From the IMG/VR virus record IMGVR_UViG_3300002461_000876: a stretch of DNA of 64,000 nt. One strand, written 5' to 3'. The notes beneath the pieces are model-generated. The model searched no databases and was not told the DNA's origin. It was given only the letters and a program-made list of their open reading frames with translations. The position numbers were made by a program, and so were the translations under genes. This document shows, one piece after another, positions 1 through 64,000 of the stretch (positions within the stretch are counted from its first letter, which is position 1; every line of letters begins with the position of its first letter). This DNA is from a virus.

Positions 1-112
1 CGACGAGGATGGTCACGCGGACCAGGCCGACCCTTCCGACGCTCCGTGGCCTGTCGCGATCGCGATCGGCCTGGCCCTCAACATCGGCTGGGCGAAGTGG
101 GCGAGTGGGCGG

Positions 113-547
113 ATGCCCGGACAGTGCCCGGTCTGCAAAAGTGGCGGTCTCGGAGACTGGGTCTACGACGTCTCCGTCTCCGTCTCCGTCTGCTGCTACT
201 GCGGAGCGCCGATCTCTCCTGTGCCCGCTCCTTGGGATGCCGACGCCTATGCGGCCGACTGCGCGCTCTGGGATGAGGAGCCGGAGCGGATGCCGTCGGT
301 GTCACGCGACCCGGAGCTCGGGATGTCGCTGCAGTACGGCGAGCCAGGAGACGGGATCTGGTGGAAGATCAACGTCGGACGCAGCCTCGTCACCAACATC
401 TCGATCTATGCCTTGAAGGCGCGCGCGACGTACACGAAGGGATCGCAATCCTTTCAGGATGGGTGGTACTTCGAGGGCAGCAGCATCGACGACGTGGCCA
501 CCTTGACTCGAATCGCCAAGGCGGCCATGGGAGCGACCGTTCCATGA
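113..547 (+). CDS. Hypothetical protein; N-terminal CxxC...CxxC Zn ribbon plus the repeated PAPWDxDAYxADC module
   Basis: ORF 144 aa; CPVC...CCYC; PVPAPWDADAYAADC motif shared with ORFs at 24010, 24618 and 25583. Confidence 0.65.
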   Translation: MPGQCPVCKSGGLGDWVYDVSVSVSVCCYCGAPISPVPAPWDADAYAADCALWDEEPERMPSVSRDPELGMSLQYGEPGDGIWWKINVGRSLVTNISIYALKARATYTKGSQSFQDGWYFEGSSIDDVATLTRIAKAAMGATVP

Positions 548-1179
548 GCAACGTCTCCACGCTCGAAGAGAGATGGAAAGATCTGACGCCGTCGCAGCAG
601 AGGCTGCTGGTGTCCGAGCTTCATCTGGACGGGAAAGCCCTTTTCGGCGGAAGAGGGAGTGGAAACTCGTACAGAGTCCTGAGGCGCAAGGGCATCGTCT
701 ACAGAGAGTGGTCTGATGCCCTCGCAGCTCCGGCGCTCTGGCACAAGCTCACGAAGGAGGGGAAGAAGCTTCGTTCGTACGGGATGAAGCTTCGCGCTGA
801 GAAGGAACGGAAGTTCCGACAGCTGCAGAAGACCGCCGAGAAAGAACGAGAAGTCCGACAGCTGCAGGAGAAGGCCAAGAGGGGGAAACAGACGATGAGC
901 ACGACCCACGATGACATGACCCCGAAGCAGCTCGAGCTCGAGGCGAGACGGATCCTTCCGACGATCACGAAGGGCCAGCGACGATTCCTTGCCGGAGATC
1001 CTCCGTTTCGGATCGAGGGTCCAGGAGGGGCTCGCATCGCGAACCGTCTCCGTGTCATGCGGATTGGTGGACACGGCATGGCGCAAGACGGATGCCCGAC
1101 CCTGATCCTGTCACCCTTCGGTCGTCTTCTCCGCGAGATGATCAAGGTCCAGATGGGGTTGAAGGGTAAGGCTCGATGA
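544..1179 (+). CDS. Hypothetical protein with two winged-helix-like repeats
   Basis: ATG 544 overlaps the upstream stop (ATGA); two similar segments LTPSQQRLL...LTKEGKKL and ITKGQRRFL...LSPFGRLL. Confidence 0.6.
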   Translation: MSNVSTLEERWKDLTPSQQRLLVSELHLDGKALFGGRGSGNSYRVLRRKGIVYREWSDALAAPALWHKLTKEGKKLRSYGMKLRAEKERKFRQLQKTAEKEREVRQLQEKAKRGKQTMSTTHDDMTPKQLELEARRILPTITKGQRRFLAGDPPFRIEGPGGARIANRLRVMRIGGHGMAQDGCPTLILSPFGRLLREMIKVQMGLKGKAR

Positions 1180-1685
1180 GTGACAAGGACACCTTTCAAT
1201 GGGTCATGAACGGCCCTCGAGGACCGATCTTTACGAGTGCGTACGATGCCGAGGTAGCTCGTTCGTTCATATCCGGTCTCCTGCGAGCGTTCGAGTCGTC
1301 TCGTCAGAACGCAAGCTTCGCGAAGTTCCTTCGACGGGAACTCTTGGGCGAAACGCAGGAGTTTCTCGCGATGACGATCGCTACAGGACGTGCCCATCAA
1401 GCGGAGTCCGGAAGTCCATCCCAGGACTACGCGGAGCACGTTGCGACCATCGCCGGCGACGTGCTCGCTTCGAAAGAAATCACGAACATGATGGAGGCCT
1501 TCAAGGACGACATGGCGGCGATGGAGATCGCGTCGAGGATCGCAACTCTGAAGCGTATCGTCGAGCGTTGCCGAACTCTATCCAACGAGGTCGGTCCGAA
1601 CAAGTCGTCCGCGCTGGGACTCCTGGCCAAGGAACTCGAGGACGAAATCTCCTCGGGAGAGTCGACGGACACCCATGCCAACTGA
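1176..1685 (+). CDS. Hypothetical protein
   Basis: 169 aa ORF coupled to both neighbours by overlap. Confidence 0.6.
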   Translation: MSDKDTFQWVMNGPRGPIFTSAYDAEVARSFISGLLRAFESSRQNASFAKFLRRELLGETQEFLAMTIATGRAHQAESGSPSQDYAEHVATIAGDVLASKEITNMMEAFKDDMAAMEIASRIATLKRIVERCRTLSNEVGPNKSSALGLLAKELEDEISSGESTDTHAN

Positions 1686-2757
1686 AATCGAGGCCATGGA
1701 GGTCAGGGCTCATGGTCTCCACTACGAGATCGCTCGTCTCGATGGCGAACTTCGATTCAGGCACCGTCAGGTTGCTGAGGTGTACGAGAAGCGTGCCATC
1801 TCCATGATGTCGGTCTTGTGCTTCTCATGGCCAGACGTCTTCGCCGCTGTGACTCACTACACAGAAGCGTATGAGGAGAAGAAGTCGATGGACATGATCG
1901 ATCGCGCTCGTGATTTCGTCGGCAGCGACCACTTCACGAGGACTCTCGTGTATCCAGACGACGAGATCCATGGTCTGCGAATCAGATTGGATGAGATCCA
2001 GCACTGGGTGCTGCACCGTATCCGTATCCGATCGTCGTCGTCTTCGGTGGCCGGAAACGACCCGAGGCGTGTAGCGACGGGTCTCGCGATGGCGTGGTCC
2101 AAAGTCCGAACGTCACTCGTCGATCACGATGTCAAGAAGCTCGATCTTGACGCCATCGACGAGATACTTCGAAGCAACGCGATCGCCCTCGGACTACCCG
2201 TGTCCAAGATCGACGCAGCGCGCGAGGATCGACGCTTGCTTCGGACGAACCATAGGATCCTCCGCAGCTGCGTCTACACAGAGGACTCTGCTACGTTCGT
2301 TGTCGTGTTCGAAAACGGAGCACTCGCGAAGCTTCCCGTCTCAATGATCGATCTTCCTAACGGAGCGAACGTCGTCGCTTGGAGAATCGACGACTTCCGA
2401 CGAGGCGTCATCGTCGATTTTGAAGTCGAAGGGAAGGTGTCGTCGACATCGTTCTCCGCAGACCTCGCCCTGTACGAGTCCAACCCTGAGTACCGTGCAC
2501 ACGAGCAAGCTCAGGCGCGGATCAGAACTTCTGGTCAACCTGACGCATCGAAGCTGTTCGCGTCGAGGGTCAGAGAGGCTCGAGAGGCTCTCGGGTGGAC
2601 CGCTGCTGAGCTCGGTCGTCAGACAGGCATCGCACCTTCGAACATCCACCGCATCGAGACCGGGAAGCACTCTCCATCGCAGAAGCTCGTGTTCCTCATG
2701 GCCGAAACCCTGAGACGTCCGATCTCATGGTTCTACGACGAGGAGGAGATGCGATGA
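1675..2757 (+). CDS. XRE/Cro-C1 HTH regulator with preceding DUF2442-like region
   Basis: C-terminal RVREAREALGWTAAELGRQTGIAPSNIHRIETGKHSPS is a classic HTH_3 motif. Confidence 0.8.
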   Translation: MPTEIEAMEVRAHGLHYEIARLDGELRFRHRQVAEVYEKRAISMMSVLCFSWPDVFAAVTHYTEAYEEKKSMDMIDRARDFVGSDHFTRTLVYPDDEIHGLRIRLDEIQHWVLHRIRIRSSSSSVAGNDPRRVATGLAMAWSKVRTSLVDHDVKKLDLDAIDEILRSNAIALGLPVSKIDAAREDRRLLRTNHRILRSCVYTEDSATFVVVFENGALAKLPVSMIDLPNGANVVAWRIDDFRRGVIVDFEVEGKVSSTSFSADLALYESNPEYRAHEQAQARIRTSGQPDASKLFASRVREAREALGWTAAELGRQTGIAPSNIHRIETGKHSPSQKLVFLMAETLRRPISWFYDEEEMR

Positions 2758-3215
2758 ACATCCACTATCCGATCTGCTCCAAGTGCAGTTCTGCCATGAA
2801 GTACGGCGTGACTCATGACGTCATCTTGGCGAACGATGCTGATCCGATCGAGGCGTGGTGGTGCGAAAAATGCGGCGTAGGATTTTCCCACGGGGTAAGC
2901 TTTTCCGTTCGTGAAGCCTCGGACAGATCGTACCGATCGTTCCAACCAGCCAACCTGAACTTGATCTCCGACGAGATCAACCTGGTGACTGCTGAGTCGC
3001 GCAGGCAGAGTTTGTATCGAGCGAAGTTCCTCGCTGCTGACGCTGCATGGATGGCGATAGCGTTAATCTTTTGGCTATCTATGGGAACGATGATCGTCGA
3101 TGGGATCGACATCGGAAGAGGAATCCTTGGCTCGATTCTGTTCGCAATCGCAACGTTCAAGGCGACGATAGCGATCTTCGAGTACCTCAGCATCTTCAGG
3201 CGTCGGAAGAACTAA
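2754..3215 (+). CDS. YgiT/MqsA-type Zn-finger membrane protein
   Basis: CSKCSSAM...AWWCEKCG, followed by two hydrophobic helices. Confidence 0.6.
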   Translation: MNIHYPICSKCSSAMKYGVTHDVILANDADPIEAWWCEKCGVGFSHGVSFSVREASDRSYRSFQPANLNLISDEINLVTAESRRQSLYRAKFLAADAAWMAIALIFWLSMGTMIVDGIDIGRGILGSILFAIATFKATIAIFEYLSIFRRRKN

Positions 3216-3263
3216 GGTCCGATGCATCCTCTGTGGACCAGCCTAACGAAGGAAGCCATCACC

Positions 3264-4376
3264 ATGAAACCAGACAACCTGAAGGACAAGATCTTCGTCG
3301 CGGCTCAGATCGCCCAAGCTCAGGGAGAAGCGTGGGCGGAATGGATCCTTCGAACCTACTCCTGCGACATGGACTGTGGCGACCCGGACAACGACACGAC
3401 CGAGATGATCGGCGGGCACTGGCGAGACTGCAACGTCAACTACCAACCCAAAGGAGGTCTATCTGAACTCCACGATCGGTGGGTCTCCGAAGGTGGTGAT
3501 CCGGGTCGTGGTCCTTCGCTCTCGTCGAAGAGCGATCATGTCGAGTGGAGCATCGACTTCGGGAGTCTCGATTTCGAAGTCGGGAACCCTCTTTTTTGCG
3601 TCAGCATAAGAGTCGGATCATGCCTCATGTCGCGATGGTCCTCGTGGGATCCGGAGATGTGGTCCACCACGTCATTGGCGTCCTCGATCAAGCGTTCTGA
3701 TCAGAAGGAAGCGATCCGTCTAAGTGAAGCTGCGGAGCGAACCACGACGGGTACCTGTGCGGTCGGCCACGATCCTGCTTCAGGATGGATCTCGTCCGCT
3801 ATGCGTCGGCTCGGATCTCTTCGCTACGACATGATCGTCGCGACGGGGATCGTTCGTTCTCGTGGCGTCCATGGGGCGCAGGAGCTCGAAGCTGCCGATG
3901 CTGTCGATCGGTGGGCCAAGGTGATTCTTACCATCGGTCAGAATCTCGAGAAGTCCCTCCAGAGGGTCTTCCTGCTCGAGTCGACGATGACCAAGATCAG
4001 CGAGATCCGCGACATCATCGTCGGTAGCCAGTCCTTCAACTGGTCGGAGCACGCCTACCCTCTCGTGGACGCGCTGAAATCAGCTGGGTACCCAGGGGTT
4101 GGGTACAAGATCGCCCGAGAGAACCTCGGGACGCTCCTGGATCGGATCGCGAAGCTGGAAACCCAGTGCTCTGTGGATCCTGTCCTCGAGGCGCTTCACA
4201 TCAGGAGAGATCGGATCGTCGATCGGATCATTCATCGGTTCATGGAGGACAAGCCCGACGACGCAGACGTTCGAGAGCTCAAGCTGAAGAGTCTCGAGAT
4301 TCATGACCTGATCCGTGCTCGGAATCCCGACGAAGACGACAAGAAGGTCAAGGAGTCGGGTCGTGACGAGGAGTAG
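3264..4376 (+). CDS. Modular hypothetical protein (CDMDC...GHWxDCN and DPGRGPS modules)
   Basis: Long ORF; modules shared with 5106..6635. Confidence 0.65.
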   Translation: MKPDNLKDKIFVAAQIAQAQGEAWAEWILRTYSCDMDCGDPDNDTTEMIGGHWRDCNVNYQPKGGLSELHDRWVSEGGDPGRGPSLSSKSDHVEWSIDFGSLDFEVGNPLFCVSIRVGSCLMSRWSSWDPEMWSTTSLASSIKRSDQKEAIRLSEAAERTTTGTCAVGHDPASGWISSAMRRLGSLRYDMIVATGIVRSRGVHGAQELEAADAVDRWAKVILTIGQNLEKSLQRVFLLESTMTKISEIRDIIVGSQSFNWSEHAYPLVDALKSAGYPGVGYKIARENLGTLLDRIAKLETQCSVDPVLEALHIRRDRIVDRIIHRFMEDKPDDADVRELKLKSLEIHDLIRARNPDEDDKKVKESGRDEE

Positions 4377-4764
4377 TTTCATCGACTGGTCAGTCGTGGA
4401 CTTCTCCTTGAGCGACGAGGAGAACGCTCGTCTCCTCCAATGCAGTGCGGTGACGGTGAAGAGCGCCCGCCTTCGAAGGCGAAAGCTTCGACCGACGAAC
4501 TGGAGATCGATACCAAGGATCAGCGTCGACTGGGCAGATCAACCTCTGGGCCTCGAGCCTGATCACGTCATCGCTCGTCGACTCGGCGTGCACCAAGAGA
4601 CCGTCGAGCGAGCCCGAGACGCTGCATCCATCCCTCCGTGCATCACGATCAGGGTCCCGATCGATCTTCCGATTCACATATGGGAGGCGCTTCGACGCAT
4701 GCATCCGAACAGCGAGGTTCGAGATGCCGTCCTCCAAGAGATCAGTGATGCCGTTCGAAGATGA
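4366..4764 (+). CDS. Hypothetical protein, possible HTH
   Basis: Open frame 4315-4764; DHVIARRLGVHQETVERAR is HTH-like; start uncertain. Confidence 0.45.
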   Translation, partial: TRSSFIDWSVVDFSLSDEENARLLQCSAVTVKSARLRRRKLRPTNWRSIPRISVDWADQPLGLEPDHVIARRLGVHQETVERARDAASIPPCITIRVPIDLPIHIWEALRRMHPNSEVRDAVLQEISDAVRR

Positions 4765-4786
4765 GCAACGAAGAAGGAGAACAACC

Positions 4787-5071
4787 ATGGCTGAAGAGAA
4801 GAAAGTTCATCCAGTGAAGCCCATCGCACGCATGCTGAAGGGAGGGTTCGCGGGATATGTGTTCCTCGACAAGGACGGCACGTTGAGGTCCGGTTTCGTC
4901 GAGGCGGACGCACTGCGCATGATCCTTCAGGCGAAGACTGACGACGGGGAAGATCTGTTCGGCGGCGCGGCGTGGTCCGGCACGGAGGCCAAGGGCGACG
5001 TCGACGAGAATGTCGGCAAGCTGCTGACCCACGTCGCTGGCCTCGCGGTCGAGATGCTCACGGAGGAGTAG
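4787..5071 (+). CDS. Hypothetical protein
   Basis: ATG preceded by AAGGAG RBS. Confidence 0.65.
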   Translation: MAEEKKVHPVKPIARMLKGGFAGYVFLDKDGTLRSGFVEADALRMILQAKTDDGEDLFGGAAWSGTEAKGDVDENVGKLLTHVAGLAVEMLTEE

Positions 5072-5105
5072 CCTCGGCGCAGGATTTCGAAGAAGGAGGA
5101 TCGAC

Positions 5106-6635
5106 ATGATCAGAAGAACTGCTGAGCAAGACCAACTGAACGAACTCTTTCACAAGGCTTGGGGGCAGGCCAAGGGAAGCCCCGAGTACGACAAGGAGGT
5201 CTGGCGACAGCTCGACATGGTCGTCTCTCCGATCATCGGATCCTCCGCACCCAAGACGGCGCTGGCCATGACCAGGAGCGCCGCAGAGAAGGACCGACTG
5301 AACGAACTCTTCCACAAGGCTTGGGGGCAGGCCAAGGGAAGCCCCGAGCACGACAAGGATGTCTGGCGACAACTCTCCAGGATCTTCTCTTCGATCGTCG
5401 GAGAGACTGCGCCCGAGACGACGAATGGCGAGCAGCTCGCACTGGAAACTGCCGCGCGCATCGCCCACGCCATAGCACCTGTCAATGGGTGGGCGCAGTG
5501 CCCGGCCCGCATTGGCGACCCGTCGATGCGATGCGCGCTGGCGTGGGGGCACGACGATCACGTCGCGAGGAACGCCCGCACTTCATCCTCGACCGACTCA
5601 TCGATCAGCAGTTGGCACGACTCGCACCCGGACACCGAAACTGGCTACAGCTGGGGCCCCGACGAGAGCCCACCATGTCCGCTCCCCCCGACCCTCGCCG
5701 AAGCCCAGGCTGAGTGGCGCAAGTCGCTGTGCGACATGGACTGCCATGACGCGAGCAGGCGCGAGGTTGCAGCGACGCACACGATCAACGGGCACTGGCC
5801 CGACTGCAACGCCAACCAAGTCGACCCAGAGCGAGGGCCGGCGCTCTCGGGGCGGTCCGGGAGGGTGGAGTGGGTGGTAGGTGTCGACGGTGGCGTTGCG
5901 ATTCGCGTCGGGGATTGCAGATTCAACGCGTTCATCGAGAGCACGGGCGAGTGCCGCAACGAGTTGCACGGGGACGGTCCCCTCGCGGACATGCGCGAGT
6001 GCCTGCGTCTGGCCGAGGCCGCGGACGGAGGGACGCAATCTCCATCCATCGTCTCGGGTCGGGACGATCTGCTCAAGCGCATCCAGATGTTGGAGCTCGA
6101 GCGTGACGGACTCAGCCTGATGGTTCAGGAGCTGGAGTCAGAGCGCGCAGGTGTCGTCGATCGGGTCCGATCCGAAGAGAGGATCCGTACCGCACGTCGA
6201 TTTGTAGGATGGATGAACAGCCTCTCGGAGGACAGCCGCGAGTGGGTCGAGTTCAACGGTGACTGGCCTCAGTTCATTGGGCACTTCGTCGAAGAGATGA
6301 TCATCGGTGATAGGCCGTGGCCGGAGGAGCAGCCCGACTACGCACCTGCAACCGTTTCGGATCCGTCGGTCTCCATGAACATCTACAAGATCATCGACGG
6401 GGAAGTGACCTACGTCTACGCGCAGAACGAGGACGATGCGAAGAAGATCTACTGCGAGGAGATGCTCGAAGGTCCTCCGCAGTCCGACATGAAGATCGAC
6501 GAGTTCCCCCGCGACAAGTGGGCGGACTTCGGGATCGTCGACGAGGAAGGAACGCGCACTACGTTCAACGTCGCCGTCGCTGAGTTCGGAAGCGACACCA
6601 CACCACGCATCCTGTGCTCCACCTGCTTCTCCTGA
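5106..6635 (+). CDS. Modular hypothetical protein with duplicated N-terminal 33-aa repeat
   Basis: AAGGAGG RBS; LNELFHKAWGQAKGSPE(Y/H)DKxVWRQL occurs twice; carries CDMDC and DPERGP modules. Confidence 0.75.
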   Translation: MIRRTAEQDQLNELFHKAWGQAKGSPEYDKEVWRQLDMVVSPIIGSSAPKTALAMTRSAAEKDRLNELFHKAWGQAKGSPEHDKDVWRQLSRIFSSIVGETAPETTNGEQLALETAARIAHAIAPVNGWAQCPARIGDPSMRCALAWGHDDHVARNARTSSSTDSSISSWHDSHPDTETGYSWGPDESPPCPLPPTLAEAQAEWRKSLCDMDCHDASRREVAATHTINGHWPDCNANQVDPERGPALSGRSGRVEWVVGVDGGVAIRVGDCRFNAFIESTGECRNELHGDGPLADMRECLRLAEAADGGTQSPSIVSGRDDLLKRIQMLELERDGLSLMVQELESERAGVVDRVRSEERIRTARRFVGWMNSLSEDSREWVEFNGDWPQFIGHFVEEMIIGDRPWPEEQPDYAPATVSDPSVSMNIYKIIDGEVTYVYAQNEDDAKKIYCEEMLEGPPQSDMKIDEFPRDKWADFGIVDEEGTRTTFNVAVAEFGSDTTPRILCSTCFS

Positions 6636-6643
6636 GGACTACG

Positions 6644-7219
6644 ATGGCCGATCGACCGATCATCATGACAGGACCGATGGTCCGAGCAACGCTGGATCGT
6701 CGAAAGACCCAGCTTCGATGCATTGCTGCGATCGACGACAGGAAGGGTCCGAACATCGACCAGAGCCCGTACGGAGTTCCAGGCGATCGGCTCTGGGTGC
6801 GCGAGGCGTGGCGAGTCTGTGTTGCGCACTCCCATGGGCCAAGCTCATGCGACTGCGCAGACGTCCTCGTTAGCTACATCGCAGACGGATCGACGAGGTT
6901 CGTCGCGGAGGAACTCGTACCTTCGCACTGGGTGATCCCGTCGAAAGGCGATCTCGATCCATGCAAGATGCCGCGCTGGGCTTCTCGGATCACGCTCGTG
7001 GTGAAGTCGATCAACATCGAGCAACTGCAGCTGGCCACGAACAAGGATGCGAGAGCGGAAGGGCTCGAGGAATGGGAAGGTGACGAGCCTGGCGACTTCC
7101 TCGGATCGCTCCGTGAGATGTGGGACTCGGAGCACGCGAACTGCCCTGGGTGCTTGTGGAACGATGACCCGTGGACATGGGTCGCAACTGTCGATCTCGT
7201 CGCTGACCTTCATCCGTGA
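6644..7219 (+). CDS. ASCH/PUA-like phage protein
   Basis: RPIIMTGPMVRA...RKTQ, PYGVPGDRLWVRE, MPRWASRITL motifs. Confidence 0.7.
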   Translation: MADRPIIMTGPMVRATLDRRKTQLRCIAAIDDRKGPNIDQSPYGVPGDRLWVREAWRVCVAHSHGPSSCDCADVLVSYIADGSTRFVAEELVPSHWVIPSKGDLDPCKMPRWASRITLVVKSINIEQLQLATNKDARAEGLEEWEGDEPGDFLGSLREMWDSEHANCPGCLWNDDPWTWVATVDLVADLHP

Positions 7220-7234
7220 CCAAGGAGTAGAAAA

Positions 7235-7846
7235 ATGGATCCCAACGTCGTCGCCCCTTCCGTTGTCGAACTCGTCGCATGGCTCGGCCAGTCCTGTGGC
7301 CTGCCGTGGGCGAAATCCGCCCTGGACCAGAAGATGCTTCGTGATCTTCTCGATTCCGCTGTGTCATCTGGAGACGGAGATGATCAGGAACGTATGGAGC
7401 TCGAAGCCTCGGAGCGCTACCCGCACTACGGACCTCGGGATGGGGAGGACGTTGCCGACTGGGCTGACCGGGTCCGCTCGGATCCTCGAATGGTTCTCCC
7501 GAGCACGATCCACCAGTGGGTGGAGGAACACGTAGCCTCTGGGGGCGATGCTCGGTCGAGGCCTGTGACGTCGTGGTCATCCATGGACGGACATCGTTCG
7601 TGGAGCGTGGACGAGACTCGCCACGTCACCGAAAATGGTCATGGCGATCTCGTTCCCGTCGTCATTACGATCGTCGACGTGTTTGTTGGCAACGCCGCAG
7701 CTCGACTCTCCGGCACGAAGTGGTCCATCCGATCGCGTCGAAGCAGGGACGACCCGGACGGAGGGACCAATCCTCGTGACGTGATCGACCTGGGTGAGAT
7801 CATGGACACCGTGACCCAAGGATGCATCCTGAGGGTGTCGCGATGA
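7235..7846 (+). CDS. Hypothetical protein
   Basis: AAGGAG RBS; 203 aa ORF. Confidence 0.6.
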   Translation: MDPNVVAPSVVELVAWLGQSCGLPWAKSALDQKMLRDLLDSAVSSGDGDDQERMELEASERYPHYGPRDGEDVADWADRVRSDPRMVLPSTIHQWVEEHVASGGDARSRPVTSWSSMDGHRSWSVDETRHVTENGHGDLVPVVITIVDVFVGNAAARLSGTKWSIRSRRSRDDPDGGTNPRDVIDLGEIMDTVTQGCILRVSR

Positions 7847-9270
7847 ACGCAAGATCGGAGCGGGTCGCCGTGGAGCGACCGATCGTCATGTCAGGTCCGA
7901 TGGTCCGCGCGATCCTCGAGCAGAGGAAGACGCAGGCTCGCTTCGTGATGGAGCATCAGCCCAGGGAGGGGACTGGCCGCATCTTCGTCGAGCACTACGA
8001 ACCTGCCGTCGTGGACCGCTACGGAGAGATCCAGCCTGGGCCTACCGTCTTCGGTGCCTACGACGAAGACGCAGAGTGGAGCCTGCGGTGCCCATACGGA
8101 GAGCCTGGAGACCTGCTGTGGGTCCGAGAGACGTGGCGCCCGTTCTGCAATACGCCGGCCGGCGAGTGCAGCGACGCCTGGACATGGACGGTGAAGTACG
8201 CCGCAGGAGGGGACGACTTCACGACGGACGACCTCGGCGACAACGACTGGACCTATCCGAAGCAAGCGGAGCGTGGGTATGTCTCGCCGATCGGCATGCC
8301 GAAGTGGGCCTCTCGTATCAAGCTCTTGGTGAAGTCGATCCGCGTCGAACGACTGCAGTCGATCACTGAGGAAGACGCGATCGCGGAAGGGGTGACGCCG
8401 TTCGGGGACACGCTTGCGCCGGAGCAACGTCTCAGCAGCCACGACCATCGATCACACGGGACGCACCCGCACACGCTGGCACTCGCATCGCTATGGGATG
8501 AGATCAACGCTTCCCGCGAAGGATGCTCGTGGAACGAGAACCCGTCGGTATGGGTCGTGGAGTTCGAGGTAGTCGAGATCCGTAGGGACTGCTGGGATGT
8601 CCCGGAAGACGACCGCTGCGACGACGTCACGTACGCGGACGGAGAGGTTCTGCATCTTCTGAGCAGCGTCGAGGAAGGTTCCTGGCTCGAGGAAGAGCAG
8701 GTCTGCACCCCTCCGTTCTTCGTCTCCGACCAGATCCTGGTCGAGGACGAGAGCGGAAAAAACCGTCGAGTGTGCCTCAGTCGTGAGGATTTCGAGGCCC
8801 TTGTCAGGATCGTCACATCTCATAGGTCGGACCCGTGGTCGAAGGCCCACGATCACCTGCTCTACGAGAAACTCGTCGTCGAAGCAGAGGATTCCCGCGG
8901 GGTTCGAACCGCGTCGGCCTCGGATCTCGGCAATGATGTCGTCATGATGTGGACGCTTCAGGCGATCAAGATCCATCCCAAGGGGATCGATATTGACGAC
9001 GACCACCCACCACAGCTACCGAGGCAGCTACCTGTGCCGTCGTCAAAGTCTTGTCCTTCGTGCGGGTCCGGGATGAAGTACAAGACGAAGGATGACGAGA
9101 TCAGTCTTCATGGTCTGACTCGTGTGATCCAGACGACTGCGTGGTGGTGCGACGTCTGCGGAGAGGGAGTTCTCGACGGACGAGCCCTTGCGTCTCGAGA
9201 TCAAGCCTTCGATGAGCTTGCCAAAGACGCGATCTCGATCTACCAGGCTGAGAAGAACGAGGCATCATGA
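7843..9270 (+). CDS. ASCH/PUA-like protein fused to a C-terminal YgiT/MqsA-type Zn finger
   Basis: RPIVMSGPMVRAIL, PYGEPGDLLWVRETW, MPKWASRIKL; C-terminal CPSCGSGM...AWWCDVCGEGV. Confidence 0.7.
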   Translation: MNARSERVAVERPIVMSGPMVRAILEQRKTQARFVMEHQPREGTGRIFVEHYEPAVVDRYGEIQPGPTVFGAYDEDAEWSLRCPYGEPGDLLWVRETWRPFCNTPAGECSDAWTWTVKYAAGGDDFTTDDLGDNDWTYPKQAERGYVSPIGMPKWASRIKLLVKSIRVERLQSITEEDAIAEGVTPFGDTLAPEQRLSSHDHRSHGTHPHTLALASLWDEINASREGCSWNENPSVWVVEFEVVEIRRDCWDVPEDDRCDDVTYADGEVLHLLSSVEEGSWLEEEQVCTPPFFVSDQILVEDESGKNRRVCLSREDFEALVRIVTSHRSDPWSKAHDHLLYEKLVVEAEDSRGVRTASASDLGNDVVMMWTLQAIKIHPKGIDIDDDHPPQLPRQLPVPSSKSCPSCGSGMKYKTKDDEISLHGLTRVIQTTAWWCDVCGEGVLDGRALASRDQAFDELAKDAISIYQAEKNEAS

Positions 9271-9875
9271 CGACAAGTGACGAGAGCGAACACCACCGGT
9301 TCAACCCATCGCAAGATCATCTGTCCGAGTGCGATGCGTGCCAGAAGACGCACCTCGAGTTGATGGACAAGCACGTCGGTCCACCCGCGAATAGTGGATC
9401 CGCATTCGCCGAGCCAGGCGCAGGATCACCACTCAGATCCGAAAGCCCAGAGGCCGTCGAGGCAGGTAGCCCTCCCGTGCTGACACCTGTCGACAAGATG
9501 CGAGCGAAGGGATGGACCGTTGCAGTCCACAACGACTACCGCCTCAACGGACGACACCACACGTTCTGGCTGTTCACCAACGGCGACTACGCCGCCAAGG
9601 GTGAGGGAAGCACAGATGACGAGGCGATCGAGAAGGCTTCAGTGGAGGCCGATCGCATCGTGGCAACCCTGACCAGTCCGGAGCCCCCAGAAGGATGGGA
9701 ATGGGAGGAGGACGGCCTGCTGACCGACCACGTCCGCGAGCTGACGCTTCACGACGCTGACACCCTGCGTGTCGAAACATCCGCCGTCGTCCTCACCATC
9801 CCGATCGCCGCGATCGAAGCACTCACGGGGCGTCGCCTCGTCAAGACCGTGTCCCCGAACCAAGACCCGGAGTGA
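9267..9875 (+). CDS. Hypothetical protein
   Basis: 202 aa ORF with ATGA overlap. Confidence 0.6.
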   Translation: MTTSDESEHHRFNPSQDHLSECDACQKTHLELMDKHVGPPANSGSAFAEPGAGSPLRSESPEAVEAGSPPVLTPVDKMRAKGWTVAVHNDYRLNGRHHTFWLFTNGDYAAKGEGSTDDEAIEKASVEADRIVATLTSPEPPEGWEWEEDGLLTDHVRELTLHDADTLRVETSAVVLTIPIAAIEALTGRRLVKTVSPNQDPE

Positions 9876-10939
9876 GCACCAAAATGACTGTTCGATTCAA
9901 AAAGCTTTCAGACGACGAACTCGAGTCCTTCTGGCGCGGCAACACGTTGTTCCTTCGCGGAGCGATCGAGTCTCGAAATCGTCATCCTCGGAAGCAAGAG
10001 GCCCTCGAGGAGTGGAGGAATACCATCGCGTTTCTCGACACGATCCATCCCATGTACAAGAACGTGCTTCTCGCGTCCTTGATCGCTCCGATCGTCGCGA
10101 TCCTGCGCATCCCTGGTCTCGTGGTGAACGTCCACGGATCTACGACGACCGGAAAGTCGAAGGCTCTTCGCCTCGCCGAGTCTGCGTGGAGAAGGCCTGG
10201 GGCGTGGAGTCCGATCGGGAAGTACGCTACGGGTGCAGCCCGAGCTGATGCGATGGAGCAGATCTCCATGACTTCGGTGGGATGCCCGATCATCATCGAC
10301 AACGGTGACGAGGATTCCGACGAGAGTCAGAACGCCGAAGTCGCGAACGAGGTCTGTCGGGTCGGATCTGTTCTGATCGTCGCATCGGAACGTTCGATGA
10401 GGCAGGACGGTTCCCTGGCCCTCTTGAACCATCCCGATCAGGTCCTGTGGAACCCATCCTCCATGATCTCCGATCGGGCGATCCTCGAGCGCATCGACGC
10501 GATGATGTTCGTGATGGAGCGGAACTACGGGTTCGTCGGGCCGTCGATCATCCAGTATCTCGTCGACAACATGGACGAGTGGAACACGATCCGGGCTGAA
10601 TACGAGGCGTTGCCATCGCACGGATCCAAGTCGAGGCACGCCTTCGACGTGGGAGCCAAGGTCGTCAAGCGTATCCTCGGCATCCCTTGGGACGCGTCCG
10701 AGTCGTCCATGATCGAAAATACCAAGCTCATCCAGATCCCTCCCGGGTTCGAGCTCGGTCCCGTCGTGGATGGCGTCCAGACCGTAGTGGGCACCGAAGA
10801 GCTCGTTCAGATGGCGATGGGGCTTCGTCAGCACTTCGAAGGCCCTCCGATCAGGTACACGCTCGCAGGGGCATGGAAGTGGAGAGAGAGGATGCTCAGC
10901 ATGCTCGAGGCCAAGACCGTCGACGCAGGAGAAGGATGA
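9872..10939 (+). CDS. DUF927-like P-loop protein (phage primase/helicase-associated domain)
   Basis: VVNVHGSTTTGKS Walker A variant followed by ALRLAESAW. Confidence 0.6.
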   Translation: MSTKMTVRFKKLSDDELESFWRGNTLFLRGAIESRNRHPRKQEALEEWRNTIAFLDTIHPMYKNVLLASLIAPIVAILRIPGLVVNVHGSTTTGKSKALRLAESAWRRPGAWSPIGKYATGAARADAMEQISMTSVGCPIIIDNGDEDSDESQNAEVANEVCRVGSVLIVASERSMRQDGSLALLNHPDQVLWNPSSMISDRAILERIDAMMFVMERNYGFVGPSIIQYLVDNMDEWNTIRAEYEALPSHGSKSRHAFDVGAKVVKRILGIPWDASESSMIENTKLIQIPPGFELGPVVDGVQTVVGTEELVQMAMGLRQHFEGPPIRYTLAGAWKWRERMLSMLEAKTVDAGEG

Positions 10940-11181
10940 TGGACGACGAGGACGACACGACTCGGCCCCCGACCCTGAAGGAGGTACTGAAGAGGGTATC
11001 GTCGGGGCTTCTCGAGGCGGTAGGCTTGTTCTCGGTCCGGGTCTACGAGGCGTTCGAACCTGTCACGGTCGTGGTTCCCGACCTGTTCGAGGAGCTGTTC
11101 GGAAAACCCGACGATGACGATGAACCGATCGTCGCGTCCGAGACCATCGACGATGACGATCTGGACGGAGGAGAACGATGA
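10936..11181 (+). CDS. Small acidic hypothetical protein
   Basis: ATGA overlaps on both sides. Confidence 0.55.
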   Translation: MMDDEDDTTRPPTLKEVLKRVSSGLLEAVGLFSVRVYEAFEPVTVVVPDLFEELFGKPDDDDEPIVASETIDDDDLDGGER

Positions 11182-11456
11182 ACGACGGACTGTACCTCGT
11201 CAACGCCTACGACGTGTCCTCGCAAAAGGAGGACCTTGCCAAGATGCGTGACGCTCTGATCGAGAACGGGGCCCCTGACGCAGCGGCAGAGACTGCTGAT
11301 CTGCTCGCGACGATCCGTCAGTTCGAGGTCATCGCAGGCGTGCACATCGATCGCTTGCGAGGCGTGTGGAAGGAGACGGAGATGTGGCGAAGATGCAAAT
11401 CGAGTCGCGAAGATTTTGAGAAGGCGCTCGCGAAGTACCGACAGGGCATGAAGTGA
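11178..11456 (+). CDS. Hypothetical protein
   Basis: GGAGGAG RBS; 92 aa. Confidence 0.6.
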   Translation: MNDGLYLVNAYDVSSQKEDLAKMRDALIENGAPDAAAETADLLATIRQFEVIAGVHIDRLRGVWKETEMWRRCKSSREDFEKALAKYRQGMK

Positions 11457-11915
11457 TGGACTCGATGACGACATCAGCAGAGGCAGTCGCGGACATCACC
11501 AGCGATCCGCTGATCATCACGTCGAGGATCGCTCATGCATGCGGACTTCTCTGGGCCTCGTGTCCAGGATCGATCCCCTCCTCGATCTGCTCGTGCTCCA
11601 AGTACATCGGGCACATCGATCAGCATGTGAGCCACGGGTACTACTGGAACGACGCCGACGGGAGTTGGGTGGTCAAGGCGGGGCCGATGCCGTCGAGCTT
11701 CCAGCAGTGGTCCGACGATTACTTCGATCGATGCTCGAGACTGGGCATCGATCCGAAAGGACGAGGTCCGTCGCCGATCTGGTCCGACGGTCGGATCTTC
11801 TGGAAGGTCCTGGACCGGACCGCGCTGATCTCCGTGCGCGGTCTTAGGTCCGAGTTCTACATCGGATCGACGGACTTCTGCATCTCCGGAAGCGGAACGA
11901 TCGAGGACATGAAGG
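11453..11915 (+). pseudogene. 5' part of a gene interrupted by the transposon
   Basis: Frame ...GTIEDMK is broken at the TSD ACATGAAGG (11907-11915); removing the element joins it in frame to 19731-19825, restoring 185 aa. Confidence 0.85.
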
Positions 11916-11974
11916 GGCTTTGCCCAAGAAGTCCGCGCTGCCCAAGAACCCCGACGCCTGCCCAAGAAATCAGA
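11916..11974. repeat. Left end: TIR plus three TGCCCAAGAA sites
   Basis: TGCCCAAGAA at 11921, 11939 and 11959. Confidence 0.9.
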
Positions 11975-12037
11975 ACCTAGGGTGTGCGACGGCTCCGCAC
12001 GGGATCCCATCCCGGCGGAGCCTGAGGCTGCCCGTGT

Positions 12038-12988
12038 TCAGTCCACAGGCGTGAATCGGAGCTGGACGTCGAAGGTGTAGTTGGCATCGTGGCCGTAGGC
12101 GACGAAGCCGTCGTGGAGGTAGTCGATCGGCACGAACGTGCACTCGCCGTCCTCGGCGTAGCAGGCGATGTTCATGGGGTCGTTGGCGCCGAGGCCGTCC
12201 TCGTCGGAGAAGACGATCGACAGCACCTCGTTGCTCTGGAATCCGTCATCGATGTCGCTGTTGATCTCCACCTCGGCGCAGTCGTCCCACGCGGTCATGA
12301 CCGTGTCGTCGTGCGTCTCGGACTTGAAGACCAGATCGCCGCCGTAGAACACCGAGAAGTAGGCGTCGGCGTAGCAGTCGTCGAAGTCCCAGCACGTGGG
12401 CGAGTAGTCCGCCCAGAGGCTCACGCAGATCAGGTAGGTCCGACCCCACGGACCGGCGCACTCCAAGTCCGGCGTGCACACCTCGTCGATCTCGCAGTCC
12501 GCACCCCAGAGACAGGCGACCGCTCCTCCGCCACATGCCACGCCGTAGTCGTCGCAGCAGTCGTCGGCCGCGAGGCACGACGTGTCGCAGCGGCACAGGC
12601 CGTCGTTGGACGAGCCGCCGCAGTTCCCCTCGCACGAACCTTCGCCGTCGCCGGTCTCGCCCGACGTCGGATCGGCGGTCGGGTCGACGGTCGGGTCGGC
12701 GGTCGGATCGCTCGGGTCGGCGGTCGGGTCCGGCTTCTCGGTGTCGCCCTCGTCGGCGCCGTCGGATCCGTCGAAGTCGACGCAGAGTTGCGACGCACAG
12801 ACCAGCTCGCCCATGCACGACCCGCCGGTGTCGCACCGGCAGCCTTCGGTTCCCGCTTCACAGTCGCTGTTCGTGTCGGTCGGCTGCGTCGCGATGCCAG
12901 TCATCGTCACCGACGCCACCTGCTGGCCATCGTCATCGCCGCCGCCACACGAGGCCAGCAGCACCATCGTCAAGATCGCGTGCTTCAT
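12038..12988 (-). CDS. Cys-rich lipoprotein with somatomedin-B domain (transposon cargo)
   Basis: Lipobox LLASC; PTADP linker; CEGNCGG...CRCDTSCLAADDCCDDYGVAC matches SMB cysteine spacing. Confidence 0.8.
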   Translation of the reverse strand: MKHAILTMVLLASCGGGDDDGQQVASVTMTGIATQPTDTNSDCEAGTEGCRCDTGGSCMGELVCASQLCVDFDGSDGADEGDTEKPDPTADPSDPTADPTVDPTADPTSGETGDGEGSCEGNCGGSSNDGLCRCDTSCLAADDCCDDYGVACGGGAVACLWGADCEIDEVCTPDLECAGPWGRTYLICVSLWADYSPTCWDFDDCYADAYFSVFYGGDLVFKSETHDDTVMTAWDDCAEVEINSDIDDGFQSNEVLSIVFSDEDGLGANDPMNIACYAEDGECTFVPIDYLHDGFVAYGHDANYTFDVQLRFTPVD

Positions 12989-13017
12989 CCTGAGATCTCC
13001 TCCGGTCGCGATGGTAG

Positions 13018-13031
13018 TGACCTATAGGTCA
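13018..13031. promoter_or_regulatory. Perfect 14-bp palindrome, candidate operator
   Basis: TGACCTATAGGTCA lies between the divergent lipoprotein and HTH genes. Confidence 0.5.
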
Positions 13032-13065
13032 TCGTGCAAGCACGTGGGCCCGCTAGGGTCCGGCG

Positions 13066-13284
13066 GTGCAGCCGGCCGACTTCCGCCGGATCGTCGAGCA
13101 GAACATCCGATCGCGAGCGAAGAAGCGCGGCTTGAGCCTGAACGCGCTCGCGGACCTAGCAGGGATCGCCCGCAGTCCGTTCTTCCGGGCACTGGCCGGT
13201 CAGGCGAGCTTCACGATCGACCGGCTGTTCAAGATCGCCGCCGCCCTGGAGTGCCGCGTCGCCGATCTTGTGGCCGAGCCTTGA
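13066..13284 (+). CDS. Small XRE-family HTH regulator
   Basis: RSRAKKRGLSLNALADLAGIARSPFFRALAGQASFTIDRLFKIAAALEC. Confidence 0.8.
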   Translation: MQPADFRRIVEQNIRSRAKKRGLSLNALADLAGIARSPFFRALAGQASFTIDRLFKIAAALECRVADLVAEP

Positions 13285-13551
13285 CGCAGCGGCCGGCGAC
13301 GTCGGCCTGGCGGTTCGCGACGTGCCAGGTGTTCGTCGAGCAGCTCGCCGACCTCGCCGACCCGGTCATGCTGAGGTTCCACGGCGTCGATCCGGTGCGT
13401 GACGCTTGAACGCTTGCGCGTGCGTGCAAGCGTCGGCGCTCGCGATCACGCATCGCGTCACGGATCGACCACGGTGGAAGTTCGCGACGATCGTCTGCGT
13501 AGCCAGGACGAGCGCCATCACGGCGTGCTCTCTCACCTGGAATGAAGCAGC

Positions 13552-13839
13552 ATGACAACTCGCGAACCCACCGTCTGGTGGTACGTCTACAAGGGCGTCA
13601 ACCCAACCCGCCGCCTCGTCTACCACGGAGTCGCGCTCGATCCTGTCGCTCGCGCCGATGGCTTCCACTGCCGCGGCTCCACAAAGGTCATCGGAGACTG
13701 GAAGTGCGAGCAAGAAGGCGTGAAGTGGACGACACTGTCGCGGCACTTGACCCAAGAGAAGGCTACCGCAGTGTCGCACGCTCTCGAACGCGGGCCGTCG
13801 ATGCGCGGATACACGAACATCAAGACAGGTGGCGTGTAG
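13552..13839 (+). CDS. Small GIY-YIG-like protein
   Basis: WYVYKG...VYHGVALDPVAR resembles the GIY-YIG bipartite motif with its conserved Arg. Confidence 0.5.
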   Translation: MTTREPTVWWYVYKGVNPTRRLVYHGVALDPVARADGFHCRGSTKVIGDWKCEQEGVKWTTLSRHLTQEKATAVSHALERGPSMRGYTNIKTGGV

Positions 13840-13840
13840 C

Positions 13841-14095
13841 CTAGTTTGAGATCGAGCGACGTGTTACGGAACAGCCACGCTCATGGAGAACAGTGTCTCC
13901 GCACTCCGGGCATGCGAGCCGAGGTCCCGGAGGCGGTGGATGCGGAAGATCCACGAACGGCGGGTGATACTCGCACGCCTCGCAGAAGCCACAGTCATCG
14001 CAGAATGCATCGGCGTGGCAGCTCGGGCACCGCTGCCCACGCCGATGCAGGATGACGCGCATGCCGTCGGCGCGAAGCCTTGTCTTGGTGGCCAT
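13841..14095 (-). CDS. Small Cys-rich Zn-finger protein
   Basis: CPSC, CDDC, CEAC, CPEC motifs in 84 aa. Confidence 0.5.
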   Translation of the reverse strand: MATKTRLRADGMRVILHRRGQRCPSCHADAFCDDCGFCEACEYHPPFVDLPHPPPPGPRLACPECGDTVLHERGCSVTRRSISN

Positions 14096-14215
14096 GCCGA
14101 CGATCGTCTGCAAGATGGCGGGAAACCACAAGGCCGCAGAGAGACTTCCGTTTTCGGCAATCTTTTCAATTCGGTGGCGCACTGCCACGTGCGCGATCGC
14201 CCATGTGCGCGCGGC

Positions 14216-14386
14216 CTACTTCTGCTTGGGCGTGTCCCACCAGGCGGACTTGCACTTGGGGCAGATCCGGGGCGCGTCGGCCTTCGCGGTCTTCTTCGCC
14301 TTCGTCGCGCGAGGCGTCCGGGCGATCCACTCGTGCCCGCACCGCTCGCACCGGTAGCCGGGAACCTTGATCGTGATCTCCGCCAT
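14216..14386 (-). CDS. Small Zn-ribbon protein divergent from the transposase
   Basis: MAEITIKVPGYRCERCGHEW...RICPKCKSAWW, 56 aa. Confidence 0.7.
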   Translation of the reverse strand: MAEITIKVPGYRCERCGHEWIARTPRATKAKKTAKADAPRICPKCKSAWWDTPKQK

Positions 14387-14394
14387 CACGCTGG

Positions 14395-14443
14395 AGCATA
14401 CGGTGACGACCAACCTTGTCAAGTTTACCGGAATAAGTATACC
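14395..14443. promoter_or_regulatory. Overlapping divergent sigma70-like promoters
   Basis: Minus strand TTGACA-16 nt-TATGCT (14422 to 14395); plus strand TTGTCA-16 nt-TATACC (14416-14443). Confidence 0.5.
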
Positions 14444-14464
14444 TTCATCGGACGTCGGAGCAGC

Positions 14465-15661
14465 ATGCAGGACGAGCGACAGCAGAAGGGCCTCCAGATC
14501 GCCCGAGCGAAGCGGATCAAGAAGGCCGCCGGCAAGCTGTGGGTCGTCCCCTCGCAGAGCCACGCCGGGACCTACGTCGTCAACGTGGCGATCGGCACGT
14601 GCACGTGCCCGGACCACGAGACGCGCGACGTCAAGTGCAAGCATCTCTGGGCCGTTGAGTACGTGCGCCATCGGGTCCTCAACCCCGACGGCACCAAGGT
14701 CGAGACCGAGGCACTCCGCGTCACGTACACGCAGAACTGGCCCGCCTACCACGCGGCGCAGTGCGCCGAGCAGGAGCAGGTCCAGCTTCTCCTTCGGGAC
14801 CTGTGCGAGCAGATCGTCCAGCCGCCGCACCACGGTCGCGGTCGACCGCCGGTGCTCCTCGCCGACGTCGTGTACGCCGCGACGTTGAAGATCTACAGCG
14901 GCGTCTCGGGGCGCCGCGCGACGACCGAGATCAAGGAGTGCGCGACCAAGGGGATGATCGAGCACGCACCCTGCTACAACACGATCTTCAACTACCTCGA
15001 CAAGCCCGAGCTGACGCCGCTGCTCACGGGGATGATCGAGCAGTCCGCCACGCCGCTACGGGCGGTCGAGCGGGACTTCGCGGCGGACTCTACGGGATTC
15101 TCCACCTCGGTCTACCGCCGCTGGTACGACCACAAGTACGGCCGCGAGATGAAGGAGCACACGTGGCTCAAGGCGCACGCCATGATCGGCGTCGTCACCA
15201 ACGTCGTGACCAGCGTCATCGTCACGCCGGGCGACGCCCACGACGCGCCCGAGTTCCCGGCTCTCGTCGCCGCGACCGCGCGCGGGTTCGAGGTGGCGGA
15301 GGTCTCGGCGGACAAGGCGTACCTGTCCCATGCCAACCTCGCCGCGGTCGAGGCGGCCGGCGGCAAGCCGTACATCCCCTTCAAGTCCAACTCGACCGAA
15401 CGCGGATCGCCAGCATGGGAGCGCCTGTTCCACCTCTTCGCCATGAACCGGCCCGAGTTCCTCGCCCACTACCACAAGCGGAGCAACGTGGAGGCCACCT
15501 TCTCGGCGATCAAACGGAAGTTCGACGGCTCGATCCGGTCGAAGCGGTACGACGCCCAGGTCAACGAGATCCTCTGCAAGTTCCTCTGCTACAACCTCGC
15601 GACCCTGGTGCACGCGATGTTCGAGCTCGGCGTCAAGCCGACCTTCGCCAAGGTCGCCTAG
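14465..15661 (+). CDS. DDE transposase (IS5/IS903-like) with N-terminal SWIM Zn finger
   Basis: SWIM CTCPD...CKHLWA; AADSTG, SADKAY and YHKRSNVEATFSAIKRKF catalytic motifs; 398 aa from ATG 14465. Confidence 0.92.
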   Translation: MQDERQQKGLQIARAKRIKKAAGKLWVVPSQSHAGTYVVNVAIGTCTCPDHETRDVKCKHLWAVEYVRHRVLNPDGTKVETEALRVTYTQNWPAYHAAQCAEQEQVQLLLRDLCEQIVQPPHHGRGRPPVLLADVVYAATLKIYSGVSGRRATTEIKECATKGMIEHAPCYNTIFNYLDKPELTPLLTGMIEQSATPLRAVERDFAADSTGFSTSVYRRWYDHKYGREMKEHTWLKAHAMIGVVTNVVTSVIVTPGDAHDAPEFPALVAATARGFEVAEVSADKAYLSHANLAAVEAAGGKPYIPFKSNSTERGSPAWERLFHLFAMNRPEFLAHYHKRSNVEATFSAIKRKFDGSIRSKRYDAQVNEILCKFLCYNLATLVHAMFELGVKPTFAKVA

Positions 15662-15899
15662 GTCGAGCGGGCCCGTCGTCGACGGCCCGCACGAACGGTC
15701 CCTGTAGCGGACGGGAGGCCGCCGACCAAGGCGATCGTCGTGATTGCCGCCCGCGAGCACGGACGACTCGCTTGTCACGGTCCTTGCCGGAGGACCCGGA
15801 TGATCTGCTCGGCGCTCGAAGTCCAAGGCGACCGCCGCGCCGGTCGTCATCGCGATGCAGCGGTCGACAACGACGCAGGTTCAGCGCGCCGAGCTCGGC

Positions 15900-16070
15900 G
15901 ACCGACTCGCCGGGGCCACGCACGTGCGGGGCGATCGTCCGATCGCCCCGCAGGTGGGCGACGAGCTCCGGCAGGCTCGAGACCGCGAGCACCTTGAGCC
16001 CTGGGATCAGCGTCGCCTCATCGGCGTTGTTCGCGGGCGATCACGATCGTCGAGACACCAGTGATGCCGT
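15900..16070 (-). pseudogene. Frameshifted fragment resembling ComM/YifB
   Basis: TIVI / PANNADEATLIPGLKVLAVSSLPELVAHLRGD is split over two frames and resembles the YifB N-domain end. Confidence 0.4.
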
Positions 16071-16294
16071 AGATCGGCGTCAGGCGGTTGGTGCGAGCGT
16101 AGTCGGCGAAGTCGTCGTAGAGCCCGACGCTCGGGGCTCGTCGTGGCCGAGGAGTCGGCCGGGCTGGTCGCTCAAAAGGCGCTCGCAACGCTGGGCTGAT
16201 CCCCAAGATGCTGAGTGCGCACAGGGCGCTCCACAACCAGTTGGGTCTGCCATCTTGACACACGCAACGAGTTGGGGATCGTCCCCTCTCGGCG

Positions 16295-16606
16295 TTGGAC
16301 TTCTTCGTACAACCTGTGCACACTTCCCAAGTGAACGGCTTCAAGATCCTAGTGATCGAGCGCGATGGCTATTTTGTCGCCCAGTCGCTTGAGAAGCACG
16401 TTGTGGTTCAGGCGCGGACTCTGGAGGATCTCCAGATGTACTTCATCGACACCCTGATGACGTACGCGTTCCTCGACGAACTAGCGGACGTCCCGCCCCT
16501 CAGCAGCCTCGAGCCCGCGCCGCCCGAGGTGTGGGAGCAGTGGAACGCCGCCAATCCGCTCGTGCTCCCGTCGGCGGACAAGTACGATTTCCGCCTTGCT
16601 GCGTGA
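16295..16606 (+). CDS. HicB-like antitoxin-fold protein
   Basis: ILVIERDGYFVAQSLEKHVVVQARTLEDL pattern; TTG start. Confidence 0.5.
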   Translation: MDFFVQPVHTSQVNGFKILVIERDGYFVAQSLEKHVVVQARTLEDLQMYFIDTLMTYAFLDELADVPPLSSLEPAPPEVWEQWNAANPLVLPSADKYDFRLAA

Positions 16607-16923
16607 TTCGCGACGGCGGTAGCATCCGAGGGGTGGCCGCACCTCTCGGATGGAGACCGACACTTCGCGAGTTCGCCAACGTGCTTGGGCGGCATCCGTT
16701 CGGCGTGAAGGTCTACGAGCACCCTGGAGCCTGCGCCGGGCACATCCGGCAGGCGTTCTTCGTACGCCGTGACTCCGCCGGGCGCGTGCGCACCGCCGTG
16801 CACCCGGCCGACTGGGACATGGTGGTCGATCCGATCCTGCTCACCGACCTCCTCAAGCGGCTCGGCATCGAGGCGGCGGACTACGCGAACGCGATCAACG
16901 AGGACGATCTCGAGGTCGGCTAG
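16603..16923 (+). CDS. Coupled partner of the HicB-like gene, possible toxin
   Basis: GTGA overlap; TLREFANVL...LLTDLLKRLGI. Confidence 0.4.
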   Translation: MIRDGGSIRGVAAPLGWRPTLREFANVLGRHPFGVKVYEHPGACAGHIRQAFFVRRDSAGRVRTAVHPADWDMVVDPILLTDLLKRLGIEAADYANAINEDDLEVG

Positions 16924-17070
16924 TACCTCGCGCCACGGTTCGATCCAGCGCCCGCTTCGGCGCTCGGGCAAGCGCGAGCGCCGTTCGCAACCGCGCGCCA
17001 ACTCCGTGGTGGCGCAACGTGTGCAAGATCGCAGCCTCATACTGCACGCACTGCTACGCTCATCGGCTCG

Positions 17071-18105
17071 ATGAACGATCCGATCACACCACGTGCCACC
17101 GCGGTCTCTGAGAAGAAGGACGCCGATGTGCTCGTCCTCAGCGGGTCGATCGACGACGACAGCTTCCGAAAGTTGCTCAACTACTGCCGCATGCGGACGA
17201 GGAAGAATGTGCTCCTCGTGTTGGTCACCAACGGAGGCGATCCGCATGCGGGCTACAAGATAGCCCGCATGCTGCAGCGAACCTACGAGAACTTCACCGT
17301 TCTGATCGCTGGACCGTGCAAGAGCGCCGGAACGCTCGTTGCTCTCGGGGCTCGCGAGATCGTGATCGCGGATACCGGAGAGCTAGGCCCCCTCGACATC
17401 CAGCTGCTGAGCCGGGAGCATCTCGGTGAGCGCGACTCGGGCAACGACATGACCTACGGGATCACCCACCTCGGGATCGACGCCATGGGCCAGTTCTTCG
17501 AGTGCTTCAAGACGCTCGCGTCGAGCCTTGAGACGAAGATCGCAGCTGAGGCTGCATCGAAGCTGGTCGGCCGGCTGTATGGCCGCGTCTTCGACTCCGT
17601 TCATCCGCGGCACATCGGATCGGTCGTGCGCGCCAACCAGCTCGGGTCCGAGTATGCCAAGCGCCTGATGTCACCGTCCAGGAACCCAAACATCGACAAG
17701 GCCATCCATCGGCTCGTGTACACGTACCCAGAGCACGGCTTCGTGATCGATCGGGAAGAGGCCGCGTCCTTCCTGCCCGGGGTGCGCGCTCCTGACTCAC
17801 TCGAACAAGACCTAGTCGACACTCTCCGGTGCCAGGAGGTGACTTCGAACACTTACGTGTTTCGGCTTGCGCCGGAACTTCCCAATGCCACAGAAAAGGA
17901 AGAGGATGCCCGCGATGAAGACGCCGCCGACACCGCAGCAGACGCCGAGCCCACTCCTGCAGGACCTGCGGCAGGCCCAGCGCCTCCGCCAGGACGCGGC
18001 CCGGGCGACGGCGGAGGGAGTGCGATCGCAGGTGACGCACGACCGGGAGCGACCGACGGTCCCGTCGGAGAACCTGCCGACGACGGTCCGCCCGTGACCA
18101 ACTAG
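17071..18105 (+). CDS. SDH_sah / ClpP-class serine peptidase
   Basis: TNGGDP, CKSAGTLVALGAREIVIADTGELGPLD, YPEHGFVIDREEA; low-complexity C-tail. Confidence 0.8.
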   Translation: MNDPITPRATAVSEKKDADVLVLSGSIDDDSFRKLLNYCRMRTRKNVLLVLVTNGGDPHAGYKIARMLQRTYENFTVLIAGPCKSAGTLVALGAREIVIADTGELGPLDIQLLSREHLGERDSGNDMTYGITHLGIDAMGQFFECFKTLASSLETKIAAEAASKLVGRLYGRVFDSVHPRHIGSVVRANQLGSEYAKRLMSPSRNPNIDKAIHRLVYTYPEHGFVIDREEAASFLPGVRAPDSLEQDLVDTLRCQEVTSNTYVFRLAPELPNATEKEEDARDEDAADTAADAEPTPAGPAAGPAPPPGRGPGDGGGSAIAGDARPGATDGPVGEPADDGPPVTN

Positions 18106-18506
18106 CCGAACTCCGGCCAAGCACAACGCCCGAGATCCGGTCGCGGCCGCCGCCCGCTTCGCTGGTTAGGCCCGAGACCGTGGCGCGAGGACCGTCGAGC
18201 CGGCGCTTGACCCGGCAGCGGCGCTTGTGTTCCTCGAATGGCTGATCGTCCGCGCCGTCCGCCGTAGCGTCCCGCGCGGTTCCGGGAGGAGCGTCGAAGG
18301 TCAAGCCCCAAACAGTTTGCGCGATGTGCCCGGTGCGCCCGATGCGACGTGGTGGGCGACCAACCGGCCGCATGTCGCGACTCGGATCGCATCCGGCGAA
18401 CTCGGCGCGCGCCAAAGAGTCTCTTCTGCTCCCGGACGTTCCGGCGGCGCTGGTGAGGCTCTGGCCCGCAGCGGGTACGTCTGGTCGTCGTGGTAGTGTG
18501 AAGACG

Positions 18507-19064
18507 ATGACGAGCGAGGAGTACGCCGACTGGGTCCGTCTCCGGGAGGCGGTGTTCGAGGCCCGTCAGAGTGCCGACGTGGCGCGCCGCTACTACCGCA
18601 AGATGGCGAACCGGTTCCGCAGAGTTGAACTCGGGATGAACATCGCGATGCTGACCGTGCAGGCGAGTGGCGTGGCTGCTTTGTTCGCTGAAGTTCCGGG
18701 CTGGTCGATCGCGTTGGGGATCGTCGCCGCCGTGCTCACGATCCTGGCGGCGATGCATCGAAACGGGGACCGGCGCGCAGAGCATCTACTCGCGGCCCGA
18801 ACCGCCGGAACGTCCCACGCGAAGTGGGATGAGCTGTGGCGCGAGATCTCCGGCACGCCGACATGGGGGACCGCGCTTGCGAAGCGGGTTAGCGCCGCGA
18901 CGAGCGTCGATGTAGAGAACGAGAATTCAATGACCGAGGAGCGAGTCCAGAAGCTGTGGACGGAAATGGAGAAGGCTGTGGTCCGGAGCATAGACCCGCG
19001 TGAGCTCGCGCCCGAGCAGCCGTCGTGGGTGGCTGAGCTTGGAATTCTTCCGGAAGGATCGTAG
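18507..19064 (+). CDS. SLATT-like 2-TM effector
   Basis: Helix, two TM segments, then RRAEHLLAARTAGTSHAKWDELWREI. Confidence 0.55.
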   Translation: MTSEEYADWVRLREAVFEARQSADVARRYYRKMANRFRRVELGMNIAMLTVQASGVAALFAEVPGWSIALGIVAAVLTILAAMHRNGDRRAEHLLAARTAGTSHAKWDELWREISGTPTWGTALAKRVSAATSVDVENENSMTEERVQKLWTEMEKAVVRSIDPRELAPEQPSWVAELGILPEGS

Positions 19065-19650
19065 AGATCCAGCATGTCTGATCCACGGCCCGGCACGAGG
19101 CAAGACGGTACGTACACGCGCAACCTGCCGCCGGCACGGCCCGCTGCGCCCTCTGTTCCGGCACCGCCACCTGCGGACGGCCCTGCAACCTCCACGCCCT
19201 CGACGCCTCCAGCGCAGCGCCGTTAGTTTCGGGGTCCCGCCAAAGCCCGGGCGCTGCCTTCGTGAAACTCCGGCCCCAAGCTCGGGCATCAAGCCCGCTA
19301 CAGCGCCAGGATCGTCGCCACCGCGGCCGTCCAGCGCCGAAGCTTCCGCTGCGCTCCGACCAGGCCGAGTTCAGGCCACAGCGACGCGACCGCCGACTCC
19401 ATGCTCAGCCTGCTGCTGGATTGCCTGGCGTCGCGGTACTCGGCGGAGCTGGCCGAGATCGAGGATGTCGGGCCGCGGCCGCGCGGGCACCGAACGTCAT
19501 CCGCGCCGTCGGGCAGTGCCCGACGTGACGAAGACCGACGCGCACGCACGCCGAGAGGCACATCGAAGCGCTCCGATGGCTAGATGACCAGGAGGCTCGT
19601 CCGGTCGTTCGTGCCGCGATCGGCCAACGGCTCGCGGAGCTGACCTAGCT

Positions 19651-19721
19651 CCGACGCGTGCCCAAGAAATCAGACGACTGCCCAAGAAGTCGCGCGTCCG
19701 ACCCATTTCTTGGGCAAAGCC
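19651..19721. repeat. Right end: two direct TGCCCAAGAA sites plus the inverted TIR
   Basis: Sites at 19659 and 19679; inverted site at 19707-19716; 19651-19674 matches 11951-11974 at 23/24. Confidence 0.9.
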
Positions 19722-19825
19722 ACATGAAGGAACTGACCAGGATCACCGAGCGTGCGGTCGGTCGAAAACCGGGCATGGTTCGACCCTCCGTCCGCTGGCC
19801 GCTACCCAAGTCGACGCGGGTTTGA
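19722..19825 (+). pseudogene. 3' part of the interrupted gene
   Basis: MKELTRITERAVGRKPGMVRPSVRWPLPKSTRV* continues the frame of 11453. Confidence 0.8.
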
Positions 19826-19827
19826 CC

Positions 19828-20199
19828 ATGGCGATGACGGAAGACGAGATTCTCGAGGTCATGAAGACGATTGATGAAGACGCCGATGGTCTTCGCATGA
19901 CCGGATCGACATGGAACGACTGGGGCGAGATCGAGTTCGTGACACCATCAGGTTGGCGCGTATCGGTGTTCAACGATTGCGGATCATGGGATTACATCGA
20001 CAGCATCCACAACCCTGAAGGCGTGTGCGTCTGGAGCGTTCCTAGCGAAGGCCCAAAGCCTCGAGATCCTATCTTCAACTTCACGCCGAAGAACATCGAC
20101 GCGTGGATCAACGCTCCACTTGTCGGATCTCCGCGTTCGAAGAAGAGAAAAACGTTGCTCCAGTCGATTTTATCCTGGTGGATGGATCTACTTTCCTAA
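19828..20199 (+). CDS. Hypothetical protein
   Basis: 123 aa ORF resuming the phage operon. Confidence 0.6.
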   Translation: MAMTEDEILEVMKTIDEDADGLRMTGSTWNDWGEIEFVTPSGWRVSVFNDCGSWDYIDSIHNPEGVCVWSVPSEGPKPRDPIFNFTPKNIDAWINAPLVGSPRSKKRKTLLQSILSWWMDLLS

Positions 20200-20281
20200 T
20201 GAAGCTCCCTGTTCGCCAAGGCGCATGGGGAGTGGAAGACGGGTCAGACCCGGAATCGTCGAAGAGATGCGAGGACTCGAG

Positions 20282-20575
20282 ATGACCCAGGTCGTTTGCC
20301 CGAAAGTTCAACCAGGCGGGGTCGCAGAGGGCGATCTTGGACGTCGCGTACTGGTCCGCGTCGACAACCCTCCAACGTCGCAGCCGCGATGGGCAGACGG
20401 TTACATTCCTGGAACCATCGCCGCGATCGCTGAGAATGGCGACGTGAGCGTCGTTCTCACTTGCCTCGACGAATCCGAGCTCGTCTTCCGCGCGATCGAA
20501 GATGGGTGGCGCGCGTCCTACCTCCACGGGTCCGAACGTCCGTTCTCGATGTTCTGGGACATGCGTGGAAGTTAG
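20282..20575 (+). CDS. Hypothetical protein
   Basis: GAGG RBS, ATG 20282. Confidence 0.5.
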   Translation: MTQVVCPKVQPGGVAEGDLGRRVLVRVDNPPTSQPRWADGYIPGTIAAIAENGDVSVVLTCLDESELVFRAIEDGWRASYLHGSERPFSMFWDMRGS

Positions 20576-20615
20576 GCTTGCGCACCACTCTTGAATGTCT
20601 TACAGGTGGTTGAGC

Positions 20616-20909
20616 ATGGTTGAGAACACAACGAACTTGTCTGACAAGGAGAGGCTCGTGCTTGAGATGCTGATCGATCGAGGCCCGCTCTACGGACTCG
20701 AGATGGTCAAACTCTCTAGGGGAGAGCTCAAGCGCGGGACCGTGTACGTGACTCTCTCTAGGATGATGGACAAAGGCTACGTCGAATCCTACGAAGAGGA
20801 TGCCAAGCCTGGTCATCGCGGACCTGCACGGAGAAAATACCGGGCGACAAGGCCAGGTAGGCGTAAGGTCGCGTTGACGTGGTCCTCCAGGCGCATCTTG
20901 TGTTTTTGA
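20616..20909 (+). CDS. PadR-family transcriptional regulator
   Basis: PLYGLEM...GTVYVTLSRMMDKGYVES...RRKYRAT. Confidence 0.8.
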   Translation: MVENTTNLSDKERLVLEMLIDRGPLYGLEMVKLSRGELKRGTVYVTLSRMMDKGYVESYEEDAKPGHRGPARRKYRATRPGRRKVALTWSSRRILCF

Positions 20910-20931
20910 AATGCGAAGGATCCTCGACTGA

Positions 20932-21132
20932 GTGAGCAGTTCCATGCCCAACCCTCTCCACCTCCGCGTCTTCGGCCACACGCCTGTCGGCAACCCCGAC
21001 CGGTGCGAGTTTCTCTGGAATCCGGACTACACGGCGTATCGCGTCCGCGATCTCGCGTGGTGGGACGAGCAGTCCTACGCGGCGTATCAGGTCGGGAACG
21101 ACACCGATCACGATGAAGGAATGGACCAATGA
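20932..21132 (+). CDS. Small hypothetical protein
   Basis: 66 aa, coupled to the next gene. Confidence 0.45.
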   Translation: MSSSMPNPLHLRVFGHTPVGNPDRCEFLWNPDYTAYRVRDLAWWDEQSYAAYQVGNDTDHDEGMDQ

Positions 21133-21848
21133 CCAAGAGCACCCATCTTCAGTGGATCTCGACACCTTTTGCCAGGGTTGCGAGTGAAGGAGACTACACC
21201 TTCGTCATGACGGCGAACCGCGCCGCCGGTCGTCCGAATCGGTACGACCTCACGGTGATCGTCTCCGGATCAGATCCGATCGTTCTTGGTCGCGAGATTC
21301 CTTCATCGCAGTGCAGGCTCCTCGCGTCAAGGTTCTGCGAGTCCAGCTCCCGCGAACAGGTCGGCATCAGGTGGCCGACGCCGCACGGCGGATACCGCAT
21401 CTTTCCGTGGTGCGGACGATGGTCATGGCACTACACGGAGGCTCACGACGGATACAAGTCCAGTGAAGAGGCGGAGGGGTCCGCCCGCGAGCACATGGGG
21501 CGCCTCGGGAAGGGGAAGGATCTCGTCGTCGCGTTCGCAGATTCCTTCGCAGCCTTCATCACCAGCCTGGACGGGTACGAGGCGACGCGGGAAGACCCGG
21601 ACGCCGACACGAATCATCTCGTCGGCAAGCTGGTCGTCGAAGCGGCGCGGACGTTCAGTCCTCCTTCGCTGTACGCAGCGTCCAGGATCGCTGCGTACAT
21701 GCGCCGTCGATCCAGTCAGCTCGTGGCCGACGACGACGACATGAAGCCCTACGACGATCTCGAGGCGGAGATGTCCGTCGAGGTCGATGTCTCCATCGCT
21801 CTTCGTTGGTGCGCGGACTGGGTCGAGAACAACTGCGAAGAGATCTGA
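21129..21848 (+). CDS. Hypothetical protein
   Basis: 239 aa ORF, ATGA overlap. Confidence 0.65.
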   Translation: MTKSTHLQWISTPFARVASEGDYTFVMTANRAAGRPNRYDLTVIVSGSDPIVLGREIPSSQCRLLASRFCESSSREQVGIRWPTPHGGYRIFPWCGRWSWHYTEAHDGYKSSEEAEGSAREHMGRLGKGKDLVVAFADSFAAFITSLDGYEATREDPDADTNHLVGKLVVEAARTFSPPSLYAASRIAAYMRRRSSQLVADDDDMKPYDDLEAEMSVEVDVSIALRWCADWVENNCEEI

Positions 21849-22354
21849 TGGCCTCGATCTTCAGGTTCCCGACCAACGCTCAGGAGATCTTCGAGGTATC
21901 GTCCAGGCTAGCTGCTGCATGTGGAGCTCAGTGGGGGATCTGGGCGACCGGATTCTCCTTGAACAGCACGTCGGTCTGCGCTTTGTGCCGAAGAGCCTTC
22001 GCGTTCCGAGAAGCCCTGACGTCCTGCCCTGAGTGCAACGCTCCGGTCCTCTGCTTCTCAGGTCGAGGAGAGTCGCGAACCTACACGGGTTTCAGATCCG
22101 CAGCGCTGGAGTACCTCCAGCACTGCAGCGAGCGCGGTATCGATCCTGGAGATCTTCCATCCCCGGAGTGGGGATCGGTTGACAACCACATCCGGTGGCG
22201 AGTACTCGAGGACGAGATCACGATCATGGTCGGCCAGATGTTCGCCTGCGTCCGTCCTGGTCGATCCATTCAGATCGGAGGCACCGGCATCGATGAGGAC
22301 CTCATCGAGCTCGGTCGCATCGTCCAACAGATGAGGAAGGAAGAAGAATCATGA
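21848..22354 (+). CDS. Hypothetical protein, GIDPG-PSP module family with Zn ribbon
   Basis: CALC...CPEC; YLQHCSERGIDPGDLPSPEW. Confidence 0.6.
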   Translation: MASIFRFPTNAQEIFEVSSRLAAACGAQWGIWATGFSLNSTSVCALCRRAFAFREALTSCPECNAPVLCFSGRGESRTYTGFRSAALEYLQHCSERGIDPGDLPSPEWGSVDNHIRWRVLEDEITIMVGQMFACVRPGRSIQIGGTGIDEDLIELGRIVQQMRKEEES

Positions 22355-22770
22355 AGTTCGTCGTTCGATGGTCGTTTTTCGTCAGTGGTGACGTCTCCGA
22401 GCTCGGGGCCTACGAGTCGTTCGGTCAAGCCGACACCGAAGCCATGGACATCAGATACACAGGCATCGCGTCGTGGGTCGACGTCGTCGCAGATCCTGGG
22501 AAGACCCCTACGTCGCTCCCCATGTCGGAAGAGACTGCGATGCACTGGAGGATGTCGAAGTGGTGGACACACGTCGATCCTCGAACCGCTGTCCTTGCTC
22601 AGCTCATCCAGCCCAAGGTGTGCATGCCCGTGGAGGACTTCCGGTCCATGCTCGCAGAGGTTCTAGGCGGTGAGGTGGTTCCGCCAGAAGCCCATCCGAA
22701 CCAGATCGAGGAGAGGATCATGCGTGGAAAGTGGCCGCCACAGATCGCTGAGGCGATGAACGGGACTTAG
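22351..22770 (+). CDS. Hypothetical protein
   Basis: 139 aa, ATGA overlap. Confidence 0.6.
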   Translation: MKFVVRWSFFVSGDVSELGAYESFGQADTEAMDIRYTGIASWVDVVADPGKTPTSLPMSEETAMHWRMSKWWTHVDPRTAVLAQLIQPKVCMPVEDFRSMLAEVLGGEVVPPEAHPNQIEERIMRGKWPPQIAEAMNGT

Positions 22771-22853
22771 AGGACGCCGATGGGACTCCTGATCTGGATT
22801 TTCCTCGTACTGGACTGCGTACTCGTCTACACCGTGATTCGGAAGCAAGAACC

Positions 22854-23057
22854 ATGAGCGAAGACAAGATCAAGATCGAGGACAAGGTCTCCCGTCACGA
22901 CCCCAGCAGCCAGAGCCACGGAGCGGTCGGACGCGTCGTCCAAGTGACCGAAAGCTCCATCGTCGTGGAATGGGACAACGTTCCCAAGGGGTGCCGTCGG
23001 ACCAGCGAGCTTGCCCTCAACGCAGAGGGAAAGCGGTGGAAGCGGGCCTGGCCATGA
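22854..23057 (+). CDS. Small SH3-like hypothetical protein
   Basis: IEDKVS...GRVVQVTESSIVVEWD. Confidence 0.55.
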   Translation: MSEDKIKIEDKVSRHDPSSQSHGAVGRVVQVTESSIVVEWDNVPKGCRRTSELALNAEGKRWKRAWP

Positions 23058-23338
23058 GCCAGGTCGCCTCGACCACCACGTACCCGGCACCTCTCCGATC
23101 GGGCCAGGTGGCGTCTCGGCCGATGTGGCTGGGACGATTCAAGATCCGCGACGTCGACACGTGCGGCGGGTGCGGAGAGGATGCCTCCCATGCCGCTACG
23201 TGGATTTTCCGAGGCGAGATCATCGTGTTAGGCCTGTGCGATCGTTGCTCCACGATCGCACAGGCCTACGGGGAGTCGAGGTCGTCCGAGTCGTTCAAGA
23301 TGCTCTCTGGGTCGGCCTTGCGTACACCGGTCCGGTAG
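23054..23338 (+). CDS. Hypothetical Zn-finger protein
   Basis: CGGC...LCDRC. Confidence 0.5.
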   Translation: MSQVASTTTYPAPLRSGQVASRPMWLGRFKIRDVDTCGGCGEDASHAATWIFRGEIIVLGLCDRCSTIAQAYGESRSSESFKMLSGSALRTPVR

Positions 23339-23404
23339 GGTAACTTCCTGGCCCGGGCCAAGGCTCGAGCGCTGAGGTCGAACGCGAAAAATCAAGGACT
23401 CGAC

Positions 23405-24013
23405 GTGAAGAGCTACCCCAGCATCCCTTCTGAGATCGTCGATCATCCGATCTACGCGTTCGACAAGCTCGACGGTTCGAACATCCGAGCGGAGTGGTCG
23501 AGGAAGCGTGGGTTCTACAAGTTCGGCAAGCGGAACCACTTACTCGATGACACCAACCCGATGCTTCAAGAAGCGCGTCAGCTCGTCACGGATGGATACG
23601 CTGAGACCATGGCGTCGATCCTCCACCAGCAGCGCTGGGACAGGGCGGTGTGCTTCTTCGAGTTCATCGGAGACAGATCGTTCGCCGGGAACCATGAAGA
23701 CGAGCCTCACCGCGTCGTGCTGTTCGACGTCGCTGGACCCAAGGGGATCCTCGAGCCCCGCGAGTACTTGAAGCTGTTCGAGGGGAGGGTTCGGATCGCC
23801 GATCTCCTCTACTCCGGAAACCCGAACCAGCTCTTCGTCGATCAGGTCCGGTCGTCTTCTCTTCCTGGGATGACCTTCGAGGGCGTCGTCTGCAAGGGCC
23901 GCTGGCTCTCTCCAGGCCGGCCCTTGATGTTCAAGCTCAAGAGCCAGGCCTGGATCGATCGAGTGAGAGCAAAGTTCAGCGGATCGGGACTTTTGGAAGA
24001 CCTCCTCTCGTGA
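23405..24013 (+). CDS. RNA ligase-like nucleotidyltransferase
   Basis: Motif I FDKLDGSNIR, VLFDV, FEGVVCK, MFKLK. Confidence 0.8.
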   Translation: MKSYPSIPSEIVDHPIYAFDKLDGSNIRAEWSRKRGFYKFGKRNHLLDDTNPMLQEARQLVTDGYAETMASILHQQRWDRAVCFFEFIGDRSFAGNHEDEPHRVVLFDVAGPKGILEPREYLKLFEGRVRIADLLYSGNPNQLFVDQVRSSSLPGMTFEGVVCKGRWLSPGRPLMFKLKSQAWIDRVRAKFSGSGLLEDLLS

Positions 24014-24621
24014 TGGTGGAGACCATGTCCAAAGACAAGACCCATGGGAACGCCAGCGCTGACGATGAGGTCGCGTGGAAGGTCGCAATCGCCCTGGCCG
24101 GTGACGACGACTGGGCGCGTTGGGCTTCAGGCCAGAACGCCGCCGACGCTCATCGCGAAGAACTGCGAGCGAAGCTTGAGAGAGATGCCATCGCTGCCGG
24201 ATCATCCGAGACGTGGGCCGCCCGCGAGGCCAGGAACTGGACGAACGGCGCTCGCATTGTCCCCACTCCCGTGCCTGCTCCCTGGGACGTCGACGCGTAC
24301 CTGGCCGACTGCGCACGACGTCAGGTGGAGCCGGGGCCGCTGCCGTCGCTGGAGTACCACGCTCCTCGCGAACGCGGGCTTGGATGGAAGGTGCAGCCGT
24401 CCAAGGCGCGCATCCTCGTCCTGTTCACGTTCGACGGCGGAACCGTCGCAACGTGGGCATCAGACCACGACGGGATCCGTTTCACGCCTGACGGAATGTG
24501 GCAAGCCAGGGATCTCGTCGCCCGCATCGTCGATGGCGCCAGCGCGGCCAAGAGAGCGATGGAGGGCGCGCGGTCGGATGCCGCTACTGCTGATTCTCGT
24601 GATGGTGGAGACCTCACATGA
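24010..24621 (+). CDS. PAPWD-module family protein
   Basis: SADDEVAWKVAIALA...PVPAPWDVDAYLADCARRQVEPGPLPSL. Confidence 0.7.
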   Translation: MMVETMSKDKTHGNASADDEVAWKVAIALAGDDDWARWASGQNAADAHREELRAKLERDAIAAGSSETWAAREARNWTNGARIVPTPVPAPWDVDAYLADCARRQVEPGPLPSLEYHAPRERGLGWKVQPSKARILVLFTFDGGTVATWASDHDGIRFTPDGMWQARDLVARIVDGASAAKRAMEGARSDAATADSRDGGDLT

Positions 24622-25583
24622 CCGACGCGCCGAAGCACTACACGATCGATCGCCCGGATCTCACCCGCGAGGGGAAGGTCTACATATGGTACGCCGATGG
24701 CTCGCTTCCGGAGTTCACTTCTAGCGACAAGGCCATCGAAGCCGCGCAGCGCCACGCCGACGCCGTGGTTGCCGACTCCCCAGAGTTGGCCGAGGCCCGG
24801 GCTCAGATCGCAGCGTTGAAGGCCGAGGTGTCCCGGCTGGTCGGAGCGCTCGAGCTCGCTGGCGAGCGAATCGTGCAGCACGTCACGGAACGCGACGCCG
24901 CGCTCGCCGAAGTTGTGGCTGTCTCCGCAGCAGCGGACAGTGCTCGCGCCGACGCGAAGCGTCGCATGCTCGCGTGTCGGGAACTATACGCCGGGAACAG
25001 GTCGTACCGGGCGATCACGGCCGCGTTCAAGGCGGCCTTCGGGAATGATGCCGATGAAGAGCCCGTCGCTCCTGCAACGACTGACGTCCAGGAAGTCGAG
25101 CGCGTGATGACTGCAACGGACCCCAGCGCTGACGAGGAGGTCGCGTGGAAGGTCGCGATCGCCCTGGCCTGCGCATCCAACCTCCGATGGGGGTTCTACG
25201 CGCGAGGCTATCCCGGGATCAACTCGGAACACGGGCCGATACCGCCTGTACCTTGGGACGCCGACGCGTACCTGGACGACTGCGCGCGGCGAGGGGTGGA
25301 GCCGGGGCAGATGCCGTCACTGTTCGGAGTCTCCAGTGGAGTGTCGTGGTCGGTCGACTACGCCGATGGCATCCACGTCGTCTTCCATCTCGTCGGCGGT
25401 CCGGCGGGAGTGCACGCAGTGTGGTTCGATCGCGGAGATCGACTCGTGTTCTTCAACGACCCGCGCAGCGCCGCGCGTTCTGTGCACCCCCGCGAGATCG
25501 TCGGCACTATCCACTGCCTGGCCACCGCGGCCAAGAGATCGATGGAGATCGGGAAGAAGTTCTTCCAGGAAGTTGGTGCGTGA
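24618..25583 (+). CDS. Coiled-coil protein fused to a PAPWD module
   Basis: SADEEVAWKVAIALA...PVPWDADAYLDDCARRGVEPGQMPSL. Confidence 0.7.
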   Translation: MTDAPKHYTIDRPDLTREGKVYIWYADGSLPEFTSSDKAIEAAQRHADAVVADSPELAEARAQIAALKAEVSRLVGALELAGERIVQHVTERDAALAEVVAVSAAADSARADAKRRMLACRELYAGNRSYRAITAAFKAAFGNDADEEPVAPATTDVQEVERVMTATDPSADEEVAWKVAIALACASNLRWGFYARGYPGINSEHGPIPPVPWDADAYLDDCARRGVEPGQMPSLFGVSSGVSWSVDYADGIHVVFHLVGGPAGVHAVWFDRGDRLVFFNDPRSAARSVHPREIVGTIHCLATAAKRSMEIGKKFFQEVGA

Positions 25584-26164
25584 TGCTCACGCCGGACCAC
25601 AGCACTGACGATGAGATCGCGTGGAGAATCGCGATCGCCCTGGCTCTGGCGCTGCCCAATCCGCCTGACTGGGCGCGATGGGCTGCGGGATGGACCGCCC
25701 CGTGCACGTGCGATCCGTACCGTGGTGACGACGGGTTCGGCTCCCGCATGTACCACAACAGCAAGTGTATCGACCCAGGCGCGCTTGCAGAGCGCGGACA
25801 TCTTGCGCTCAGAGAGCGTCGCTACATCGAGGCTCGCGCGACTCCTGTGCCTGCACCCTGGGACGTCGACGCGTATCTGGCCGACTGCGCGCGACGTCAG
25901 GTGGAGCCAGGACCGATGCCGTCGCTGGAGTGGACGGGTCCGGATGGGTTCGGGTGGTCGGCGCGTCGGGTCGACCGTGGAATCTATGTCGAGTTTTTCG
26001 ACAGCGCAGAGGCGTTCGCAGGATGGCAGTCGTGGGACAATGTCATGGACTGGTACACGACGGCCGATTGGGACGAGACCCACAGCGCGAAGGTGCCTCT
26101 TGCCGTTTCCGCCCGCATCGTCACCCTGGCCACCGCAGCGGCAGAAGCGAGAGGTGGGACGTGA
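25583..26164 (+). CDS. PAPWD-module family protein
   Basis: STDDEIAWRIAIALA...PVPAPWDVDAYLADCARRQVEPGPMPSL. Confidence 0.7.
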   Translation: MLTPDHSTDDEIAWRIAIALALALPNPPDWARWAAGWTAPCTCDPYRGDDGFGSRMYHNSKCIDPGALAERGHLALRERRYIEARATPVPAPWDVDAYLADCARRQVEPGPMPSLEWTGPDGFGWSARRVDRGIYVEFFDSAEAFAGWQSWDNVMDWYTTADWDETHSAKVPLAVSARIVTLATAAAEARGGT

Positions 26165-26556
26165 AGAAGCCATACGCCCTCTCCGGTCTCATCGACAAGC
26201 TGTACTGGCGCGCAGCAGGAGGCCGCTACTGCTGCTTCAAGAAGAACCAGGGTGGCGGATTCAGCTCGTTGTGCGAGAGGTTCACGCGCGAGCGTTCTCA
26301 TGGTCAGGCGGTCGACCGGCCGGAGGTGAATCTCCGCTGTGGGATCTGTGATGGACGCGAAGCTGAGCGACGCGGATGGGACGAGTCCGGTCCCGCTACC
26401 GTTCGCGTGACCACAGAGGCGATGCCCAAGTACGTTCCCGTTCCGACACTGGATCCGAGCTCACCCGAAGCGATCGCGATCAAGTCGAAGTGGCACGGCT
26501 CCGGACAGTACCAGGGGTCCGTTTCTCGCCATCAAGCGAAGGAGAAGAACCGATGA
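26161..26556 (+). CDS. Hypothetical Cys-containing protein
   Basis: GTGA overlap; CGICD motif. Confidence 0.55.
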   Translation: MKKPYALSGLIDKLYWRAAGGRYCCFKKNQGGGFSSLCERFTRERSHGQAVDRPEVNLRCGICDGREAERRGWDESGPATVRVTTEAMPKYVPVPTLDPSSPEAIAIKSKWHGSGQYQGSVSRHQAKEKNR

Positions 26557-26903
26557 CCATCGCAACGGCCACGGACGACGACGACAGCATCCTGATCCCC
26601 AGGGTCCCAGTGTTCGATGCGGACGACTTCGATCGCGCCTACCGACAGGTGATACGTCCGTGGAGAGAGGAACTCCGATCCGCTGGCGGTTTTTCTATCG
26701 TTCGCAAGACCGAGGACGGGTACAAGATCTGGCTGAGGGGACCCGCGTCTGCTGTCGCAAGGATCAGGGTGCCGCTTCTCGAGTTCGGACGCGTCCTGTC
26801 ATCGCTCGCGTCGGTTCCCGCTGGATCGAGTGACGACACGATCTGCAACGCCATCGTTGCGGCCGGAGACAAGTACTTCGGGCGAAAGGAATCTTGCTCA
26901 TGA
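26553..26903 (+). CDS. Hypothetical protein, paralog of the C-terminus of 40822..41361
   Basis: AYRQVIRPWREELRSAGGFSIVRKT vs VYERVIRPWREIVRSSGGMTIVRRT. Confidence 0.65.
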   Translation: MTIATATDDDDSILIPRVPVFDADDFDRAYRQVIRPWREELRSAGGFSIVRKTEDGYKIWLRGPASAVARIRVPLLEFGRVLSSLASVPAGSSDDTICNAIVAAGDKYFGRKESCS

Positions 26904-27466
26904 GCAGAGACGGACAAGTGAACACCGTGAGCAGGTCGAGGCCACACTCTGAAGTCGACTGGCGCGGAGGATTCGGGATCGTCGATGAGCCTACCGATCC
27001 GATTCTTCAGGCCAAGATCGCGGTTTGCCTCGCATGCTTCTGCGAAGAGACGTGGGCGATCTGGGCGGCGAGGATCCTCAACCGTGGAGATCAGTGCTCG
27101 AGGCCTTGCGACGACTTCGAGTGCTGTCCCAGTCGATGGTCTGGGATCGCCACGCTCAAGGATGCGTACAAGAAGAGGAGGCGCGCGTCTCGAGTCGAGA
27201 TCGAATCGGACGCCGAGCCTTCTCTCGAGGGACGGAGCAATCCCAAGAGCATCTACTGGTGCGTCGGGATCCGTTCGACCCACATCATCGTGAACAAGTT
27301 CATCGCCTTCGTTCACCACGACGCCCGAAGATCGGGGAAGATCGACATCCAGGGGACAGGCGTTGACGACGAGCTCGAGATCCTCCGACGGTTGACTCAT
27401 GCTGCCGTGGCACGGACAGCGCTCGCAGTCCTGGACGATGCGGCCGCGAAAGCGATGGTCCCGTGA
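26900..27466 (+). CDS. Hypothetical protein
   Basis: 188 aa, ATGA overlap. Confidence 0.55.
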   Translation: MSRDGQVNTVSRSRPHSEVDWRGGFGIVDEPTDPILQAKIAVCLACFCEETWAIWAARILNRGDQCSRPCDDFECCPSRWSGIATLKDAYKKRRRASRVEIESDAEPSLEGRSNPKSIYWCVGIRSTHIIVNKFIAFVHHDARRSGKIDIQGTGVDDELEILRRLTHAAVARTALAVLDDAAAKAMVP

Positions 27467-27554
27467 GTCTCTGCCAGCACCAAGAGTCGGCGATGAGCCC
27501 GGGCATGTGCTGCCACTGCGGCATCGACTTCGGAGACGGCGACGACGTCGAATC

Positions 27555-27800
27555 ATGGAGATCAATCCGATGCGCCCGCCGATCCCGGCGCCGCGCACTG
27601 CTCCGCCGGTTCGTCCGGCCAAGGAACACGACATGATCGACCTGCAAGACGCCCGACGGCAGCTCACCATCACCGCCCGCGAGCGACGCATCGCACGAGA
27701 GGAGGAAGATCGCGAGATTCGATGGGCGTGCCTCGAACGTCTCCGCCGAATCCGCGAGAACCGGCGACTCACCCGAAGATCCGAAACGACGACAGCATGA
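27555..27800 (+). CDS. Small basic hypothetical protein
   Basis: Open frame with a coiled-coil-like C-terminus. Confidence 0.45.
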   Translation: MEINPMRPPIPAPRTAPPVRPAKEHDMIDLQDARRQLTITARERRIAREEEDREIRWACLERLRRIRENRRLTRRSETTTA

Positions 27801-27813
27801 GGAGATCCTGGTC

Positions 27814-28146
27814 ATGGCAACGAAGCCTCCGCGTCGTCAGTGCCGTCGATGCCCATGGAAGACGTCGACGGGCCGGAACATCCCGAACGGTTTCGCTCAC
27901 GACGCCCGCGAGCTGATCCAGCGCATGGTTGCCCGATCGGCATCCTTGATCGACAGTCATGAGATCGCGCAACAGTGCCACGAGACCCCTGACGACGATC
28001 CGCTTCCATGCGTGGGTTGGCTCGTCAACCAGCTAGGTCCGGGCAACAACCTGCCGCTGAGGCTCAGGGTCATGTTGGGCCAGGTCGATGCTGACGTGGT
28101 AACGGTCGGACCTCAGCATCAGCGGATCGAAGACATCGTCCCCTAG
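27814..28146 (+). CDS. DUF6283-like Cys/His protein
   Basis: CRRCPW...CH...CVGWL...NLPLRL. Confidence 0.6.
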   Translation: MATKPPRRQCRRCPWKTSTGRNIPNGFAHDARELIQRMVARSASLIDSHEIAQQCHETPDDDPLPCVGWLVNQLGPGNNLPLRLRVMLGQVDADVVTVGPQHQRIEDIVP

Positions 28147-28173
28147 AGTTCATCGAACAAGGAACATCAAACC

Positions 28174-29136
28174 ATGGCGACAGCAGATCTTATCTCTCGT
28201 CTGATCCGATCTGGGTCGGTCGGTGACCAGGACGAGTTCCGGGCCGTCGCAGGTCTCGTCATCGCTCACGAGAGGGAGAAGGGCAGGATCGAGGTCGCGA
28301 AGCGGTACGAGCGATGCCTCTCGATGCCCAAGAGACCCGCTCCTGGCGCACCGATGCAGATGCTTCCCACGCAAGTGGGAGACGACTCGATCCTGAGGAT
28401 CGCTCCGTCCTCAACGCTGGACGATCTGATCCTCCCTCCTCATGTCCGACAGGAGTGCCTCTCTCTGGTCCAGGAGCATGCCAGGGCCGAGGACCTTCGT
28501 CGGCATGGGCTCGAGCCGCGCAACCGCGTCTTGCTCGTCGGTCCTCCAGGAACCGGAAAGACGAGCCTCGCCGGGGCGATCGCGAGCTTGCTCGATGTCC
28601 CGTTCTTCGTCGTCAACTACGACTGCATCGTCGGGAGCTTGCTCGGAGAAACAGGGTCTAGGCTCGACAGGATGTTCAAGACGCTGACCCCGATCCGTTG
28701 CGTCCTCTTCTTCGACGAGTTCGAAGTCCTCGTCAAGGACCGAGCAGAGAAGGGCGAAGCTGGAGAGATGCGCAGGGTGGTCAGCTCCCTGCTCGTCCAC
28801 CTCGATCGGATCCCGAGCCGTGTCATCATCGTCGCTGCCACGAACCGACCCGAGATGATCGATTCGGCTGCGTGGAGAAGGTTCCAGATCAAGGTAAAAC
28901 TCCCTTCCCCTACCCAGGATCAGAGAATCGCGTGGCTCGATCTGTTCGAGTCCAGGACCGGGTTCTCGCTCGGGGATCGCGACGAACTCCTCGAGCACGT
29001 CAAGGCGCTGTCGATCGCTGAGATGGAGATCCTCGCCGTCGACATCATGAGAACGAAGATCCTCGACGACAGCCTTGCGATCGTCGACATCGTCGCGTCC
29101 AGGATCGCTCGTGGATTCGAGGACTTCACCGCATGA
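28174..29136 (+). CDS. AAA+ ATPase
   Basis: Walker A GPPGTGKT, Walker B LFFDEFE, AATNRPEMIDSAAWRRF. Confidence 0.9.
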   Translation: MATADLISRLIRSGSVGDQDEFRAVAGLVIAHEREKGRIEVAKRYERCLSMPKRPAPGAPMQMLPTQVGDDSILRIAPSSTLDDLILPPHVRQECLSLVQEHARAEDLRRHGLEPRNRVLLVGPPGTGKTSLAGAIASLLDVPFFVVNYDCIVGSLLGETGSRLDRMFKTLTPIRCVLFFDEFEVLVKDRAEKGEAGEMRRVVSSLLVHLDRIPSRVIIVAATNRPEMIDSAAWRRFQIKVKLPSPTQDQRIAWLDLFESRTGFSLGDRDELLEHVKALSIAEMEILAVDIMRTKILDDSLAIVDIVASRIARGFEDFTA

Positions 29137-29327
29137 AACCGAAGCCTTGCCCGTTCTGTGGGAGCAAGACCGTTGATCTGTTCCCTTGCGACGTAGAGGA
29201 GTACCGTGTCGGATGCGAGTGCGGAGCCCGAGGTCCCCAGGCGGATTACAAACACCAGGCCATAGAACAATGGAACGCAGCGCCAAGAAGACGGATCCCT
29301 ACGGGATCAAGATCTGCGAAGACCTGA
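29133..29327 (+). CDS. Lar-family restriction alleviation protein
   Basis: KPCPFCGS...CECGARGP...AIEQWN. Confidence 0.75.
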   Translation: MKPKPCPFCGSKTVDLFPCDVEEYRVGCECGARGPQADYKHQAIEQWNAAPRRRIPTGSRSAKT

Positions 29328-29427
29328 TCCCGACGATCCCTATCGAGCTCGATCGACTGGTTCCTTGGTCGGGTCCTCTCGTGATACCAGAAGACTTCTC
29401 GAGGAAAGAACCGAAGGACGACACGCC

Positions 29428-30066
29428 ATGAAGTACACGATCACTCCCTGGTATCCTGAAGGTAGTACTCCGCGTCTTCTTGGCGATGATCATTTCGAGG
29501 CCGCTGACGTCAACGAAGCGATCTTGATGTACGTCAGCGCCTCCGTTGACATGTGCTCGCTCTCGAGGCAACCCCATACCGAAATATCTGTGTCCTGGGA
29601 TGATCGCACGAGATTCACATTTCACCTCCCATCGTGGATGGTGGAGTTCATGCCTCGCGTCAGCGAGCTTCCGATCTTCGAGTGGATCAAGGGCAACATC
29701 TCCGTCCAGCAGTACGAGGATGCGAAGAGCAGGGCTCGGGTGAGGAAGCTGGCCGCTCTCAAGGTCTTCTCCGACGCGACCGCACTTGATCTGGCCAAGG
29801 TCGCCGAGAACTACCCTGACCTTCGCGACGTGACCGCCGAAGCCCTCGCCGCAGCGGTGGAGAGGACGAATCGGTTCGGAAAGTTCTTCACTGCGCACGA
29901 CGGGTTCGCGAAGCTCTCCGAGGAACTCGACGAGCTGAAGGAGCACGTCAACATGAGAGAGGACAGTCGGGATCTGGAGAAGATGAGATCCGAGGCAATG
30001 GACGTTGTCGTGGTCGGGATCCGATTCGTCGCCTACGCCTGTGATGAGATCGTCGGACGTCGATGA
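29428..30066 (+). CDS. Protein with C-terminal MazG-like NTP-PPase domain
   Basis: FAKLSEELDELKEH...MRSEAMDVVVVGIRF (EExxE...ExxD). Confidence 0.65.
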   Translation: MKYTITPWYPEGSTPRLLGDDHFEAADVNEAILMYVSASVDMCSLSRQPHTEISVSWDDRTRFTFHLPSWMVEFMPRVSELPIFEWIKGNISVQQYEDAKSRARVRKLAALKVFSDATALDLAKVAENYPDLRDVTAEALAAAVERTNRFGKFFTAHDGFAKLSEELDELKEHVNMREDSRDLEKMRSEAMDVVVVGIRFVAYACDEIVGRR

Positions 30067-31223
30067 GCACCGAAGAACCATCGGGTCGTCCGCAGGCGCC
30101 TGAGCTCAGTGACGAGCAGAGGGGCGTCGTGGACAAACTCATGGACTGGATCCGACACTCGGACGAGAGGATGACGACGGTCGGAGGCTACGCGGGGACC
30201 GGAAAGACGACGATGATCCGTGTCCTTCTCCAGAGGCTCGGGCCCAGGGCCAAGGTGTGTGCCTTCACCGGAAAGGCGGCCAACGTCCTTCGAACCAAGG
30301 GCTTGCTTGGTGCCAAGACGCTTCACAGCTTGATCTACGAGCCCAAGTTGATGTGCGACGAGTGCAAGATCCCGATCGACGAAGGATCGGAGATCGGCTC
30401 GAGATGCCCCAACGATCCTGAGCATGACGTCTCGGTCCGATTCAAGAGGCAGTCGATCCTTCCCTTGGACTTCCTCGTCGTCGACGAAGCTTCGATGATC
30501 AGCAGGGACCTGTTCGAGGACATCATGCGCTTCGAGATCCGGATCATCTTCGTCGGTGATCATGGTCAGCTCGAGCCGATCGGCGACAACCCCAACCTCA
30601 TGAGGGACCCAGTGCATCGCCTGGAGACGATCCATCGCCAGGCCAAGGGTTCGGAGATCCTCGACCTCGCCCACTGGGTTCGGGAAGGGAACAGGCCCAA
30701 GGACTTCGGAGCCTCGGCTCGACTCTACCGAGGCATCCCCAGTGATCTTCACACCTTTGATCAGGTGATCTGCGGCTACAACGCCACTCGTGTCGCTGTC
30801 AACGCGAGGATCCGTCGAGAACTCGGATTCTCTGGCGACATCCCGATGGTTGGAGAGAGGGTGGTGTGTCTCAAGAACAATCGAGACTACGGGATCTTCA
30901 ACGGGATGCAGGGGGTCGTCACGAAGATCTCCACTGTCGAGCAGAAGATCAGCGTCCGGGATGACTCCGGTCAGAATCACAGCGGGATGGGGTTCCTTCC
31001 CGATCAGTTCGGAGCTGAGAAGACCATCGACACGCGCTCGATGAGAACCACGCTGTGGGACTTCGGATACTGCATCACCTGCCACAAGGCTCAGGGATCC
31101 GAGTACGGGAAGCTACTCGTCCTCGAACAGATCTCGTCTTCGTGGTCATCGGCACGGTGGAGGTACACCGCGATCACGCGAGCTTCCGAATCCGTCGTCT
31201 ACTGCCTATCCCCTCGGAGGTGA
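30063..31223 (+). CDS. RecD/Dda-like SF1B DNA helicase
   Basis: GYAGTGKTT, VVDEASMI, GDHGQLEPI, YCITCHKAQGSEY, RYTAITRA. Confidence 0.92.
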   Translation: MSTEEPSGRPQAPELSDEQRGVVDKLMDWIRHSDERMTTVGGYAGTGKTTMIRVLLQRLGPRAKVCAFTGKAANVLRTKGLLGAKTLHSLIYEPKLMCDECKIPIDEGSEIGSRCPNDPEHDVSVRFKRQSILPLDFLVVDEASMISRDLFEDIMRFEIRIIFVGDHGQLEPIGDNPNLMRDPVHRLETIHRQAKGSEILDLAHWVREGNRPKDFGASARLYRGIPSDLHTFDQVICGYNATRVAVNARIRRELGFSGDIPMVGERVVCLKNNRDYGIFNGMQGVVTKISTVEQKISVRDDSGQNHSGMGFLPDQFGAEKTIDTRSMRTTLWDFGYCITCHKAQGSEYGKLLVLEQISSSWSSARWRYTAITRASESVVYCLSPRR

Positions 31224-31225
31224 TC

Positions 31226-31561
31226 ATGAAGCGAGGAGAAAATCTGACTCGAGAGCAGATCGACCAAGCGATCCTCGCTCACTGCGGAGACGACACGTAC
31301 AAGAAGATCGCATGGGTACGCTCTTGCCTCTTGAGCGATGATGAAGCCGAGTCGCTCCTCCTCATGCTGGACCAGGAAGCTGAGAAAGCCAGGGCTGCAG
31401 GGTTGGCGATCGAGCTTACCCGACGCATGAGGTTCTCGAGCTCGGGCGTGATCGTAGTCGAAGATCCTGTCCGACACAGCTGCGAGGATGCCCGGAGGAT
31501 GTGCCTCTGGTCTCAGAGCTGTGTGTCCAGTCCTTCCGATCAAGGAGAGTCGTTGACATGA
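31226..31561 (+). CDS. Hypothetical protein
   Basis: GGAGG RBS. Confidence 0.5.
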   Translation: MKRGENLTREQIDQAILAHCGDDTYKKIAWVRSCLLSDDEAESLLLMLDQEAEKARAAGLAIELTRRMRFSSSGVIVVEDPVRHSCEDARRMCLWSQSCVSSPSDQGESLT

Positions 31562-31899
31562 ACCATCGCAAGATTGACATCGATCGCTTCGGTGCCGAGA
31601 TTCGGATCGCTCTCAGTGACTTCGCGAAGACGAAAGCGGAACAGGAAAAACACAAGTCCGACAATGAGACGACGATTCGACTTCGAAAGATCGAGGCCGA
31701 CAAAGAGATCCGTGTGGATAAGATCAAGGCATCGCAGGTCGTGGCCGAGGAGCGTGAAGTTGATAAGCATCACCGGAACATCGTGATCTTGATCGCAGGT
31801 CTGAGTCTTGCAGCAGTCGTGTGGTTTGCTGGGATCAACGATTTCGCTGCGATCGCCATCATCGCCTCGCTGGCGATGGCATTGGTCAGCCATCTCTAG
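31558..31899 (+). CDS. Membrane protein with two C-terminal TM helices
   Basis: Coiled-coil followed by two hydrophobic segments. Confidence 0.6.
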   Translation: MNHRKIDIDRFGAEIRIALSDFAKTKAEQEKHKSDNETTIRLRKIEADKEIRVDKIKASQVVAEEREVDKHHRNIVILIAGLSLAAVVWFAGINDFAAIAIIASLAMALVSHL

Positions 31900-31916
31900 C
31901 TGTGCGCAAGACGTCC

Positions 31917-32117
31917 ATGATCAAGGTCGCCCATGCTCGTCCTCGCGAGATCATCTACTGCACCGACCGGGAGAGCTTCCTCGAGCCTGTCCCGCCGTCG
32001 ATGAGTGCACCGATCTCCGACGTCATCGCGTACATGCGAGCCAGGAACGACTACATCGACAAGATCACTGAGGCTTCTAACCGGAGCTTCGCTCATCACT
32101 TCAGAAGGGCTCTTTGA
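31917..32117 (+). CDS. Small hypothetical protein
   Basis: 66 aa ORF in operon. Confidence 0.4.
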   Translation: MIKVAHARPREIIYCTDRESFLEPVPPSMSAPISDVIAYMRARNDYIDKITEASNRSFAHHFRRAL

Positions 32118-32136
32118 GATCCTTGGAGGACGTGTC

Positions 32137-32916
32137 ATGCACTTCGAAATCACGAAATCCAACACCATCATGCTGGCGGTGACCGGGTCGTACGCGTACG
32201 GAACCAGCACGCCGCGATCAGACGTCGACATCCGCGGCGTGTGCATCGCACCGATGTCTGTGCGCTTGTCCTACGTCAACAAGTTCGAGCAGTTCGAGGG
32301 CGACGTTCCGGAACTGCGCGATGCTGATGAAGCGCCGTGGGAAGACGCCACGATCTTCGACGTAGCGAAGGCCGTACAGCTCATGGCCAACGCCAACCCC
32401 AACATGTTGGAGCTGCTCTTCCTCCCACGCTATCGCCTCGAGGATGCGCGGTGGATGAGATTCGTGGAGCACCGCGACTTGTTCTTGTCGCTCAAGGCCA
32501 AGCACACCTTCCTCGGCTACGCACACTCGCAGCTCAACAAGATCAGAGTCAAGAAGGCAAGGCTCGACGGCGAGCGTGATGACACCGAGATCATCACCCG
32601 ACGATCTCCTGAGCGAGCCGCACAAGAGCGTGCGTTCGGGTTCGACACGAAGCACGCGATGCACCTGATCCGTCTGATGCGGATGGGCCTCGAGGTTGTC
32701 AAGACTGGGCAGATGCACGTCGACCGTACCGGCATCGACGCTGGCGATCTCATGGCCATCCGCGACGGTGAGTGGAGCTACGCCAAGATCATCGACGAGT
32801 CCGAGCGTCTCGAATCGATGATCCACGAAGCCGAGAAGTCATCACCGCTGCCGTTCGGTCCCCCGCACAAGAAGATCGATGCTCTCCTCTACGAGGTGCT
32901 GACATGGAACCCTTGA
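32137..32916 (+). CDS. Pol-beta superfamily (YcgL-like) nucleotidyltransferase
   Basis: TGSYAYGTSTPRSDVDIRG, ANPNMLELLF, KHAMHLIRL. Confidence 0.88.
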   Translation: MHFEITKSNTIMLAVTGSYAYGTSTPRSDVDIRGVCIAPMSVRLSYVNKFEQFEGDVPELRDADEAPWEDATIFDVAKAVQLMANANPNMLELLFLPRYRLEDARWMRFVEHRDLFLSLKAKHTFLGYAHSQLNKIRVKKARLDGERDDTEIITRRSPERAAQERAFGFDTKHAMHLIRLMRMGLEVVKTGQMHVDRTGIDAGDLMAIRDGEWSYAKIIDESERLESMIHEAEKSSPLPFGPPHKKIDALLYEVLTWNP

Positions 32917-33488
32917 CCCCTATTCCATCTGGCCTGGGTTCAAGGGTCCAGCTTCCGTTGCTCAGGAAGGCCGTGGACGTCATCACGGCATCGATCGGTG
33001 GGATGATCGACACGATCGGGCTTGGGAAGTTCAGCAGTGCGACCGAGGCTGTCGTCCACGAGGTCTGCCATGTCGCCGTCGCAAGGACAGGCGTCCGGAT
33101 CAGGATGGTCCCCGTCGAGTGGGTTGGATGTGGACCTCTTCGCAGGCTTGCCTTCCCGACCTACGCGGTGAAACATGCGATCACCGAGAGGGGACGACCT
33201 CTTCGTCAGGAGATCCGGACCATGGCGGCTGAGATCCATCTCATGCGCTGGATCGGAGAGGTTCACCACGACGACCTGGTCGAGGAGTGTCTCTCGAGGA
33301 TCATGTCGGTGGAGTTGGCTCGTAAGCGCATCCGTGTCGTGATGAAGATGTCGGAGACGAAGCGCTCTCTGTGCGACGCGATCGTCGCGGCCAGCTTCAT
33401 GGTCCGACTCTCAGGGGAGATCGTGAAGCGCACGGATCCTGAGTTCGGTTTACCAACGAAGAGTGTTACCGTGCTCGGACCATCCTGA
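32904..33488 (+). CDS. Hypothetical protein with HExxH motif
   Basis: VVHEVCH. Confidence 0.5.
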   Translation: MEPLTPIPSGLGSRVQLPLLRKAVDVITASIGGMIDTIGLGKFSSATEAVVHEVCHVAVARTGVRIRMVPVEWVGCGPLRRLAFPTYAVKHAITERGRPLRQEIRTMAAEIHLMRWIGEVHHDDLVEECLSRIMSVELARKRIRVVMKMSETKRSLCDAIVAASFMVRLSGEIVKRTDPEFGLPTKSVTVLGPS

Positions 33489-33496
33489 GGAGAACC

Positions 33497-33775
33497 ATGG
33501 CGATCACGAGAAGAAAGCGTCCTATGGCGTCCGCGAGCTCCGCAGCGGAGCGACCCGGTGTTGTTCAGTCTCGGGTCGACGCCGGGGAATCCACTTCGCC
33601 ATCGTCGCCGCCGTCGACGCGACTCGACTTCCTTCGCTCCAAGATCGCGACGATGTCGAGAGACCTTGCAGCGATCCGAGCCTTGGCCTCCGAAGCGATC
33701 CGCTACGAGCGAGATGGCGACCTTGTCAAAGTCGTTGCGTTGTTGTCCAAGATCGAGGAGATCTCAAAGCCATGA
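33497..33775 (+). CDS. Hypothetical protein
   Basis: GAGGAG RBS. Confidence 0.55.
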   Translation: MAITRRKRPMASASSAAERPGVVQSRVDAGESTSPSSPPSTRLDFLRSKIATMSRDLAAIRALASEAIRYERDGDLVKVVALLSKIEEISKP

Positions 33776-34296
33776 CCCAGAATGATCCACATGCACAGTC
33801 GAGCACTCCGATCTTTCAAAGAGGTGGAGACCACAACGCCGTCGGAGATGCCAAGATCCTCGATCGTCTGCAGGCGATCCATCGGAAGTATCCCGACGTC
33901 GGCGTGTGCTGGGTCCTCATTCAAGGGCGAGTCATCACCTGCGATCGACCCAAGAGGTTGACGCCTCGTGGGATCCAGGCGCTGCTCCTCGACATCCCGT
34001 CGAGGTCTGAGGCCGGACTCGAGCCCAGCGAGGAGCCCACCGAGATCGAGCTCCAGTTCTTTGGTCGCTCCGCCGTCATCTTCGAACACGGATCCGACAT
34101 CTGCCTCGTCGAACTTCCTCTGGGCAGTAAGTCCAGGAAATCCCTGCGACGGTGCATCCTCAGCGTGTTCCGCCTGATCAACGAGATTCGAAGCGGATCG
34201 GGTCTCAAGATCGCGGACCTGAAGAAGCCTTCGCCGAAGAGGGCAAGATCGTCGAGGCCAGAATCTGCTCCTGCTCCTGCACAGGAAGTCACCTGA
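33772..34296 (+). CDS. Possible Roadblock/LC7-like protein
   Basis: Helix-strand pattern ending in GSKSRKSLRRCILSVF; similar ending in 41603..42004. Confidence 0.4.
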   Translation: MTQNDPHAQSSTPIFQRGGDHNAVGDAKILDRLQAIHRKYPDVGVCWVLIQGRVITCDRPKRLTPRGIQALLLDIPSRSEAGLEPSEEPTEIELQFFGRSAVIFEHGSDICLVELPLGSKSRKSLRRCILSVFRLINEIRSGSGLKIADLKKPSPKRARSSRPESAPAPAQEVT

Positions 34297-34305
34297 GGTC
34301 ACGGC

Positions 34306-35103
34306 GTGAGCATCTCCGACCCGATCGCGAAGATCACTCGCCTCCTGCGCATCGCAGATCGTCACCCAGACACCGATGAGGGGAAGACGGCTCGAGCGAT
34401 TGCGGAGCGCCTCATGCTTCAGCATGGTGTCGAGGTTGACCTCTCGGAGGTCGACGATCCGGATGCGTCCGTGGCTTCGACTGAATCGCAATGGATCGAT
34501 GTTGGGGTCTACGACAGGCGCGACGGGTGGAGGGCGAGACTCGCCGATGCGATCGGAGTCATGTTCGGTGTAGTTGTCGGATGGAGAGGGACCGTCGATG
34601 GTCAGGCGGGGCTCGGGATGACGGATCCCGAGCTCGACGCGGACCATCTCGTTGCAGCGATCTCCTACTTCTACACCCTGGAGCGCATCGTCATGAGCGT
34701 ACCGATCCCCCGCATCATTCCGACCACGCTCGGGATGATGCACGTCGCTCCGGATGACCCGCGCGTGAGCACGCTGATCCGAAGAGGGGTCTCCGATGCC
34801 ATCCTCGAGTACCTCGGTCGACTTCCACCGATCCGCTCGAGACCTTCGAATGATGTCGTGGTCGAGGACGCGGACGTCGTCCAGCGGAGTACGCTGGCGA
34901 TCGAAGGCGAGCCTGCGACGACAGAGTCGGTATCCATGGTTCGGATACGCAGGATCACCGTTCCTCGTCATGAGGAGATCCAGACCATCCCACCTCCGAT
35001 CCCGATCGCTGATGAGTTCGCCGGAGAAGCGACGTCCGACGAGGCCAGGATCTACAGCATGGGTGTCCTGAAGGGTCGACGACTCCACATTCCTCGGCCC
35101 TGA
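34306..35103 (+). CDS. DUF2786-domain protein
   Basis: KITRLLRIA...EGKTARAIAERLMLQHG. Confidence 0.75.
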   Translation: MSISDPIAKITRLLRIADRHPDTDEGKTARAIAERLMLQHGVEVDLSEVDDPDASVASTESQWIDVGVYDRRDGWRARLADAIGVMFGVVVGWRGTVDGQAGLGMTDPELDADHLVAAISYFYTLERIVMSVPIPRIIPTTLGMMHVAPDDPRVSTLIRRGVSDAILEYLGRLPPIRSRPSNDVVVEDADVVQRSTLAIEGEPATTESVSMVRIRRITVPRHEEIQTIPPPIPIADEFAGEATSDEARIYSMGVLKGRRLHIPRP

Positions 35104-35131
35104 GCAGGTCCGGTGGTAGGGTCGCTCCCCG

Positions 35132-35614
35132 ATGAGACGAACCCTCCTGGCCCTCCCCATCCTCCTCCTGGCATGCCCGAAGACCCCCCTCGACCCCTCG
35201 GGATCGATGAGCGGGTTCGATCCGACCTCTCCGGCGACCTCGGACGCTGAGCCGCCACCGCCGCCGCCCCCGGCGACCTCGGACGCCGAGCCGCCGCCAC
35301 CGCCTCCCCCGGCGACCTCGGACGCTGAGCCGCCACCACCGACCCTCCAGTGCCCTGGAGAGACCCAGTGCCCCTGCGTCGACGGCTGCCCCGACGGCCT
35401 GACCTGCGGCCCGACCAACGCCTGCACCAAGCCCTGCCGGGACAGCTCCGACTGCACCTCCGGGGTCTCAGGTGAGGCCTGCATCGCCGGCCTGTGTGGC
35501 GTCCCCTGTGCCCCAGAGGTCGAGGACGGCGGCTGTGGCCCCGCAGGGATGCCAGGGTCCGGGTGCTTCACCATTGGCCCCACCGAGCACTACTGCGGAT
35601 ACTCGCGCACCTAG
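35132..35614 (+). CDS. Cys-rich lipoprotein with Pro-rich tandem repeats
   Basis: LLLAC lipobox; PATSDAEPPPP three times; CPGETQCPCVDGCPDGLTC. Confidence 0.8.
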   Translation: MRRTLLALPILLLACPKTPLDPSGSMSGFDPTSPATSDAEPPPPPPPATSDAEPPPPPPPATSDAEPPPPTLQCPGETQCPCVDGCPDGLTCGPTNACTKPCRDSSDCTSGVSGEACIAGLCGVPCAPEVEDGGCGPAGMPGSGCFTIGPTEHYCGYSRT

Positions 35615-35637
35615 CGTCCGTCGGGGTACGCTCGATC

Positions 35638-35904
35638 ATGGCAAAAACCAAGCACAAGGACGTCTACTTCTACGTGAAGGGGCGCGCTCGACCGGTGAAG
35701 AGCTACGAGGAAGCCATCCTGGATGCCGCATCCCGCGCTGCAATGTCTGGGAAAACGATCACGATCGATGTCTACGCCCAATCGTTGGCCGGGGCGAAGT
35801 GGTACAAGAGTATGTTCGGGCCACCGAACGACCCGGTGGTCGCGTACGATCGATCGAGGAACGATGTCGTGAAGATCGACACCCTGAAGCTCACCTTGAA
35901 GTGA
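35638..35904 (+). CDS. Hypothetical protein
   Basis: 88 aa ORF. Confidence 0.6.
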   Translation: MAKTKHKDVYFYVKGRARPVKSYEEAILDAASRAAMSGKTITIDVYAQSLAGAKWYKSMFGPPNDPVVAYDRSRNDVVKIDTLKLTLK

Positions 35905-36119
35905 GCGGTGTCCGGGGTGGCCCACCTGGGCGGCATTCCCCTACGTGGACATCGAAGCCCAGATCGCCATCATCGAAGCCATGACCTACGACGAGCTCGT
36001 CGAGTACTTCGGCGGGCCGTCGGAGGCAGCGGAAGAGATCGAGAGAACCAAGAGAGTTCTGCTCGACGCCGTCACGAAATGGGAATCAAAAAACGGTGGT
36101 TCCGTGCCAGGATGACCAG

Positions 36120-36476
36120 GTGACGTCTCGGCCGAAGAGGATCGCGGTAGTCACGGGATCACCCGACTACATGCCGAGTCCCAGCGAGCTTGCGGAACTC
36201 GGCCGCGTGCTCGAGGATCGGGACATCGAGGTAGTCCGAACCGGCGGGTCCTCCGGCGTCGAAGCTGTCGTCCACGCGTACGTGCTAGGGATCTGGCAAC
36301 GCGAGTCGTGGGAGAGGAGCGTCGGTGATGCGTCCAAACACAACGCCGAGATGCTGGGAACCCCCGGGGTTCGTCTCGTCGTGGCGTTCAAAGGTCGCGG
36401 TGAGACCTTCGACTGCATCAAGCAGGCGAAGAAGCGGGGCGTCGACGTCTACGTGATCAGCGAAGGCCGATGGTAG
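36120..36476 (+). CDS. SLOG superfamily (DUF2493/YspA-like) protein
   Basis: IAVVTGSPDY, TGGSSGVEA, HNAEML, LVVAF.GRGETFDCIKQAKKRGVDV. Confidence 0.65.
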   Translation: MTSRPKRIAVVTGSPDYMPSPSELAELGRVLEDRDIEVVRTGGSSGVEAVVHAYVLGIWQRESWERSVGDASKHNAEMLGTPGVRLVVAFKGRGETFDCIKQAKKRGVDVYVISEGRW

Positions 36477-36495
36477 TAGAATCAGAGAACACGAA

Positions 36496-36999
36496 ATGAA
36501 GACCAAGGGAAAAGATAAAATCCGCCTTCCTGATGGCCAGGTGATGACGCTCTCAGAGGCGTTTGATCGAGGCATGGTTGTTCCGATCGCTACCGCAGGA
36601 AGGGGTAGTTCCCAAAGGTACTTTGCCAGATATACTCTCGGAGACTTCTCATGGGAGATCGGGAAGATGTTGTACGACTCAAGATCTTCAAAGATCGAAG
36701 GAGTCAAAGACAAGGACCGAAGCTCTCCAAGTCCGACATGGCATGGACCGTTTGAATCTGACCGTGTCGACGTGATCCACCTCTGGCAAGGTGAAACACC
36801 ATGGTCGACATCCATGGGAGAAGTGGAGTTCCGCGAAGATGAAACCTACTGGTGGAGGTCAATGACCAACAGCGGATGGACCAAGTGGAAAGAGGCTGAG
36901 TCACTCGATGATGCCAAATCCAAAGTCGAGGATGCCGGGATGGAACAGAATCCGACACCCAGTCAAAAGTCAGCTGCGAGACGTCTCGCCAACCCATAG
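36496..36999 (+). CDS. Hypothetical protein, visibly lower GC
   Basis: 167 aa ORF. Confidence 0.6.
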   Translation: MKTKGKDKIRLPDGQVMTLSEAFDRGMVVPIATAGRGSSQRYFARYTLGDFSWEIGKMLYDSRSSKIEGVKDKDRSSPSPTWHGPFESDRVDVIHLWQGETPWSTSMGEVEFREDETYWWRSMTNSGWTKWKEAESLDDAKSKVEDAGMEQNPTPSQKSAARRLANP

Positions 37000-37070
37000 C
37001 CCGATCTCGAGTGCATGCGTCGACGAGTCGACGCGCAGGATTCTCGAAGCTGACGCGGAGTGGAAAGCAG

Positions 37071-37292
37071 TCACCGGACGATGTTGCCGTAACCGTCGAA
37101 CCAGATCGATTCCACGGGAGCGTCGATGATTATGTGGTCAGGAACACCGGATCGGATCACCAGCGTCCTCGCCTCGGGCCGGTACTGGACGATGACATCC
37201 GCTCGGAACGCCCGCTGATCCTCTCGGATGCGGCGAAGAAGCTTGCGCCGGAGACGTCGACGCTCGGTACGGTTATGGGCGCATCTGGTCAC
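37071..37292 (-). CDS. Small hypothetical protein
   Basis: GTG start just after the stop of the ART-like gene. Confidence 0.4.
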   Translation of the reverse strand: MTRCAHNRTERRRLRRKLLRRIREDQRAFRADVIVQYRPEARTLVIRSGVPDHIIIDAPVESIWFDGYGNIVR

Positions 37293-37293
37293 G

Positions 37294-37872
37294 TCACGAT
37301 CCTTCGGAGAGGCGAGCTGCGAGCTCTCGCATGCGTCGGGTCCTGATCCTGTCGACGTCCTGAACGTCTGAAGATCCTGTCTTCTTGTAAGACAGGATCT
37401 TGTCGAGGTTGTAGAGCACGAGCCAGTCCTCGTCGGCGTGATGGACGACGGCGGCATCGATCCCGTTCTTGACGTACCACTCGGCAAGCATGGGCCCTGC
37501 GACACCCTTGAGCGCTCCGTGGTGAGACATCAAGTTCTCGATGACGAAGGCATGAACGGAGTCCTTACCTCGTCGTTGAGCGTTGAGGAGGATGTCGTCG
37601 GCGATCTTCTTCTTGTTCCTCAGTCTCGGGATCGAGGACAGGAAGTCGACTGCGTCCTTGACACCGATCTCGGCGTCATCGGTCGTGGTGAGATCCGGAT
37701 CGATCTCGAAGCGAAGGATCGATCCTCCTCCCTTCGCGTATTTTCGCGCAGTACTCGCGGACGTCGTCAAGTACAAGCCTGATCCGTACTCCGACTTGCC
37801 CTTCCCTGCGCGTTGGAGCTGAGGCGGCCCCTGCCAGTTCTGAGATCCGTGCCACAGGATCAGAGGTTCCAC
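37294..37872 (-). CDS. ADP-ribosyltransferase-like protein
   Basis: LWHGS...YGSGLYLTTS...ARKYA, the H-G / Y-x-S/T pattern of ART folds. Confidence 0.55.
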   Translation of the reverse strand: MEPLILWHGSQNWQGPPQLQRAGKGKSEYGSGLYLTTSASTARKYAKGGGSILRFEIDPDLTTTDDAEIGVKDAVDFLSSIPRLRNKKKIADDILLNAQRRGKDSVHAFVIENLMSHHGALKGVAGPMLAEWYVKNGIDAAVVHHADEDWLVLYNLDKILSYKKTGSSDVQDVDRIRTRRMRELAARLSEGS

Positions 37873-38180
37873 GGGTGACCGCCTCTCATTTTCTCGACCC
37901 TACCACGTCCAAGGTCCAAGGGGGCATCTCGCTCCTCCGCGAGCTCGAGGATGCTGCAAGCCTCCTGTCGCGTCTCTGGCCTACCCTGCCAGAGCTTGGA
38001 CCTCCTGACGTTGCAGCATCCCAAGCAGGAGCACTTCGCGAGGTTGTCCGCGAAGCGTCGCGCCACGATCCGGATCGTTCCTGGATCCACGTCGAGACCT
38101 TCCATCCTCCTGTTCATGAGTCGCTCGGACCTGGCGACCATTCTCGCCCGGTGATGACGGCGCATCGACCTCTTCGACAT
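37860..38180 (-). CDS. Small basic protein with CSCxxCCN motif
   Basis: RRHHRARM...KCSCLGCCNVRR. Confidence 0.55.
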   Translation of the reverse strand: MSKRSMRRHHRARMVARSERLMNRRMEGLDVDPGTIRIVARRFADNLAKCSCLGCCNVRRSKLWQGRPETRQEACSILELAEERDAPLDLGRGRVEKMRGGHPWNL

Positions 38181-38276
38181 GACGGGACCTTCAGCCCTGC
38201 CCGGTCATCCAAGGGTCATCCTTGGAGCCGGGCTACGGCGTGTTGGATCGCGTCATGTCGAACAAGGTACCACGGG

Positions 38277-38351
38277 TGCGCCCGGCAGGAATCGAACCTG
38301 CGACATTCGGCTTAGAAGGCCGACGCTCTGATCCGGCTGAGCTACGAGCGC
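38277..38351 (-). tRNA. tRNA-Arg (TCT)
   Basis: GCGCTCG acceptor stem, TAGCTCAG D arm, TCGGC-CTTCTAA-GCCGA anticodon arm, GGTTCGATTCC T loop; CCA not encoded. Confidence 0.95.
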
Positions 38352-38356
38352 ATGGG

Positions 38357-38430
38357 TCGGGGTGAGAGGATTCGAACCTCCGGCTTCCTGCACCCAAAAC
38401 AGGCGCGCTACCAGACTGCGCCACACCCCG
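38357..38430 (-). tRNA. tRNA-Pro (TGG)
   Basis: CGGGGTG acceptor stem, CCTGT-TTTGGGT-GCAGG anticodon arm, GGTTCGAATCC T loop. Confidence 0.95.
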
Positions 38431-38470
38431 ATCTCGGTCCGACCATAGCCCAAGTCGTGGAAGAACTCCA

Positions 38471-38743
38471 TCAGAGAAGTCGAAGCATCACCACGATCGT
38501 CGCAAGAGCTGCGAGGATCCCAGCGATCCATAGGTCATGAGCTGCGGGTCGAGAAAGCTCGGACTCGCTCCTGGCCTGAAGTTCCCGAGCTCGATGAAGG
38601 CGAACCCAGTCCTCGTGTGTGGGTCCGCCCAGGCCGTCGCGCTCGAGGGCTTCGCGATCGGGTCCGATGGGTCGAAGGATCTTGACGTGGTCTCGGATCA
38701 TGTTCTGGGGCGGATCTATCTCCGATCCGGACCAGAACTTCAA
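38471..38743 (-). CDS. Small membrane protein
   Basis: C-terminal TM helix WIAGILAALATIVVML. Confidence 0.5.
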   Translation of the reverse strand: MKFWSGSEIDPPQNMIRDHVKILRPIGPDREALERDGLGGPTHEDWVRLHRARELQARSESELSRPAAHDLWIAGILAALATIVVMLRLL

Positions 38744-38745
38744 GT

Positions 38746-39831
38746 CTACCGGCAGGACCCGGACGCGAGTCTCCTCGCTGCTGCTCGAGGGTTCGAGGCG
38801 ATCGATCTTCGCTCCATCACGATCGCCTCGAAGTTGCTCCGGTGAGGCTCTTCGAGGGTCCCGAGGCAGTACATCGCGAGCGAATCGCAGAAGTGCTCCT
38901 CGGAGTTCGTCGCGGAGTATGGCGTCGGCAGGGCTCTCTTCGCCGCGTTGGTTCGCATGACGGATCGATACTTCGCCAGCGTGACGAACTCACGAGGACC
39001 GAACATCAGCGTTGGCGCCCCTCGTCCATCGCTGCCGTAACCGATCACGGCCGGGGCTCCCTTGATCACAGAGATCCTCTCTCCGATTCTCGGCATCGGG
39101 ACATCGTCGATCGATCTGAGGACATCACGATGATGTCCAGCCCACGCCAAGTGTCTCTCTCTCGTCCAGATTTTTTTGTAGTACCGATGTCCAAACTCGT
39201 GGATCATCGACTTGATCATGGACGACTCGAACCTTTCCGTGACAACGACGAAGATCGTGTCGACATCCGTTTTGTAGATTGCCGCGACCCTCTTGTCCTT
39301 CGTGAACGGCTCGACGAAGTGGATCTCTCCGTAGATGACGTCTGCGATCCTCGGGATCGAACTCTTCAGCATCAGGTCCTTCGAGGCCTCCAGCATCTTG
39401 ATGTTCGCCGACAGATCCGAAGCTCGAGTATGGTTCAAGATCGTGAACCCATCCACGTGCTCGACTCGTTCGGACTCAGCAGAGGAGCTCGGCCACGACG
39501 CGGACTCCAGTAGCGTCTGGAGGGACTTGATGTTCTTGACAAACCACGTCGTGGCGTTACGCGGACGACGTATGACATCGAACGCCTTGGACACCCTACT
39601 GAAGGCTTTCGCCTTCGATTGAGGGATATGCCTGAGGTGGTACACAGCAGCAGGAAGGTACCTCCCGTGCAGGAACGTGTAGAATGCCGCCGTCACGTAC
39701 GCTTGGTCTGCGTACTTCTCTGCTTCCTTCATCGACCCGAACCTGTCGATGAGGTAGGCGTACGTCTTCTCGTAGTTCTCCTTGAACAACTCGTACTCTC
39801 TCAGGAATGCCTGCTCGGATTGGTTGTCCAT
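38746..39831 (-). CDS. Zincin-like metallopeptidase
   Basis: MIHEFGHRYY and distal EEHFCDSLAMY. Confidence 0.65.
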   Translation of the reverse strand: MDNQSEQAFLREYELFKENYEKTYAYLIDRFGSMKEAEKYADQAYVTAAFYTFLHGRYLPAAVYHLRHIPQSKAKAFSRVSKAFDVIRRPRNATTWFVKNIKSLQTLLESASWPSSSAESERVEHVDGFTILNHTRASDLSANIKMLEASKDLMLKSSIPRIADVIYGEIHFVEPFTKDKRVAAIYKTDVDTIFVVVTERFESSMIKSMIHEFGHRYYKKIWTRERHLAWAGHHRDVLRSIDDVPMPRIGERISVIKGAPAVIGYGSDGRGAPTLMFGPREFVTLAKYRSVMRTNAAKRALPTPYSATNSEEHFCDSLAMYCLGTLEEPHRSNFEAIVMERRSIASNPRAAARRLASGSCR

Positions 39832-39869
39832 GGGTGCCTTGGACCCTACCAAAGGACTGAGCCGGACCC

Positions 39870-40116
39870 ACTTCCCAAGACGATCGACTCCGAGATGAAG
39901 GCGCCGGGCAGCCTCCACGCCCCTCTGCTTGTCGCCGGTCACCTTCTCGCGTACGCTCCGAGCAGCGTCGCCTCCTGGGCAAAACCGCAGACCCGCAGCC
40001 TTGAGGGGCAACATACCGGCGCCGGCATGGCGGGGTCCGGGCTCGCACAGGAGGCGACGCTGCTGTCAGGAAGGCCTGCCCAACTTCCCAAGACGATCGA
40101 CGCCGAGATGAAGGCG
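39870..40116. repeat. 34-bp direct repeats flanking a branched hairpin with a 16-bp closing stem
   Basis: ACTTCCCAAGACGATCGAC(T/G)CCGAGATGAAGGCG at 39870 and 40083; IR GCAGCGTCGCCTCCTG 39962-39977 / 40048-40063. Confidence 0.85.
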
Positions 40117-40117
40117 A

Positions 40118-40288
40118 TCAGGCGGCGTCGTCGCCCCACGACGCCGCGATCCGGGCCTCGACGACGATCGGCACCCGCGTCACCACCGTGGCCATCGCAT
40201 CCTGCATCACCTCGACCATGCGCACGCGCACGGCCTGTGCGGCGTCCGCCGGAACCTCGGCGAGGTACTCGTCGTGGACGACCAGCAT
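40118..40288 (-). pseudogene. C-terminal fragment of a family A DNA polymerase
   Basis: MLVVHDEYLAEVP...VPIVVEARIAASW: motif C VHDE plus the typical terminal strands; 56 aa, absent from the ORF track. Confidence 0.7.
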
Positions 40289-40315
40289 CCGACGATTCGA
40301 ACGACCGCGCCAAGC

Positions 40316-40825
40316 CTACCTCTTGCTCCGCTTCTTCTCTCGCTTCGCCTCGATCCCGACGAGGGTCTCTCCGTCGAACCACGCGAACAGGACGTCGCCT
40401 CGTCCGCGAAACGCTGGAGGGTTGAGGACGCCCTTCGCTCCGCACGAGTTGCACCACAGCGCGGTTGCTCCGTCGGAGACGTCTTCATGGGCGCACGTCT
40501 TCGGATCCTGTCGAGGCGGTGCGGCCTCTGTCCGACGACGAACGATCGGCGCCGACGACTTGGCCTCAGCCACGGGAGATGGAGATGGGCCCATGCCGAC
40601 GTGGGTGTACTGAACATGATCGTCGTTGTCGATCGCGTCGATCCATCGGACCATGTTCCATGGATCGCTCTCGAGACACGGGTGCGTGGCGACGGCAAGG
40701 GACAGGAACCTTCTCGCCCGAACCAGCCACCGTTGCTTCTGATCTGTGCGTCCGAGTCCATTCATGCGAGATGCAACGAACGCCGATCGCTTCGCTTCCT
40801 TGAAGTAGTCGTCCTGGAGGCTCAC
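40316..40825 (-). CDS. Hypothetical protein with C-terminal Zn ribbon
   Basis: GTGA overlap; CAH...CNSCG. Confidence 0.55.
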   Translation of the reverse strand: MSLQDDYFKEAKRSAFVASRMNGLGRTDQKQRWLVRARRFLSLAVATHPCLESDPWNMVRWIDAIDNDDHVQYTHVGMGPSPSPVAEAKSSAPIVRRRTEAAPPRQDPKTCAHEDVSDGATALWCNSCGAKGVLNPPAFRGRGDVLFAWFDGETLVGIEAKREKKRSKR

Positions 40826-41361
40826 GGAGACTTCTCCTTCATCGCTTCGCAGAGCTTGGAGAGCGACCTGGCGTAGGACTCCAGCGACGCCTGGGCATCG
40901 TCCAGGACCTTGGTCGCGCCCGAGGTGAGTTCGACCCTGTACCCGATCCCGGTGCGACGGACGATCGTCATGCCTCCGGACGATCGGACGATCTCTCGCC
41001 ACGGACGGATCACGCGCTCGTACACCGACTTGAACCTGTCCTTGCCGAGGTGTTCAGGAAGATCGAAGTCGATCGGTGGTCGTATCGTCGGCATCGCAAC
41101 ACCTTGGTCCGGTGAGAGGTTGGAGAGGTGGAGGAGGAGCCTGGATCGACGGGCGTAGATCTGCCGGAGCTTGGCCTCTCCGTTCTGGCTCAGCCTCCAT
41201 CGGTTCGTCTTCGCTTCGCCGTCCTCCCCTCTCGTCACCAGGAGCATGGACTCGAGCTTTCGAAGCGATCCGACTCTGGTTCGCTTGCCATCGCTGATCT
41301 CTTCCATCGCGAAGACGAGCCTTCGGTTGAGATCCATGCCCATGATCTGCTTCGGAGTCAT
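40822..41361 (-). CDS. wHTH-like domain fused to a module paralogous to 26553..26903
   Basis: LRKLESMLLV...WRLSQNGEAKL; VIRPWRE module. Confidence 0.55.
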   Translation of the reverse strand: MTPKQIMGMDLNRRLVFAMEEISDGKRTRVGSLRKLESMLLVTRGEDGEAKTNRWRLSQNGEAKLRQIYARRSRLLLHLSNLSPDQGVAMPTIRPPIDFDLPEHLGKDRFKSVYERVIRPWREIVRSSGGMTIVRRTGIGYRVELTSGATKVLDDAQASLESYARSLSKLCEAMKEKSP

Positions 41362-41606
41362 GGTCGGACGCATGTCTCGGGGAAGTAGTGGCAGCGTCTC
41401 ATCCTCGCCTCGATCGAGTCGATGAGTCGCTGAGCTCTCCTGAGTTCCGGGTCGACAGGGGGATCCTCGGCCAGTGCAGGTTCCGCTCGAGCCGGAGAAG
41501 CCTCTGGGATGACCTCTGGCGGATCCACCTTGGCCTTGGATGAGCATGCCAAGGCAACAGCGATCAGCGTCGCAAGGGCCGAGGCGATGATGAAGGTTAC
41601 CTTCAC
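41358..41606 (-). CDS. Small lipoprotein
   Basis: IAVALAC lipobox; GTG start overlapping the upstream stop. Confidence 0.55.
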   Translation of the reverse strand: MKVTFIIASALATLIAVALACSSKAKVDPPEVIPEASPARAEPALAEDPPVDPELRRAQRLIDSIEARMRRCHYFPETCVRP

Positions 41607-42004
41607 GACCCACCTGGATTGCAGACCTGGACCACCTTGGCGATTGTCCGCTGCAGCGACTTGTTGGCGGGAGACCCGAGCATCACGAACACGCCAATCG
41701 CACATAGTTGACACGGATCGATGATGCGAGTGACGACTCGGATCGAGTTGTCGATCACAAGATCGAAAGTCTTCGCCTTCGCTGAGATCATCATCGATCT
41801 CAGGTCTCGGACGATGCTGTAAGCCATATTTTGATCCATCGTCGTACTAAGACATGACACAACCCTGGACCTTGCGCAGCCTAGGTCGTTGTGGATGTAG
41901 ATCGCGGACGCGATTACGCCCGGTGTTCCGACGAGATAATCGACGATCTGCGACGACGTTGGATTATTCCCAAGCACTCGACGGTACGGCTTCTGCTCGT
42001 TCAT
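41603..42004 (-). CDS. Possible Roadblock/LC7-like protein
   Basis: LVGTPGVIASAIY...GSPANKSLQRTIAKVV. Confidence 0.4.
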   Translation of the reverse strand: MNEQKPYRRVLGNNPTSSQIVDYLVGTPGVIASAIYIHNDLGCARSRVVSCLSTTMDQNMAYSIVRDLRSMMISAKAKTFDLVIDNSIRVVTRIIDPCQLCAIGVFVMLGSPANKSLQRTIAKVVQVCNPGGS

Positions 42005-42594
42005 TCCTCTGTCCTTTTCTCCCCGATCTTCATCCGGAGATCCTTGATGACGTCATCGGTCCACGCGGCGGGTCGGAGCGTCGGACGGTTCGAGTCATCG
42101 ATCAGGCCGATCGCGCGAAGTCGGCGAAACCCTTGCCTCCAGGCGTAGGACCTCTCGTAATCCGCGACCTCTTCGAGCATCGCGTTCTCCTCTTCGGAGA
42201 TCAGGGGAACTGTCGTTCCTCCCTGCCACTTGAGAACGGCTCGAAACAGCTTGTCGCCCACCTTGAGGTGTCGGCACCAGCATCTCTCGAGCTGGAGGAG
42301 CAGGAAGTCTTCGGGGACCGTCTCGTAGTCGAGGTCCGGAGGAGCCGTGACGATGTGGGCGATCTCGTGAAATACGCGCTCGAACGTGGCTCCGTAGCAG
42401 CAGTACACGGTCCGTGTCGATATCTCGAGGCCGGCGGTTCGGTCGGGTCCGTTCAGGAGTCGCCTCTCCGAGGTGTGCTCGATGTTGATCGCGTAGGCAT
42501 CGAGCAGCTTCTGGATGACCCGAACGCCTCTTGGATCCCGTATCGACCCGATCGGAGTGTTTCGCACATGATCTTTCTCGATGGATGCGATCAT
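42001..42594 (-). CDS. HExxH (zincin-like) protein
   Basis: VFHEIAH; resembles 48481..49119. Confidence 0.55.
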   Translation of the reverse strand: MIASIEKDHVRNTPIGSIRDPRGVRVIQKLLDAYAINIEHTSERRLLNGPDRTAGLEISTRTVYCCYGATFERVFHEIAHIVTAPPDLDYETVPEDFLLLQLERCWCRHLKVGDKLFRAVLKWQGGTTVPLISEEENAMLEEVADYERSYAWRQGFRRLRAIGLIDDSNRPTLRPAAWTDDVIKDLRMKIGEKRTEE

Positions 42595-42962
42595 GGCTTC
42601 TTCCGATCCGATCCGACGAGGTTGTCGTTGACCCGCGGCTTCCATCCTCGAGGAGGCCTCCAGCCTTCCGAGGTCGCCTTGAGAGCCCAGTCGGGCATCG
42701 GGAGCTTGTCCTGCCACGCCTTGACCGCTGCCCTCGCCGCTGCAAGGGCTCTCTTGACGGACGACTCAGACTCCCACTCCAGTCGACCAAGTCTTCCCTT
42801 CGTGGGGTCTCCGATCATCTTCGCGGCCTGCGTCGCGGCAAAGTGATCCGATCCGTCGTTCTTGATGTCTTCCCCAAGTGCGAGACCCGGGCCATCGTTG
42901 TCGAACCAAGCGATGAAGAAGTCGTACCCCTGCTCGAACCATTCCAGCTTCATGTCGCTCAT
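42591..42962 (-). CDS. Hypothetical protein
   Basis: ATGA overlaps. Confidence 0.6.
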   Translation of the reverse strand: MSDMKLEWFEQGYDFFIAWFDNDGPGLALGEDIKNDGSDHFAATQAAKMIGDPTKGRLGRLEWESESSVKRALAAARAAVKAWQDKLPMPDWALKATSEGWRPPRGWKPRVNDNLVGSDRKKP

Positions 42963-43189
42963 GGGACGACTTCCTTCTCGACCGATCTCCAGGTATCCGG
43001 GTTGACCGTCTTGAAGAGATCCCACTTCTCGCGGAGCTCCACGATCTTGCGCCGGTTGGTCTCGTCGCCGTACCCCTTCCGGATCCGCTCGACGAGCTCG
43101 TTCTTGCAGCGGCGCATCGCTTCCTCGAGATCGTAGCCGCGCAGCTGCGTCTCCTCGATCGTAATCTGAACCTTTCGTCGTCGCGGCAT
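42959..43189 (-). CDS. Hypothetical protein
   Basis: 76 aa ORF in operon. Confidence 0.55.
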   Translation of the reverse strand: MPRRRKVQITIEETQLRGYDLEEAMRRCKNELVERIRKGYGDETNRRKIVELREKWDLFKTVNPDTWRSVEKEVVP

Positions 43190-43204
43190 GGGATCGTCCT
43201 TGGG

Positions 43205-43624
43205 CTAGGCGCTGGGGAGCAAGAAGTGCTTGATCACGCGCTCGGCGATGGCACACGCGGACCTGGGCTTGAAAACCCCGAGGTCTGATTCTTTGAAGTC
43301 CGTCACGATGTTGAGTGGGAGTCCTGCGCATGCGTCGACGAAGATGGATGTCTCGCCCAGCTTCGCGATGAAGCCTTGACCCCGCTCGTCGGCGCGACTT
43401 CCGTCGAGCGGAAAGTTCATCGACTCTCCAGCCAACAGTAGAGGCCGACGGGGATGATCCGCGCTGCTCAGGTTGAAGCACTCCCAGCCCAGCGCCTCGA
43501 GCGCCTGGCGAGCGAGCCAGATCTGCAACTCTCGAGGGGTGGAGAAGTCCAGGGAACGGGTGGTCTCGGTGATCGATGATGCGGAGTTCATGGTGACGTT
43601 CTCGTCGTCGAGGATGAAGATCAA
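43205..43624 (-). CDS. Hypothetical protein
   Basis: TTG start overlapping the upstream stop. Confidence 0.5.
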   Translation of the reverse strand: MIFILDDENVTMNSASSITETTRSLDFSTPRELQIWLARQALEALGWECFNLSSADHPRRPLLLAGESMNFPLDGSRADERGQGFIAKLGETSIFVDACAGLPLNIVTDFKESDLGVFKPRSACAIAERVIKHFLLPSA

Positions 43625-43812
43625 GCCTTGTGATCCATCAGGATCTTGGACGCTCCCGCAACGAAACGCTGCGCTGCGTCCATCGCACACCTCAGGTTCG
43701 CGAGCGCTTCATCGTCAGTCTTGGACGACTCTGCGTCTTCCATGTTGTTCACAACTGCGTCGGCTTCGTCACGCAGTCCGGCGTTGCTGATCTCTTCGAT
43801 GGTTGTCGGCAT
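43621..43812 (-). CDS. Small helical hypothetical protein
   Basis: Directly downstream of hairpin leader A. Confidence 0.6.
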   Translation of the reverse strand: MPTTIEEISNAGLRDEADAVVNNMEDAESSKTDDEALANLRCAMDAAQRFVAGASKILMDHKA

Positions 43813-43816
43813 CGTA

Positions 43817-43879
43817 TCTCTCCACGTCTTCGAGCCCGCACGCTCGGCCCAAGGTGGCTGCGTTACGGGCGGGCTCGAG
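43817..43879 (-). promoter_or_regulatory. Hairpin leader motif, copy A
   Basis: TCGAGCCCGCCCGTAACGCAG...CCGAGCGTGCGGGCTCGA-N-GACGTGGAGAGA ahead of ATG 43812. Confidence 0.8.
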
Positions 43880-43890
43880 ATGATGTGATC

Positions 43891-44472
43891 CTAGTCGATC
43901 GGTGGGCCGCCGAAGCTGTCAGGAGTCGCCATGGGCGGGCCGAAGTTTCCGTCCTGAGGATCGGGCCAGGCGAAGCGACCCTCCACTCGTCCATTGTGCA
44001 CCAGGGCCGCCAGTTCGTTCACGATCTCGGGCAACCCCAGGAGGTTGAAGTCTTCACGGACGTGTCCGAAGACAGAGACGTGCAGGCATCCGTGGCGGCG
44101 CTGGTGTACCCGAGCCACGATGCGGAATACGTTTCCGCTGTCGCACCGGCGGAACTCGATGTGGATGTCATCGGGTCCGATCCCGATCTTCTCGGCCGCC
44201 GACGTGATCGTATCGTTCATGATCTTGAGAACATCCACTGCCTTGGTTGACGATGGATGCGGCCACGAGATCAGTGTCGCACCACCGCTAGCTTCGGTAC
44301 GAATCTTGTCGTTGTCGTCGCGGTAGTAGCCGATCTGGCCCGGCCCTGAGTAGCGATCGGTGACGCTGTCGTAAACGGGTGCCGAGTCGAGCGGATCGAG
44401 CGTCACTCGCACGAGTGCCTTCTCGACGAGAAGCGCGCGGATTTCGTCATGTGTCCAGTGCCGAGGTTTCAT
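43891..44472 (-). CDS. Hypothetical protein
   Basis: Lies between leader copies B and A. Confidence 0.65.
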   Translation of the reverse strand: MKPRHWTHDEIRALLVEKALVRVTLDPLDSAPVYDSVTDRYSGPGQIGYYRDDNDKIRTEASGGATLISWPHPSSTKAVDVLKIMNDTITSAAEKIGIGPDDIHIEFRRCDSGNVFRIVARVHQRRHGCLHVSVFGHVREDFNLLGLPEIVNELAALVHNGRVEGRFAWPDPQDGNFGPPMATPDSFGGPPID

Positions 44473-44476
44473 GGTG

Positions 44477-44541
44477 GGTCTCTTCACGTCTTCGAGCCCG
44501 CACGCTCGGACCCAAGGGTCTGCGTTACGGGCGGGCTCGAG
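44477..44541 (-). promoter_or_regulatory. Hairpin leader motif, copy B
   Basis: Same motif ahead of ATG 44472. Confidence 0.8.
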
Positions 44542-44553
44542 GTCGTCGTTGGA

Positions 44554-44874
44554 CTACTTGCCTTGACGATCAGCGTTCCATCCCGCTCTGGCGCACCTCC
44601 CCAACGCCGACTTGGCGTACTTGGCATGTGCCCTGTACTCAGGATCCTGGCCTGGGTCATCGAGAAGAGAGAGACATACCAAGACGTAGGAGATCGCACT
44701 CCAGGTCGTCGCATCGACGAGAAGATCCTTACAGCTTCCGTGCTGCCCTCGGCAGTGATCCAGGACTGCTGAAGATCCGTCGTGATCGAACTCTCGAATG
44801 TCATCGAGTACACTCGACGCGAACGAACCTCTCAACTTGAGAAAGAATGGCTTCTCCATCATCGATGTCTCCAC
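44554..44874 (-). CDS. Hypothetical protein
   Basis: 106 aa ORF; start uncertain. Confidence 0.4.
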   Translation of the reverse strand: METSMMEKPFFLKLRGSFASSVLDDIREFDHDGSSAVLDHCRGQHGSCKDLLVDATTWSAISYVLVCLSLLDDPGQDPEYRAHAKYAKSALGRCARAGWNADRQGK

Positions 44875-44881
44875 GATGAGG

Positions 44882-45169
44882 TCAGCGGCGCGGCGGGCTT
44901 CCGTCGCTGTATCCGAGGTGCCGGAGCGACCACGCCCGATCGGCTTCGGACTTGCAGGAGAAGCGCTCGACGACGTCTCCGGGATGTTCTGCGCGGAGCC
45001 GGTCGCGGACGTCCTCGGCGATGGAGCTAGCGACCGACCCGGTGTGCGTGCCGAGCTCGCTGCGCAGCAACTCGATGGGGGTCGCGTTGCGGTCGCACCA
45101 GCGGGCGACCACCTCGACGGCTAGGCCGGTGTGCGTGGAGTCGGTGAGGTAGACTTGAATGGTGGTCAT
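44882..45169 (-). CDS. Hypothetical protein
   Basis: ATG 45169. Confidence 0.55.
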   Translation of the reverse strand: MTTIQVYLTDSTHTGLAVEVVARWCDRNATPIELLRSELGTHTGSVASSIAEDVRDRLRAEHPGDVVERFSCKSEADRAWSLRHLGYSDGSPPRR

Positions 45170-45171
45170 GG

Positions 45172-45462
45172 CTAGATCCTTAGGATCCCTTCCAGCTGCG
45201 TGCGGCCCACGTCGGTCATCTTCCACGTTGCTGCATCCTCGCACGCGTCGCGGCAAGCGGAGGCGAGGTCAGCGATCGTCGCTGGACCGGCCACAGTGAT
45301 GCCTTTCTCTGCGCACTGCTGCTCCTGGGCGAGGATGCCGAGGTAGCGCTTCGCTTCGCGTTGCACGACGCGGCGGATCGCGCTGCGACCTTCGAGCATC
45401 CTTGCTCGAGCGATGATCGTGTCGGCGTACTCGCGAACGGTCGTCTCGGTGCTCACCGTCAT
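45172..45462 (-). CDS. Hypothetical protein
   Basis: 96 aa ORF in operon. Confidence 0.55.
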   Translation of the reverse strand: MTVSTETTVREYADTIIARARMLEGRSAIRRVVQREAKRYLGILAQEQQCAEKGITVAGPATIADLASACRDACEDAATWKMTDVGRTQLEGILRI

Positions 45463-45680
45463 CGTCCTGCGTTGATCACGTTGACGTAGCTGTGAGGCTC
45501 GTTGCTGTCATCGAAGCCCAGCATGGCGAGGTGACTGCAGATCGCGTCGCGATCCTGAGCGTCAGCTCGGAGGTCACGGTTGCGCGTGAGTCGAGCGAGG
45601 AGCGAGGCGAGATTCTCGAGAGCGAACGCTTGATCCTCCGCGAGTCGAGGGCCGCCGGGAACATGTCGTTGATGGGGCAT
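45459..45680 (-). CDS. Small hypothetical protein
   Basis: AGGAG RBS, ATG 45680. Confidence 0.5.
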   Translation of the reverse strand: MPHQRHVPGGPRLAEDQAFALENLASLLARLTRNRDLRADAQDRDAICSHLAMLGFDDSNEPHSYVNVINAGR

Positions 45681-45688
45681 GAAGTCTC

Positions 45689-46027
45689 CTACTCGAACCG
45701 GTCGAAGACCGGGATCGGGTGAGCGCTGAAGTCGTGGAAGCGCGAGTCGTTGGAGTAGACGAAGTTTCCACCCGATCGAGGGAACCCTTCGGCGCCCATC
45801 GGGACGGCCTCGATGTGGATCTCGCCGCCGGAGAACTGGCGTCGGCGCAGGAGGAGGCAGACCGAGTCTTCTCGATCTTTGACCTCTTCGAGGGCGACGT
45901 TGCCGTTCTTGATCTCCGGTCCGAACACGTAGAAGCGCTTGCCTTTGGCCCGGGCAGGCGAGGTCACGCCGTTGAGGGTGCAGTCGCCGAGATCGCTGCG
46001 AAGAACGTACACGAGGAGACCCTTCAC
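45689..46027 (-). CDS. Hypothetical phage protein
   Basis: GGAGG RBS, GTG start; LVYVLRS...DCTLNGVTS...GGNFVYSNDSRF. Confidence 0.65.
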   Translation of the reverse strand: MKGLLVYVLRSDLGDCTLNGVTSPARAKGKRFYVFGPEIKNGNVALEEVKDREDSVCLLLRRRQFSGGEIHIEAVPMGAEGFPRSGGNFVYSNDSRFHDFSAHPIPVFDRFE

Positions 46028-46089
46028 TTCGCACCTCCAGGATGGCTTGTCTTGCTCACACCTCTTCGACGCGTGCACCTTGGGACTTC

Positions 46090-46250
46090 TTCCACTCCCC
46101 ATGCGCTGAGGCGCTCGAGGAGCCGGGTTGCAAGGATGGTCCGGAGACGTTACCCTACCGGTGGGGTTTCCGCTACCCCTGGTGCGCCTGGGCGCATGAG
46201 GACCTGGTCGACTCGAGCTCCTCGAGCGGCCGAGCGCATGGGGAGTGGAA
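46090..46250. repeat. 34-bp inverted repeat at the divergent transcription switch
   Basis: TTCCACTCCCCATGCGCT-NNNN-CGCTCGAGGAGC at 46090-46123 vs 46217-46250, 31/34 matches. Confidence 0.85.
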
Positions 46251-46295
46251 GCCAGGTGTGTCCGGGGACGTCGAAGGGGTGAGAGGCAAGAGACG

Positions 46296-46796
46296 ATGAG
46301 GAAGAAGAGTTCGAAGAAGTCCAACGCCAAGACTCCGTACCGGGCTATCCTGGACGTCATCGATTCCTCAACGAGGTACAACCTGGGCGACCGCATGAAT
46401 CTCCTACTGAGCGCCGCTGCGATGCTGGGCTACGAACTCGGTGGTGGACTCAGGCACGAACTGGAGAGTTGCGACGGTGGCCTTTCGATGGTTCTGGACG
46501 AGAATCAGGTCCTTCGACTGTGTGACAAGATCGATGCGGAGGTCGGCAAGAAGAACGAGTGGGTCTTGCCCAAGCTTCGACGTCGGCCATTGATCGGTCG
46601 TGGCCATGCCAAGGCACGCTTCGAATCCATCATGAACAAGATCAACTCAGCGAAGCGAAAGTTCGGCGTACTGGATCGTATGGGCGTGCTCCTGAACTCC
46701 GCTGTACTGATCGGATTCGACGAGGATCTGCTCAGCGATGATCAGTATCGTCGCTTGTGGGACGCGATCATGGAGTTTGTCGGATCGCGTTCGTGA
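46296..46796 (+). CDS. Hypothetical protein with two similar helical repeats
   Basis: LGDRMNLLLSAAAMLGY vs VLDRMGVLLNSAVLIGF. Confidence 0.6.
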   Translation: MRKKSSKKSNAKTPYRAILDVIDSSTRYNLGDRMNLLLSAAAMLGYELGGGLRHELESCDGGLSMVLDENQVLRLCDKIDAEVGKKNEWVLPKLRRRPLIGRGHAKARFESIMNKINSAKRKFGVLDRMGVLLNSAVLIGFDEDLLSDDQYRRLWDAIMEFVGSRS

Positions 46797-46839
46797 TCGA
46801 GCGGCCCAGTCGGTAACCTTCCACCAAGAGGAGTTTTCC

Positions 46840-47019
46840 ATGTTCTCGAACACATCCACGTTCCGCGCCGACATCGGCAACAACCTCCGGGTCGAGAGCG
46901 GTCTCGCGGCTCGGCACTACCTCCGGACCTTCTACAACTACCCCCGGCTTGCCCGGACCGTCTTGCCCCGCACCGAGCACTCGACCTGCACCGGCGAGGG
47001 CCTGGAGGTGGCGCGATGA
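46840..47019 (+). CDS. Small hypothetical protein
   Basis: GAGGAG RBS. Confidence 0.5.
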   Translation: MFSNTSTFRADIGNNLRVESGLAARHYLRTFYNYPRLARTVLPRTEHSTCTGEGLEVAR

Positions 47020-47465
47020 GCGGGGAAGAGAAGTGCAAGAACGCTCTCTCCGCAGCGCTCTGCGGAGTGAGTGTCGCGGAGGCTCTTGCGGTCCACGACG
47101 CGCTGGATCAGTACCTGAGCAACAACGATCCTGACGAGATCGCGACTTCCGAGCACGAGGAGAAGTACGTGGATCGGGAGCGATACGCCGCGGCGATGTC
47201 GCTTCAGGATCGGCTCGACGGTGCGATGGTGCTCCTCGCCGAGGAGTCGCCTCCAGGCGCGTGTCCGGACCTCGTAGGCCAAGGCCCCGAGGAGGCGCAG
47301 GTCATCGTCGAGCGTCTGAATCGCGCTCGAGCCTCTTACGAGGAAACCCTCGTGGCGTTGGGCATGCCCCGGGGTCAGGCTCACCTGGCGAGCAAGGCGG
47401 CGCTTCGCAAGAACCCCCAGACCCTCCTTCGACGCTTCGCAGACATGCCGAAGGAAGATCGATGA
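47016..47465 (+). CDS. Hypothetical protein
   Basis: 149 aa, ATGA overlaps. Confidence 0.6.
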   Translation: MSGEEKCKNALSAALCGVSVAEALAVHDALDQYLSNNDPDEIATSEHEEKYVDRERYAAAMSLQDRLDGAMVLLAEESPPGACPDLVGQGPEEAQVIVERLNRARASYEETLVALGMPRGQAHLASKAALRKNPQTLLRRFADMPKEDR

Positions 47466-48175
47466 TCCGAACGACGCCCACGATCGCCCACGCCTGTTGC
47501 TTCAGCAAGCTCGAGCCCCGGCCTGATCTTCCCGGCACATCCTGTGACGTCGACTCCGTCTGGAGTGTCGTCGATGGTCGAGCGCTGGCCCGCATGTCCG
47601 ACTCATCCGAGCGCGTCTACGGATCGATGACGGAGCTAGTGCGGGTGCATTACCTGATCTTGACCCAGTCGAAGGATTTCATCGCCATCGACGTCGATCT
47701 TCCTTCTCTTCCCGAGACCTTCGAGGTCTCGGTAGACTGGGCCAAGATCCATCTCGCGGTCTATCGGATCGATCAGGCTCGCCGAGGAACGACGATCGGA
47801 CGCTACTGGATCAGAGACGTGTTCCAGGGCAGCTGCATCCCGATACACTGCGGACTTCCACTGATCGTCCGGATCATCGCGTCTCTCAGGATGGTCGCCC
47901 AGGACGCCTGGTCGATGGTTCGTGGCGCACACCGATGGGGTCGAGAGAACGACCGGATCTCCCGCGCCAAGAAGGGATGCTCTGTCGCGATCGCGTGCTC
48001 CGAGCTCTTCGCGCTGCTCTACAGCTACGGGTTCGTCGACGATCCGAGCCACACGATCTGCGGGACTGGCCCTGGGTACGGCCTGAGCGGGCTCGGCCTG
48101 GCCCACGGCGAGCCCTGCGATCGGACCTGGTCATGTGAAGAGGTGCGGCGGTTCGTGGAACAGGAGGAGTCGTGA
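47462..48175 (+). CDS. Hypothetical protein
   Basis: 237 aa. Confidence 0.6.
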   Translation: MIRTTPTIAHACCFSKLEPRPDLPGTSCDVDSVWSVVDGRALARMSDSSERVYGSMTELVRVHYLILTQSKDFIAIDVDLPSLPETFEVSVDWAKIHLAVYRIDQARRGTTIGRYWIRDVFQGSCIPIHCGLPLIVRIIASLRMVAQDAWSMVRGAHRWGRENDRISRAKKGCSVAIACSELFALLYSYGFVDDPSHTICGTGPGYGLSGLGLAHGEPCDRTWSCEEVRRFVEQEES

Positions 48176-48480
48176 TGGCGCATGACACATGCTCGATCTG
48201 TAAGCGATCGATCGGAGACTTCGAGTCGCTTGGACTCGACTACTTCCTCGTGATTGTCGACGGCGAAGACTCGCTCGAACCTCTCGACTGGCTCGGCAGC
48301 GAGGTTCCACCCGTAAAGGTCTCGGGAGTCGTCTGCGGGGCCTGTGCGGATCCGGACATGGTTGCGGAGCACTTCCACGCCATGGATCTCAAGGAGGAGT
48401 CCGCCCTCTCGGCATGGAATGGAACCCCTCCGCCTGACGTATCCTCGCCTCGCTACACCGGATACGAGTGCGAGTTCTGA
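48175..48480 (+). CDS. Small Zn-finger protein
   Basis: CSIC...CGAC. Confidence 0.55.
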   Translation: MAHDTCSICKRSIGDFESLGLDYFLVIVDGEDSLEPLDWLGSEVPPVKVSGVVCGACADPDMVAEHFHAMDLKEESALSAWNGTPPPDVSSPRYTGYECEF

Positions 48481-49119
48481 ATGAACGCGTCGCAGATCAT
48501 CGGAGCGCTCGGCGTCGAGGTGAGGATCTCGAAGGTCTCGTCCGTCGAGGCGTTCCGCATCGGTCCCGAGGTCGGGATGTCTCCATCCTTCGCGGAGACT
48601 CGGTGGGTCGAAGGACGGCCCGTGGTGTACTGGTTTCCCAGTACCTGCAAGTGGAAGGCTGCGATCGCCAGCGTGCTCCACGAGGCGCTCCACGTCGTCG
48701 TCGGCCCGGACAGCTTCGACAACGAGCTCGAGCTGATGGCCGTCGAGGCCGAGGCGATCCGCTGCATCGAGAGTCCGGAGCAGGAAGTGTTACGTCGTGA
48801 TTTTTCGACGTACGGCATGTTCTGGTCCGATCCGAGGTCCGGAACCATGCATGCGGAGGTCACAGAGGATGACGCCGTGTTCCGATCCCAGGAGTGGAGA
48901 GCGATCCAGAGGAGGGCTGCGATGAGGGGCTTGCTCGTGCGTGGATCCGGTGGCGAGTGGATGCCGGTGTTCGGGCTCGGCCCGCACCCGGGATGGAAGG
49001 ACTGGGACAAAAGCGAGGCTGGGCGTACCTCGATCAAGGATCAACACCAGCAGGCCAAGGACTGGAAGAATGGCCATCGAGGCGTTCGGTTCGGACGAAC
49101 GCCCCGGTCGCCGACTTGA
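48481..49119 (+). CDS. HExxH (zincin-like) protein
   Basis: VLHEALH. Confidence 0.55.
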   Translation: MNASQIIGALGVEVRISKVSSVEAFRIGPEVGMSPSFAETRWVEGRPVVYWFPSTCKWKAAIASVLHEALHVVVGPDSFDNELELMAVEAEAIRCIESPEQEVLRRDFSTYGMFWSDPRSGTMHAEVTEDDAVFRSQEWRAIQRRAAMRGLLVRGSGGEWMPVFGLGPHPGWKDWDKSEAGRTSIKDQHQQAKDWKNGHRGVRFGRTPRSPT

Positions 49120-49127
49120 CCCGTTCA

Positions 49128-49195
49128 TCCTCGAGCCCGCCCGTAACGCAGCCCCCTCGGGTCCGAGCGTGCGGGCTCGAGGACGTGGAGAGACC
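49128..49195 (+). promoter_or_regulatory. Hairpin leader motif, copy C
   Basis: 13-bp outer stem TCCTCGAGCCCGC/GCGGGCTCGAGGA; ATG at 49198. Confidence 0.8.
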
Positions 49196-49197
49196 TG

Positions 49198-49632
49198 ATG
49201 CCGACCAAGCCCAGCACCGACCCAGAGACCGCCGTGCGGGAGAAGAACAACTGGTGGAGAGACCCGAGGCCGACCAAGCCCAGCACCGACCCAGAGACCG
49301 CCTCGCAGGAGAAGAGCGGCTACCGCAAGTTCCGTCGACATGAAGTCGCCGCACGCTGGGCTTCCAACATCGGCCTCAGCCTCCTCTTGTTCGGACTCAT
49401 CGCGTCATCCGCAGGCGCCGATCAGATCGTGTCCCTGTGCTTCTTCGCCACAGGCGCCTCCATTCTCGCAGCCGGGCGAGTGATGGATGCCGAGCGGTTC
49501 GGAGGATACATCTCGATGATGCCTTTGCAACTTTCTCTCTTGCTCTTGTACTTCGGATTTGCCACCGGATGCTTCGCGGAGATCGCGGATCTCATTCGAG
49601 AGGATGGATCCACGACGGTGCCGACCGACTGA
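49198..49632 (+). CDS. Membrane protein with a duplicated N-terminal peptide
   Basis: PTKPSTDPETA twice; three hydrophobic segments. Confidence 0.65.
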   Translation: MPTKPSTDPETAVREKNNWWRDPRPTKPSTDPETASQEKSGYRKFRRHEVAARWASNIGLSLLLFGLIASSAGADQIVSLCFFATGASILAAGRVMDAERFGGYISMMPLQLSLLLLYFGFATGCFAEIADLIREDGSTTVPTD

Positions 49633-49643
49633 ACTTCTGGTCC

Positions 49644-49708
49644 CGAGCCCGCCCGTAACGCAGCCCACCCTTGGGCCGAGCGTGCGGGCTCGATGACGTG
49701 GAGAGACC
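49644..49708 (+). promoter_or_regulatory. Hairpin leader motif, copy D
   Basis: Same motif; ATG at 49711. Confidence 0.8.
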
Positions 49709-49710
49709 CG

Positions 49711-50616
49711 ATGCGAAAGAACAAGTACTTCCTCGCCATCCTCATCGCTGCGTGCGAAATGCCCACCGAGGGCATCCCCATCGAGGAGAGCAGCAGTTCG
49801 ACCAGCGAAGACCTGGAGACCACGATCACGACCAGCGTATCCGGGTCGTCCACGATCACCTCGACGTCGATCACGACCAGCGACCAGGAGGGTTCGGAGT
49901 CGAGCGAGTCGACCGATGATGGCTCGGGATCCGACTCGAGTTCCGGATCCTCGGAAACCGGTGAGCCCGTCGAGCCCAAGAGCTACGCCCTGGCCTTCGA
50001 CGGAGGTCTCGCGATCTCGGGTCCGACCAACATCGTCAACTTCGACGGTGACCCCTTCACGATCGAGATGTGGGTTCGGATCTCCGGCGACCTGCAAGGC
50101 GTCCTCTTCGACACCACGGTGACCGTCCCGGGCCCGAACGGCATGACGCTGGTCCGCGACCCCGCCTGGACTTCGACCAACGACGTCGTTTTCTACGACT
50201 TCGGCACGAACCCGCCCACCCAGCTCGGTGGCATGGATCCCGGGGTCGTCGCTCCGGGATGGCACCACGTCGCCTTCGTCCACTCCGGGTCCGCGATCAA
50301 GATGTGGGTCGACGGGAGCCTGGCCGCGACGCAGATCGTGGAGGTCGTGTCGGACAACGCCTCGGCTCCGATCGCGATCGGGACGCAGCCCACGACCCCG
50401 TTCGTTCCGTTGCGAGGCTTCGAGATCGACGAGCTCCGGATCTCGGTCGACGCCCGCTACGATGCCCCGTTCATCCCCCAGAGCCCCATGGGATCCGACG
50501 GCGCATCGCTGCACTGGACCTTCGACGAGGGCCAAGGTACTTCGGCGTCGGACTCGGTCTACGGGCTCGAGCTCGAGCTTTCCAATGAGGGCATCGACTG
50601 GATCGAGGTCGAGTAG
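49711..50616 (+). CDS. Lipoprotein with Ser/Thr linker and LamG/concanavalin A-like domain
   Basis: LIAAC lipobox; FTIEMWVR, WHHVAFV, MWVDG, IDELRIS, HWTFDEGQG. Confidence 0.85.
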   Translation: MRKNKYFLAILIAACEMPTEGIPIEESSSSTSEDLETTITTSVSGSSTITSTSITTSDQEGSESSESTDDGSGSDSSSGSSETGEPVEPKSYALAFDGGLAISGPTNIVNFDGDPFTIEMWVRISGDLQGVLFDTTVTVPGPNGMTLVRDPAWTSTNDVVFYDFGTNPPTQLGGMDPGVVAPGWHHVAFVHSGSAIKMWVDGSLAATQIVEVVSDNASAPIAIGTQPTTPFVPLRGFEIDELRISVDARYDAPFIPQSPMGSDGASLHWTFDEGQGTSASDSVYGLELELSNEGIDWIEVE

Positions 50617-50627
50617 AGGACCAGATC

Positions 50628-50813
50628 ATGGTCCACAATCCAACCAAGATCGCAGCACTGACGATCAGCGTCGACTCCACGCTCAAGCGGATCGCATGGG
50701 CGTTCGGATGCTCGAAGAAGGGGAGCGAAGAGGAGTCGATGCTCCGCGACGTTCTCATCGACAAGGTCCGACTCGAAAGCGAATCTCCGATCGATCCAAC
50801 AACGAAGACTTGA
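50628..50813 (+). CDS. Small hypothetical protein
   Basis: GAGGA RBS. Confidence 0.5.
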   Translation: MVHNPTKIAALTISVDSTLKRIAWAFGCSKKGSEEESMLRDVLIDKVRLESESPIDPTTKT

Positions 50814-50822
50814 GGAGGATAC

Positions 50823-51092
50823 ATGCCAAATCTGAAGTACACCGTCGAGATTCGACCCGATGAGCTTGATCATTCCGGGTCGACATCCAAGGTCGTGATC
50901 CTTGCTAATAACGGACAGATCGTCGGCACACCTGCAAGGGGACTGTTCGGATGCGCCGACAAGGGTCAAGCGCAAGTCTACCTGGACATCGTGATGTTCG
51001 CGTTCCGCTACGGATTCTCCGAAGCTGCATCGGAGCTGTTGCGAAGCATCCGCGTCGCGAACCAGGGCATGGATTGCAGGACGAAGGTTTAG
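50823..51092 (+). CDS. Hypothetical protein
   Basis: GAGGAGG RBS. Confidence 0.6.
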   Translation: MPNLKYTVEIRPDELDHSGSTSKVVILANNGQIVGTPARGLFGCADKGQAQVYLDIVMFAFRYGFSEAASELLRSIRVANQGMDCRTKV

Positions 51093-51095
51093 GCC

Positions 51096-51725
51096 ATGGC
51101 CATGACGCGTCCGATAAACCAACATCCATCCATCTCCAAGCTCATCGACATCCTGATCGGAATGGATGCCCGGTGTCGTCGAGCGATCGAGTTGCTCTTC
51201 GAACGATCCGAAGGCGAGACCATGGAAGCAGTCACCACCCTGACGACTGGGACGAGGCTGATCTCCGTGCTTCGTCGCATGGTGGAGGTTCGGTCCGGGC
51301 TCGAAGGGGTCATGCAAGCCTTCGGCGCTCCAGGCGACTGGGGGTATGCCACTCCGCTCGGAGAAGTCCTGTACGAGATCAGCAGATCTGAGGCCGGCCC
51401 AACCCCTGCCCAGTTTTCTCTCGACCCGGCCAAGCCACCGCCGCATTGGATCGAGGGCGAGCAAGGTTACTACCCCCCCGAGTATCCGGGTCCTCTCATC
51501 CACGGCGAGCAGACTCTCGAGGCCGCTCATGAGATCTACGCCGACGCGTCGAGACCGGCAGTTCTCTTTCTTGCGGAGCGGATCGTCGCCGACCTCAAGG
51601 TTCGCGCCGAGTCGTTCTCTCGACGCGGCGACACGATGACCGCAGCCCTGCTCTTGGAGATGGCCGAGGAGTACATGCAGGCAGCTCGAGGAGAGAGCGT
51701 CCGCCTGCTCGGAGATCCGTCATGA
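51096..51725 (+). CDS. Hypothetical protein
   Basis: 209 aa ORF. Confidence 0.6.
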   Translation: MAMTRPINQHPSISKLIDILIGMDARCRRAIELLFERSEGETMEAVTTLTTGTRLISVLRRMVEVRSGLEGVMQAFGAPGDWGYATPLGEVLYEISRSEAGPTPAQFSLDPAKPPPHWIEGEQGYYPPEYPGPLIHGEQTLEAAHEIYADASRPAVLFLAERIVADLKVRAESFSRRGDTMTAALLLEMAEEYMQAARGESVRLLGDPS

Positions 51726-52051
51726 CGAGCCTGACCATTCTCGACCAGGAGACGAGAGAGGAACTGGCGGAGTTCGGAATGGTTCCCGTTCCGACCGTCA
51801 AACTGTGCAAAGACTGTCGGTTCTCGGTACCCTCGGGTGTCTCAATGGGCATGGTATGCGAGATTGAAGGTCGATCCTTGTGCGAGCACGTCAATCCAAG
51901 AGGACTGTGCGATCGTCATCAACGCAAGACCGCGATAGTCGCTCACTCCACTGCTATGGCTCACTCCACCGCCATGGTTCTGACCTGCGCCGGCACGGGT
52001 CTAGGGGTCGGGATGGTGTTCGGGTTCATCCTCGGCGTCGTCCTCGGGTGA
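51722..52051 (+). CDS. Cys-containing protein with a C-terminal TM helix
   Basis: CKDCRF...CE...LCD; hydrophobic tail. Confidence 0.6.
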   Translation: MTSLTILDQETREELAEFGMVPVPTVKLCKDCRFSVPSGVSMGMVCEIEGRSLCEHVNPRGLCDRHQRKTAIVAHSTAMAHSTAMVLTCAGTGLGVGMVFGFILGVVLG

Positions 52052-52247
52052 TCCGATGAAGACGCCAGGAAGTTCCTCCGTGTTGTCCGGAGAGATCGTC
52101 GTCGAAGAAAGATCGCCATCTCCGAAGATCCCGAGGTCAGAGAGTCGTCCCTTGCCACTCGAGGTATGGAGGAATCGACTCGACCCGATGTGCTATTACC
52201 GAAGGCCTTCCGTACGAGGTCAAAAGATCCTTCGTTAGAAGGCTCCT

Positions 52248-53198
52248 ATGCGATTGATTGGAGATCTTCAACGTCAGCTTCAGATCATCGATTATGAAGC
52301 CGACGATCTGCTGAGGCGAAGCTCTGCTCTTCTCGATGAGACGAAGCAATCGTTCCGCAACAGCTCGAGTCCGGTCGGATTCCAGTCCCGTAGCGCGAAC
52401 TCGAAGCTCTCTCGTCAGAGGATTGAGATCGCGAGCTCAGGACGGAAGCGCTACGTCCCGATCGGTCCCTTCGTGTCGAGCACCTACGTCTCGATCGAAG
52501 CGACGTGTCCGCCCTCGTGCAGGTTCAAGGAGGGTGGGTGCTTCGCCAAGGCAGGATCGACCCACCTCACGATGTCAGGTCTGGATCGAGCTGCGCTCGG
52601 CCTGACGGCGCTCCAGGTGAGTCTCGCCGAGGCCGCGGCGATCGACGCGGCGATGCGTCGGGGGATCCCTCAGGATGGGGCTCGTGGTGGCCGAGACCTC
52701 CGCCTCCACGTCGGAGGGGAAGTGAGCTGTACGGCTGGAGCGCGGGCCTTGGCAGGAGCTGCGGAGCGGTGGAAGTCCAGGGGCGGTGGGGCGGTCTGGT
52801 CCTTCACGCACCGGTGGGCTCAGATCAGCCGTGACGCCTGGGGCCCGATCTCGGTCCTGGCGTCGTGTGAGACGCACGAGGACGTCGTCGCGGCAGTCGC
52901 AAGGGGGTTCGTCCCGGCCATCGTTGTCCCCGAGTTCCCTTCGGGTCCCAGAGCCTTCTATTTTGCGGGGAGGAAGACGATCCCCTGTCCTGCCGAAGCC
53001 AGCGAGCGGGTCGAAGGAGGGCCAACGTGTTCATCGTGCCGACTCTGCCTCGACGACCGGAAGCTGTTCGAACTCGGGCTCGCGATCGGATTTTCGGCTC
53101 ACGGCCGGGACGAGGAGGACGCCTCCAACGTTGTTCCAGTCAGGAATCTGACGAGAGATCGAGTCGCCATGAGATCAAGTAGCGTCGACGAGAGATAG
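52248..53198 (+). CDS. Gp88-like Cys-rich phage protein (radical-SAM-like)
   Basis: ATCPPSCRFKEGGCFA, LRLHVGGE, TCSSCRLC, IGFSAHG. Confidence 0.55.
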   Translation: MRLIGDLQRQLQIIDYEADDLLRRSSALLDETKQSFRNSSSPVGFQSRSANSKLSRQRIEIASSGRKRYVPIGPFVSSTYVSIEATCPPSCRFKEGGCFAKAGSTHLTMSGLDRAALGLTALQVSLAEAAAIDAAMRRGIPQDGARGGRDLRLHVGGEVSCTAGARALAGAAERWKSRGGGAVWSFTHRWAQISRDAWGPISVLASCETHEDVVAAVARGFVPAIVVPEFPSGPRAFYFAGRKTIPCPAEASERVEGGPTCSSCRLCLDDRKLFELGLAIGFSAHGRDEEDASNVVPVRNLTRDRVAMRSSSVDER

Positions 53199-53510
53199 TT
53201 CATGGAGCAGGCCCTGGAGCAGTTCCTGGACGTTCTCTCGTCGATCTTCGAGCACGGCACGCACAGCTTCTCGCGCATACCTCCAGTGTGGAAGATCTTT
53301 CGCGATGGGTACGGTGAGACGGATCCATGCGAGAAGGATTCCGATGTGGAGCGATGCGGCGATGCCCGGGCTGGCGATCCATGCCAAGACAGCGTCACAC
53401 TCCTGTCTCGACTGTGAATCCATGACAAGATCGAAGATCTCGTCGAACACGACGTCGACTTCGTTCTCACTCTTGGCAGCGAGAAGACGCTCCGCCAGCG
53501 CCGGAGTCAT
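53175..53510 (-). CDS. Hypothetical protein
   Basis: ATG 53510 overlaps the fcl stop. Confidence 0.55.
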   Translation of the reverse strand: MTPALAERLLAAKSENEVDVVFDEIFDLVMDSQSRQECDAVLAWIASPGIAASLHIGILLAWIRLTVPIAKDLPHWRYAREAVRAVLEDRRENVQELLQGLLHELSLVDAT

Positions 53511-54448
53511 CGGACCATTCCATCCGAACGACGGGACTGGATCGCGCGGTACTCCTGGATCGTCTTCTCGACACCTTCTCGCAGCGAGATCTTCGGCGAC
53601 CATCCCAGTTCTCGGATCTTCGAAGAGTCCAGGATCTTCCTGGGCATGCCGTCAGGCTTCGACTCGTCCCATTCGATCAGTCCGCGATACCCCGTCAGCT
53701 CTGAGACAAGCTCCGCGAGCTGCATGATCGTGACCTCGACGCCAGATCCGACATTGATCGGCGCATCGTCATCGTAGTCCCTCAGCGCAACGGCGACGGC
53801 ATCTGCGAGGTCGTCGACGTGGAGGAACTCGCGGAACGGAGTCCCGGTGCCCCAGAGCGTCACCGGCCCACCGTTGATCCTGGCGCCCTCGAACTTCATG
53901 ATCAGGGTCGGGAGCACATGGCTCGCGTCGAGACTGTACCGATCCTCCGGCCCGTAGAGGTTGGTTGGCATCACGCTGACGTAGCGGCGACCATACTCGC
54001 GTCGGTAGTACTGGCACAGGCGAAGCGTGGCGATCTTCGCGAGCGCGTACGCTTCGTTGGTCGGCTCGAGCTCGCCCGTCAGCAACGCCTCGGGGCGCAG
54101 CGGCTGCTGGGCGGCGCGTGGGTAGATGCAGCTGCTGCCCAGGTTGACGAGGCGACCGATTCCGGCACAGTGGGCGGCGCTGACGACGTTCATGCCGATC
54201 AGCATATTGTCGAGCATGAACTCCACGGGAAGGGAGCTGTTGGCCCCGATCCCTCCGACCCTGGCCGCAGCGAGAACGACGGCGTCAGGACGGAGATCTC
54301 GGAGCACTCCCTCGACCTGGGACGCGACTCGAAGATCAGGGCCTCGGCCCTCCGGAGCTACGACCTCGTCCACGTACGGACTCTTGGATAGCCTCCGGAT
54401 CAGGGCCTTTCCCACCATGCCTCGATGCCCTGCGATGTAGACCCTCAT
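53507..54448 (-). CDS. fcl: GDP-L-fucose synthase
   Basis: [53 protein letters not shown]. Confidence 0.95.
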
Positions 54449-55440
54449 GTTGTCTCCTTCTCGGTCAGCTCGACGTCAGCGTCGACCATCAGATCGATGA
54501 GGTCGTCGAAATCCGTCCTCGTGCTCCATCCAAGGATCTCCTGCGCCTTGCTTGCGTCTCCGAGGAGAAGATCGACCTCTGAAGGGCGAACGAATCGTGG
54601 GTCTTCCACGACGTACTTTTTCCAGTCGAGACCGAGCTTTCCGAACGCCTTCTCGACCAGATCTCTCACCGAGTGAGTCTCTCCTGTCGCCAACACGTAG
54701 TCGTCGGGAGAATCCTGCTGCAGCATCATCCAGGCACCCTCGACGTAATCCGGAGCGTATCCCCAGTCCCTCTTCGCATCGAGGTTTCCGAGGCGAAGTT
54801 CAGACTGGATCCCTGCCGAGATCCTGGCCGCAGAGAGCGTCACCTTCCTCGTCACGTAGTTCTGGCCTCGCCTCGGCGACTCGTGATTGAAGAGGATCCC
54901 GTTCACGGCGAAGAGCCCGTAGGCTTCACGGTAGTTGACCGTCGTGTAGTAGGCGTAGGCCTTGGCGCACGCGTACGGGCTCCTGGGATGGAACGGCGTC
55001 GTCTCGCGCTGAGGAACCTCGTGGACCTTTCCGAACAGCTCCGAGCTCGACGCTTGATAGTAGCGACACGAACTCAAACCCGTGGCCCGGAGCGACTCGA
55101 GGAGCCTGGTCGATCCGACCGCAGTGGCCTCGGCGGTGTACTCGGGAAGATCGAAGGAAACCCTCACGTGGGCCTGAGCTGCGAAGTTGTAGAGCTCATT
55201 CGGCTGCGAGACCTCGATCGCCCTCCTGAGGCTCGAGGAGTCGCAGAGATCGCCGTAAAGAAGCGTGAGCTTAGGATCGTCCGGATCGAGCAGATGGGCG
55301 ATGTGCTGAGTCCGTAGCGTGGCCCCTGGTCTCACGAGGCCATAGACATCGTATCCCTTGCGGATCAGGAGCTCGGCCAGGTAGGACCCGTCCTGGCCGG
55401 TGACACCGGTGATCAGCGCTCTCTTCTTGTCGCCAGGCAT
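54445..55440 (-). CDS. gmd: GDP-mannose 4,6-dehydratase
   Basis: [53 protein letters not shown]. Confidence 0.97.
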
Positions 55441-55442
55441 CG

Positions 55443-56630
55443 TCAGAGGACCTCGTCGTTGATCCAGACGATGATCACGTCCTCGACCAGATCGTCATGG
55501 TTCGGATCCATGTACAGATCGACGTGTCCGTAGTCGGGCGTGAAGTGATCTTCGACATCGAAGGGGCTGGTCGACGTCAGGTTGACCTGGTCCATCATCC
55601 ACGGACCCATGCCTCGACCGCTCTCGAGCAACAGCACAGGCTCGTCGTAGACGTCGAGGTTGTCGACGAACTCATCATCGCCGCCGAGAGAGCAGTTGGC
55701 GTCTCTGATCTTGCGGATCGATGTGTAGTCCATGAACGTGGACGAGATGTTCCCGAACACGCGCTCTTCCGATCCGTAGAGGAAGGCGTCTGCGATGACA
55801 TCGCCTCGGACCAAGGAGAAGTTTGGTACCGCCGACGTGACGGGGCTCGGCGGTGGGGCATCGAGCAGGGCGATCACGAGCTGATGGAATGCCGGATCGA
55901 CCTGCGCCAGCGCGACGAGCATCTTCTGCTGCTGAGTCGATGTGTCGTAGACAATCCCCGACCCGAGCATGATGTCGAGGTCGTCGCAGATCGACGCGTT
56001 GGTCTGGATCACGTCGTCGTCGTCCGACCACATCGCGGATTCCCACAGCGCCAGGCCTCCGAAACTGTGGGGCCTACGATCCGCCATGGCGATCGCCATG
56101 GCACTTCCGTACGACAGACCGCCCGGGACAACCTTCTTCCACGGGTGACGATCCTTGATCCGATCGACGATGTAGAGCGCGTCATCGACGCTCGATTCCA
56201 GGCCCCAGTCTCCGATCGCGGAGCAGTCGACCACGAGGCCCTCGCACTGGCCGGCAGAGATCCCCGCCTCTCGAGGCGTGTACCCCCACACCTCGATACC
56301 CTCGCTTGCGAGTCTTCCCGCGAACGAAGACGACAGATCGTCATCCTCGTCGAAGGTGTACGTCGCGAATGTCGCAGCGAGCGGAGGAAGGGCGAGGAAG
56401 ACCGCTCGCGTCGGCTCGCCGATCTTCTTGACTCGATGCATCGTGAAACGATCCAGGGAGTCGCACCCGTCCTGCACGACCGTATCGGTCTGGACGTAGC
56501 CATCGTTCACGTCGATGTCGATGGAGACGATGTGCCGTCCCCACCATGCGTGAGCATCGGTGCAGAGAAGGGCGAGGATGGTGAACGTGATCGCGGCGAG
56601 AGAGGCTCTCATGCTCCTGATTTCCTTCAT
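55443..56630 (-). CDS. Secreted alpha/beta hydrolase
   Basis: Signal peptide (..AHA); GLSYG nucleophile elbow; YGHVD catalytic His region; start may be 56612. Confidence 0.75.
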
Positions 56631-56647
56631 GGGTGATCCTGGCGCGG

Positions 56648-57031
56648 ATGATACCCGCTCTTTCGACCCGCCCCAAGTACGAGGCTCACGTCTCACTTGC
56701 TCAAGATCAAAGCGCGCCACTGGCACTGGATCCTGCTCTTCCGACCCGATACGAGTCACGGAGATCCTGCGCGAATGCGAGATGTTCGGGCCCTGGAACT
56801 GGGTCCTGCTCTTCCGACCCGATACGAGGAGGCGTCCCACGAGACTGAGTGGGGCAACACAGACTGACACTGGATCCTGCTCTTCCGATCCGGTACGATG
56901 GTCTTCAATCGTCGACCCCACCTGGCACTGGGTCCTGCTCTTCCGACCCGGTGCGAGCCGATCTTGGCCGAGCCATGCGGGTGAATACTGGGCTCCTGGC
57001 ACCGGATCCTGCTCTTCCGACCCGGTACGAG
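56648..57031 (-). CRISPR. CRISPR-like array: five 36-nt repeats plus one degenerate terminal copy; no cas genes in window
   Basis: Repeats at 56720-56755, 56793-56828, 56864-56899, 56922-56957, 56996-57031 (plus consensus CTGGCACTGGATCCTGCTCTTCCGACCCGGTACGAG); degenerate copy ends at 56683; unique spacers of 36, 37, 35, 22 and 38 nt. Confidence 0.65.
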
Positions 57032-57067
57032 GTGAGGCCTCGGTCTTGCGTGCGTTGCTCCATTCGT

Positions 57068-57095
57068 CTCGCGTCGGATCGGAAGCTCAGGACAC
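57068..57095 (-). ncRNA. Inverted partial repeat (anti-repeat)
   Basis: CTCGCGTCGGATCGGAAGCTCAGGACAC matches the reverse complement of the adjacent repeat at 20/28, 36 nt after the last repeat. Confidence 0.5.
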
Positions 57096-57274
57096 TTCCC
57101 CGTTCGCAGATAGCCACCTCGATCCGAAGATTCGGGGCGAGGTTTGACGGCACTCTCCGGGGGCATCACATCGGGCATGCCCTGCCCTAGACCAGCTCGA
57201 TGCCGGCGACGTCGACCCTGCCACGGATCGGCATCGCTCGGCAAGGAAAAGTTTCCGAACCGGTCAGGTGAGTT

Positions 57275-57784
57275 CTAGCTTCCAAGGAGCGGGGATCGAA
57301 TGATCATGTCGTAGCAACCCGTCGCATCTCCAGCGAACCGATTCCTCTCCCAGTGAGCTTCCAGGATCAGGAAGCCTCTCGCCATGGCCCATTCCAGTAC
57401 GTCTCCGACCGGAACGAAGGCCCACGGCTCTGGCTCGTGATGCTGATTTCCTTCCGCTCCCCAGCTCAGCAGAAGTGTCCCGCCTGGCTTCAACCACTTC
57501 ATGTTGTGGTCCAGCGAATCTCTCCAGTTCGGGTCGTGCTCGAGCATCGACGTGCAGACGATGCAGGAGAACAGCTGGAAGAACCCTGTCTGATTCGCAT
57601 CGCAGACGAGGTCGACGCCGGGTCCCGCAGTTCGATCGACGCCGACGTACAGATCGGATGACAGGTACAGCCTCGCCGATCCGTTGTAGTCGAACGATCC
57701 TAGCTCGAGGATCCCGCCGAACCTCCAGAGGTGGCCGTAGGTCAACTGTGCGTAAGTGAGCCACTCTCGGTTGCCCTGATGCAT
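57275..57784 (-). CDS. Class I SAM-dependent methyltransferase
   Basis: ILELGSFDYNGS, YVGVD...GPGVDLVCDA, TSMLEHD. Confidence 0.85.
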   Translation of the reverse strand: MHQGNREWLTYAQLTYGHLWRFGGILELGSFDYNGSARLYLSSDLYVGVDRTAGPGVDLVCDANQTGFFQLFSCIVCTSMLEHDPNWRDSLDHNMKWLKPGGTLLLSWGAEGNQHHEPEPWAFVPVGDVLEWAMARGFLILEAHWERNRFAGDATGCYDMIIRSPLLGS

Positions 57785-57795
57785 GGATCTGGATC

Positions 57796-58632
57796 CTAGA
57801 TCTTGAGGAAGGTTCCGTCTCTTCGCATCATCCCGGACCACGTAGGACCAGGATCGGCCCACGATCGACGATATCTCCGGAAGGGAACCACTCGATCGAT
57901 GGCCTGGATTGGAACGACGAAGGATGGCTTCTCGTCGCCCTCCTCGAACCATTCCACGCTCCCGTGAGTGGAGTTCCAGAACGCGGTCGATCTGTCGTCG
58001 AGCCAGTCGACGAGACCGAACGACGACTGAACGATGGCCTGGGACATCGCGACTTGGCCATAGTAGCCAGAACGGTAGCCAGGATCGGAAGAGAACACAG
58101 GGGATCCGTTCCAACCCTTCCGGATCGATGCCCGGATCGACTCCGCTTCAACCGCTCCGATGAAGACAGTGGCGGTTGGAAGTGCTGGGGATGACTCCAA
58201 GCTCCAGTCCCAGACGGCCCCCGCGACCATGCCACTTGCTTGGATTCGATCGATCATCCACGCGTCGAAGTCGTCCGATGCGAAGATGTAGTCGTCCTCG
58301 ATCAAGATGAAGTGGGAGGCTTCGGGAGATGCTTCGATCGTGTCGACGTAGGCGCCGTAGCTCATGCCAACGTTGGGTCGAAGCATCACCCGGACCGGTA
58401 CACCTCGGATCTCTCGAGGGATCTCGTCCATCCACGACAGGTCGCCATGGGCGACCGTGCCCGTCACCGTCGTACTGTGAGCGATCGTGATCCGATCGAC
58501 GCTGTGGCTGAGTCGGGACAGGCTCTCGAGGTGCTGCTTCAGCAGCCACGATCTGTCGATCTCGTACTGCTGGGTCTTGTCGATACGAGACCCCATGTAC
58601 GATGCGATGACGTACTCGACGTGACGTGCCAT
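57796..58632 (-). CDS. GT-A fold glycosyltransferase-like protein
   Basis: NVGMSYGAY, FILIEDDYIF. Confidence 0.65.
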   Translation of the reverse strand: MARHVEYVIASYMGSRIDKTQQYEIDRSWLLKQHLESLSRLSHSVDRITIAHSTTVTGTVAHGDLSWMDEIPREIRGVPVRVMLRPNVGMSYGAYVDTIEASPEASHFILIEDDYIFASDDFDAWMIDRIQASGMVAGAVWDWSLESSPALPTATVFIGAVEAESIRASIRKGWNGSPVFSSDPGYRSGYYGQVAMSQAIVQSSFGLVDWLDDRSTAFWNSTHGSVEWFEEGDEKPSFVVPIQAIDRVVPFRRYRRSWADPGPTWSGMMRRDGTFLKI

Positions 58633-58639
58633 GAAGATC

Positions 58640-59563
58640 CTATCGGAGAAGGAACTCGGTCCCTGGGACGAGGTAGTCGTCGATGCATCGACGCGTTGTG
58701 AAGTTCATCAGCTCAGCTGTCGCGTCTCTCGAGATCCGAAACGCCTCCTCTTGGGACAGATCGACGATCTTGACGACGACTCCGTACGCCGTGTCGACGG
58801 ACGCTCTCCATGGAAGGACGATGCAGTTCTCGCTCGATAGCGGCCAGTGATCTCCATCCTCGGTGACGAGGACCGCCGACGTCGACGCCGCCTGGAACAG
58901 CCTCCACGTACTGTAGGATGCGACGTCGTAGTGATAGATGTTGAGGACGACCTTGGCTCGGTTGACCTCGCGAAGAAGTCCTGCGCCGAACAAGCTGCTC
59001 AGGTCACGGTATCCCTTCCCCATTCCGAACGAAGACAGCTTGGAGAAGAAATCAGGTCGCTTCCCTACCCGAGAACCGTAGAAGCACGCCTCGTCTCGCT
59101 TCTCGACTGCGAAGTCCGGAACTCCCATCGTGGACGGGTTCATTCCGTGCGGAAGAACGAAGGTTGGACGGCCGGTCTCTCGACCGATCTGCTGCGCCAT
59201 CCATGGTGTGTGGAGGCCGATGGCGTCCAGATGGACAGACCGGAGGAGGAGGCGATCGAAGTCCGCTCGGTGCTCAGGGGCGAGGCGGGTCAAGTCGGGG
59301 TCGTACGCCTCGAAGAACATCCCCGCGACGGCAGCTCGTCGATCGCTTGGGATCTCCGCGATCGTGTCCGGAGTCCAGTGCAGGAGCAGAGACCTCGAGT
59401 CACGAAGTTCCGCGAAGACTTCGTCGAAGCGATCCGCATCGTGAACTGAAAGCCAAGGAGTCGACTGATCGATGTAGGCGAGACGAAGATCGATGAAGGA
59501 TGCGTTGCGCGGGAAGAATACGGCGTAGTGCGCACCGGTCTGGGGATGAACGTCTCTGCCCAT
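58640..59563 (-). CDS. Glycosyltransferase (CgeB/YkvP-like GT-B)
   Basis: CFYGSRVGKR, LLREVNRAKVVLNI, RLFQAAS...LVTE. Confidence 0.7.
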   Translation of the reverse strand: MGRDVHPQTGAHYAVFFPRNASFIDLRLAYIDQSTPWLSVHDADRFDEVFAELRDSRSLLLHWTPDTIAEIPSDRRAAVAGMFFEAYDPDLTRLAPEHRADFDRLLLRSVHLDAIGLHTPWMAQQIGRETGRPTFVLPHGMNPSTMGVPDFAVEKRDEACFYGSRVGKRPDFFSKLSSFGMGKGYRDLSSLFGAGLLREVNRAKVVLNIYHYDVASYSTWRLFQAASTSAVLVTEDGDHWPLSSENCIVLPWRASVDTAYGVVVKIVDLSQEEAFRISRDATAELMNFTTRRCIDDYLVPGTEFLLR

Positions 59564-59584
59564 GCAGGACTCTTGCTTGTGGGT

Positions 59585-60136
59585 TCAGCGTGACCAGACG
59601 AGAAGATGCTGGTTCTGGTCGGGTGACTGCTCACGTGGAAGGTCCTTGGGACCCACCGCGATGTTCCACCGCGACTCGTCGAAGTCGCTGGGGTAGAGGT
59701 AGGACCGGTGGGTTTCCATCGGGTTGCCGCCATCGGGGCCCTGCTCGTGGATCCCGTGAGGCATCTCGGCGATGACCATGGCGCGGCTCGCCAGTGACTC
59801 GAGGATGCTCAGTGCTGTCGCCTTGTCGACATGCTCTGGGCCCTGAAGCCAGATCACCACGGTGGGATGATCTGCGTGGGGCACGGCAATGAAGTCCTGG
59901 ATCGTCGCCTGGAAGACCTTCGCCTCGGGATAGACCTGCCTTGCCCATTCGGCGTTGGGTGCGAACGGTTCGACGATCATCACGCGACCACCGGTGGCGA
60001 TGACATGCTGATGGAATGGCAACTCTCGGTGGGTCTTCACACCGACCAACAGAAGGGTTGCGCCGTCGAGGAATCCGAGATCGGAAAGGAACCGACGCTC
60101 GGCGAGATACCCTGTGTCCCAGACTTCGTACGTCAT
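59585..60136 (-). CDS. Methyltransferase-like protein
   Basis: LLLVGV, IVEPFAPNAEWAR, QATIQDF, GPEHVDK. Confidence 0.6.
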   Translation of the reverse strand: MTYEVWDTGYLAERRFLSDLGFLDGATLLLVGVKTHRELPFHQHVIATGGRVMIVEPFAPNAEWARQVYPEAKVFQATIQDFIAVPHADHPTVVIWLQGPEHVDKATALSILESLASRAMVIAEMPHGIHEQGPDGGNPMETHRSYLYPSDFDESRWNIAVGPKDLPREQSPDQNQHLLVWSR

Positions 60137-60140
60137 CGAT

Positions 60141-60908
60141 CTACGTTCCTGGGATCGAGCGTATCACGTCGATCCCGTAGTAGGGGTGGTCGTTCATGAT
60201 CTTGTCGATCTCGAGCTTGACCTCTGGAGGTGTCGGATGCGCCTTGTCCCATAGATTGTTGACGACCGGGTGGAGATCTGCGTCTTCCGGTTGCCACTTC
60301 ACGAACCGCTCACGCCAGCCAGGTCTGAGCTCGGCCTGGTGGCCGTGACACGTCCACTTGTACCCCATGAGGTTCTCGCACTGCGCGTATCCGAAGTGCA
60401 AGACCTTGAGGTGATCGGGAAGCCGCCCTGTCGACCCGGCGCGGTGCCTCTGGTCGACGACCCTGATCGGAGCGAACGCATCCAGGACCATGTAGTCGAA
60501 GGACCTCCAGAAGTTCCAGAAGTTCGCCATCCACGCATAGGCACTGTTGCTGTTGGCGACGTGATCCAACGCCATCTCAGCATGGCCCTCAGGCCAGATC
60601 TCGTCCGCGTCCACGACGAGGACCTGGCAAGGCCCGTGCTTCTGCTGGATCGTCCTCAGCGCTTCCTCTCGGTGATGATGCTCGCTGTTCCATCTCCCCT
60701 CGATCCAGTGGACCGGCTTGGTCGCGAATCGAAGCGCCTGAGCCTTGAGTTCCTCGCGGGTGTCCGGACATGGGTACGGAGACTTGAATCCGTAGCTTGG
60801 GACGTCCGTGTAGAAGATGTAGATCGCATCGACTGCGTCTTGAATCGATCGGATCGACCAGGCGAGGTACTCCTTGCCGTAGTGGATCGCGTAGTAGGCA
60901 ACCTTCAT
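60141..60908 (-). CDS. Glycosyltransferase family 2-like protein
   Basis: YLAWSIRSIQDAVDAIYI, LVVDADEIW. Confidence 0.75.
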   Translation of the reverse strand: MKVAYYAIHYGKEYLAWSIRSIQDAVDAIYIFYTDVPSYGFKSPYPCPDTREELKAQALRFATKPVHWIEGRWNSEHHHREEALRTIQQKHGPCQVLVVDADEIWPEGHAEMALDHVANSNSAYAWMANFWNFWRSFDYMVLDAFAPIRVVDQRHRAGSTGRLPDHLKVLHFGYAQCENLMGYKWTCHGHQAELRPGWRERFVKWQPEDADLHPVVNNLWDKAHPTPPEVKLEIDKIMNDHPYYGIDVIRSIPGT

Positions 60909-60927
60909 GACTTTCGTTCTCCTCTTT

Positions 60928-61440
60928 CTACCGTGACTCGGATCGGGCATGGATCATCGAGATGACCTCATCGACCACGATCCGATCGTCGACTCTCTCA
61001 GGGCCGACGCTGGTTCGAGATGTCTCGACGAAGCCCAGCTTGTGGTACAGGCTTCTCGCCGTTGCGTTACTCGCGAGGACCTCGATCCACGGGATCTTGC
61101 CCTGGATCTTCGACTCCGCAACCAAGAATCCGAACACCAGTCTCCCGTAGCCCTTGCCTCGGAATCCAGGATCCATCGCTGCCGTGAGTGCGGCGTAGTC
61201 GGACATCGGATCCCAGGCGATGAGTCCGTATCCGACCGTGACAGGGGATCCGACATCGACGGCGGACTCGACGAGGTAGAGCGTCTTCTCTCCGCTCTTC
61301 ACCCACCGATCGAACCACTGACGCTGCTGATCCTCGGTGATCATTTCTCGATGTCGTGTCATGTACATGCGAGCTGCGTTCCTGATCGGAAGCACAGACA
61401 TCGCATCTTCGACACAGGAAGCCTCTCGGATCGTAGTCAT
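60928..61440 (-). CDS. GNAT N-acetyltransferase (PseH-like)
   Basis: IRN...ITEDQQRQWF, FRGKGYGR, VLASNATARSLYHKLGF. Confidence 0.85.
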   Translation of the reverse strand: MTTIREASCVEDAMSVLPIRNAARMYMTRHREMITEDQQRQWFDRWVKSGEKTLYLVESAVDVGSPVTVGYGLIAWDPMSDYAALTAAMDPGFRGKGYGRLVFGFLVAESKIQGKIPWIEVLASNATARSLYHKLGFVETSRTSVGPERVDDRIVVDEVISMIHARSESR

Positions 61441-62534
61441 CGCCTCGCCGATCTGATCGTCGCGTCGATCACACGATCCATGTCGCTACTGGAGAGCCAC
61501 CAGCCTACCGGAATGGCGACCTGGTGCTTGGAGAAGTGGTCGAGTCCGGCCAGGTTGGGGCTGGCGATGGATGAGTTTCGGAACGCGTCGTGTTTGTCGT
61601 TCCTCGCATGGACTGGACTCGTGTCGATGCCCAAGTCCTTCATCTTGGAGGAGAAGTCCTCAACGTCATCCACGAGGATCGTGTAGATCCACCAGCTGCT
61701 CTCAGGATCCCATTTTGGCTCGATGATCCCGTTCATGCCGCCGAGCTCGAGGCATAGAGTTTTGGCGTTCGATCGGTGACGCTCGAGGATGTCGTCCAGG
61801 CCAACGGCGTTGGCGATTCCGATCGTCGCAGCAACGTCGTTCATGTGGTACTTGTAGCCGACCTCCTCGATGTTCTGCTCGCATCGAAAGGACTTCGATC
61901 CTCTTCGATCGAGGCCATACCACCGGAGAAGCCTGGCCCGATCCAGCTGATGATCGGGGACGCAGATCGCTCCTCCGTCGACCGTCGTCAGGTGCTTGAT
62001 CGCTTGGAAAGAGAAGCAGACGTAGTCCCCGCCGACTCCGCTTGCGACGTGGTGACCATCGATCGTGGTCCCAACCGCATGTGCAGCATCCTCGATGACC
62101 GGGATCCCGAAGGACTTGAGCGCTGCGTAGTCGCACGATCGTCCGCCCCAGTCGACCGCCATGATCGCCTTGACGTGATCGTTGATGTTCTTGCTGACGT
62201 CGATCGGATCCAGGTTTCCGTTCCACTTGTTGACGTCGCAGAACACAGGAGTCGCGCCTCGTCGAACGATCACGCCGTTGGTCGCGGTGCATGTCTGGGC
62301 CGTCGTGATGACCTGGTCCCCGGGCCCGACCCCGCACAGATGAAGGGCAAGATCAAGAGCAGCGGTTCCACTGCATATGGTGAGAGCTGGTCTTCCGAAT
62401 CGATGCTCGAGCACTTCTTCGAACTGATCGACTCGAGGACCTTGACCGATGTACCCGGACATCAGGACGCCCCGAACCTGATCCGGAACCTCCTCTCGCA
62501 TGTAGACCTTGAAGAGTGGGATGGTGATATCCAT
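61437..62534 (-). CDS. DegT/DnrJ/EryC1/StrS PLP sugar aminotransferase
   Basis: SGTAAL, IEDAAHA, FSFQAIKHLTTVDGG, GYKYHM. Confidence 0.93.
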   Translation of the reverse strand: MDITIPLFKVYMREEVPDQVRGVLMSGYIGQGPRVDQFEEVLEHRFGRPALTICSGTAALDLALHLCGVGPGDQVITTAQTCTATNGVIVRRGATPVFCDVNKWNGNLDPIDVSKNINDHVKAIMAVDWGGRSCDYAALKSFGIPVIEDAAHAVGTTIDGHHVASGVGGDYVCFSFQAIKHLTTVDGGAICVPDHQLDRARLLRWYGLDRRGSKSFRCEQNIEEVGYKYHMNDVAATIGIANAVGLDDILERHRSNAKTLCLELGGMNGIIEPKWDPESSWWIYTILVDDVEDFSSKMKDLGIDTSPVHARNDKHDAFRNSSIASPNLAGLDHFSKHQVAIPVGWWLSSSDMDRVIDATIRSARR

Positions 62535-62544
62535 TCGATTCCTC

Positions 62545-63333
62545 CTACAGAGCTGCGTCGATTTCGCTTCGGAACGTCCGGCGGACACAGAGCTCCTGAA
62601 ACAGAGCTTCGCCTCGGACCTGACGATCAGGAGACCGGATCAGATCCACTGTGGCGCTGATCAGGCCTTGGTAGGGAACGTGGACGATCGAACCATCATC
62701 GAGAGGGTAAGGATCCTGGATCGACTCGGAGACGATCGGAAGCGAGTAGGCTGCGGCGATGGCGAAGCGCAGAGGTGCGTAGACCGGAGCCTCATACTGC
62801 TGGACGTTGAGCATCACCTTCGAGCTTCGAAGGATCCGATCCCTGTCCTCGCCCCACGCATTCGGTCCCTCGATGAGTCCGGACAGCTTGAGGCCTTCGA
62901 CGATCGGAGATCGTCGACCCCAGACATAGCTCTGGTGTGTGAAGTCGAACTGGGTCGGAAGCGGATCGTTCCCGAATCCAGGATGAGAAGCCAGGCAGAC
63001 GTAGCGGAACGATGGATGCCGGGTCGCCGTCCATCGGTCACTGACCCAGATCTCGTCGACGCGCTGGATCATGCGATCGATCGATCCGTCGGTCAGTATC
63101 GGCGTCCCATCGAGACGTTCGAGGAACCACCAGATGATGATGGCTCGTCTCGATATGCATCGATCCAGGATCGGACCCATCTCTCCGTTGTTCGGCGTGA
63201 AGATGTAGACCGCGAACTTGTCCGGATCGATCTCGTCCACCCAACACGTCTCGTACCCGGAGAGTTCGACGAGCCTCCAGAAGTCGGAGTAGGAGTCGTA
63301 GGAGTGGCGAGTCTTCGCGAAGATCACGGTCAT
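62545..63333 (-). CDS. Glycosyltransferase-like protein (CgeB-like)
   Basis: WGEDRDRILRSSKVMLNV, RFAIAAAYSLPIVSE. Confidence 0.65.
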   Translation of the reverse strand: MTVIFAKTRHSYDSYSDFWRLVELSGYETCWVDEIDPDKFAVYIFTPNNGEMGPILDRCISRRAIIIWWFLERLDGTPILTDGSIDRMIQRVDEIWVSDRWTATRHPSFRYVCLASHPGFGNDPLPTQFDFTHQSYVWGRRSPIVEGLKLSGLIEGPNAWGEDRDRILRSSKVMLNVQQYEAPVYAPLRFAIAAAYSLPIVSESIQDPYPLDDGSIVHVPYQGLISATVDLIRSPDRQVRGEALFQELCVRRTFRSEIDAAL

Positions 63334-63998
63334 GTCCGAGAACCCCTCACCGCAGCGACGAGGGCTGCGAGTTCTTGGACTCGAACACTCCACGTGTGAT
63401 GAGATCTTGCGAGATCTGATCCCATCATGCCGATGTTCCTCAGGTCATCCCTTCGCGATGGTTCGATCCAGTGACGGATCTTCTCGACCAAGTCCTGGCA
63501 CGTGTCCCATGCGATGCAGTTCTCTCCGTCGACGAGTCCGAGGCCCTCTTGGTCCTCAAACCTTCGGACGAGAGTAGGAGTCCCACACGCCAAGGATCGG
63601 AAGAGGCGATCTGATGTGTATCGAGCAAGTCGGTTGGTCAACGAGATCGACACAGCCATCAGACTCTCTCGATACACCTTCCCGGAACTACGCTGAGGGA
63701 TGGACTCGGTCTTCGGACCCCATCCACCTCCGTAGATCCCAGATCTTGGGATGGATCGAAGGGCGTTGACCACGTCCCGGCGAAGCTGGGCCTCGCTTCC
63801 CGGAAGCGCATCGTAGCGACGATGATAGTCTTGCCCCATGAACACGACGTCATGGCGAGCGCCCCACTGTTCGTCTCCGGGGTGGTACCGGTCTTCGTCG
63901 TATCCGATCTGAAGGTAGGCAGCGTTCTCCATGCCGCGCTCACGATGGAGACGCACCTGTCCTGTGCCGGTGAAGAGCATCAGATCAGCGTGTGGCCA
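63330..63998 (-). CDS. Glycosyltransferase (CgeB/YkvP-like), 5' end beyond the window
   Basis: DVVFMG, YTSDRLFRSLACGTPTL; frame open to the window edge. Confidence 0.8.
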   Translation of the reverse strand, partial: WPHADLMLFTGTGQVRLHRERGMENAAYLQIGYDEDRYHPGDEQWGARHDVVFMGQDYHRRYDALPGSEAQLRRDVVNALRSIPRSGIYGGGWGPKTESIPQRSSGKVYRESLMAVSISLTNRLARYTSDRLFRSLACGTPTLVRRFEDQEGLGLVDGENCIAWDTCQDLVEKIRHWIEPSRRDDLRNIGMMGSDLARSHHTWSVRVQELAALVAAVRGSRT

Positions 63999-64000
63999 CA

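Follow-up and report, generated by a model that had tools for sequence, protein, structure and literature searches.

An open question at this locus is whether a 7.8-kb segment that splits a resident gene of a phage-like genome is a genuine mobile element, and if so what kind of transposase moves it together with so many other genes. To determine if the segment has the boundaries expected of a transposon, we examined both of its ends within the window, meaning the whole 64-kb stretch of DNA that was analysed. The 9-bp sequence ACATGAAGG at 11907-11915 is followed by GGCTTTGCCCAAGAA at 11916-11930, and the reverse complement TTCTTGGGCAAAGCC at 19707-19721 is followed by a second ACATGAAGG at 19722-19730, which together bound an element of 7,806 bp. 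The 15-mer occurs only at these two places in the window, with 2 perfect matches against 0.10 expected with up to 2 mismatches, and 0 of 100 shuffled sequences reached 2. By our calculation, a perfect 15-bp inverted repeat plus a 9-bp direct repeat has an expectation of about 2e-6 for all pairs within 10 kb in 64 kb (4^-24 x 6.4e8). Joining position 11915 to 19731 gives an open frame of 185 aa reading ...TIEDMK|ELTRITER..., and an independent 181-aa protein, P0271, reads ...TIEDMKELTRITEH... without interruption. These results confirm the initial annotation, which had described an intact single-transposase cargo transposon with perfect 15-bp ends and a 9-bp duplication, and had reported that excision restores a 185-aa frame.

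We next asked which genes the element carries. The initial count of about ten passenger genes is fair, as we count nine or ten ORFs besides the transposase, although one of them, the Zn-ribbon gene, belongs to the conserved core rather than the cargo. One correction is required: the 592-aa ORF at 13883-15661 is not the transposase, because about 1,500 homologues of roughly 400 aa align only to its residues ~195-590, and the true start is the ATG at 14465, giving a protein of 398 aa. The features of the locus are as follows.

11453..11915 (+), 5′ part (154 codons plus 1 base) of the interrupted resident gene, the last 9 bases of which are the left copy of the duplication; 88% identical to the intact 181-aa P0271, with no Pfam family
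11907..11915, left copy of the 9-bp target-site duplication, ACATGAAGG
11916..11930 (+), left terminal inverted repeat, GGCTTTGCCCAAGAA, with the same heptamer as IS903B
11921..11968 (+), three copies of the 10-bp site TGCCCAAGAA at element positions 6, 24 and 44, all in the same orientation
12038..12988 (-), cargo, 316-aa Cys-rich lipoprotein (lipobox LLASC) with a somatomedin-B-like domain (PF01033, 9.9e-7) and a Pro/Thr/Asp repeat linker; GC3 0.91
13066..13284 (+), cargo or regulator, 72-aa Cro/C1-type HTH protein (PF13443, 5.4e-8), weakly similar to the HTH gene of L002, a sibling element
13552..13839 (+), cargo, 95-aa ORF of unknown function with a coding-type GC3 pattern, called as a gene in the ENA record, no family hit
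13841..14095 (-), Cys-rich small ORF (about 84 aa), uncertain gene, weak zf-CXXC hit (0.008)
14216..14386 (-), core, 56-aa Zn-ribbon protein (CxxC...CxxC; PF23470, 1.7e-6), transcribed divergently from the transposase gene
14465..15661 (+), transposase, 398 aa, with an N-terminal SWIM finger, a linker and an IS903-type DDE core with the Y-x2-R-x3-E-x6-K motif
16316..16606 (+), cargo, 96-aa ORF of unknown function, supported by GC3 pattern and the ENA gene call, no Pfam, NCBIfam or PADLOC hit
16603..16923 (+), cargo, 106-aa ORF of unknown function, supported by GC3 pattern and the ENA gene call, no family hit
17071..18105 (+), cargo, 344-aa ClpP-fold SDH-type serine peptidase with a low-complexity C-terminal tail (PF01972, 5e-7, and NF047768, 2e-10, both below cut-off)
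18372..19064 (+), cargo, two-transmembrane-helix protein, faintly SLATT- or 2TM-effector-like (NF033634, 0.003; PADLOC 2TM effector, 0.004)
19298..19561 (-), possible 87-aa ORF, uncertain, with a GC3 pattern and an ENA gene call, no family hit
19659..19688 (+), two inner 10-bp sites of the right end (element positions -63 and -43), in the same orientation as the left-end sites and so not mirrored
19707..19721 (-), right terminal inverted repeat, TTCTTGGGCAAAGCC
19722..19730, right copy of the 9-bp duplication, ACATGAAGG
19731..19825 (+), 3′ part of the interrupted resident gene (31 codons plus stop), aligning to the C-terminus of P0271 and, at 91%, to positions 681-785 of L123, the contig that carries the empty allele

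To determine if the element has moved, we searched for uninterrupted alleles and for further copies. An empty allele of the split gene was found in L123 (Logan SRR29498908), which is 88% identical and colinear across the junction, carries a single ACATGAAGG and encodes a 181-aa product that reads straight through. Additionally, a second contig, L126 (Logan SRR8367301), holds all 7,806 bp with 0 mismatches next to a different 30-nt flank. This flank matches a deltaproteobacterial MAG contig exactly (LNFB01000119.1), where the sequence runs on uninterrupted inside a gene for an SBBP/DUF4215 protein. The second site rests on the 30-nt flank plus one base at the edge of a short-read contig; that single base after the element in L126 is g, as a GCGCGGCCT duplication predicts. 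The composition of the element also differs from that of its surroundings, with 66% GC in the element and 61% in the flanks. The inference of recent insertion in the initial annotation is supported by an identical copy at a second site.

We then considered the identity of the transposase. The 398-aa protein matches PF01609 (DDE_Tnp_1; 2e-21), and residues D208, D283 and E343 and the motif Y336-R339-E343-K350, numbered on the window protein as the reference sequence, are invariant in 32 homologues. The CxCx9CxH pattern of the N-terminal SWIM finger is invariant. The protein aligns over the whole IS903B transposase at 25% identity, with the DSTG, SADxAY and RSxxE blocks matched. An AlphaFold model has a pLDDT of 88.7, and its top Foldseek hits are the ISCth4 and Tn5 transposases. 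In a profile search against NCBIfam, the IS5_2 model NF033579 was the best model for both the window protein and IS903B, yet the window protein scored 119 bits and the protein P0001 123 bits, below the cut-off of 140 bits, while the IS903B control scored 355 bits.

To ask if the element has relatives, loci with homologous transposase genes were searched for an exact 9-bp duplication plus GGCTTTG-type ends. We delineated 62 siblings, and 58 of the 63 family members including the window's element start with GGCTTTG on the left. Siblings are 2.0-9.3 kb, with a median of 4.1 kb for the 63 elements; none is a bare IS, and no left end lies closer than about 420 bp to a transposase gene in about 120 loci. 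The 10-bp sites are also a family trait: the left-end positions recur in most of the 55 of 63 members that have at least two forward copies at the left end, a forward, non-mirrored copy at the right end occurs in 50 of 63, and the site sequence co-varies within each element while site positions are conserved. The nearest sibling, L002, with an 81% identical transposase, shares only the ~60-bp ends and the Zn-ribbon/transposase block and has its own duplication, CGTTCAGAG. Homologues of the Zn-ribbon protein with the same motif at the same place occur in about 21 of 63 elements, and no second gene is universal in the family. Cargo turns over fast, is held in one or two "bays" on either side of the core, and is rich in DNA methyltransferases and restriction genes.

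We conclude with high confidence, although transposition itself was not observed directly, that window positions 11916-19721 are an intact, autonomous, single-transposase unit transposon of the transporter IS (tIS) type, which moved very recently as one 7,806-bp piece and belongs to a very large IS5-derived family. We infer that the transposase binds the 10-bp sites, which are arrayed three per end at +6, +24 and +44 on the left and at -15, -43 and -63 on the right, so that the two ends are not mirror images. It would then pair the ends, cut at the GGC termini in an inferred cut-and-paste reaction and join them to target DNA cut with a 9-bp stagger, the repair of which gives the ACATGAAGG duplication. 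Everything between the ends travels with the element, and the Zn-ribbon protein is probably a regulator; the function of this copy's cargo is inferred.

The element was next compared with known systems. IS903B also begins with GGCTTTG and has a DDE_Tnp_1 core with the Y-R-E-K motif, and IS903 elements typically make 9-bp duplications, as seen here in 63 elements. However, IS903B is 1,057 bp with one CDS, whereas in this family passenger genes are the rule, the transposase has an extra ~73-residue N-terminal SWIM domain, and there are three binding-type sites per end instead of one inverted repeat. Transporter IS of the IS1595 and IS66 families likewise have IS-like ends, one transposase and passenger genes that move with the element, but their transposase families are unrelated, and here cargo is near-universal across the family rather than an occasional variant. 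The ends of Tn7 and phage Mu resemble those described here in having arrays of repeated sites within about 70 bp of each end, with left and right arranged differently. Those systems use multi-protein machines (TnsABC+D/E; MuA/MuB) and 5-bp duplications, while here there is one 398-aa protein and a 9-bp duplication; no TnsA, TnsB or TnsC family was found in the element, there is no TnsB- or MuA-type sequence relationship, and TnsB appears only as a remote match through the shared RNase-H fold (TM-score 0.16-0.23). The Tn5/IS50 transposase (IS4 family) shares the PF01609 domain, the Y-R-E-K motif and 9-bp duplications (Foldseek probability 1.00, TM-score 0.41), but is about 10% identical, lacks a SWIM domain and has 19-bp single-site ends, with cargo only in the composite Tn5. 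In MULE/MuDR-type eukaryotic transposases a SWIM CxCxnCxH finger is also attached to a DDE transposase, but it lies C-terminal to an IS256-like core, suggesting that the N-terminal finger on an IS903-like core is an independent fusion. The element is not a Tn3 family transposon, which would have a TnpA of about 1,000 aa, ~38-bp ends, a 5-bp duplication, a resolvase and a res site, as no resolvase or Tn3 transposase family was found in any ORF. Nor is it a composite transposon, as there is one transposase gene and the end motif occurs only at the two termini.

We considered whether the family is already catalogued, which would make the element an ordinary member of a named IS5 subgroup or transposon family. 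IS903-like ends and 9-bp duplications are textbook, and the family is huge, with 957 representative clusters at E<=1e-30 and 586 or more genome loci; curators may well have met it. Against this possibility, NCBIfam carries models for the ISfinder families and the protein falls below the cut-off of the best of them, all source names seen are plain "transposase", and no paper in the literature searched combines SWIM zinc finger, transposase and IS5 family. Further, the 2021 TnCentral paper states that tIS are restricted to IS1595 and IS66, no record among 50,697 phages carries the enzyme, and the best plasmid hits are IS903B or ISRhba5 at about 25% identity. We consider prior cataloguing unlikely, and the suggestion in the initial annotation of a poorly described class fits these results, although without a comparison against ISfinder and TnCentral themselves we cannot say that the family is uncatalogued. 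It is very unlikely that this copy is a dead relic or a non-autonomous passenger that needs a helper encoded elsewhere. Decayed derivatives do exist in the family, such as L041, a 2,015-bp element with perfect ends but only the last ~76 residues of the enzyme, and activity has not been assayed; in the present copy, however, every invariant residue is present, the reading frame is whole, the ends and duplication are perfect, and the same 7,806 bp with zero differences occupies two unrelated sites. Finally, although high-GC DNA is rich in chance repeats, with 594 inverted pairs in the region, an ordinary small IS within a non-mobile island bounded by coincidental or foreign repeats, or an assembly artefact, can be all but dismissed, as the outer repeats are those that flank the homologous enzyme in 62 other loci, always with a 9-bp duplication, no left end lies within 400 bp of any transposase gene in about 120 loci, two assemblers (ENA and Logan) give identical junctions and the empty site matches base for base.

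Insertion sequences of the IS5/IS903 type are treated as ~1-kb elements that carry nothing, and in the 2021 TnCentral description no tIS belonged to the IS5 family. Here a single small transposase of IS903 ancestry moves units of up to 9 kb, in a family with thousands of members across distant phyla, which gives a simple, one-protein route for spreading defence and counter-defence genes that are easily mis-annotated as static "islands". The conserved end signature, GGCTTTG plus three co-varying 10-bp sites at fixed spacing, allows automatic delineation of such elements, and a compact single-protein system that tolerates 9 kb of cargo may be of use as a genetic tool for Myxococcota, Chloroflexota and other hard-to-engineer groups. 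It is about as likely as not that this copy would be the first characterised member of an unrecognised, family-level group of IS5-derived "cassette-carrier" transposons, defined by a SWIM-plus-IS903-type transposase, 3+3-site asymmetric ends, 9-bp duplications and one or two cargo bays. Under this hypothesis the group is spread across many bacterial phyla, DPANN archaeal MAGs and viral contigs, cargo is obligatory and is swapped faster than the transposase diverges, and the elements serve as a major vehicle for methyltransferases, restriction enzymes and other conflict genes and hop between a host chromosome and the mobile DNA infecting that host.

We also asked if the replicon carrying the element is a phage, which is only partly supported. 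There was no nucleotide match to 50,697 phage records and no capsid, portal or terminase match among the 20 window ORFs scanned, with only weak matches (E about 1e-5 to 1e-8) of one ORF to "virion structural protein" families. The identical copy in a bacterial locus and in a phage-like 175-kb contig is a concrete case of a transposon crossing between a host chromosome and an infecting element, and it points to a likely host for that contig.

To determine if the proposed insertion is bounded by true transposon ends, both junctions were read directly from the sequence. The left junction reads ...GAGGACATGAAGG/GGCTTTGCCCAAGAA and the right junction reads TTCTTGGGCAAAGCC/ACATGAAGGAACTG, with the slash marking the element boundary, which defines an element of 7,806 bp with the following features:

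11907-11915, left copy of the 9-bp direct repeat, ACATGAAGG
11916-11930, left end of the perfect 15-bp inverted pair
19707-19721, right end of the perfect 15-bp inverted pair
19722-19730, right copy of the 9-bp direct repeat, ACATGAAGG

The 15-mer occurs nowhere else in the window, even when two mismatches are allowed, and it is not expected by chance, with 0.10 matches expected and 0 of 100 shuffles reaching two. The element is 66% G+C, compared with 61% for the rest of the window. Removal of the element and one repeat copy joins 154 codons to 31 more, reading ...TIEDMK/ELTRITER..., as the initial annotation had stated.

We then asked if the uninterrupted target exists. Searches for exact empty-site patterns in IMG/VR and in JGI metagenome contigs gave no match, and the N-terminal part of the split gene found no relative in IMG/VR. 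The exact left end was likewise absent from JGI metagenome contigs and a flank 34-mer was absent from IMG/VR; the window's contig is in neither collection. A search of a protein collection with the N-terminal part of the split gene did identify one relative, P0271, which is 181 aa and 88% identical and which reads ...TIEDMKELTRITEH... straight through the junction. Its 994-bp contig (L123, Logan SRR29498908) aligns to the restored window sequence at 88% over 785 bases with a single ACATGAAGG, and this is the empty allele that the initial annotation had called for. The related genome also lacks the DUF7693 gene lying just downstream of the split gene (window 19822-20199, against L123 785-808), since L123 jumps from window 19826 to 20199, and this represents a second gene-sized difference between the two relatives.

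The window comes from a 175,068-bp contig of an activated-carbon metagenome (ENA ERZ922818 / SRR2905791), and an independent Logan assembly of the same run has the same junctions. A search with the exact transposase sequence also returned a contig from another run (L126, SRR8367301), which consists of 30 bases of unrelated flank, all 7,806 bases of the element with no mismatch, and one further base. The 30-base flank is absent from the window and matches exactly a contig of a deltaproteobacterial MAG (LNFB01000119.1, 71% G+C), where the sequence continues uninterrupted (...GCGCGGCCT/CGTTC...) inside a gene for an SBBP/DUF4215 repeat protein. The one base after the element in L126 is g, as a GCGCGGCCT duplication predicts. 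It is important to note that this second site rests on a 30-base flank at a contig edge. With that caveat, the two occupied and two empty sites show that the whole unit, cargo included, has moved between two replicons so recently that not one base differs.

We found that the 592-aa ORF containing the transposase is misleading as a gene call. Roughly 1,500 homologs of about 400 aa cover only its last two thirds, representative-level hits start at its residue ~197, and the GC3 phase changes near 14420, whereas the ATG at 14465 gives an N-terminus that matches the family consensus. The resulting 398-aa protein has a SWIM finger, with C46, C48, C58 and H60 invariant as CxCx9CxH, followed by a low-confidence linker and a PF01609 core with invariant D208, D283 and E343 and the motif Y336-x2-R339-x3-E343-x6-K350. 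The best NCBIfam model for this protein is IS5_2, at 119 bits against a cut-off of 140, while IS903B from a Klebsiella plasmid, used as a control, scores 355 bits on that model. IS903B is 1,057 bp, has one CDS and starts with GGCTTTG, and the two proteins align over the whole of IS903B at 25% identity with the catalytic blocks matched. A profile of the transposase searched against PDB sequences gave only chance hits. The AlphaFold model is confident (pLDDT 88.7) and its best structural matches are the ISCth4 and Tn5 transposases. We conclude that the enzyme is an IS903-type core with an added N-terminal SWIM domain.

Relatives of the enzyme are very numerous, with 957 clusters at 50% identity with E<=1e-30, 39 loci in IMG/VR and at least 586 loci in species-representative genomes. 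They occur in Myxococcota, Chloroflexota, Acidobacteriota, Planctomycetota, Verrucomicrobiota, Gemmatimonadota, Alphaproteobacteria and Acidimicrobiales. Family members also occur on contigs binned as DPANN archaea (L045, L106 and L112, labeled Aenigmatarchaeota or Woesearchaeota), of which L106 is 33% G+C with AGCTTTG ends, although binning errors were not excluded. One viral contig (IMGVR_UViG_3300037083_000054, 122.8 kb) carries three different members within about 55 kb (L018, L020 and L036), with transposases 42-45% identical to that of the window, and only L036 could be delineated with a perfect duplication.

To delineate related elements, 121 loci were searched for an exact 9-bp repeat flanking a 15-bp inverted repeat, with at least 11 of 15 positions matching, around the transposase gene. 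We estimate the chance rate of this search at about 0.04 per locus. Sixty-two siblings were recovered, all of which have GGCTTTG-type termini. Sixty-one of these are 2,667-9,340 bp long, and the remaining sibling (L041, 9851-11865) is a decayed copy of 2,015 bp with perfect 15/15 ends and a 9-bp duplication but only the last ~76 residues of the transposase, making it a likely non-autonomous, deleted copy. The median length, counting the window's element, is 4,132 bp, and the window's element is the second largest. No delineated element is a bare IS, and in the loci without a perfect duplication the nearest left end with the family's site signature is still at least 550 bp upstream of the gene.

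The nearest sibling, L002, has an 81% identical transposase and lies on a 176-kb phage-like JGI contig. It is 6,687 bp long with the duplication CGTTCAGAG, and it shares with the window element only the ~60-bp ends and the Zn-ribbon/transposase block, while the cargo is unrelated. A gene with an Acb2/Tad1 hairpin domain (6190-6417), an anti-CBASS/Thoeris sponge family, lies about 200 bp upstream of the left end of the L002 transposon, with one small gene (6414-6617) in between. The second-closest transposase, P0002 (74% identical, Logan SRR16971104), has an 872-aa MmeI-like type IIG restriction-methylase gene 1.6 kb upstream, probably as cargo.

We examined the architecture of the ends across the 63 elements. 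In most elements the 10-bp core of the terminal repeat recurs at positions 6, 24 and 44 of the left end, always in one orientation, and at least two such copies are present in 55 of 63 elements. The right end shows a different pattern, where the terminal copy at -15 is inverted as expected, the copy at -43 has the left-end orientation, with a non-mirrored copy of this kind present in 50 of 63 elements, and the copy at -63/-64 occurs in either orientation. The site sequence differs between elements (TGCCCAAGAA, TGCACAATAA, TGTATCAAAA and others), yet all copies within one element agree. Fixed positions with co-varying sequence are what binding sites of a co-evolving protein look like, and we infer that the N-terminal SWIM region reads them. 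In 14 elements the right end begins only 57-69 bp after the stop codon, so the right array directly abuts the gene. The duplicated 9-bp targets of the 63 elements show a faint, weakly palindromic CCnnnnnGG preference, with C at positions 1-2 and G at positions 8-9 (information content up to 0.38 bit).

To ask if a second transposition gene is universal in the family, we clustered all ORFs of the 63 elements and found that the transposase is the only universal gene. A 44-64-aa Zn-ribbon protein (motif ...RCxRCxHxW...CPKCKSPYW...) lies divergently upstream in about 21 elements, including that of the window (14216-14386), and others have a small HTH gene in that position. The + strand ORF at 14052-14357 is the shadow of this conserved Zn-ribbon gene on the other strand, and we do not consider it to be a gene.

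Cargo changes much faster than the enzyme. Two elements with 99% identical transposases share 30% of their cargo and differ by replacement of two blocks, one on each side of the core. Of 24 pairs at 71-87% identity, 23 share 0-15% and one shares 46%. Among the 60 largest cargo ORFs, 12 are DNA methyltransferases, 6 carry a P63C domain, and others are BstXI-type, Mrr-type, GmrSD-type and HNH nucleases and NA-iREase1 proteins. There are also M78 peptidase plus HTH pairs, AAA_21/AAA_15 ATPases, one nested rve integrase and one further SDH peptidase. The cargo of the window's element comprises a Cys-rich lipoprotein, an HTH protein, several small ORFs of unknown function, an SDH/ClpP-fold peptidase and a two-TM protein with faint SLATT/2TM-effector similarity. 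A PADLOC search of this cargo gave only faint hits, to an HTH control protein at 1e-4 and to a 2TM effector at 0.004, and the function of the cargo is not established. A reading of 16316-16923 as a HicB-like pair was rejected, as it has no Pfam, NCBIfam or PADLOC support.

The element works like IS903, with the same terminal heptamer, the same 9-bp stagger and the same catalytic core, however it is not a member of that group by the curated score, by size or by gene content. It fits the definition of a transporter IS. The multi-site, non-equivalent ends recall Tn7 and Mu, but without their multi-protein machinery. We found no description of the family in the literature searched, and sources name these proteins only "transposase"; because ISfinder and TnCentral were not part of the comparison, we cannot exclude that the family is already catalogued, although we consider this unlikely. 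The element is of interest because of the size and phyletic breadth of the family, its apparently obligatory, rapidly exchanged and defense-rich cargo, the conserved 3+3-site end design, and the identical copy found in a bacterial locus and in phage-like DNA.

Finally, we considered the nature of the replicon carrying the element. Nucleotide searches of the element and of its left flank against 50,697 phage records gave no match. No capsid, portal or terminase match was found among the 20 ORFs scanned, and one ORF gave only weak matches to "virion structural protein" families. The window does encode a DUF927 primase-like protein, a Dda-like helicase, an AAA ATPase and several proteins matching phage orthologous groups. 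We refer to the replicon as phage-like, not proven phage. It shares a distant nucleotidyltransferase homolog with the L002 contig. Two 136-bp stretches of the window (5105-5240 and 5267-5402) inside the 509-aa ORF at 5106-6635 are 85% identical to each other, representing an internal tandem duplication.

Follow-up and report, generated by a model that had tools for sequence, protein, structure and literature searches.

The locus studied here raises the question of what a CRISPR-like array does in viral DNA that carries no cas gene around it, and which protein might read it. By the window we mean the whole stretch of 64,000 nucleotides that was analysed (IMG/VR record IMGVR_UViG_3300002461_000876). 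Read on the minus strand, the array covers 56642-57031 and consists of five diverged 36-nt repeats, R1 (56996-57031), R2 (56922-56957), R3 (56864-56899), R4 (56793-56828) and R5 (56720-56755), followed by a degenerate terminal repeat, R6 (56642-56677), that is without the GTGCCAG tail. Between them lie minus-strand spacers of 38 nt (S1, 56958-56995), 22 nt (S2, 56900-56921), 35 nt (S3, 56829-56863), 37 nt (S4, 56756-56792) and 42 nt (S5, 56678-56719). The first description of the array, which we call the sequence-only reading, had already counted five 36-nt repeats and a degenerate sixth, and this count is borne out; its spacers of mostly 35-38 nt agree with S1, S3 and S4 but with neither the short S2 nor the long S5. 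The repeat consensus on the minus strand is CTCGYAYCGGGTCGGAAGAGCAGGAYCCRGTGCCAG. As had also been claimed, all five intact repeats differ from one another while a stretch of 10 nt, GGAAGAGCAG, is identical in every one of them. A search of the window with a 17-nt core of the repeat, allowing up to 3 mismatches, gave 9 matches where 0.79 were expected, a number reached in 0 of 100 shuffles. Tandem Repeats Finder called no array at 56642-57031 because the repeat units are interspersed. We also looked for the marks of a canonical array, namely near-identical repeats, uniform spacers and spacer matches to mobile elements, and found none of them, the spacers here ranging from 22 to 42 nt.

The array is preceded on the same strand by a second element. 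An inverted match of 26-30 nt to the repeat sits 36 nt from R1. Within it we delimit an anti-repeat of 26 nt (57068-57093) that is complementary to repeat positions 1-26, separated from R1 by a linker of 36 nt (57032-57067) in which alignments reveal a conserved CGCACGCAAGA motif. The anti-repeat forms the end of a tracrRNA-like scaffold of about 205 nt (57064-57270, minus strand), which was recognised from conservation, fold and covariation. Its 42-nt core (57149-57190) comprises a GGGC/GCCC hairpin and a CCCC tract, and a conserved box, GAACGGGGAAG (57095-57105), contributes a GGGG that pairs with the CCCC after the core; the box occurs in every locus discussed below. As the element is structured, conserved and ends in an anti-repeat, these features identify it as a predicted tracrRNA. 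The minus-strand polarity proposed by the sequence-only reading was supported in three ways: by a strand-asymmetric fold, by the order of gene, tracrRNA and array in relatives, and by a tRNA-Glu that lies co-oriented inside one sister array. As RNA, the minus strand has a folding energy of -147 kcal/mol (z=-3.64, a value that 0 of 100 shuffles equalled), and on the plus strand z is +0.11. The predicted minus-strand structure includes pairing between the anti-repeat and the first repeat.

The pairing of repeat and anti-repeat offers an explanation for the pattern of variation in the repeats, which had been taken for a covarying hairpin recognised through its invariant loop. We compared both structures across 20 repeats of the window's type from four modules. 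The 22 positions of the duplex with the anti-repeat are paired in 431 of 440 cases (98%), against 179 of 200 (89.5%) for the intramolecular hairpin. Three sites that often vary are wobble-tolerant toward the anti-repeat: site 5 (Y opposite G), site 11 (R opposite U) and site 26 (Y opposite G). Variable site 7 falls into a 2x2 internal loop of the duplex, and site 29 lies outside the duplex. Hairpin pair 11/26 is G-C, G-U or, in R3, A-U in the window; across the 20 repeats it also occurs as A-C, and hence covariation specific to the hairpin is not demonstrated. The covarying hairpin stands as a pattern but not as a hairpin-specific one, as wobble tolerance toward a fixed anti-repeat explains it equally well. 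For the invariant 'loop' there is a simpler reading as well: it is the centre of the repeat:anti-repeat duplex and stays fixed because one anti-repeat serves all repeats of a module. By itself the repeat does fold into a good hairpin (-17 kcal/mol), and those of related loci are weaker (-9 to -15 kcal/mol); what is conserved across the family is the predicted pairing with the tracrRNA. The hairpin may still have a role, and it is a counterpoint to a working module, since it competes with the pairing to the tracrRNA.

The genome behind the window could be extended considerably. Over 19.6 kb the window is 99.995% identical to k127_126615, a contig of 175,068 bp from an activated-carbon metagenome (ENA; run SRR2905791, PRJNA301005), and contig coordinates (K) equal window coordinates plus 96,486. 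The window's Gmd and the protein beside the array of an LNFM contig are both encoded on this contig. We found four modules of tracrRNA and array on it, with scaffold cores at K 52,176(+), 78,404(-), 83,419(-) and 153,676(-), the last being the module of the window. All three sister modules have a scaffold of 93-95% identity amid unrelated flanking sequences. At K 64,212(+) the scaffold core occurs once more, without an array (a mini-scaffold, 16482-16600 of our locus L011); this copy keeps core and box, skips the duplex and runs into '...TCGATGCCAG' and then into unique sequence, so that by its sequence it looks like a fused single guide. The contig encodes a terminase-large-subunit-like protein, a Dda-like helicase, a primase/helicase and a protease, further a thymidylate synthase and kinase, an HNH protein and tRNAs, and by this gene content it looks like a phage. 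Hence the earlier view of a CRISPR-like guide array in a phage-like genome holds. Among metagenome contigs, arrays of the repeat were seen only in LNFM01000446.1 (two arrays) and LNFM01028511.1, and altogether only in assemblies of this phage. Searches of IMG/VR with the repeat, the element and the array pattern gave 0 matches; isolate phages gave none with the repeat, and plasmids only chance-level fragments.

The neighbours of the array within the window are two minus-strand genes, one on either side, that belong to a nucleotide-sugar/glycosylation cluster with Gmd, an epimerase, a DegT aminotransferase, a GNAT protein and glycosyltransferases. A 169-aa gene upstream of the module ends at 57275. 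Downstream, on the same strand, follows a gene for an alpha/beta-hydrolase (Pfam), for which the public gene call of 519 aa (55443-57002) extends through the array; its true start is most likely the ATG at 56612, where an AGGAG site lies upstream and the encoded N-terminus resembles a signal peptide. The sequence-only reading had seen no cas gene in the 64 kb, and we come to the same result: Pfam and PHROG scans of the large ORFs were negative for cas-like genes, and the profile of the effector clade described below reached a best E of 1.3 against the six frames of the window. Two ORFs were set aside along the way. The 592-aa ORF at 13883-15661, considered as a TnpB for its 'transposase' PHROG matches, is a DDE_Tnp_1 (IS4-type) transposase, and the 626-aa ORF at 33703-35583, considered as a cas candidate, reads as non-coding low complexity. 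A comparison of the four module loci found no neighbouring protein shared between them, and a shared neighbour gene as effector was rejected, the module itself being the only thing that the four loci have in common.

A search of the contig beyond the window, as the sequence-only reading had proposed, did yield a candidate effector: a TnpB/Cas12-like protein is encoded on the same 175-kb contig, and at the level of the genome the array can therefore not be called Cas-less. This protein, P0004, is encoded by a 430-aa TnpB-like gene at K 59,860-61,152 (L011:12130-13422), outside the window. It is the only TnpB-like gene in the roughly 116 kb of the contig examined; the remaining ~59 kb (K 1-39,756, 90,203-96,486 and 161,927-175,068) could contain another effector. 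The K-52k module lies ~7 kb upstream of the gene, in the same orientation, and the array of the window ~82-93 kb from it; directly after the gene come other ORFs, with the four arrays at distances of ~7 to 93 kb. Pfam assigns HTH_OrfB_IS605, OrfB_IS605 and a Cas12f1-like TNB domain to P0004, and the alignment with ISDra2 TnpB is full-length (E~1e-27; E=4e-80 with the profile of the clade). The ORF is intact and a copy of 96% identity exists on another contig.

The active site of P0004 deviates from that of canonical TnpBs. D191, E278 and D361 of ISDra2 TnpB correspond to D215, E308 and Q409 of P0004, so that an intact D-E-D RuvC triad is not found, and the third residue lies in the motif TRQINTA. 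All 15 of 15 close relatives (41-96% identity) carry TRQxNTA, whereas outgroup TnpBs carry DRDxNAA. Proteins of the clade end ~16-20 residues past the RuvC-III motif, where outgroup TnpBs run longer, and they share an Arg-rich insert after RuvC-II. An exhaustive homologue search returned 207 representatives at E<=1e-30. In the triad columns of 246 aligned proteins we counted D-E-D 168 times, D-E-Q 35 times and D-E-R or D-E-P 9 times. In a quick maximum-likelihood tree, 37 representatives form a clade with 99% support, in which 33 have Q, 2 R, 2 P and 0 D at the third position. This distribution points to a single ancient replacement by Gln that would have been retained since.

What connects P0004 to the modules is the arrangement in its relatives. 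Homologues of 47-61% identity are present at four loci (L013, L014, L015 and L019), each with scaffold and array directly 3' of the gene and in its orientation. Wherever the downstream DNA could be read (4 of 4 relatives), the gene is followed by the 42-nt core, the GAACGGGGAAG box, the anti-repeat and the array, and each anti-repeat is complementary to the repeat of its own locus. L013 (PPFU01000295.1, 80.6 kb, phage-like) has 12 identical 36-nt repeats; L014 (JBFOMX010003604.1) has 12-14 repeats that are more diverged away from the tracrRNA, and its spacers are short (17-22 nt); 7 diverged repeats are present in L015, a JGI contig; and the contig of L019 ends within the first repeat. As a control, 17 of 19 more distant TnpB relatives from IMG/VR phages were without an array, and nearly all of the 19 are canonical DRDxNAA proteins. 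By computation, the 26-nt anti-repeat of the window pairs with its own repeat at -39.5 kcal/mol and more weakly with foreign repeats. The cognate duplex is the strongest everywhere but in L014 (4 of 5 loci), where the anti-repeat has a slight preference for the near-identical repeat of L013.

The scaffold is shared between these loci too. In L013 the RNA that directly follows the homologue P0008 matches the 42-nt core at 93% identity; the core is also present in L014, L015, L019 and the array-less mini-scaffold, with compensatory changes; in the pairing of the box with CCCC a C-G pair becomes U-A in L014 and L015. Covariation was assessed on 8 copies from 5 loci, which amount to only ~5 independent sequence types and from whose alignment the structure was itself derived. 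On this basis 93.8% of the 25-pair scaffold structure is paired, compared with 82.7% in shuffles (0 of 500), and 10 pairs have changes on both sides. When the partners were slid by 1-3 columns as a control, pairing dropped to 33-52%. A literature search on the scaffold core and the repeat-tail sequences gave no relevant match.

Taken together, these observations make it very probable that the locus is a tracrRNA-dependent guide module of the effector family of P0004. Because the gene adjoins no module in this genome, the link to the effector rests on homology and synteny, and it is from these in the relatives that we infer the pairing of P0004 itself with the RNAs. The whole of our preferred explanation, to which we would give a probability of roughly 60%, is that the module is one of at least four dispersed units of tracrRNA and array in a TnpB-derived, type V-like phage system in which P0004 is the partner protein and most likely binds its target without cutting it.

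Other functions of the RNA have to be weighed at this point. The array could belong to another kind of structured RNA repeat, such as a regulatory leader of the hydrolase gene, an sRNA or an array of protein-binding hairpins. The hairpin of the repeat would suit such a role, as would the fact that a gene in the same orientation follows directly after the array. However, the module occurs in four different gene contexts, its homologues elsewhere abut TnpB-like genes, and Rfam, at gathering as well as permissive thresholds, contains no known family for it; we regard this as the least probable explanation of all. Only slightly better is the case for a phage mini-array or an RNA anti-CRISPR (a decoy of the Racr type), which would exploit or jam the CRISPR-Cas system of a host through host-like repeats. 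Phage arrays with odd spacer lengths and without adjacent cas genes are typical of Racr elements and viral mini-arrays, which speaks for this reading. Yet among 185,579 species genomes none had an array of the repeat core (a single copy turned up once, by chance), so that neither the borrowing of a host Cas nor an anti-CRISPR decoy, as the sequence-only reading had suggested, gains support. In addition, the phage has a cognate effector family of its own, and all modules come with their own tracrRNA, something that decoys of class 1 or Cas12a repeats could do without. A decoy thus seems very improbable to us.

Under the preferred reading of a tracrRNA-guided phage system, the module would most likely work as follows. 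A scaffold RNA, transcribed from the minus strand (57270 to 57064), would end in the 26-nt anti-repeat and pair with repeat positions 1-26. The 10-nt tail of the repeat (...GTGCCAG) and the adjoining spacer of 16-38 nt would then form the guide, 3' of the scaffold. This geometry, with scaffold, anti-repeat:repeat duplex, 10-nt tail and guide in this order, would be that of TnpB omegaRNA and of Cas12f and Cas12n guides. Possibly only the repeat-proximal 16-20 nt serve as guide, in which case spacers of 16-22 nt would still give working guides. P0004 keeps the RuvC-I Asp and the RuvC-II Glu and combines the clade-wide change of the RuvC-III Asp to Gln with a short C-terminus. As one carboxylate is replaced and the C-terminus is short, the simplest reading is that of an RNA-guided DNA binder like TldR, dCas12f, Cas12k or Cas12m, and binding of DNA without cutting might silence genes of the host or of rival elements in a CRISPRi-like manner. 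We likewise infer from sequence features the transcription, processing and loading of the module RNAs, the loss of cleavage and the existence of targets.

Whether the effector binds rather than cuts we consider an even call. It might be possible that architecture and partner are as described and that D-E-Q constitutes a rearranged but active nuclease, which would cleave rival phages, plasmids or the host chromosome. Asp215 and Glu308 never vary, and the specific conservation of Gln409 throughout a deep clade does not look like random loss. Conserved substitutions in RuvC-III often keep activity, as has been argued for other altered branches (PMC10691335), and the closest characterised relatives, TnpB, Cas12n and TranC, are nucleases. 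On the other hand, ISDra2 TnpB has three catalytic carboxylates (D191/E278/D361), among them that of the RuvC-III Asp, and Gln supplies none, no compensating acidic residue was identified in the sequence, and a C-terminus that ends ~16-20 residues past the motif resembles those of the nuclease-dead TldR and dCas12f. All in all, a cutting effector appears rather unlikely to us.

The spacers give no direct indication of a target. All spacers, compared with 220 kb of DNA, and their repeat-proximal 16-mers, compared at <=2 mismatches, had chance-level matches only; no protospacers were found in isolate phages or plasmids, nor for the array spacers of L013 and L014 in isolate phages. The comparison with IMG/VR that had been proposed for external matches gave none for four spacers of the window searched as 22-mers. 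As no protospacer was found, there is no TAM/PAM and no known target. One might take this as a sign that the arrays are unused, decaying relics, maintained by neutral drift or as transcribed passengers of neighbouring operons, and other observations fit such decay: all repeats differ, the spacers are irregular (16-42 nt), no adaptation genes were seen, and the effector gene has lost its adjacent tracrRNA and array. Indeed, given diverging repeats and no adaptation module, the arrays could be old or decaying. However, mere relics would hardly be expected to keep four tracrRNA copies at 93-95% identity amid unrelated flanks, or repeat changes that spare the pairing with the anti-repeat at 98% of positions. 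The effector ORF, moreover, is intact and has its 96% identical copy on another contig, and similarly diverged arrays lie directly beside intact genes in L014 and L015. We therefore judge decay to be improbable.

Returning to the binding effector, a more far-reaching and tentative version, which we would not bet on, is a hard-wired regulon of several loci that acts in a CRISPRi-like way. One nuclease-inactive, TnpB-derived protein would be supplied with guides by four tracrRNA and array operons and one fused guide, giving ~20 fixed guides that silence genes of the host or of rival phages. The arrays would change by point mutation, constrained by the pairing with their own tracrRNA, and not by spacer acquisition. 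The units lie in different gene clusters of the phage, so the supply of guides might follow the timing of each cluster.

TnpB-derived RNA-guided binders such as TldR and dCas12f have only recently been recognised as natural regulators, and some phages reprogram their hosts with them. The locus points to a deep, uncharacterised lineage of TnpB, with at least 35 cluster representatives, in which split tracrRNA and crRNA are kept. Scattered guide units next to a fused form in a single genome bear on how omegaRNA split into tracrRNA and crRNA and could fuse again. The protein is a compact candidate (430 aa) for programmable DNA binding. The locus also illustrates that an 'orphan' phage array is open to misreading when only its neighbourhood is inspected. 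The biological payoff hinges on finding the targets.

How does the system relate to those already known? The clade profile scores 272 bits against ISDra2 TnpB and 248 bits against RdCas12n (PDB 9J09; E=1e-72, full length), so that the clade is not nearer to Cas12n than to ISDra2 TnpB; it matches LaTranC with 2e-28 and Cas12f with ~1e-11, and Cas12f and Cas12m are far more distant. The PADLOC family 'Cas12u4', the best model of that set, was considered for the clade and set aside as non-diagnostic, with 241-259 bits for the clade and 225-295 bits for ordinary TnpBs. Cas12n (V-N, formerly V-U4; RdCas12n) resembles the present system in its TnpB-sized effector, a guide 3' of the scaffold, the missing adaptation genes, and a tracrRNA of ~170-200 nt at or near the 3' end of the gene with the array downstream on the same strand. 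However, Cas12n has an active D-E-D nuclease site and is found on bacterial (actinobacterial) chromosomes, whereas here we find D-E-Q on phage-like contigs and, in the genome of the window, units of tracrRNA and array that are multiplied and detached from the gene. The TranC proteins, intermediates between TnpB and Cas12 (LaTranC, PDB 9JFO/9JFQ), likewise combine a TnpB-like protein, CRISPR arrays and a guide that is split into tracrRNA and crRNA. In TranC, fused guides exist beside split ones, as may be the case here, where four tracrRNA and array modules stand beside one putatively fused mini-scaffold. TranCs are, however, described as nucleases, the similarity to LaTranC is moderate, and RuvC-III is substituted in our clade.

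TldR (10.1101/2023.11.30.569447) is also a TnpB homologue with a short C-terminus, and its RuvC is compromised, as that of P0004 may be; some TldRs are phage-encoded, and the action predicted here, RNA-guided DNA binding that blocks transcription, would be the same. In contrast to the present system, TldR uses one adjacent single guide of a fixed 9-16 nt, with neither array nor tracrRNA, whereas here ~20 guides would come from arrays and only a single catalytic residue out of three is replaced, by a conserved Gln; the only thing in our genome resembling such a fused guide is the mini-scaffold of L011. Nuclease-dead Cas12f, including dCas12f-sigmaE (PMC13472631), is a miniature type V effector with an inactivated RuvC, as P0004 may be, and one nuclease-dead Cas12f cluster lies beside CRISPR arrays and has been proposed to consist of repressors (PMC13472631). 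These proteins differ in that they are derived from Cas12f, a distant relative of the clade, and are bacterial (Bacteroidetes), while the present family belongs to large phages; for dCas12f-sigmaE no tracrRNA was found. Cas12k, Cas12m and Cas12c set the precedent that cleavage-impaired type V proteins act by binding, in the targeting of transposition or in silencing; they are larger and stem from other lineages, and Cas12k works with Tn7 genes, of which there are none here. A survey of TnpB and Cas12 proteins from 2023 distinguished 40 array-associated V-U groups (V-U6-45) and several branches with altered RuvC-III, and cautioned that a conserved exchange in RuvC-III can be the sign of a rearranged active site (PMC10691335). 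The D-E-Q clade may be among the groups of that survey. In conclusion, what is new here is a conserved D-E-Q lineage in large phages together with units of tracrRNA and array that have been multiplied and dispersed.

In contig k127_126615, the phage-like 175,068-bp sequence that includes the window, one scaffold copy stands without an array (L011:16461-16640, K about 64.2 kb); the tnpB-like gene is 3 kb upstream of it. Its 43-nt core is 98% identical to that of the scaffold and is accompanied by the GAACGGGGAAG box, directly after which come the repeat-tail-like TCGATGCCAG and then unique sequence. The copy resembles a single guide in fused form, similar to an omegaRNA.

In a sister array, a tRNA-Glu(UUC) gene is located within one repeat (L003:354-461, K about 77.85-77.96 kb) in the orientation of the array. 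The interrupted repeat consists of its first ~23 nt, the tRNA gene and then its last 12 nt (CATCGGTGCCAG), so that processing of the tRNA would free a repeat tail plus spacer lacking the tracr-pairing portion.

In the relative L014, spacer 5 (17 nt) matches L010:10523-10538 (K about 50.28 kb) in 15 of its 16 repeat-proximal bases. The matched site lies in the phage of the window, within a radical-SAM-like gene, and the spacer comes from a different phage; about 0.4 matches of this type are expected by chance, and the match is not significant alone. At L028:4477-5002 (IMGVR_UViG_2934356561_000002), a phage TnpB-like protein with His replacing the RuvC-III Asp (PRHENAV) has a repeat array of four copies after it, and may represent a further altered-RuvC lineage linked to arrays.

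Independent assemblies, as seen at the ends of the metagenome contig LNFM01000446.1 and of L007, break exactly within the 76 nt that are shared in the tracr/first-repeat region. The placement of the 101.8-kb LNFM contig is that expected of a circular or circularly permuted genome of about 175-177 kb, a reading taken from coordinates only.

Other repeats were observed as well. An intergenic element of ~65-80 nt has four copies in the window (43800-43878, 44476-44540, 49128-49207 and 49644-49714), which share 89-98% identity with one close to the K-52k module, and it is also present at L002:1152-1233; it and the array repeat are distinct repeat families. A tandem array of 38-nt units without spacers (L005:1088-1243, in the 1.2-kb contig ORJL011614428.1) holds the hairpin GGGTCC-GAAGAGCA-GGACCC, similar to that of the array repeat.

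At the array itself, the public 519-aa gene call at window 55443-57002 (minus strand) is an over-extended ORF engulfing the entire array. The true start of the alpha/beta-hydrolase is most likely the ATG at 56612, which has an AGGAG site upstream and gives a signal-peptide-like N-terminus. Elsewhere in the window, a GC-richer insert (0.65-0.69; 11900-19730) carries a 592-aa SWIM + DDE_Tnp_1 (IS4-type) transposase (13883-15661) and a ClpP/SDH-type protease-like gene (17071-18105).

In two relatives, convergently oriented sigma-70-family or sigma region-4/HTH genes come directly after the arrays (L015:3716-4864 and L014:6424-7146, both minus strand), and the window's own genome encodes an 84-aa sigma region-4 protein (L010:1937-2191, minus strand). 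The pattern brings to mind the association of nuclease-dead Cas12f with a sigma factor in the dCas12f-sigmaE system, though in phage genomes it may be coincidental.

Follow-up and report, generated by a model that had tools for sequence, protein, structure and literature searches.

The element at positions 57068–57268 of the 64,000-nucleotide stretch of phage-like DNA analyzed here (the window) is, as judged by sequence comparison, a tracrRNA on the minus strand, with a conserved structured scaffold and a cognate anti-repeat. It very probably belongs to a compact TnpB-derived type V CRISPR system, similar to TranC and V-U systems, that is carried by a jumbo phage. An initial annotation of this site had described the anti-repeat and proposed a cis-encoded tracr-like element, a single-guide-like element or a processing switch. 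An anti-repeat just upstream of an array is the textbook arrangement of type V systems, and the finding as originally worded is ordinary in kind. Absent from that description was a conserved scaffold of about 175 nt situated 5′ of the anti-repeat. It appears to retain the TnpB omegaRNA core with little change but split into two parts, and the lineage would offer a new test case for the idea that Cas12 arose by RNA splitting.

The array and the region directly upstream of it contain the following features, listed in the direction of a minus-strand transcript.

57068–57095, minus strand: anti-repeat, pairing with nt 1–28 of the repeats
57032–57067, minus strand: constant linker of 36 nt, read as a truncated array leader, with the motif GCACGCAAG at 57045–57053
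56996–57031, minus strand: repeat 1 (leader-proximal), 36 nt, RNA 3′ end UGCCAG
56958–56995, minus strand: spacer 1, 38 nt, no target found
56922–56957, minus strand: repeat 2, 36 nt
56900–56921, minus strand: spacer 2, 22 nt, shortened
56864–56899, minus strand: repeat 3, 36 nt
56829–56863, minus strand: spacer 3, 35 nt
56793–56828, minus strand: repeat 4, 36 nt, 3′ end mutated at the pseudoknot positions
56756–56792, minus strand: spacer 4, 37 nt
56720–56755, minus strand: repeat 5, 36 nt
56639–56683, minus strand: degenerate sixth (trailer) repeat with insertions, marking the leader-distal end of the array

The geometry given in the initial annotation was reproduced. Between the end of the last repeat at 57031 and the inverted copy there are exactly 36 nt. 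On the minus strand the anti-repeat pairs with nt 1–28 of this nearest repeat at 23 of 28 positions, of which 20 are Watson-Crick and three are G-U pairs, and the duplex energy is −38.7 kcal/mol on the minus strand versus −29.3 kcal/mol on the plus strand. The segment is the best ungapped inverted match to the repeat in the 64 kb (20/28); among 126,906 control positions outside the locus, none reached 20/28 and one reached 19. It is also the top 28-mer of the window by duplex energy, but narrowly (−39.3 versus −39.1 kcal/mol elsewhere); the weight of the evidence lies in its position, conservation and covariation and not in energy. Folding of the region 56990–57270, a check suggested in the same annotation, bore the pairing out, with z = −4.0 on the minus strand and −0.7 on the plus strand. 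In the ensemble, 22 of the 28 anti-repeat positions are paired at p ≥ 0.79, and the hairpin of repeat 1 itself is displaced. Because the complementarity spans the loop of the palindromic repeat, the inverted copy is not a decayed direct copy. The hairpins of the repeats contain 28 G-U wobbles if transcribed from the minus strand and 13 if transcribed from the plus strand. Minus-strand transcription is favored by this bias, by the degenerate repeat at the distal end and by the orientation of the flanking genes.

The displacement of the repeat 1 hairpin would suit a pairing between leader and repeat with no role beyond controlling how the first crRNA is processed, as known from some type II arrays, and an inverted repeat might also arise by chance or decay. 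We hold both to be very improbable, since the anti-repeat lies within a conserved, covarying scaffold tied to TnpB-family genes and varies in step with the repeat in five other systems, and no type II gene was found. The type II processing switch has no support: neither Cas9 nor Cas6 was found, no gene of Cas9 size is present in the window or in the other loci, and the window, which is phage-like, yielded no cas gene. The architecture is that of type V, with the scaffold, the anti-repeat, a repeat 5′ of the spacer and a free repeat 3′ end; the minus-strand polarity places the repeat 5′ of the spacer, which is not the type II arrangement.

The predicted tracrRNA and the gene preceding it comprise the following features.

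57275–57784, minus strand: methyltransferase-like gene, whose stop codon lies about 7 nt before the scaffold and which is the likely source of read-through transcription
57068–57268, minus strand: predicted tracrRNA of about 200 nt, an omegaRNA-like scaffold ending in the anti-repeat, with its ends placed by homology boundaries
57190–57265, minus strand: 5′ stem formed by 57256–57265 with 57190–57199 and enclosing two hairpins, from the minimum free energy structure and without covariation support
57173–57187, minus strand: conserved hairpin with a covarying 5-bp stem and the invariant loop GGGCA at 57178–57182
57098–57163, minus strand: long-range 4-bp helix formed by 57160–57163 with 57098–57101, closing a short helix and a variable stem-loop at 57117–57142

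In an alignment of nine scaffolds, 99% of the cells in the three helices are paired, and compensatory changes occur in 6 of 12 pairs, including 2 of 4 in the long-range helix and 2 of 3 in the short helix. The covariation value is 0.35, compared with 0.13 for shuffled and at most 0.12 for slid alignments, and it lies above all 500 shuffles and all slid controls. As four of the nine aligned scaffolds are near-identical, this support is moderate. The 5′ stem region of the window (57190–57265) is longer than the simple 5′ hairpin of the relatives. The curated models of Rfam gave no match at the gathering score, nor up to an E value of 10.

The GGGCA loop faces the UGCCA at repeat positions −6 to −2, and the predicted pairing has the register of the ISDra2 pseudoknot. 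The pseudoknot of ISDra2 involves scaffold positions −6 to −2, with a non-canonical G·A at −2 (PMC10097598). In this register, 17 of 21 repeats are complementary to the loop, two contain a wobble and two are broken; the bases are invariant in the clade, so the pseudoknot shows no covariation. A GUGGCA loop near 57220 had also been considered as the pseudoknot partner and was rejected, as its hairpin is missing in the relatives and GGGCA is the conserved loop.

In order, the scaffold elements are a hairpin (5-bp stem, 5-nt loop), a short helix, the GAA-purine-rich motif, the terminal stem and, last, bases complementary to the loop. The same order is found in the omegaRNA of L025, an IS-type locus with an ordinary D-E-D TnpB and an unsplit terminal stem, and in both RNAs the short helix closes just 5′ of the GAA-purine-rich motif. 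The pairing between loop and 3′ end is present in L025 with a sequence different from that of the window. This shared order and the ISDra2 register indicate that the last omegaRNA stem is divided here, with the anti-repeat as one arm and the repeat as the other. The terminal stem of the ISDra2 omegaRNA corresponds to repeat:anti-repeat 2 of Cas12f (PMC10097598), and by homology of position the anti-repeat at 57068–57095 is the predicted counterpart of both. The splitting of an omegaRNA into tracrRNA and crRNA defines TranC systems (PMC13565253). The proposal of a cis-encoded tracr-like element is thus strengthened by scaffold homology and covariation, and it can be made more precise as the anti-repeat of a type V, TnpB-derived tracrRNA.

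A metagenome scan with the repeat located further arrays, each preceded by a copy of 57032–57268 that is 92–95% identical; scaffold copies with this identity are present in L018, L020 and L022. At least five distinct arrays without any spacer in common were found: the array of the window, L022:1674–2344 (about 3 kb past the end of the window), L020:9170–9974, one in L017 and one at the end of L018. Exact protein look-ups placed the window and the L020 locus on one 175-kb contig from an activated-carbon metagenome. L018, a different contig of that assembly, overlaps L017 by 76 identical bases and thus likely belongs to this phage. In contigs from two soil studies the cassette occupies this site too, with a different set of spacers; the one sequencing run labelled as RNA is probably DNA. 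A search of 185,579 species genomes found no array with this repeat, and scans of IMG/VR and GTDB with the repeat returned only chance single matches or adapter concatemers. The repeat core has 10–13 nt in common with an Illumina adapter; a sequencing-adapter artefact was ruled out, as the flanks differ and the locus is present in independent assemblies and studies. The L017 array contains a complete tRNA-Glu(TTC) gene (L017:377–449) between repeat remnants, possibly an insertion or the capture of an oversized spacer.

Of the four mapped scaffold 5′ ends, three directly follow the stop codon of a gene in the same orientation. As a search for sigma-70 promoters found none, the cassettes are probably expressed by read-through. 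On the 3′ side, the cassette of the window is flanked by an alpha/beta-hydrolase gene, likely 55443–56612, which encodes 389 aa with a signal-peptide-like start. Gene callers stretch this ORF through the array (55443–57002, 519 aa), and other arrays of the clade are likewise covered by spurious ORFs. The cassette is situated inside a sugar-modification cluster (53507–63393) with a GDP-mannose dehydratase, a GDP-fucose synthase-like epimerase, a glycosyltransferase-like gene, a methyltransferase, a DegT aminotransferase and an acetyltransferase.

The linker between anti-repeat and array is identical at 36 of 36 positions at three other junctions of the same phage and at 33 of 36 at a fourth. 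Its counterpart measures 112 nt in the L020 cassette and 147–150 nt in the relatives. The 9-nt motif of the linker, or a close form of it, is conserved across the protein clade, and the long leaders continue after it for another 100 nt, which the window-type linker has lost. The distance underlying the "spacer-sized loop" of the initial annotation is therefore correct, but the segment is not a spacer: it is constant among sister cassettes, 112–150 nt long elsewhere and marked by a clade motif, and its spacer-like length is a coincidence. By comparison with the long forms, the 36-nt linker is a leader with most of its length deleted.

The anti-repeat captures repeat 1 almost completely in cis, and spacer 1 may therefore be served by a natural single guide. 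On this alternative the shortened cassettes are single guides in which tracrRNA, linker, repeat 1 and spacer 1 form one molecule, with the downstream repeats secondary, and they amount to a return to the omegaRNA state. In its favor, cis pairing predominates in the ensemble, four junctions carry the same deletion of most of the leader, and no terminator-like site was found between the anti-repeat and the array; refusion of tracrRNA and repeat is proposed for Cas12f derivatives in PMC10691335. Even so, we consider it rather doubtful, since the downstream repeats of the window keep their complementarity to the anti-repeat (21–24 of 28) and mostly also the UGCC end, as expected for use in trans. 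The leader motif is moreover retained in the linker, and in L057 it lies downstream of a terminator-like hairpin, where the array may start its own transcript. Long-leader, short-leader and detached forms are thus available side by side.

A gene for a TnpB-family protein of 430 aa (L020:924–2216) lies on the same contig, about 93 kb from the cassette of the window and 7 kb downstream of the L020 cassette. The protein scores as an RNA-guided TnpB above the cut-off (NF040570, 1e-69). It is below the cut-offs for the TnpB of IS605 and IS607, and far under those of the type V families (83 of 350 bits for C2c8 and 38 of 450 for Cas12f2). Its predicted model is closest to the TnpB of ISDra2 (TM 0.72) and ISFba1 (TM 0.69). 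On the 3′ side of the gene there is no scaffold, TnpA or IS end, and the next ORF overlaps its stop codon. An ortholog with 96% identity likewise has no scaffold behind the gene; one starts 2.9 kb further on.

The relatives of this effector form a clear group of 14 at 41–96% identity. Among them, the effectors of L049, L052, L053 and L055 are 47–60% identical to that of the phage. In L049, L052, L053 and L060 the gene, a homologous scaffold, an anti-repeat and an array are directly consecutive. L055 has the gene, scaffold and anti-repeat on a contig that ends in the first repeat, and in L050, L051 and L054 a scaffold behind the gene is cut by the contig ends. Scaffold homology behind these genes is significant by blastn (E 1e-6 to 1e-11) and nhmmer (1e-13). 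The arrays of L049, L052, L053 and L060 contain 6–14 repeats of 36 nt ending in UGCCAC. The repeats of the relatives are unlike that of the window in sequence, yet the length of 36 nt and the UGCCA end are kept. Cognate anti-repeat:repeat duplexes have energies of −34.6 to −50.1 kcal/mol, whereas combinations of the window with relatives give −13 to −31; for the L053 anti-repeat, two related repeats are slightly better partners than its cognate repeat. Conservation in homologous arrays, another check named at the outset, was therefore found in five relatives as a scaffold with an anti-repeat that follows the repeat. As the anti-repeat tracks the repeat type, anti-repeat, array and protein form one system.

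The repeats within an array are not equally homogeneous. All five differ in the window (5/5), as do all seven in L052 (7/7); 11 of 13 are distinct in L053, and 12 of 12 are identical in L049. Most differences in these four arrays preserve the hairpin. The unequal homogeneity raises the question of how spacers are acquired without cas1 and cas2, and the differences within arrays together with several shortened spacers could mean decay.

The effector clade is linked to arrays in L049, L052, L053, L057 and L060, to a first repeat in L055 and, in this phage, in trans. The L057 locus (L057:11250–13730) comprises a deep member of the clade (P0025, 510 aa) with an R-Q motif. It also has an omegaRNA-like core, a strong terminal hairpin with a U-tract, the 3′ arm of the hairpin resembling the repeat, the same leader motif and more than 20 irregular repeats ending in UGCCAC. 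An anti-repeat in L057 was not significant (−24.7 versus −20.8 ± 3.1). L057 may preserve an earlier stage of the omegaRNA split.

With 93 kb between cassette and phage gene, the cassettes might also serve a clade member encoded by the host, or act as decoys against it. Viral mini-arrays that borrow host effectors are known (10.1101/2023.03.03.530964), and the L049 and L053 relatives come from bacterial genome assemblies. However, the phage itself encodes an intact member of the clade, for which a relative has a 96% identical counterpart, the loci of the relatives are all among phage-like genes, and no such array was found in the species genomes scanned, which makes a host effector improbable. 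No member of the effector clade was found in IMG/VR or among GenBank phages. About 98 kb of the phage were examined, and a second effector gene or a host effector may exist in addition. The arrangement implies that phage arrays that look like orphans can come with a tracrRNA that serves an effector some 90 kb away, and a distant effector of this kind escapes CRISPR annotation based on gene neighborhoods. Jumbo phages with several orphan arrays have been published (PMC12607003).

The catalytic triad of the effector is D215-E308-Q409, where Q409 aligns with the catalytic D361 of ISDra2. RuvC-I D215, RuvC-II E308 and four zinc-finger cysteines are invariant across the clade. In the clade tree, from which rows outside 330–620 aa were left out and which was midpoint-rooted, a clade of 32 rows (support 97/91) has no Asp at the RuvC-III site and mostly Gln. 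Since the third catalytic Asp is replaced by Gln throughout the clade, binding or blocking is more likely than cutting, and we lean slightly towards a D-E-Q complex that binds DNA without cutting it. Mutation of any residue of the DED triad abolishes the nuclease activity of TnpB and Cas12 (10.1101/2023.11.30.569447).

The same RNA and protein could instead form an active nuclease with a rearranged RuvC site, serving as a weapon against phages and plasmids or in superinfection exclusion. We regard this as a possibility to be taken seriously without favoring it. A deep clade retains RuvC-I D, RuvC-II E and the C4 zinc finger, the full-length spacers (35–38 nt) turn over between strains, and CauTranC9, a TranC from a phage, is active with phages as its targets (10.64898/2026.03.27.714800). 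Conserved RuvC-III changes are argued in PMC10691335 to be compatible with activity. Against cutting stands, besides the mutational evidence, that Gln cannot supply the acidic ligand, and inspection of the protein sequence identified no compensating acidic residue. Whether RuvC-III-rearranged TnpBs cut DNA or merely bind it could be tested cleanly on this one conserved replacement of Asp by Gln.

In the reading we prefer, that of a binding complex, a minus-strand transcript, probably made by read-through, would fold into the omegaRNA-like scaffold. The anti-repeat would pair with nt 1–28 of a repeat, and the 3′ UGCCA of the repeat would close the pseudoknot with the GGGCA loop, so that a TnpB guide is rebuilt with the spacer as its 3′ guide. 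The repeat:anti-repeat duplex would be cleaved by a host RNase or by the effector, and the stand-alone 430-aa protein would be loaded in trans. The complex would bind DNA in a PAM/TAM-dependent manner and keep competing elements or host genes from being transcribed or replicated. The module of tracrRNA and array would have left the effector gene and been copied to at least five sites with different spacers, and at four junctions most of the leader would have been lost, leaving the 36-nt linker. If this holds, the protein is a natural 430-aa DNA binder with array-encoded guides and a candidate compact repressor. More tentatively, the phage may represent an undescribed lineage in which one stand-alone, non-cutting D-E-Q effector and mobile, amplified guide cassettes, mostly behind gene stops and partly re-fused as natural single guides, silence about twenty host or competitor targets.

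TranC systems, intermediates between transposons and CRISPR (Jin et al., Cell 2025), resemble, by the descriptions in PMC13565253 and 10.64898/2026.03.27.714800, the present system in a TnpB-sized effector without domain expansion, a split omegaRNA, 36-nt repeats and no adjacent cas1/cas2, and they resemble its relatives in an array downstream of the effector gene. CauTranC9 is, like this system, phage-borne (10.64898/2026.03.27.714800). The effector size of 430 aa falls within the range of TranC and TnpB-derived V-U proteins (about 300–600 aa), and comparison with L025 and ISDra2 suggests the split guide of these systems. The TranC members covered by these descriptions are active, whereas this clade has Gln for Asp in RuvC-III. 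With D-E-Q in place of an intact D-E-D triad, the system is not filed as TranC proper, while it appears to work like TranC and V-U. It further differs from TranC in an RNA module that is detached from the gene and amplified to at least five cassettes.

The putative type V variants V-U6 to V-U45 and the RuvC-III-rearranged (RIIIr) TnpBs (Altae-Tran 2023, PMC10691335) are CRISPR-linked TnpB derivatives without adaptation genes, as here, and RIIIr TnpBs likewise have a conserved RuvC-III substitution. For the largest RIIIr branch the main text gives His and not Gln, and it does not mention such RNAs. The clade may already bear a V-U or TranC number.

The IS200/IS605 TnpB of ISDra2 (PDB 8H1J; PMC10097598) has the closest fold (TM 0.72), the same scaffold order, the register of the pseudoknot predicted here and a 3′ guide. 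In contrast to ISDra2-type TnpB, the terminal stem is here split between anti-repeat and repeat, the guides come from arrays, there is no TnpA or IS end at the gene, and the third catalytic Asp is lost. The TnpA, IS ends and contiguous omegaRNA of an IS200/IS605 or IS607 element are thus not present. Stand-alone omegaRNAs in trans, described in PMC10691335, are a parallel for extra RNA copies that would serve one protein.

TldR (10.1101/2023.11.30.569447), Cas12m and Cas12c are non-cutting RNA-guided repressors with an altered RuvC triad, as here, and TldR is likewise TnpB-sized and phage-borne. TldR has one adjacent guide RNA, at least two degenerate motifs and a zinc finger that is often lost, whereas the present effector has a single changed residue and an intact zinc finger, and arrays and a tracrRNA replace the adjacent single guide. 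No fliC, oppF or csrA neighbors were found. Cas12m needs no tracrRNA; this system has one. Cas12f and Cas12n (V-F, V-N) share with it a tracrRNA of about 200 nt upstream of the array and a long repeat:anti-repeat stem, and they have a pseudoknot such as is predicted here, but the effector is under their family cut-offs, has 12–16% identity in fold matches, and the tracrRNA lies outside the gene. By the features listed, the system is not Cas12f, Cas12n, TldR, an IS-borne TnpB or type II. A literature search whose coverage left out most subscription papers found no RuvC-III Gln clade with a tracrRNA and no description of amplified tracrRNA-array cassettes.

No spacer targets were found in GenBank phages, PLSDB plasmids or the 98 kb of the phage, and spacer 1 had none in IMG/VR. 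Nor was a protospacer, PAM or TAM found. Matches of the 5′ seeds of the spacers to the phage were at the level of shuffled spacers. Spacer 1 of L052 (L052:3220–3255) shares 17 nt exactly with L020:16513–16529 (E 9e-4), including neither spacer end, probably by chance. Spacer 2 of L022 (L022:2010–2046) has 14 nt in common with the hairpin of the L020 long leader (L020:9723–9736), through chance or as a remnant of recombination.

Other features of the phage were noted in passing. A palindromic element of about 75 bp occurs at 43800–43878, 44476–44540, 49128–49207 and 49644–49714 of the window and at L016:1152–1233, each time directly 5′ of a GGAG or GAAG site resembling a ribosome-binding site and an ATG. 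It is probably a phage promoter, a regulatory leader or a gene-cassette recombination site. The window also encodes a DDE transposase with a SWIM zinc finger (13883–15661), and over its full length (1–64000) it contains 1059 GATC sites, compared with 225 expected from base composition.
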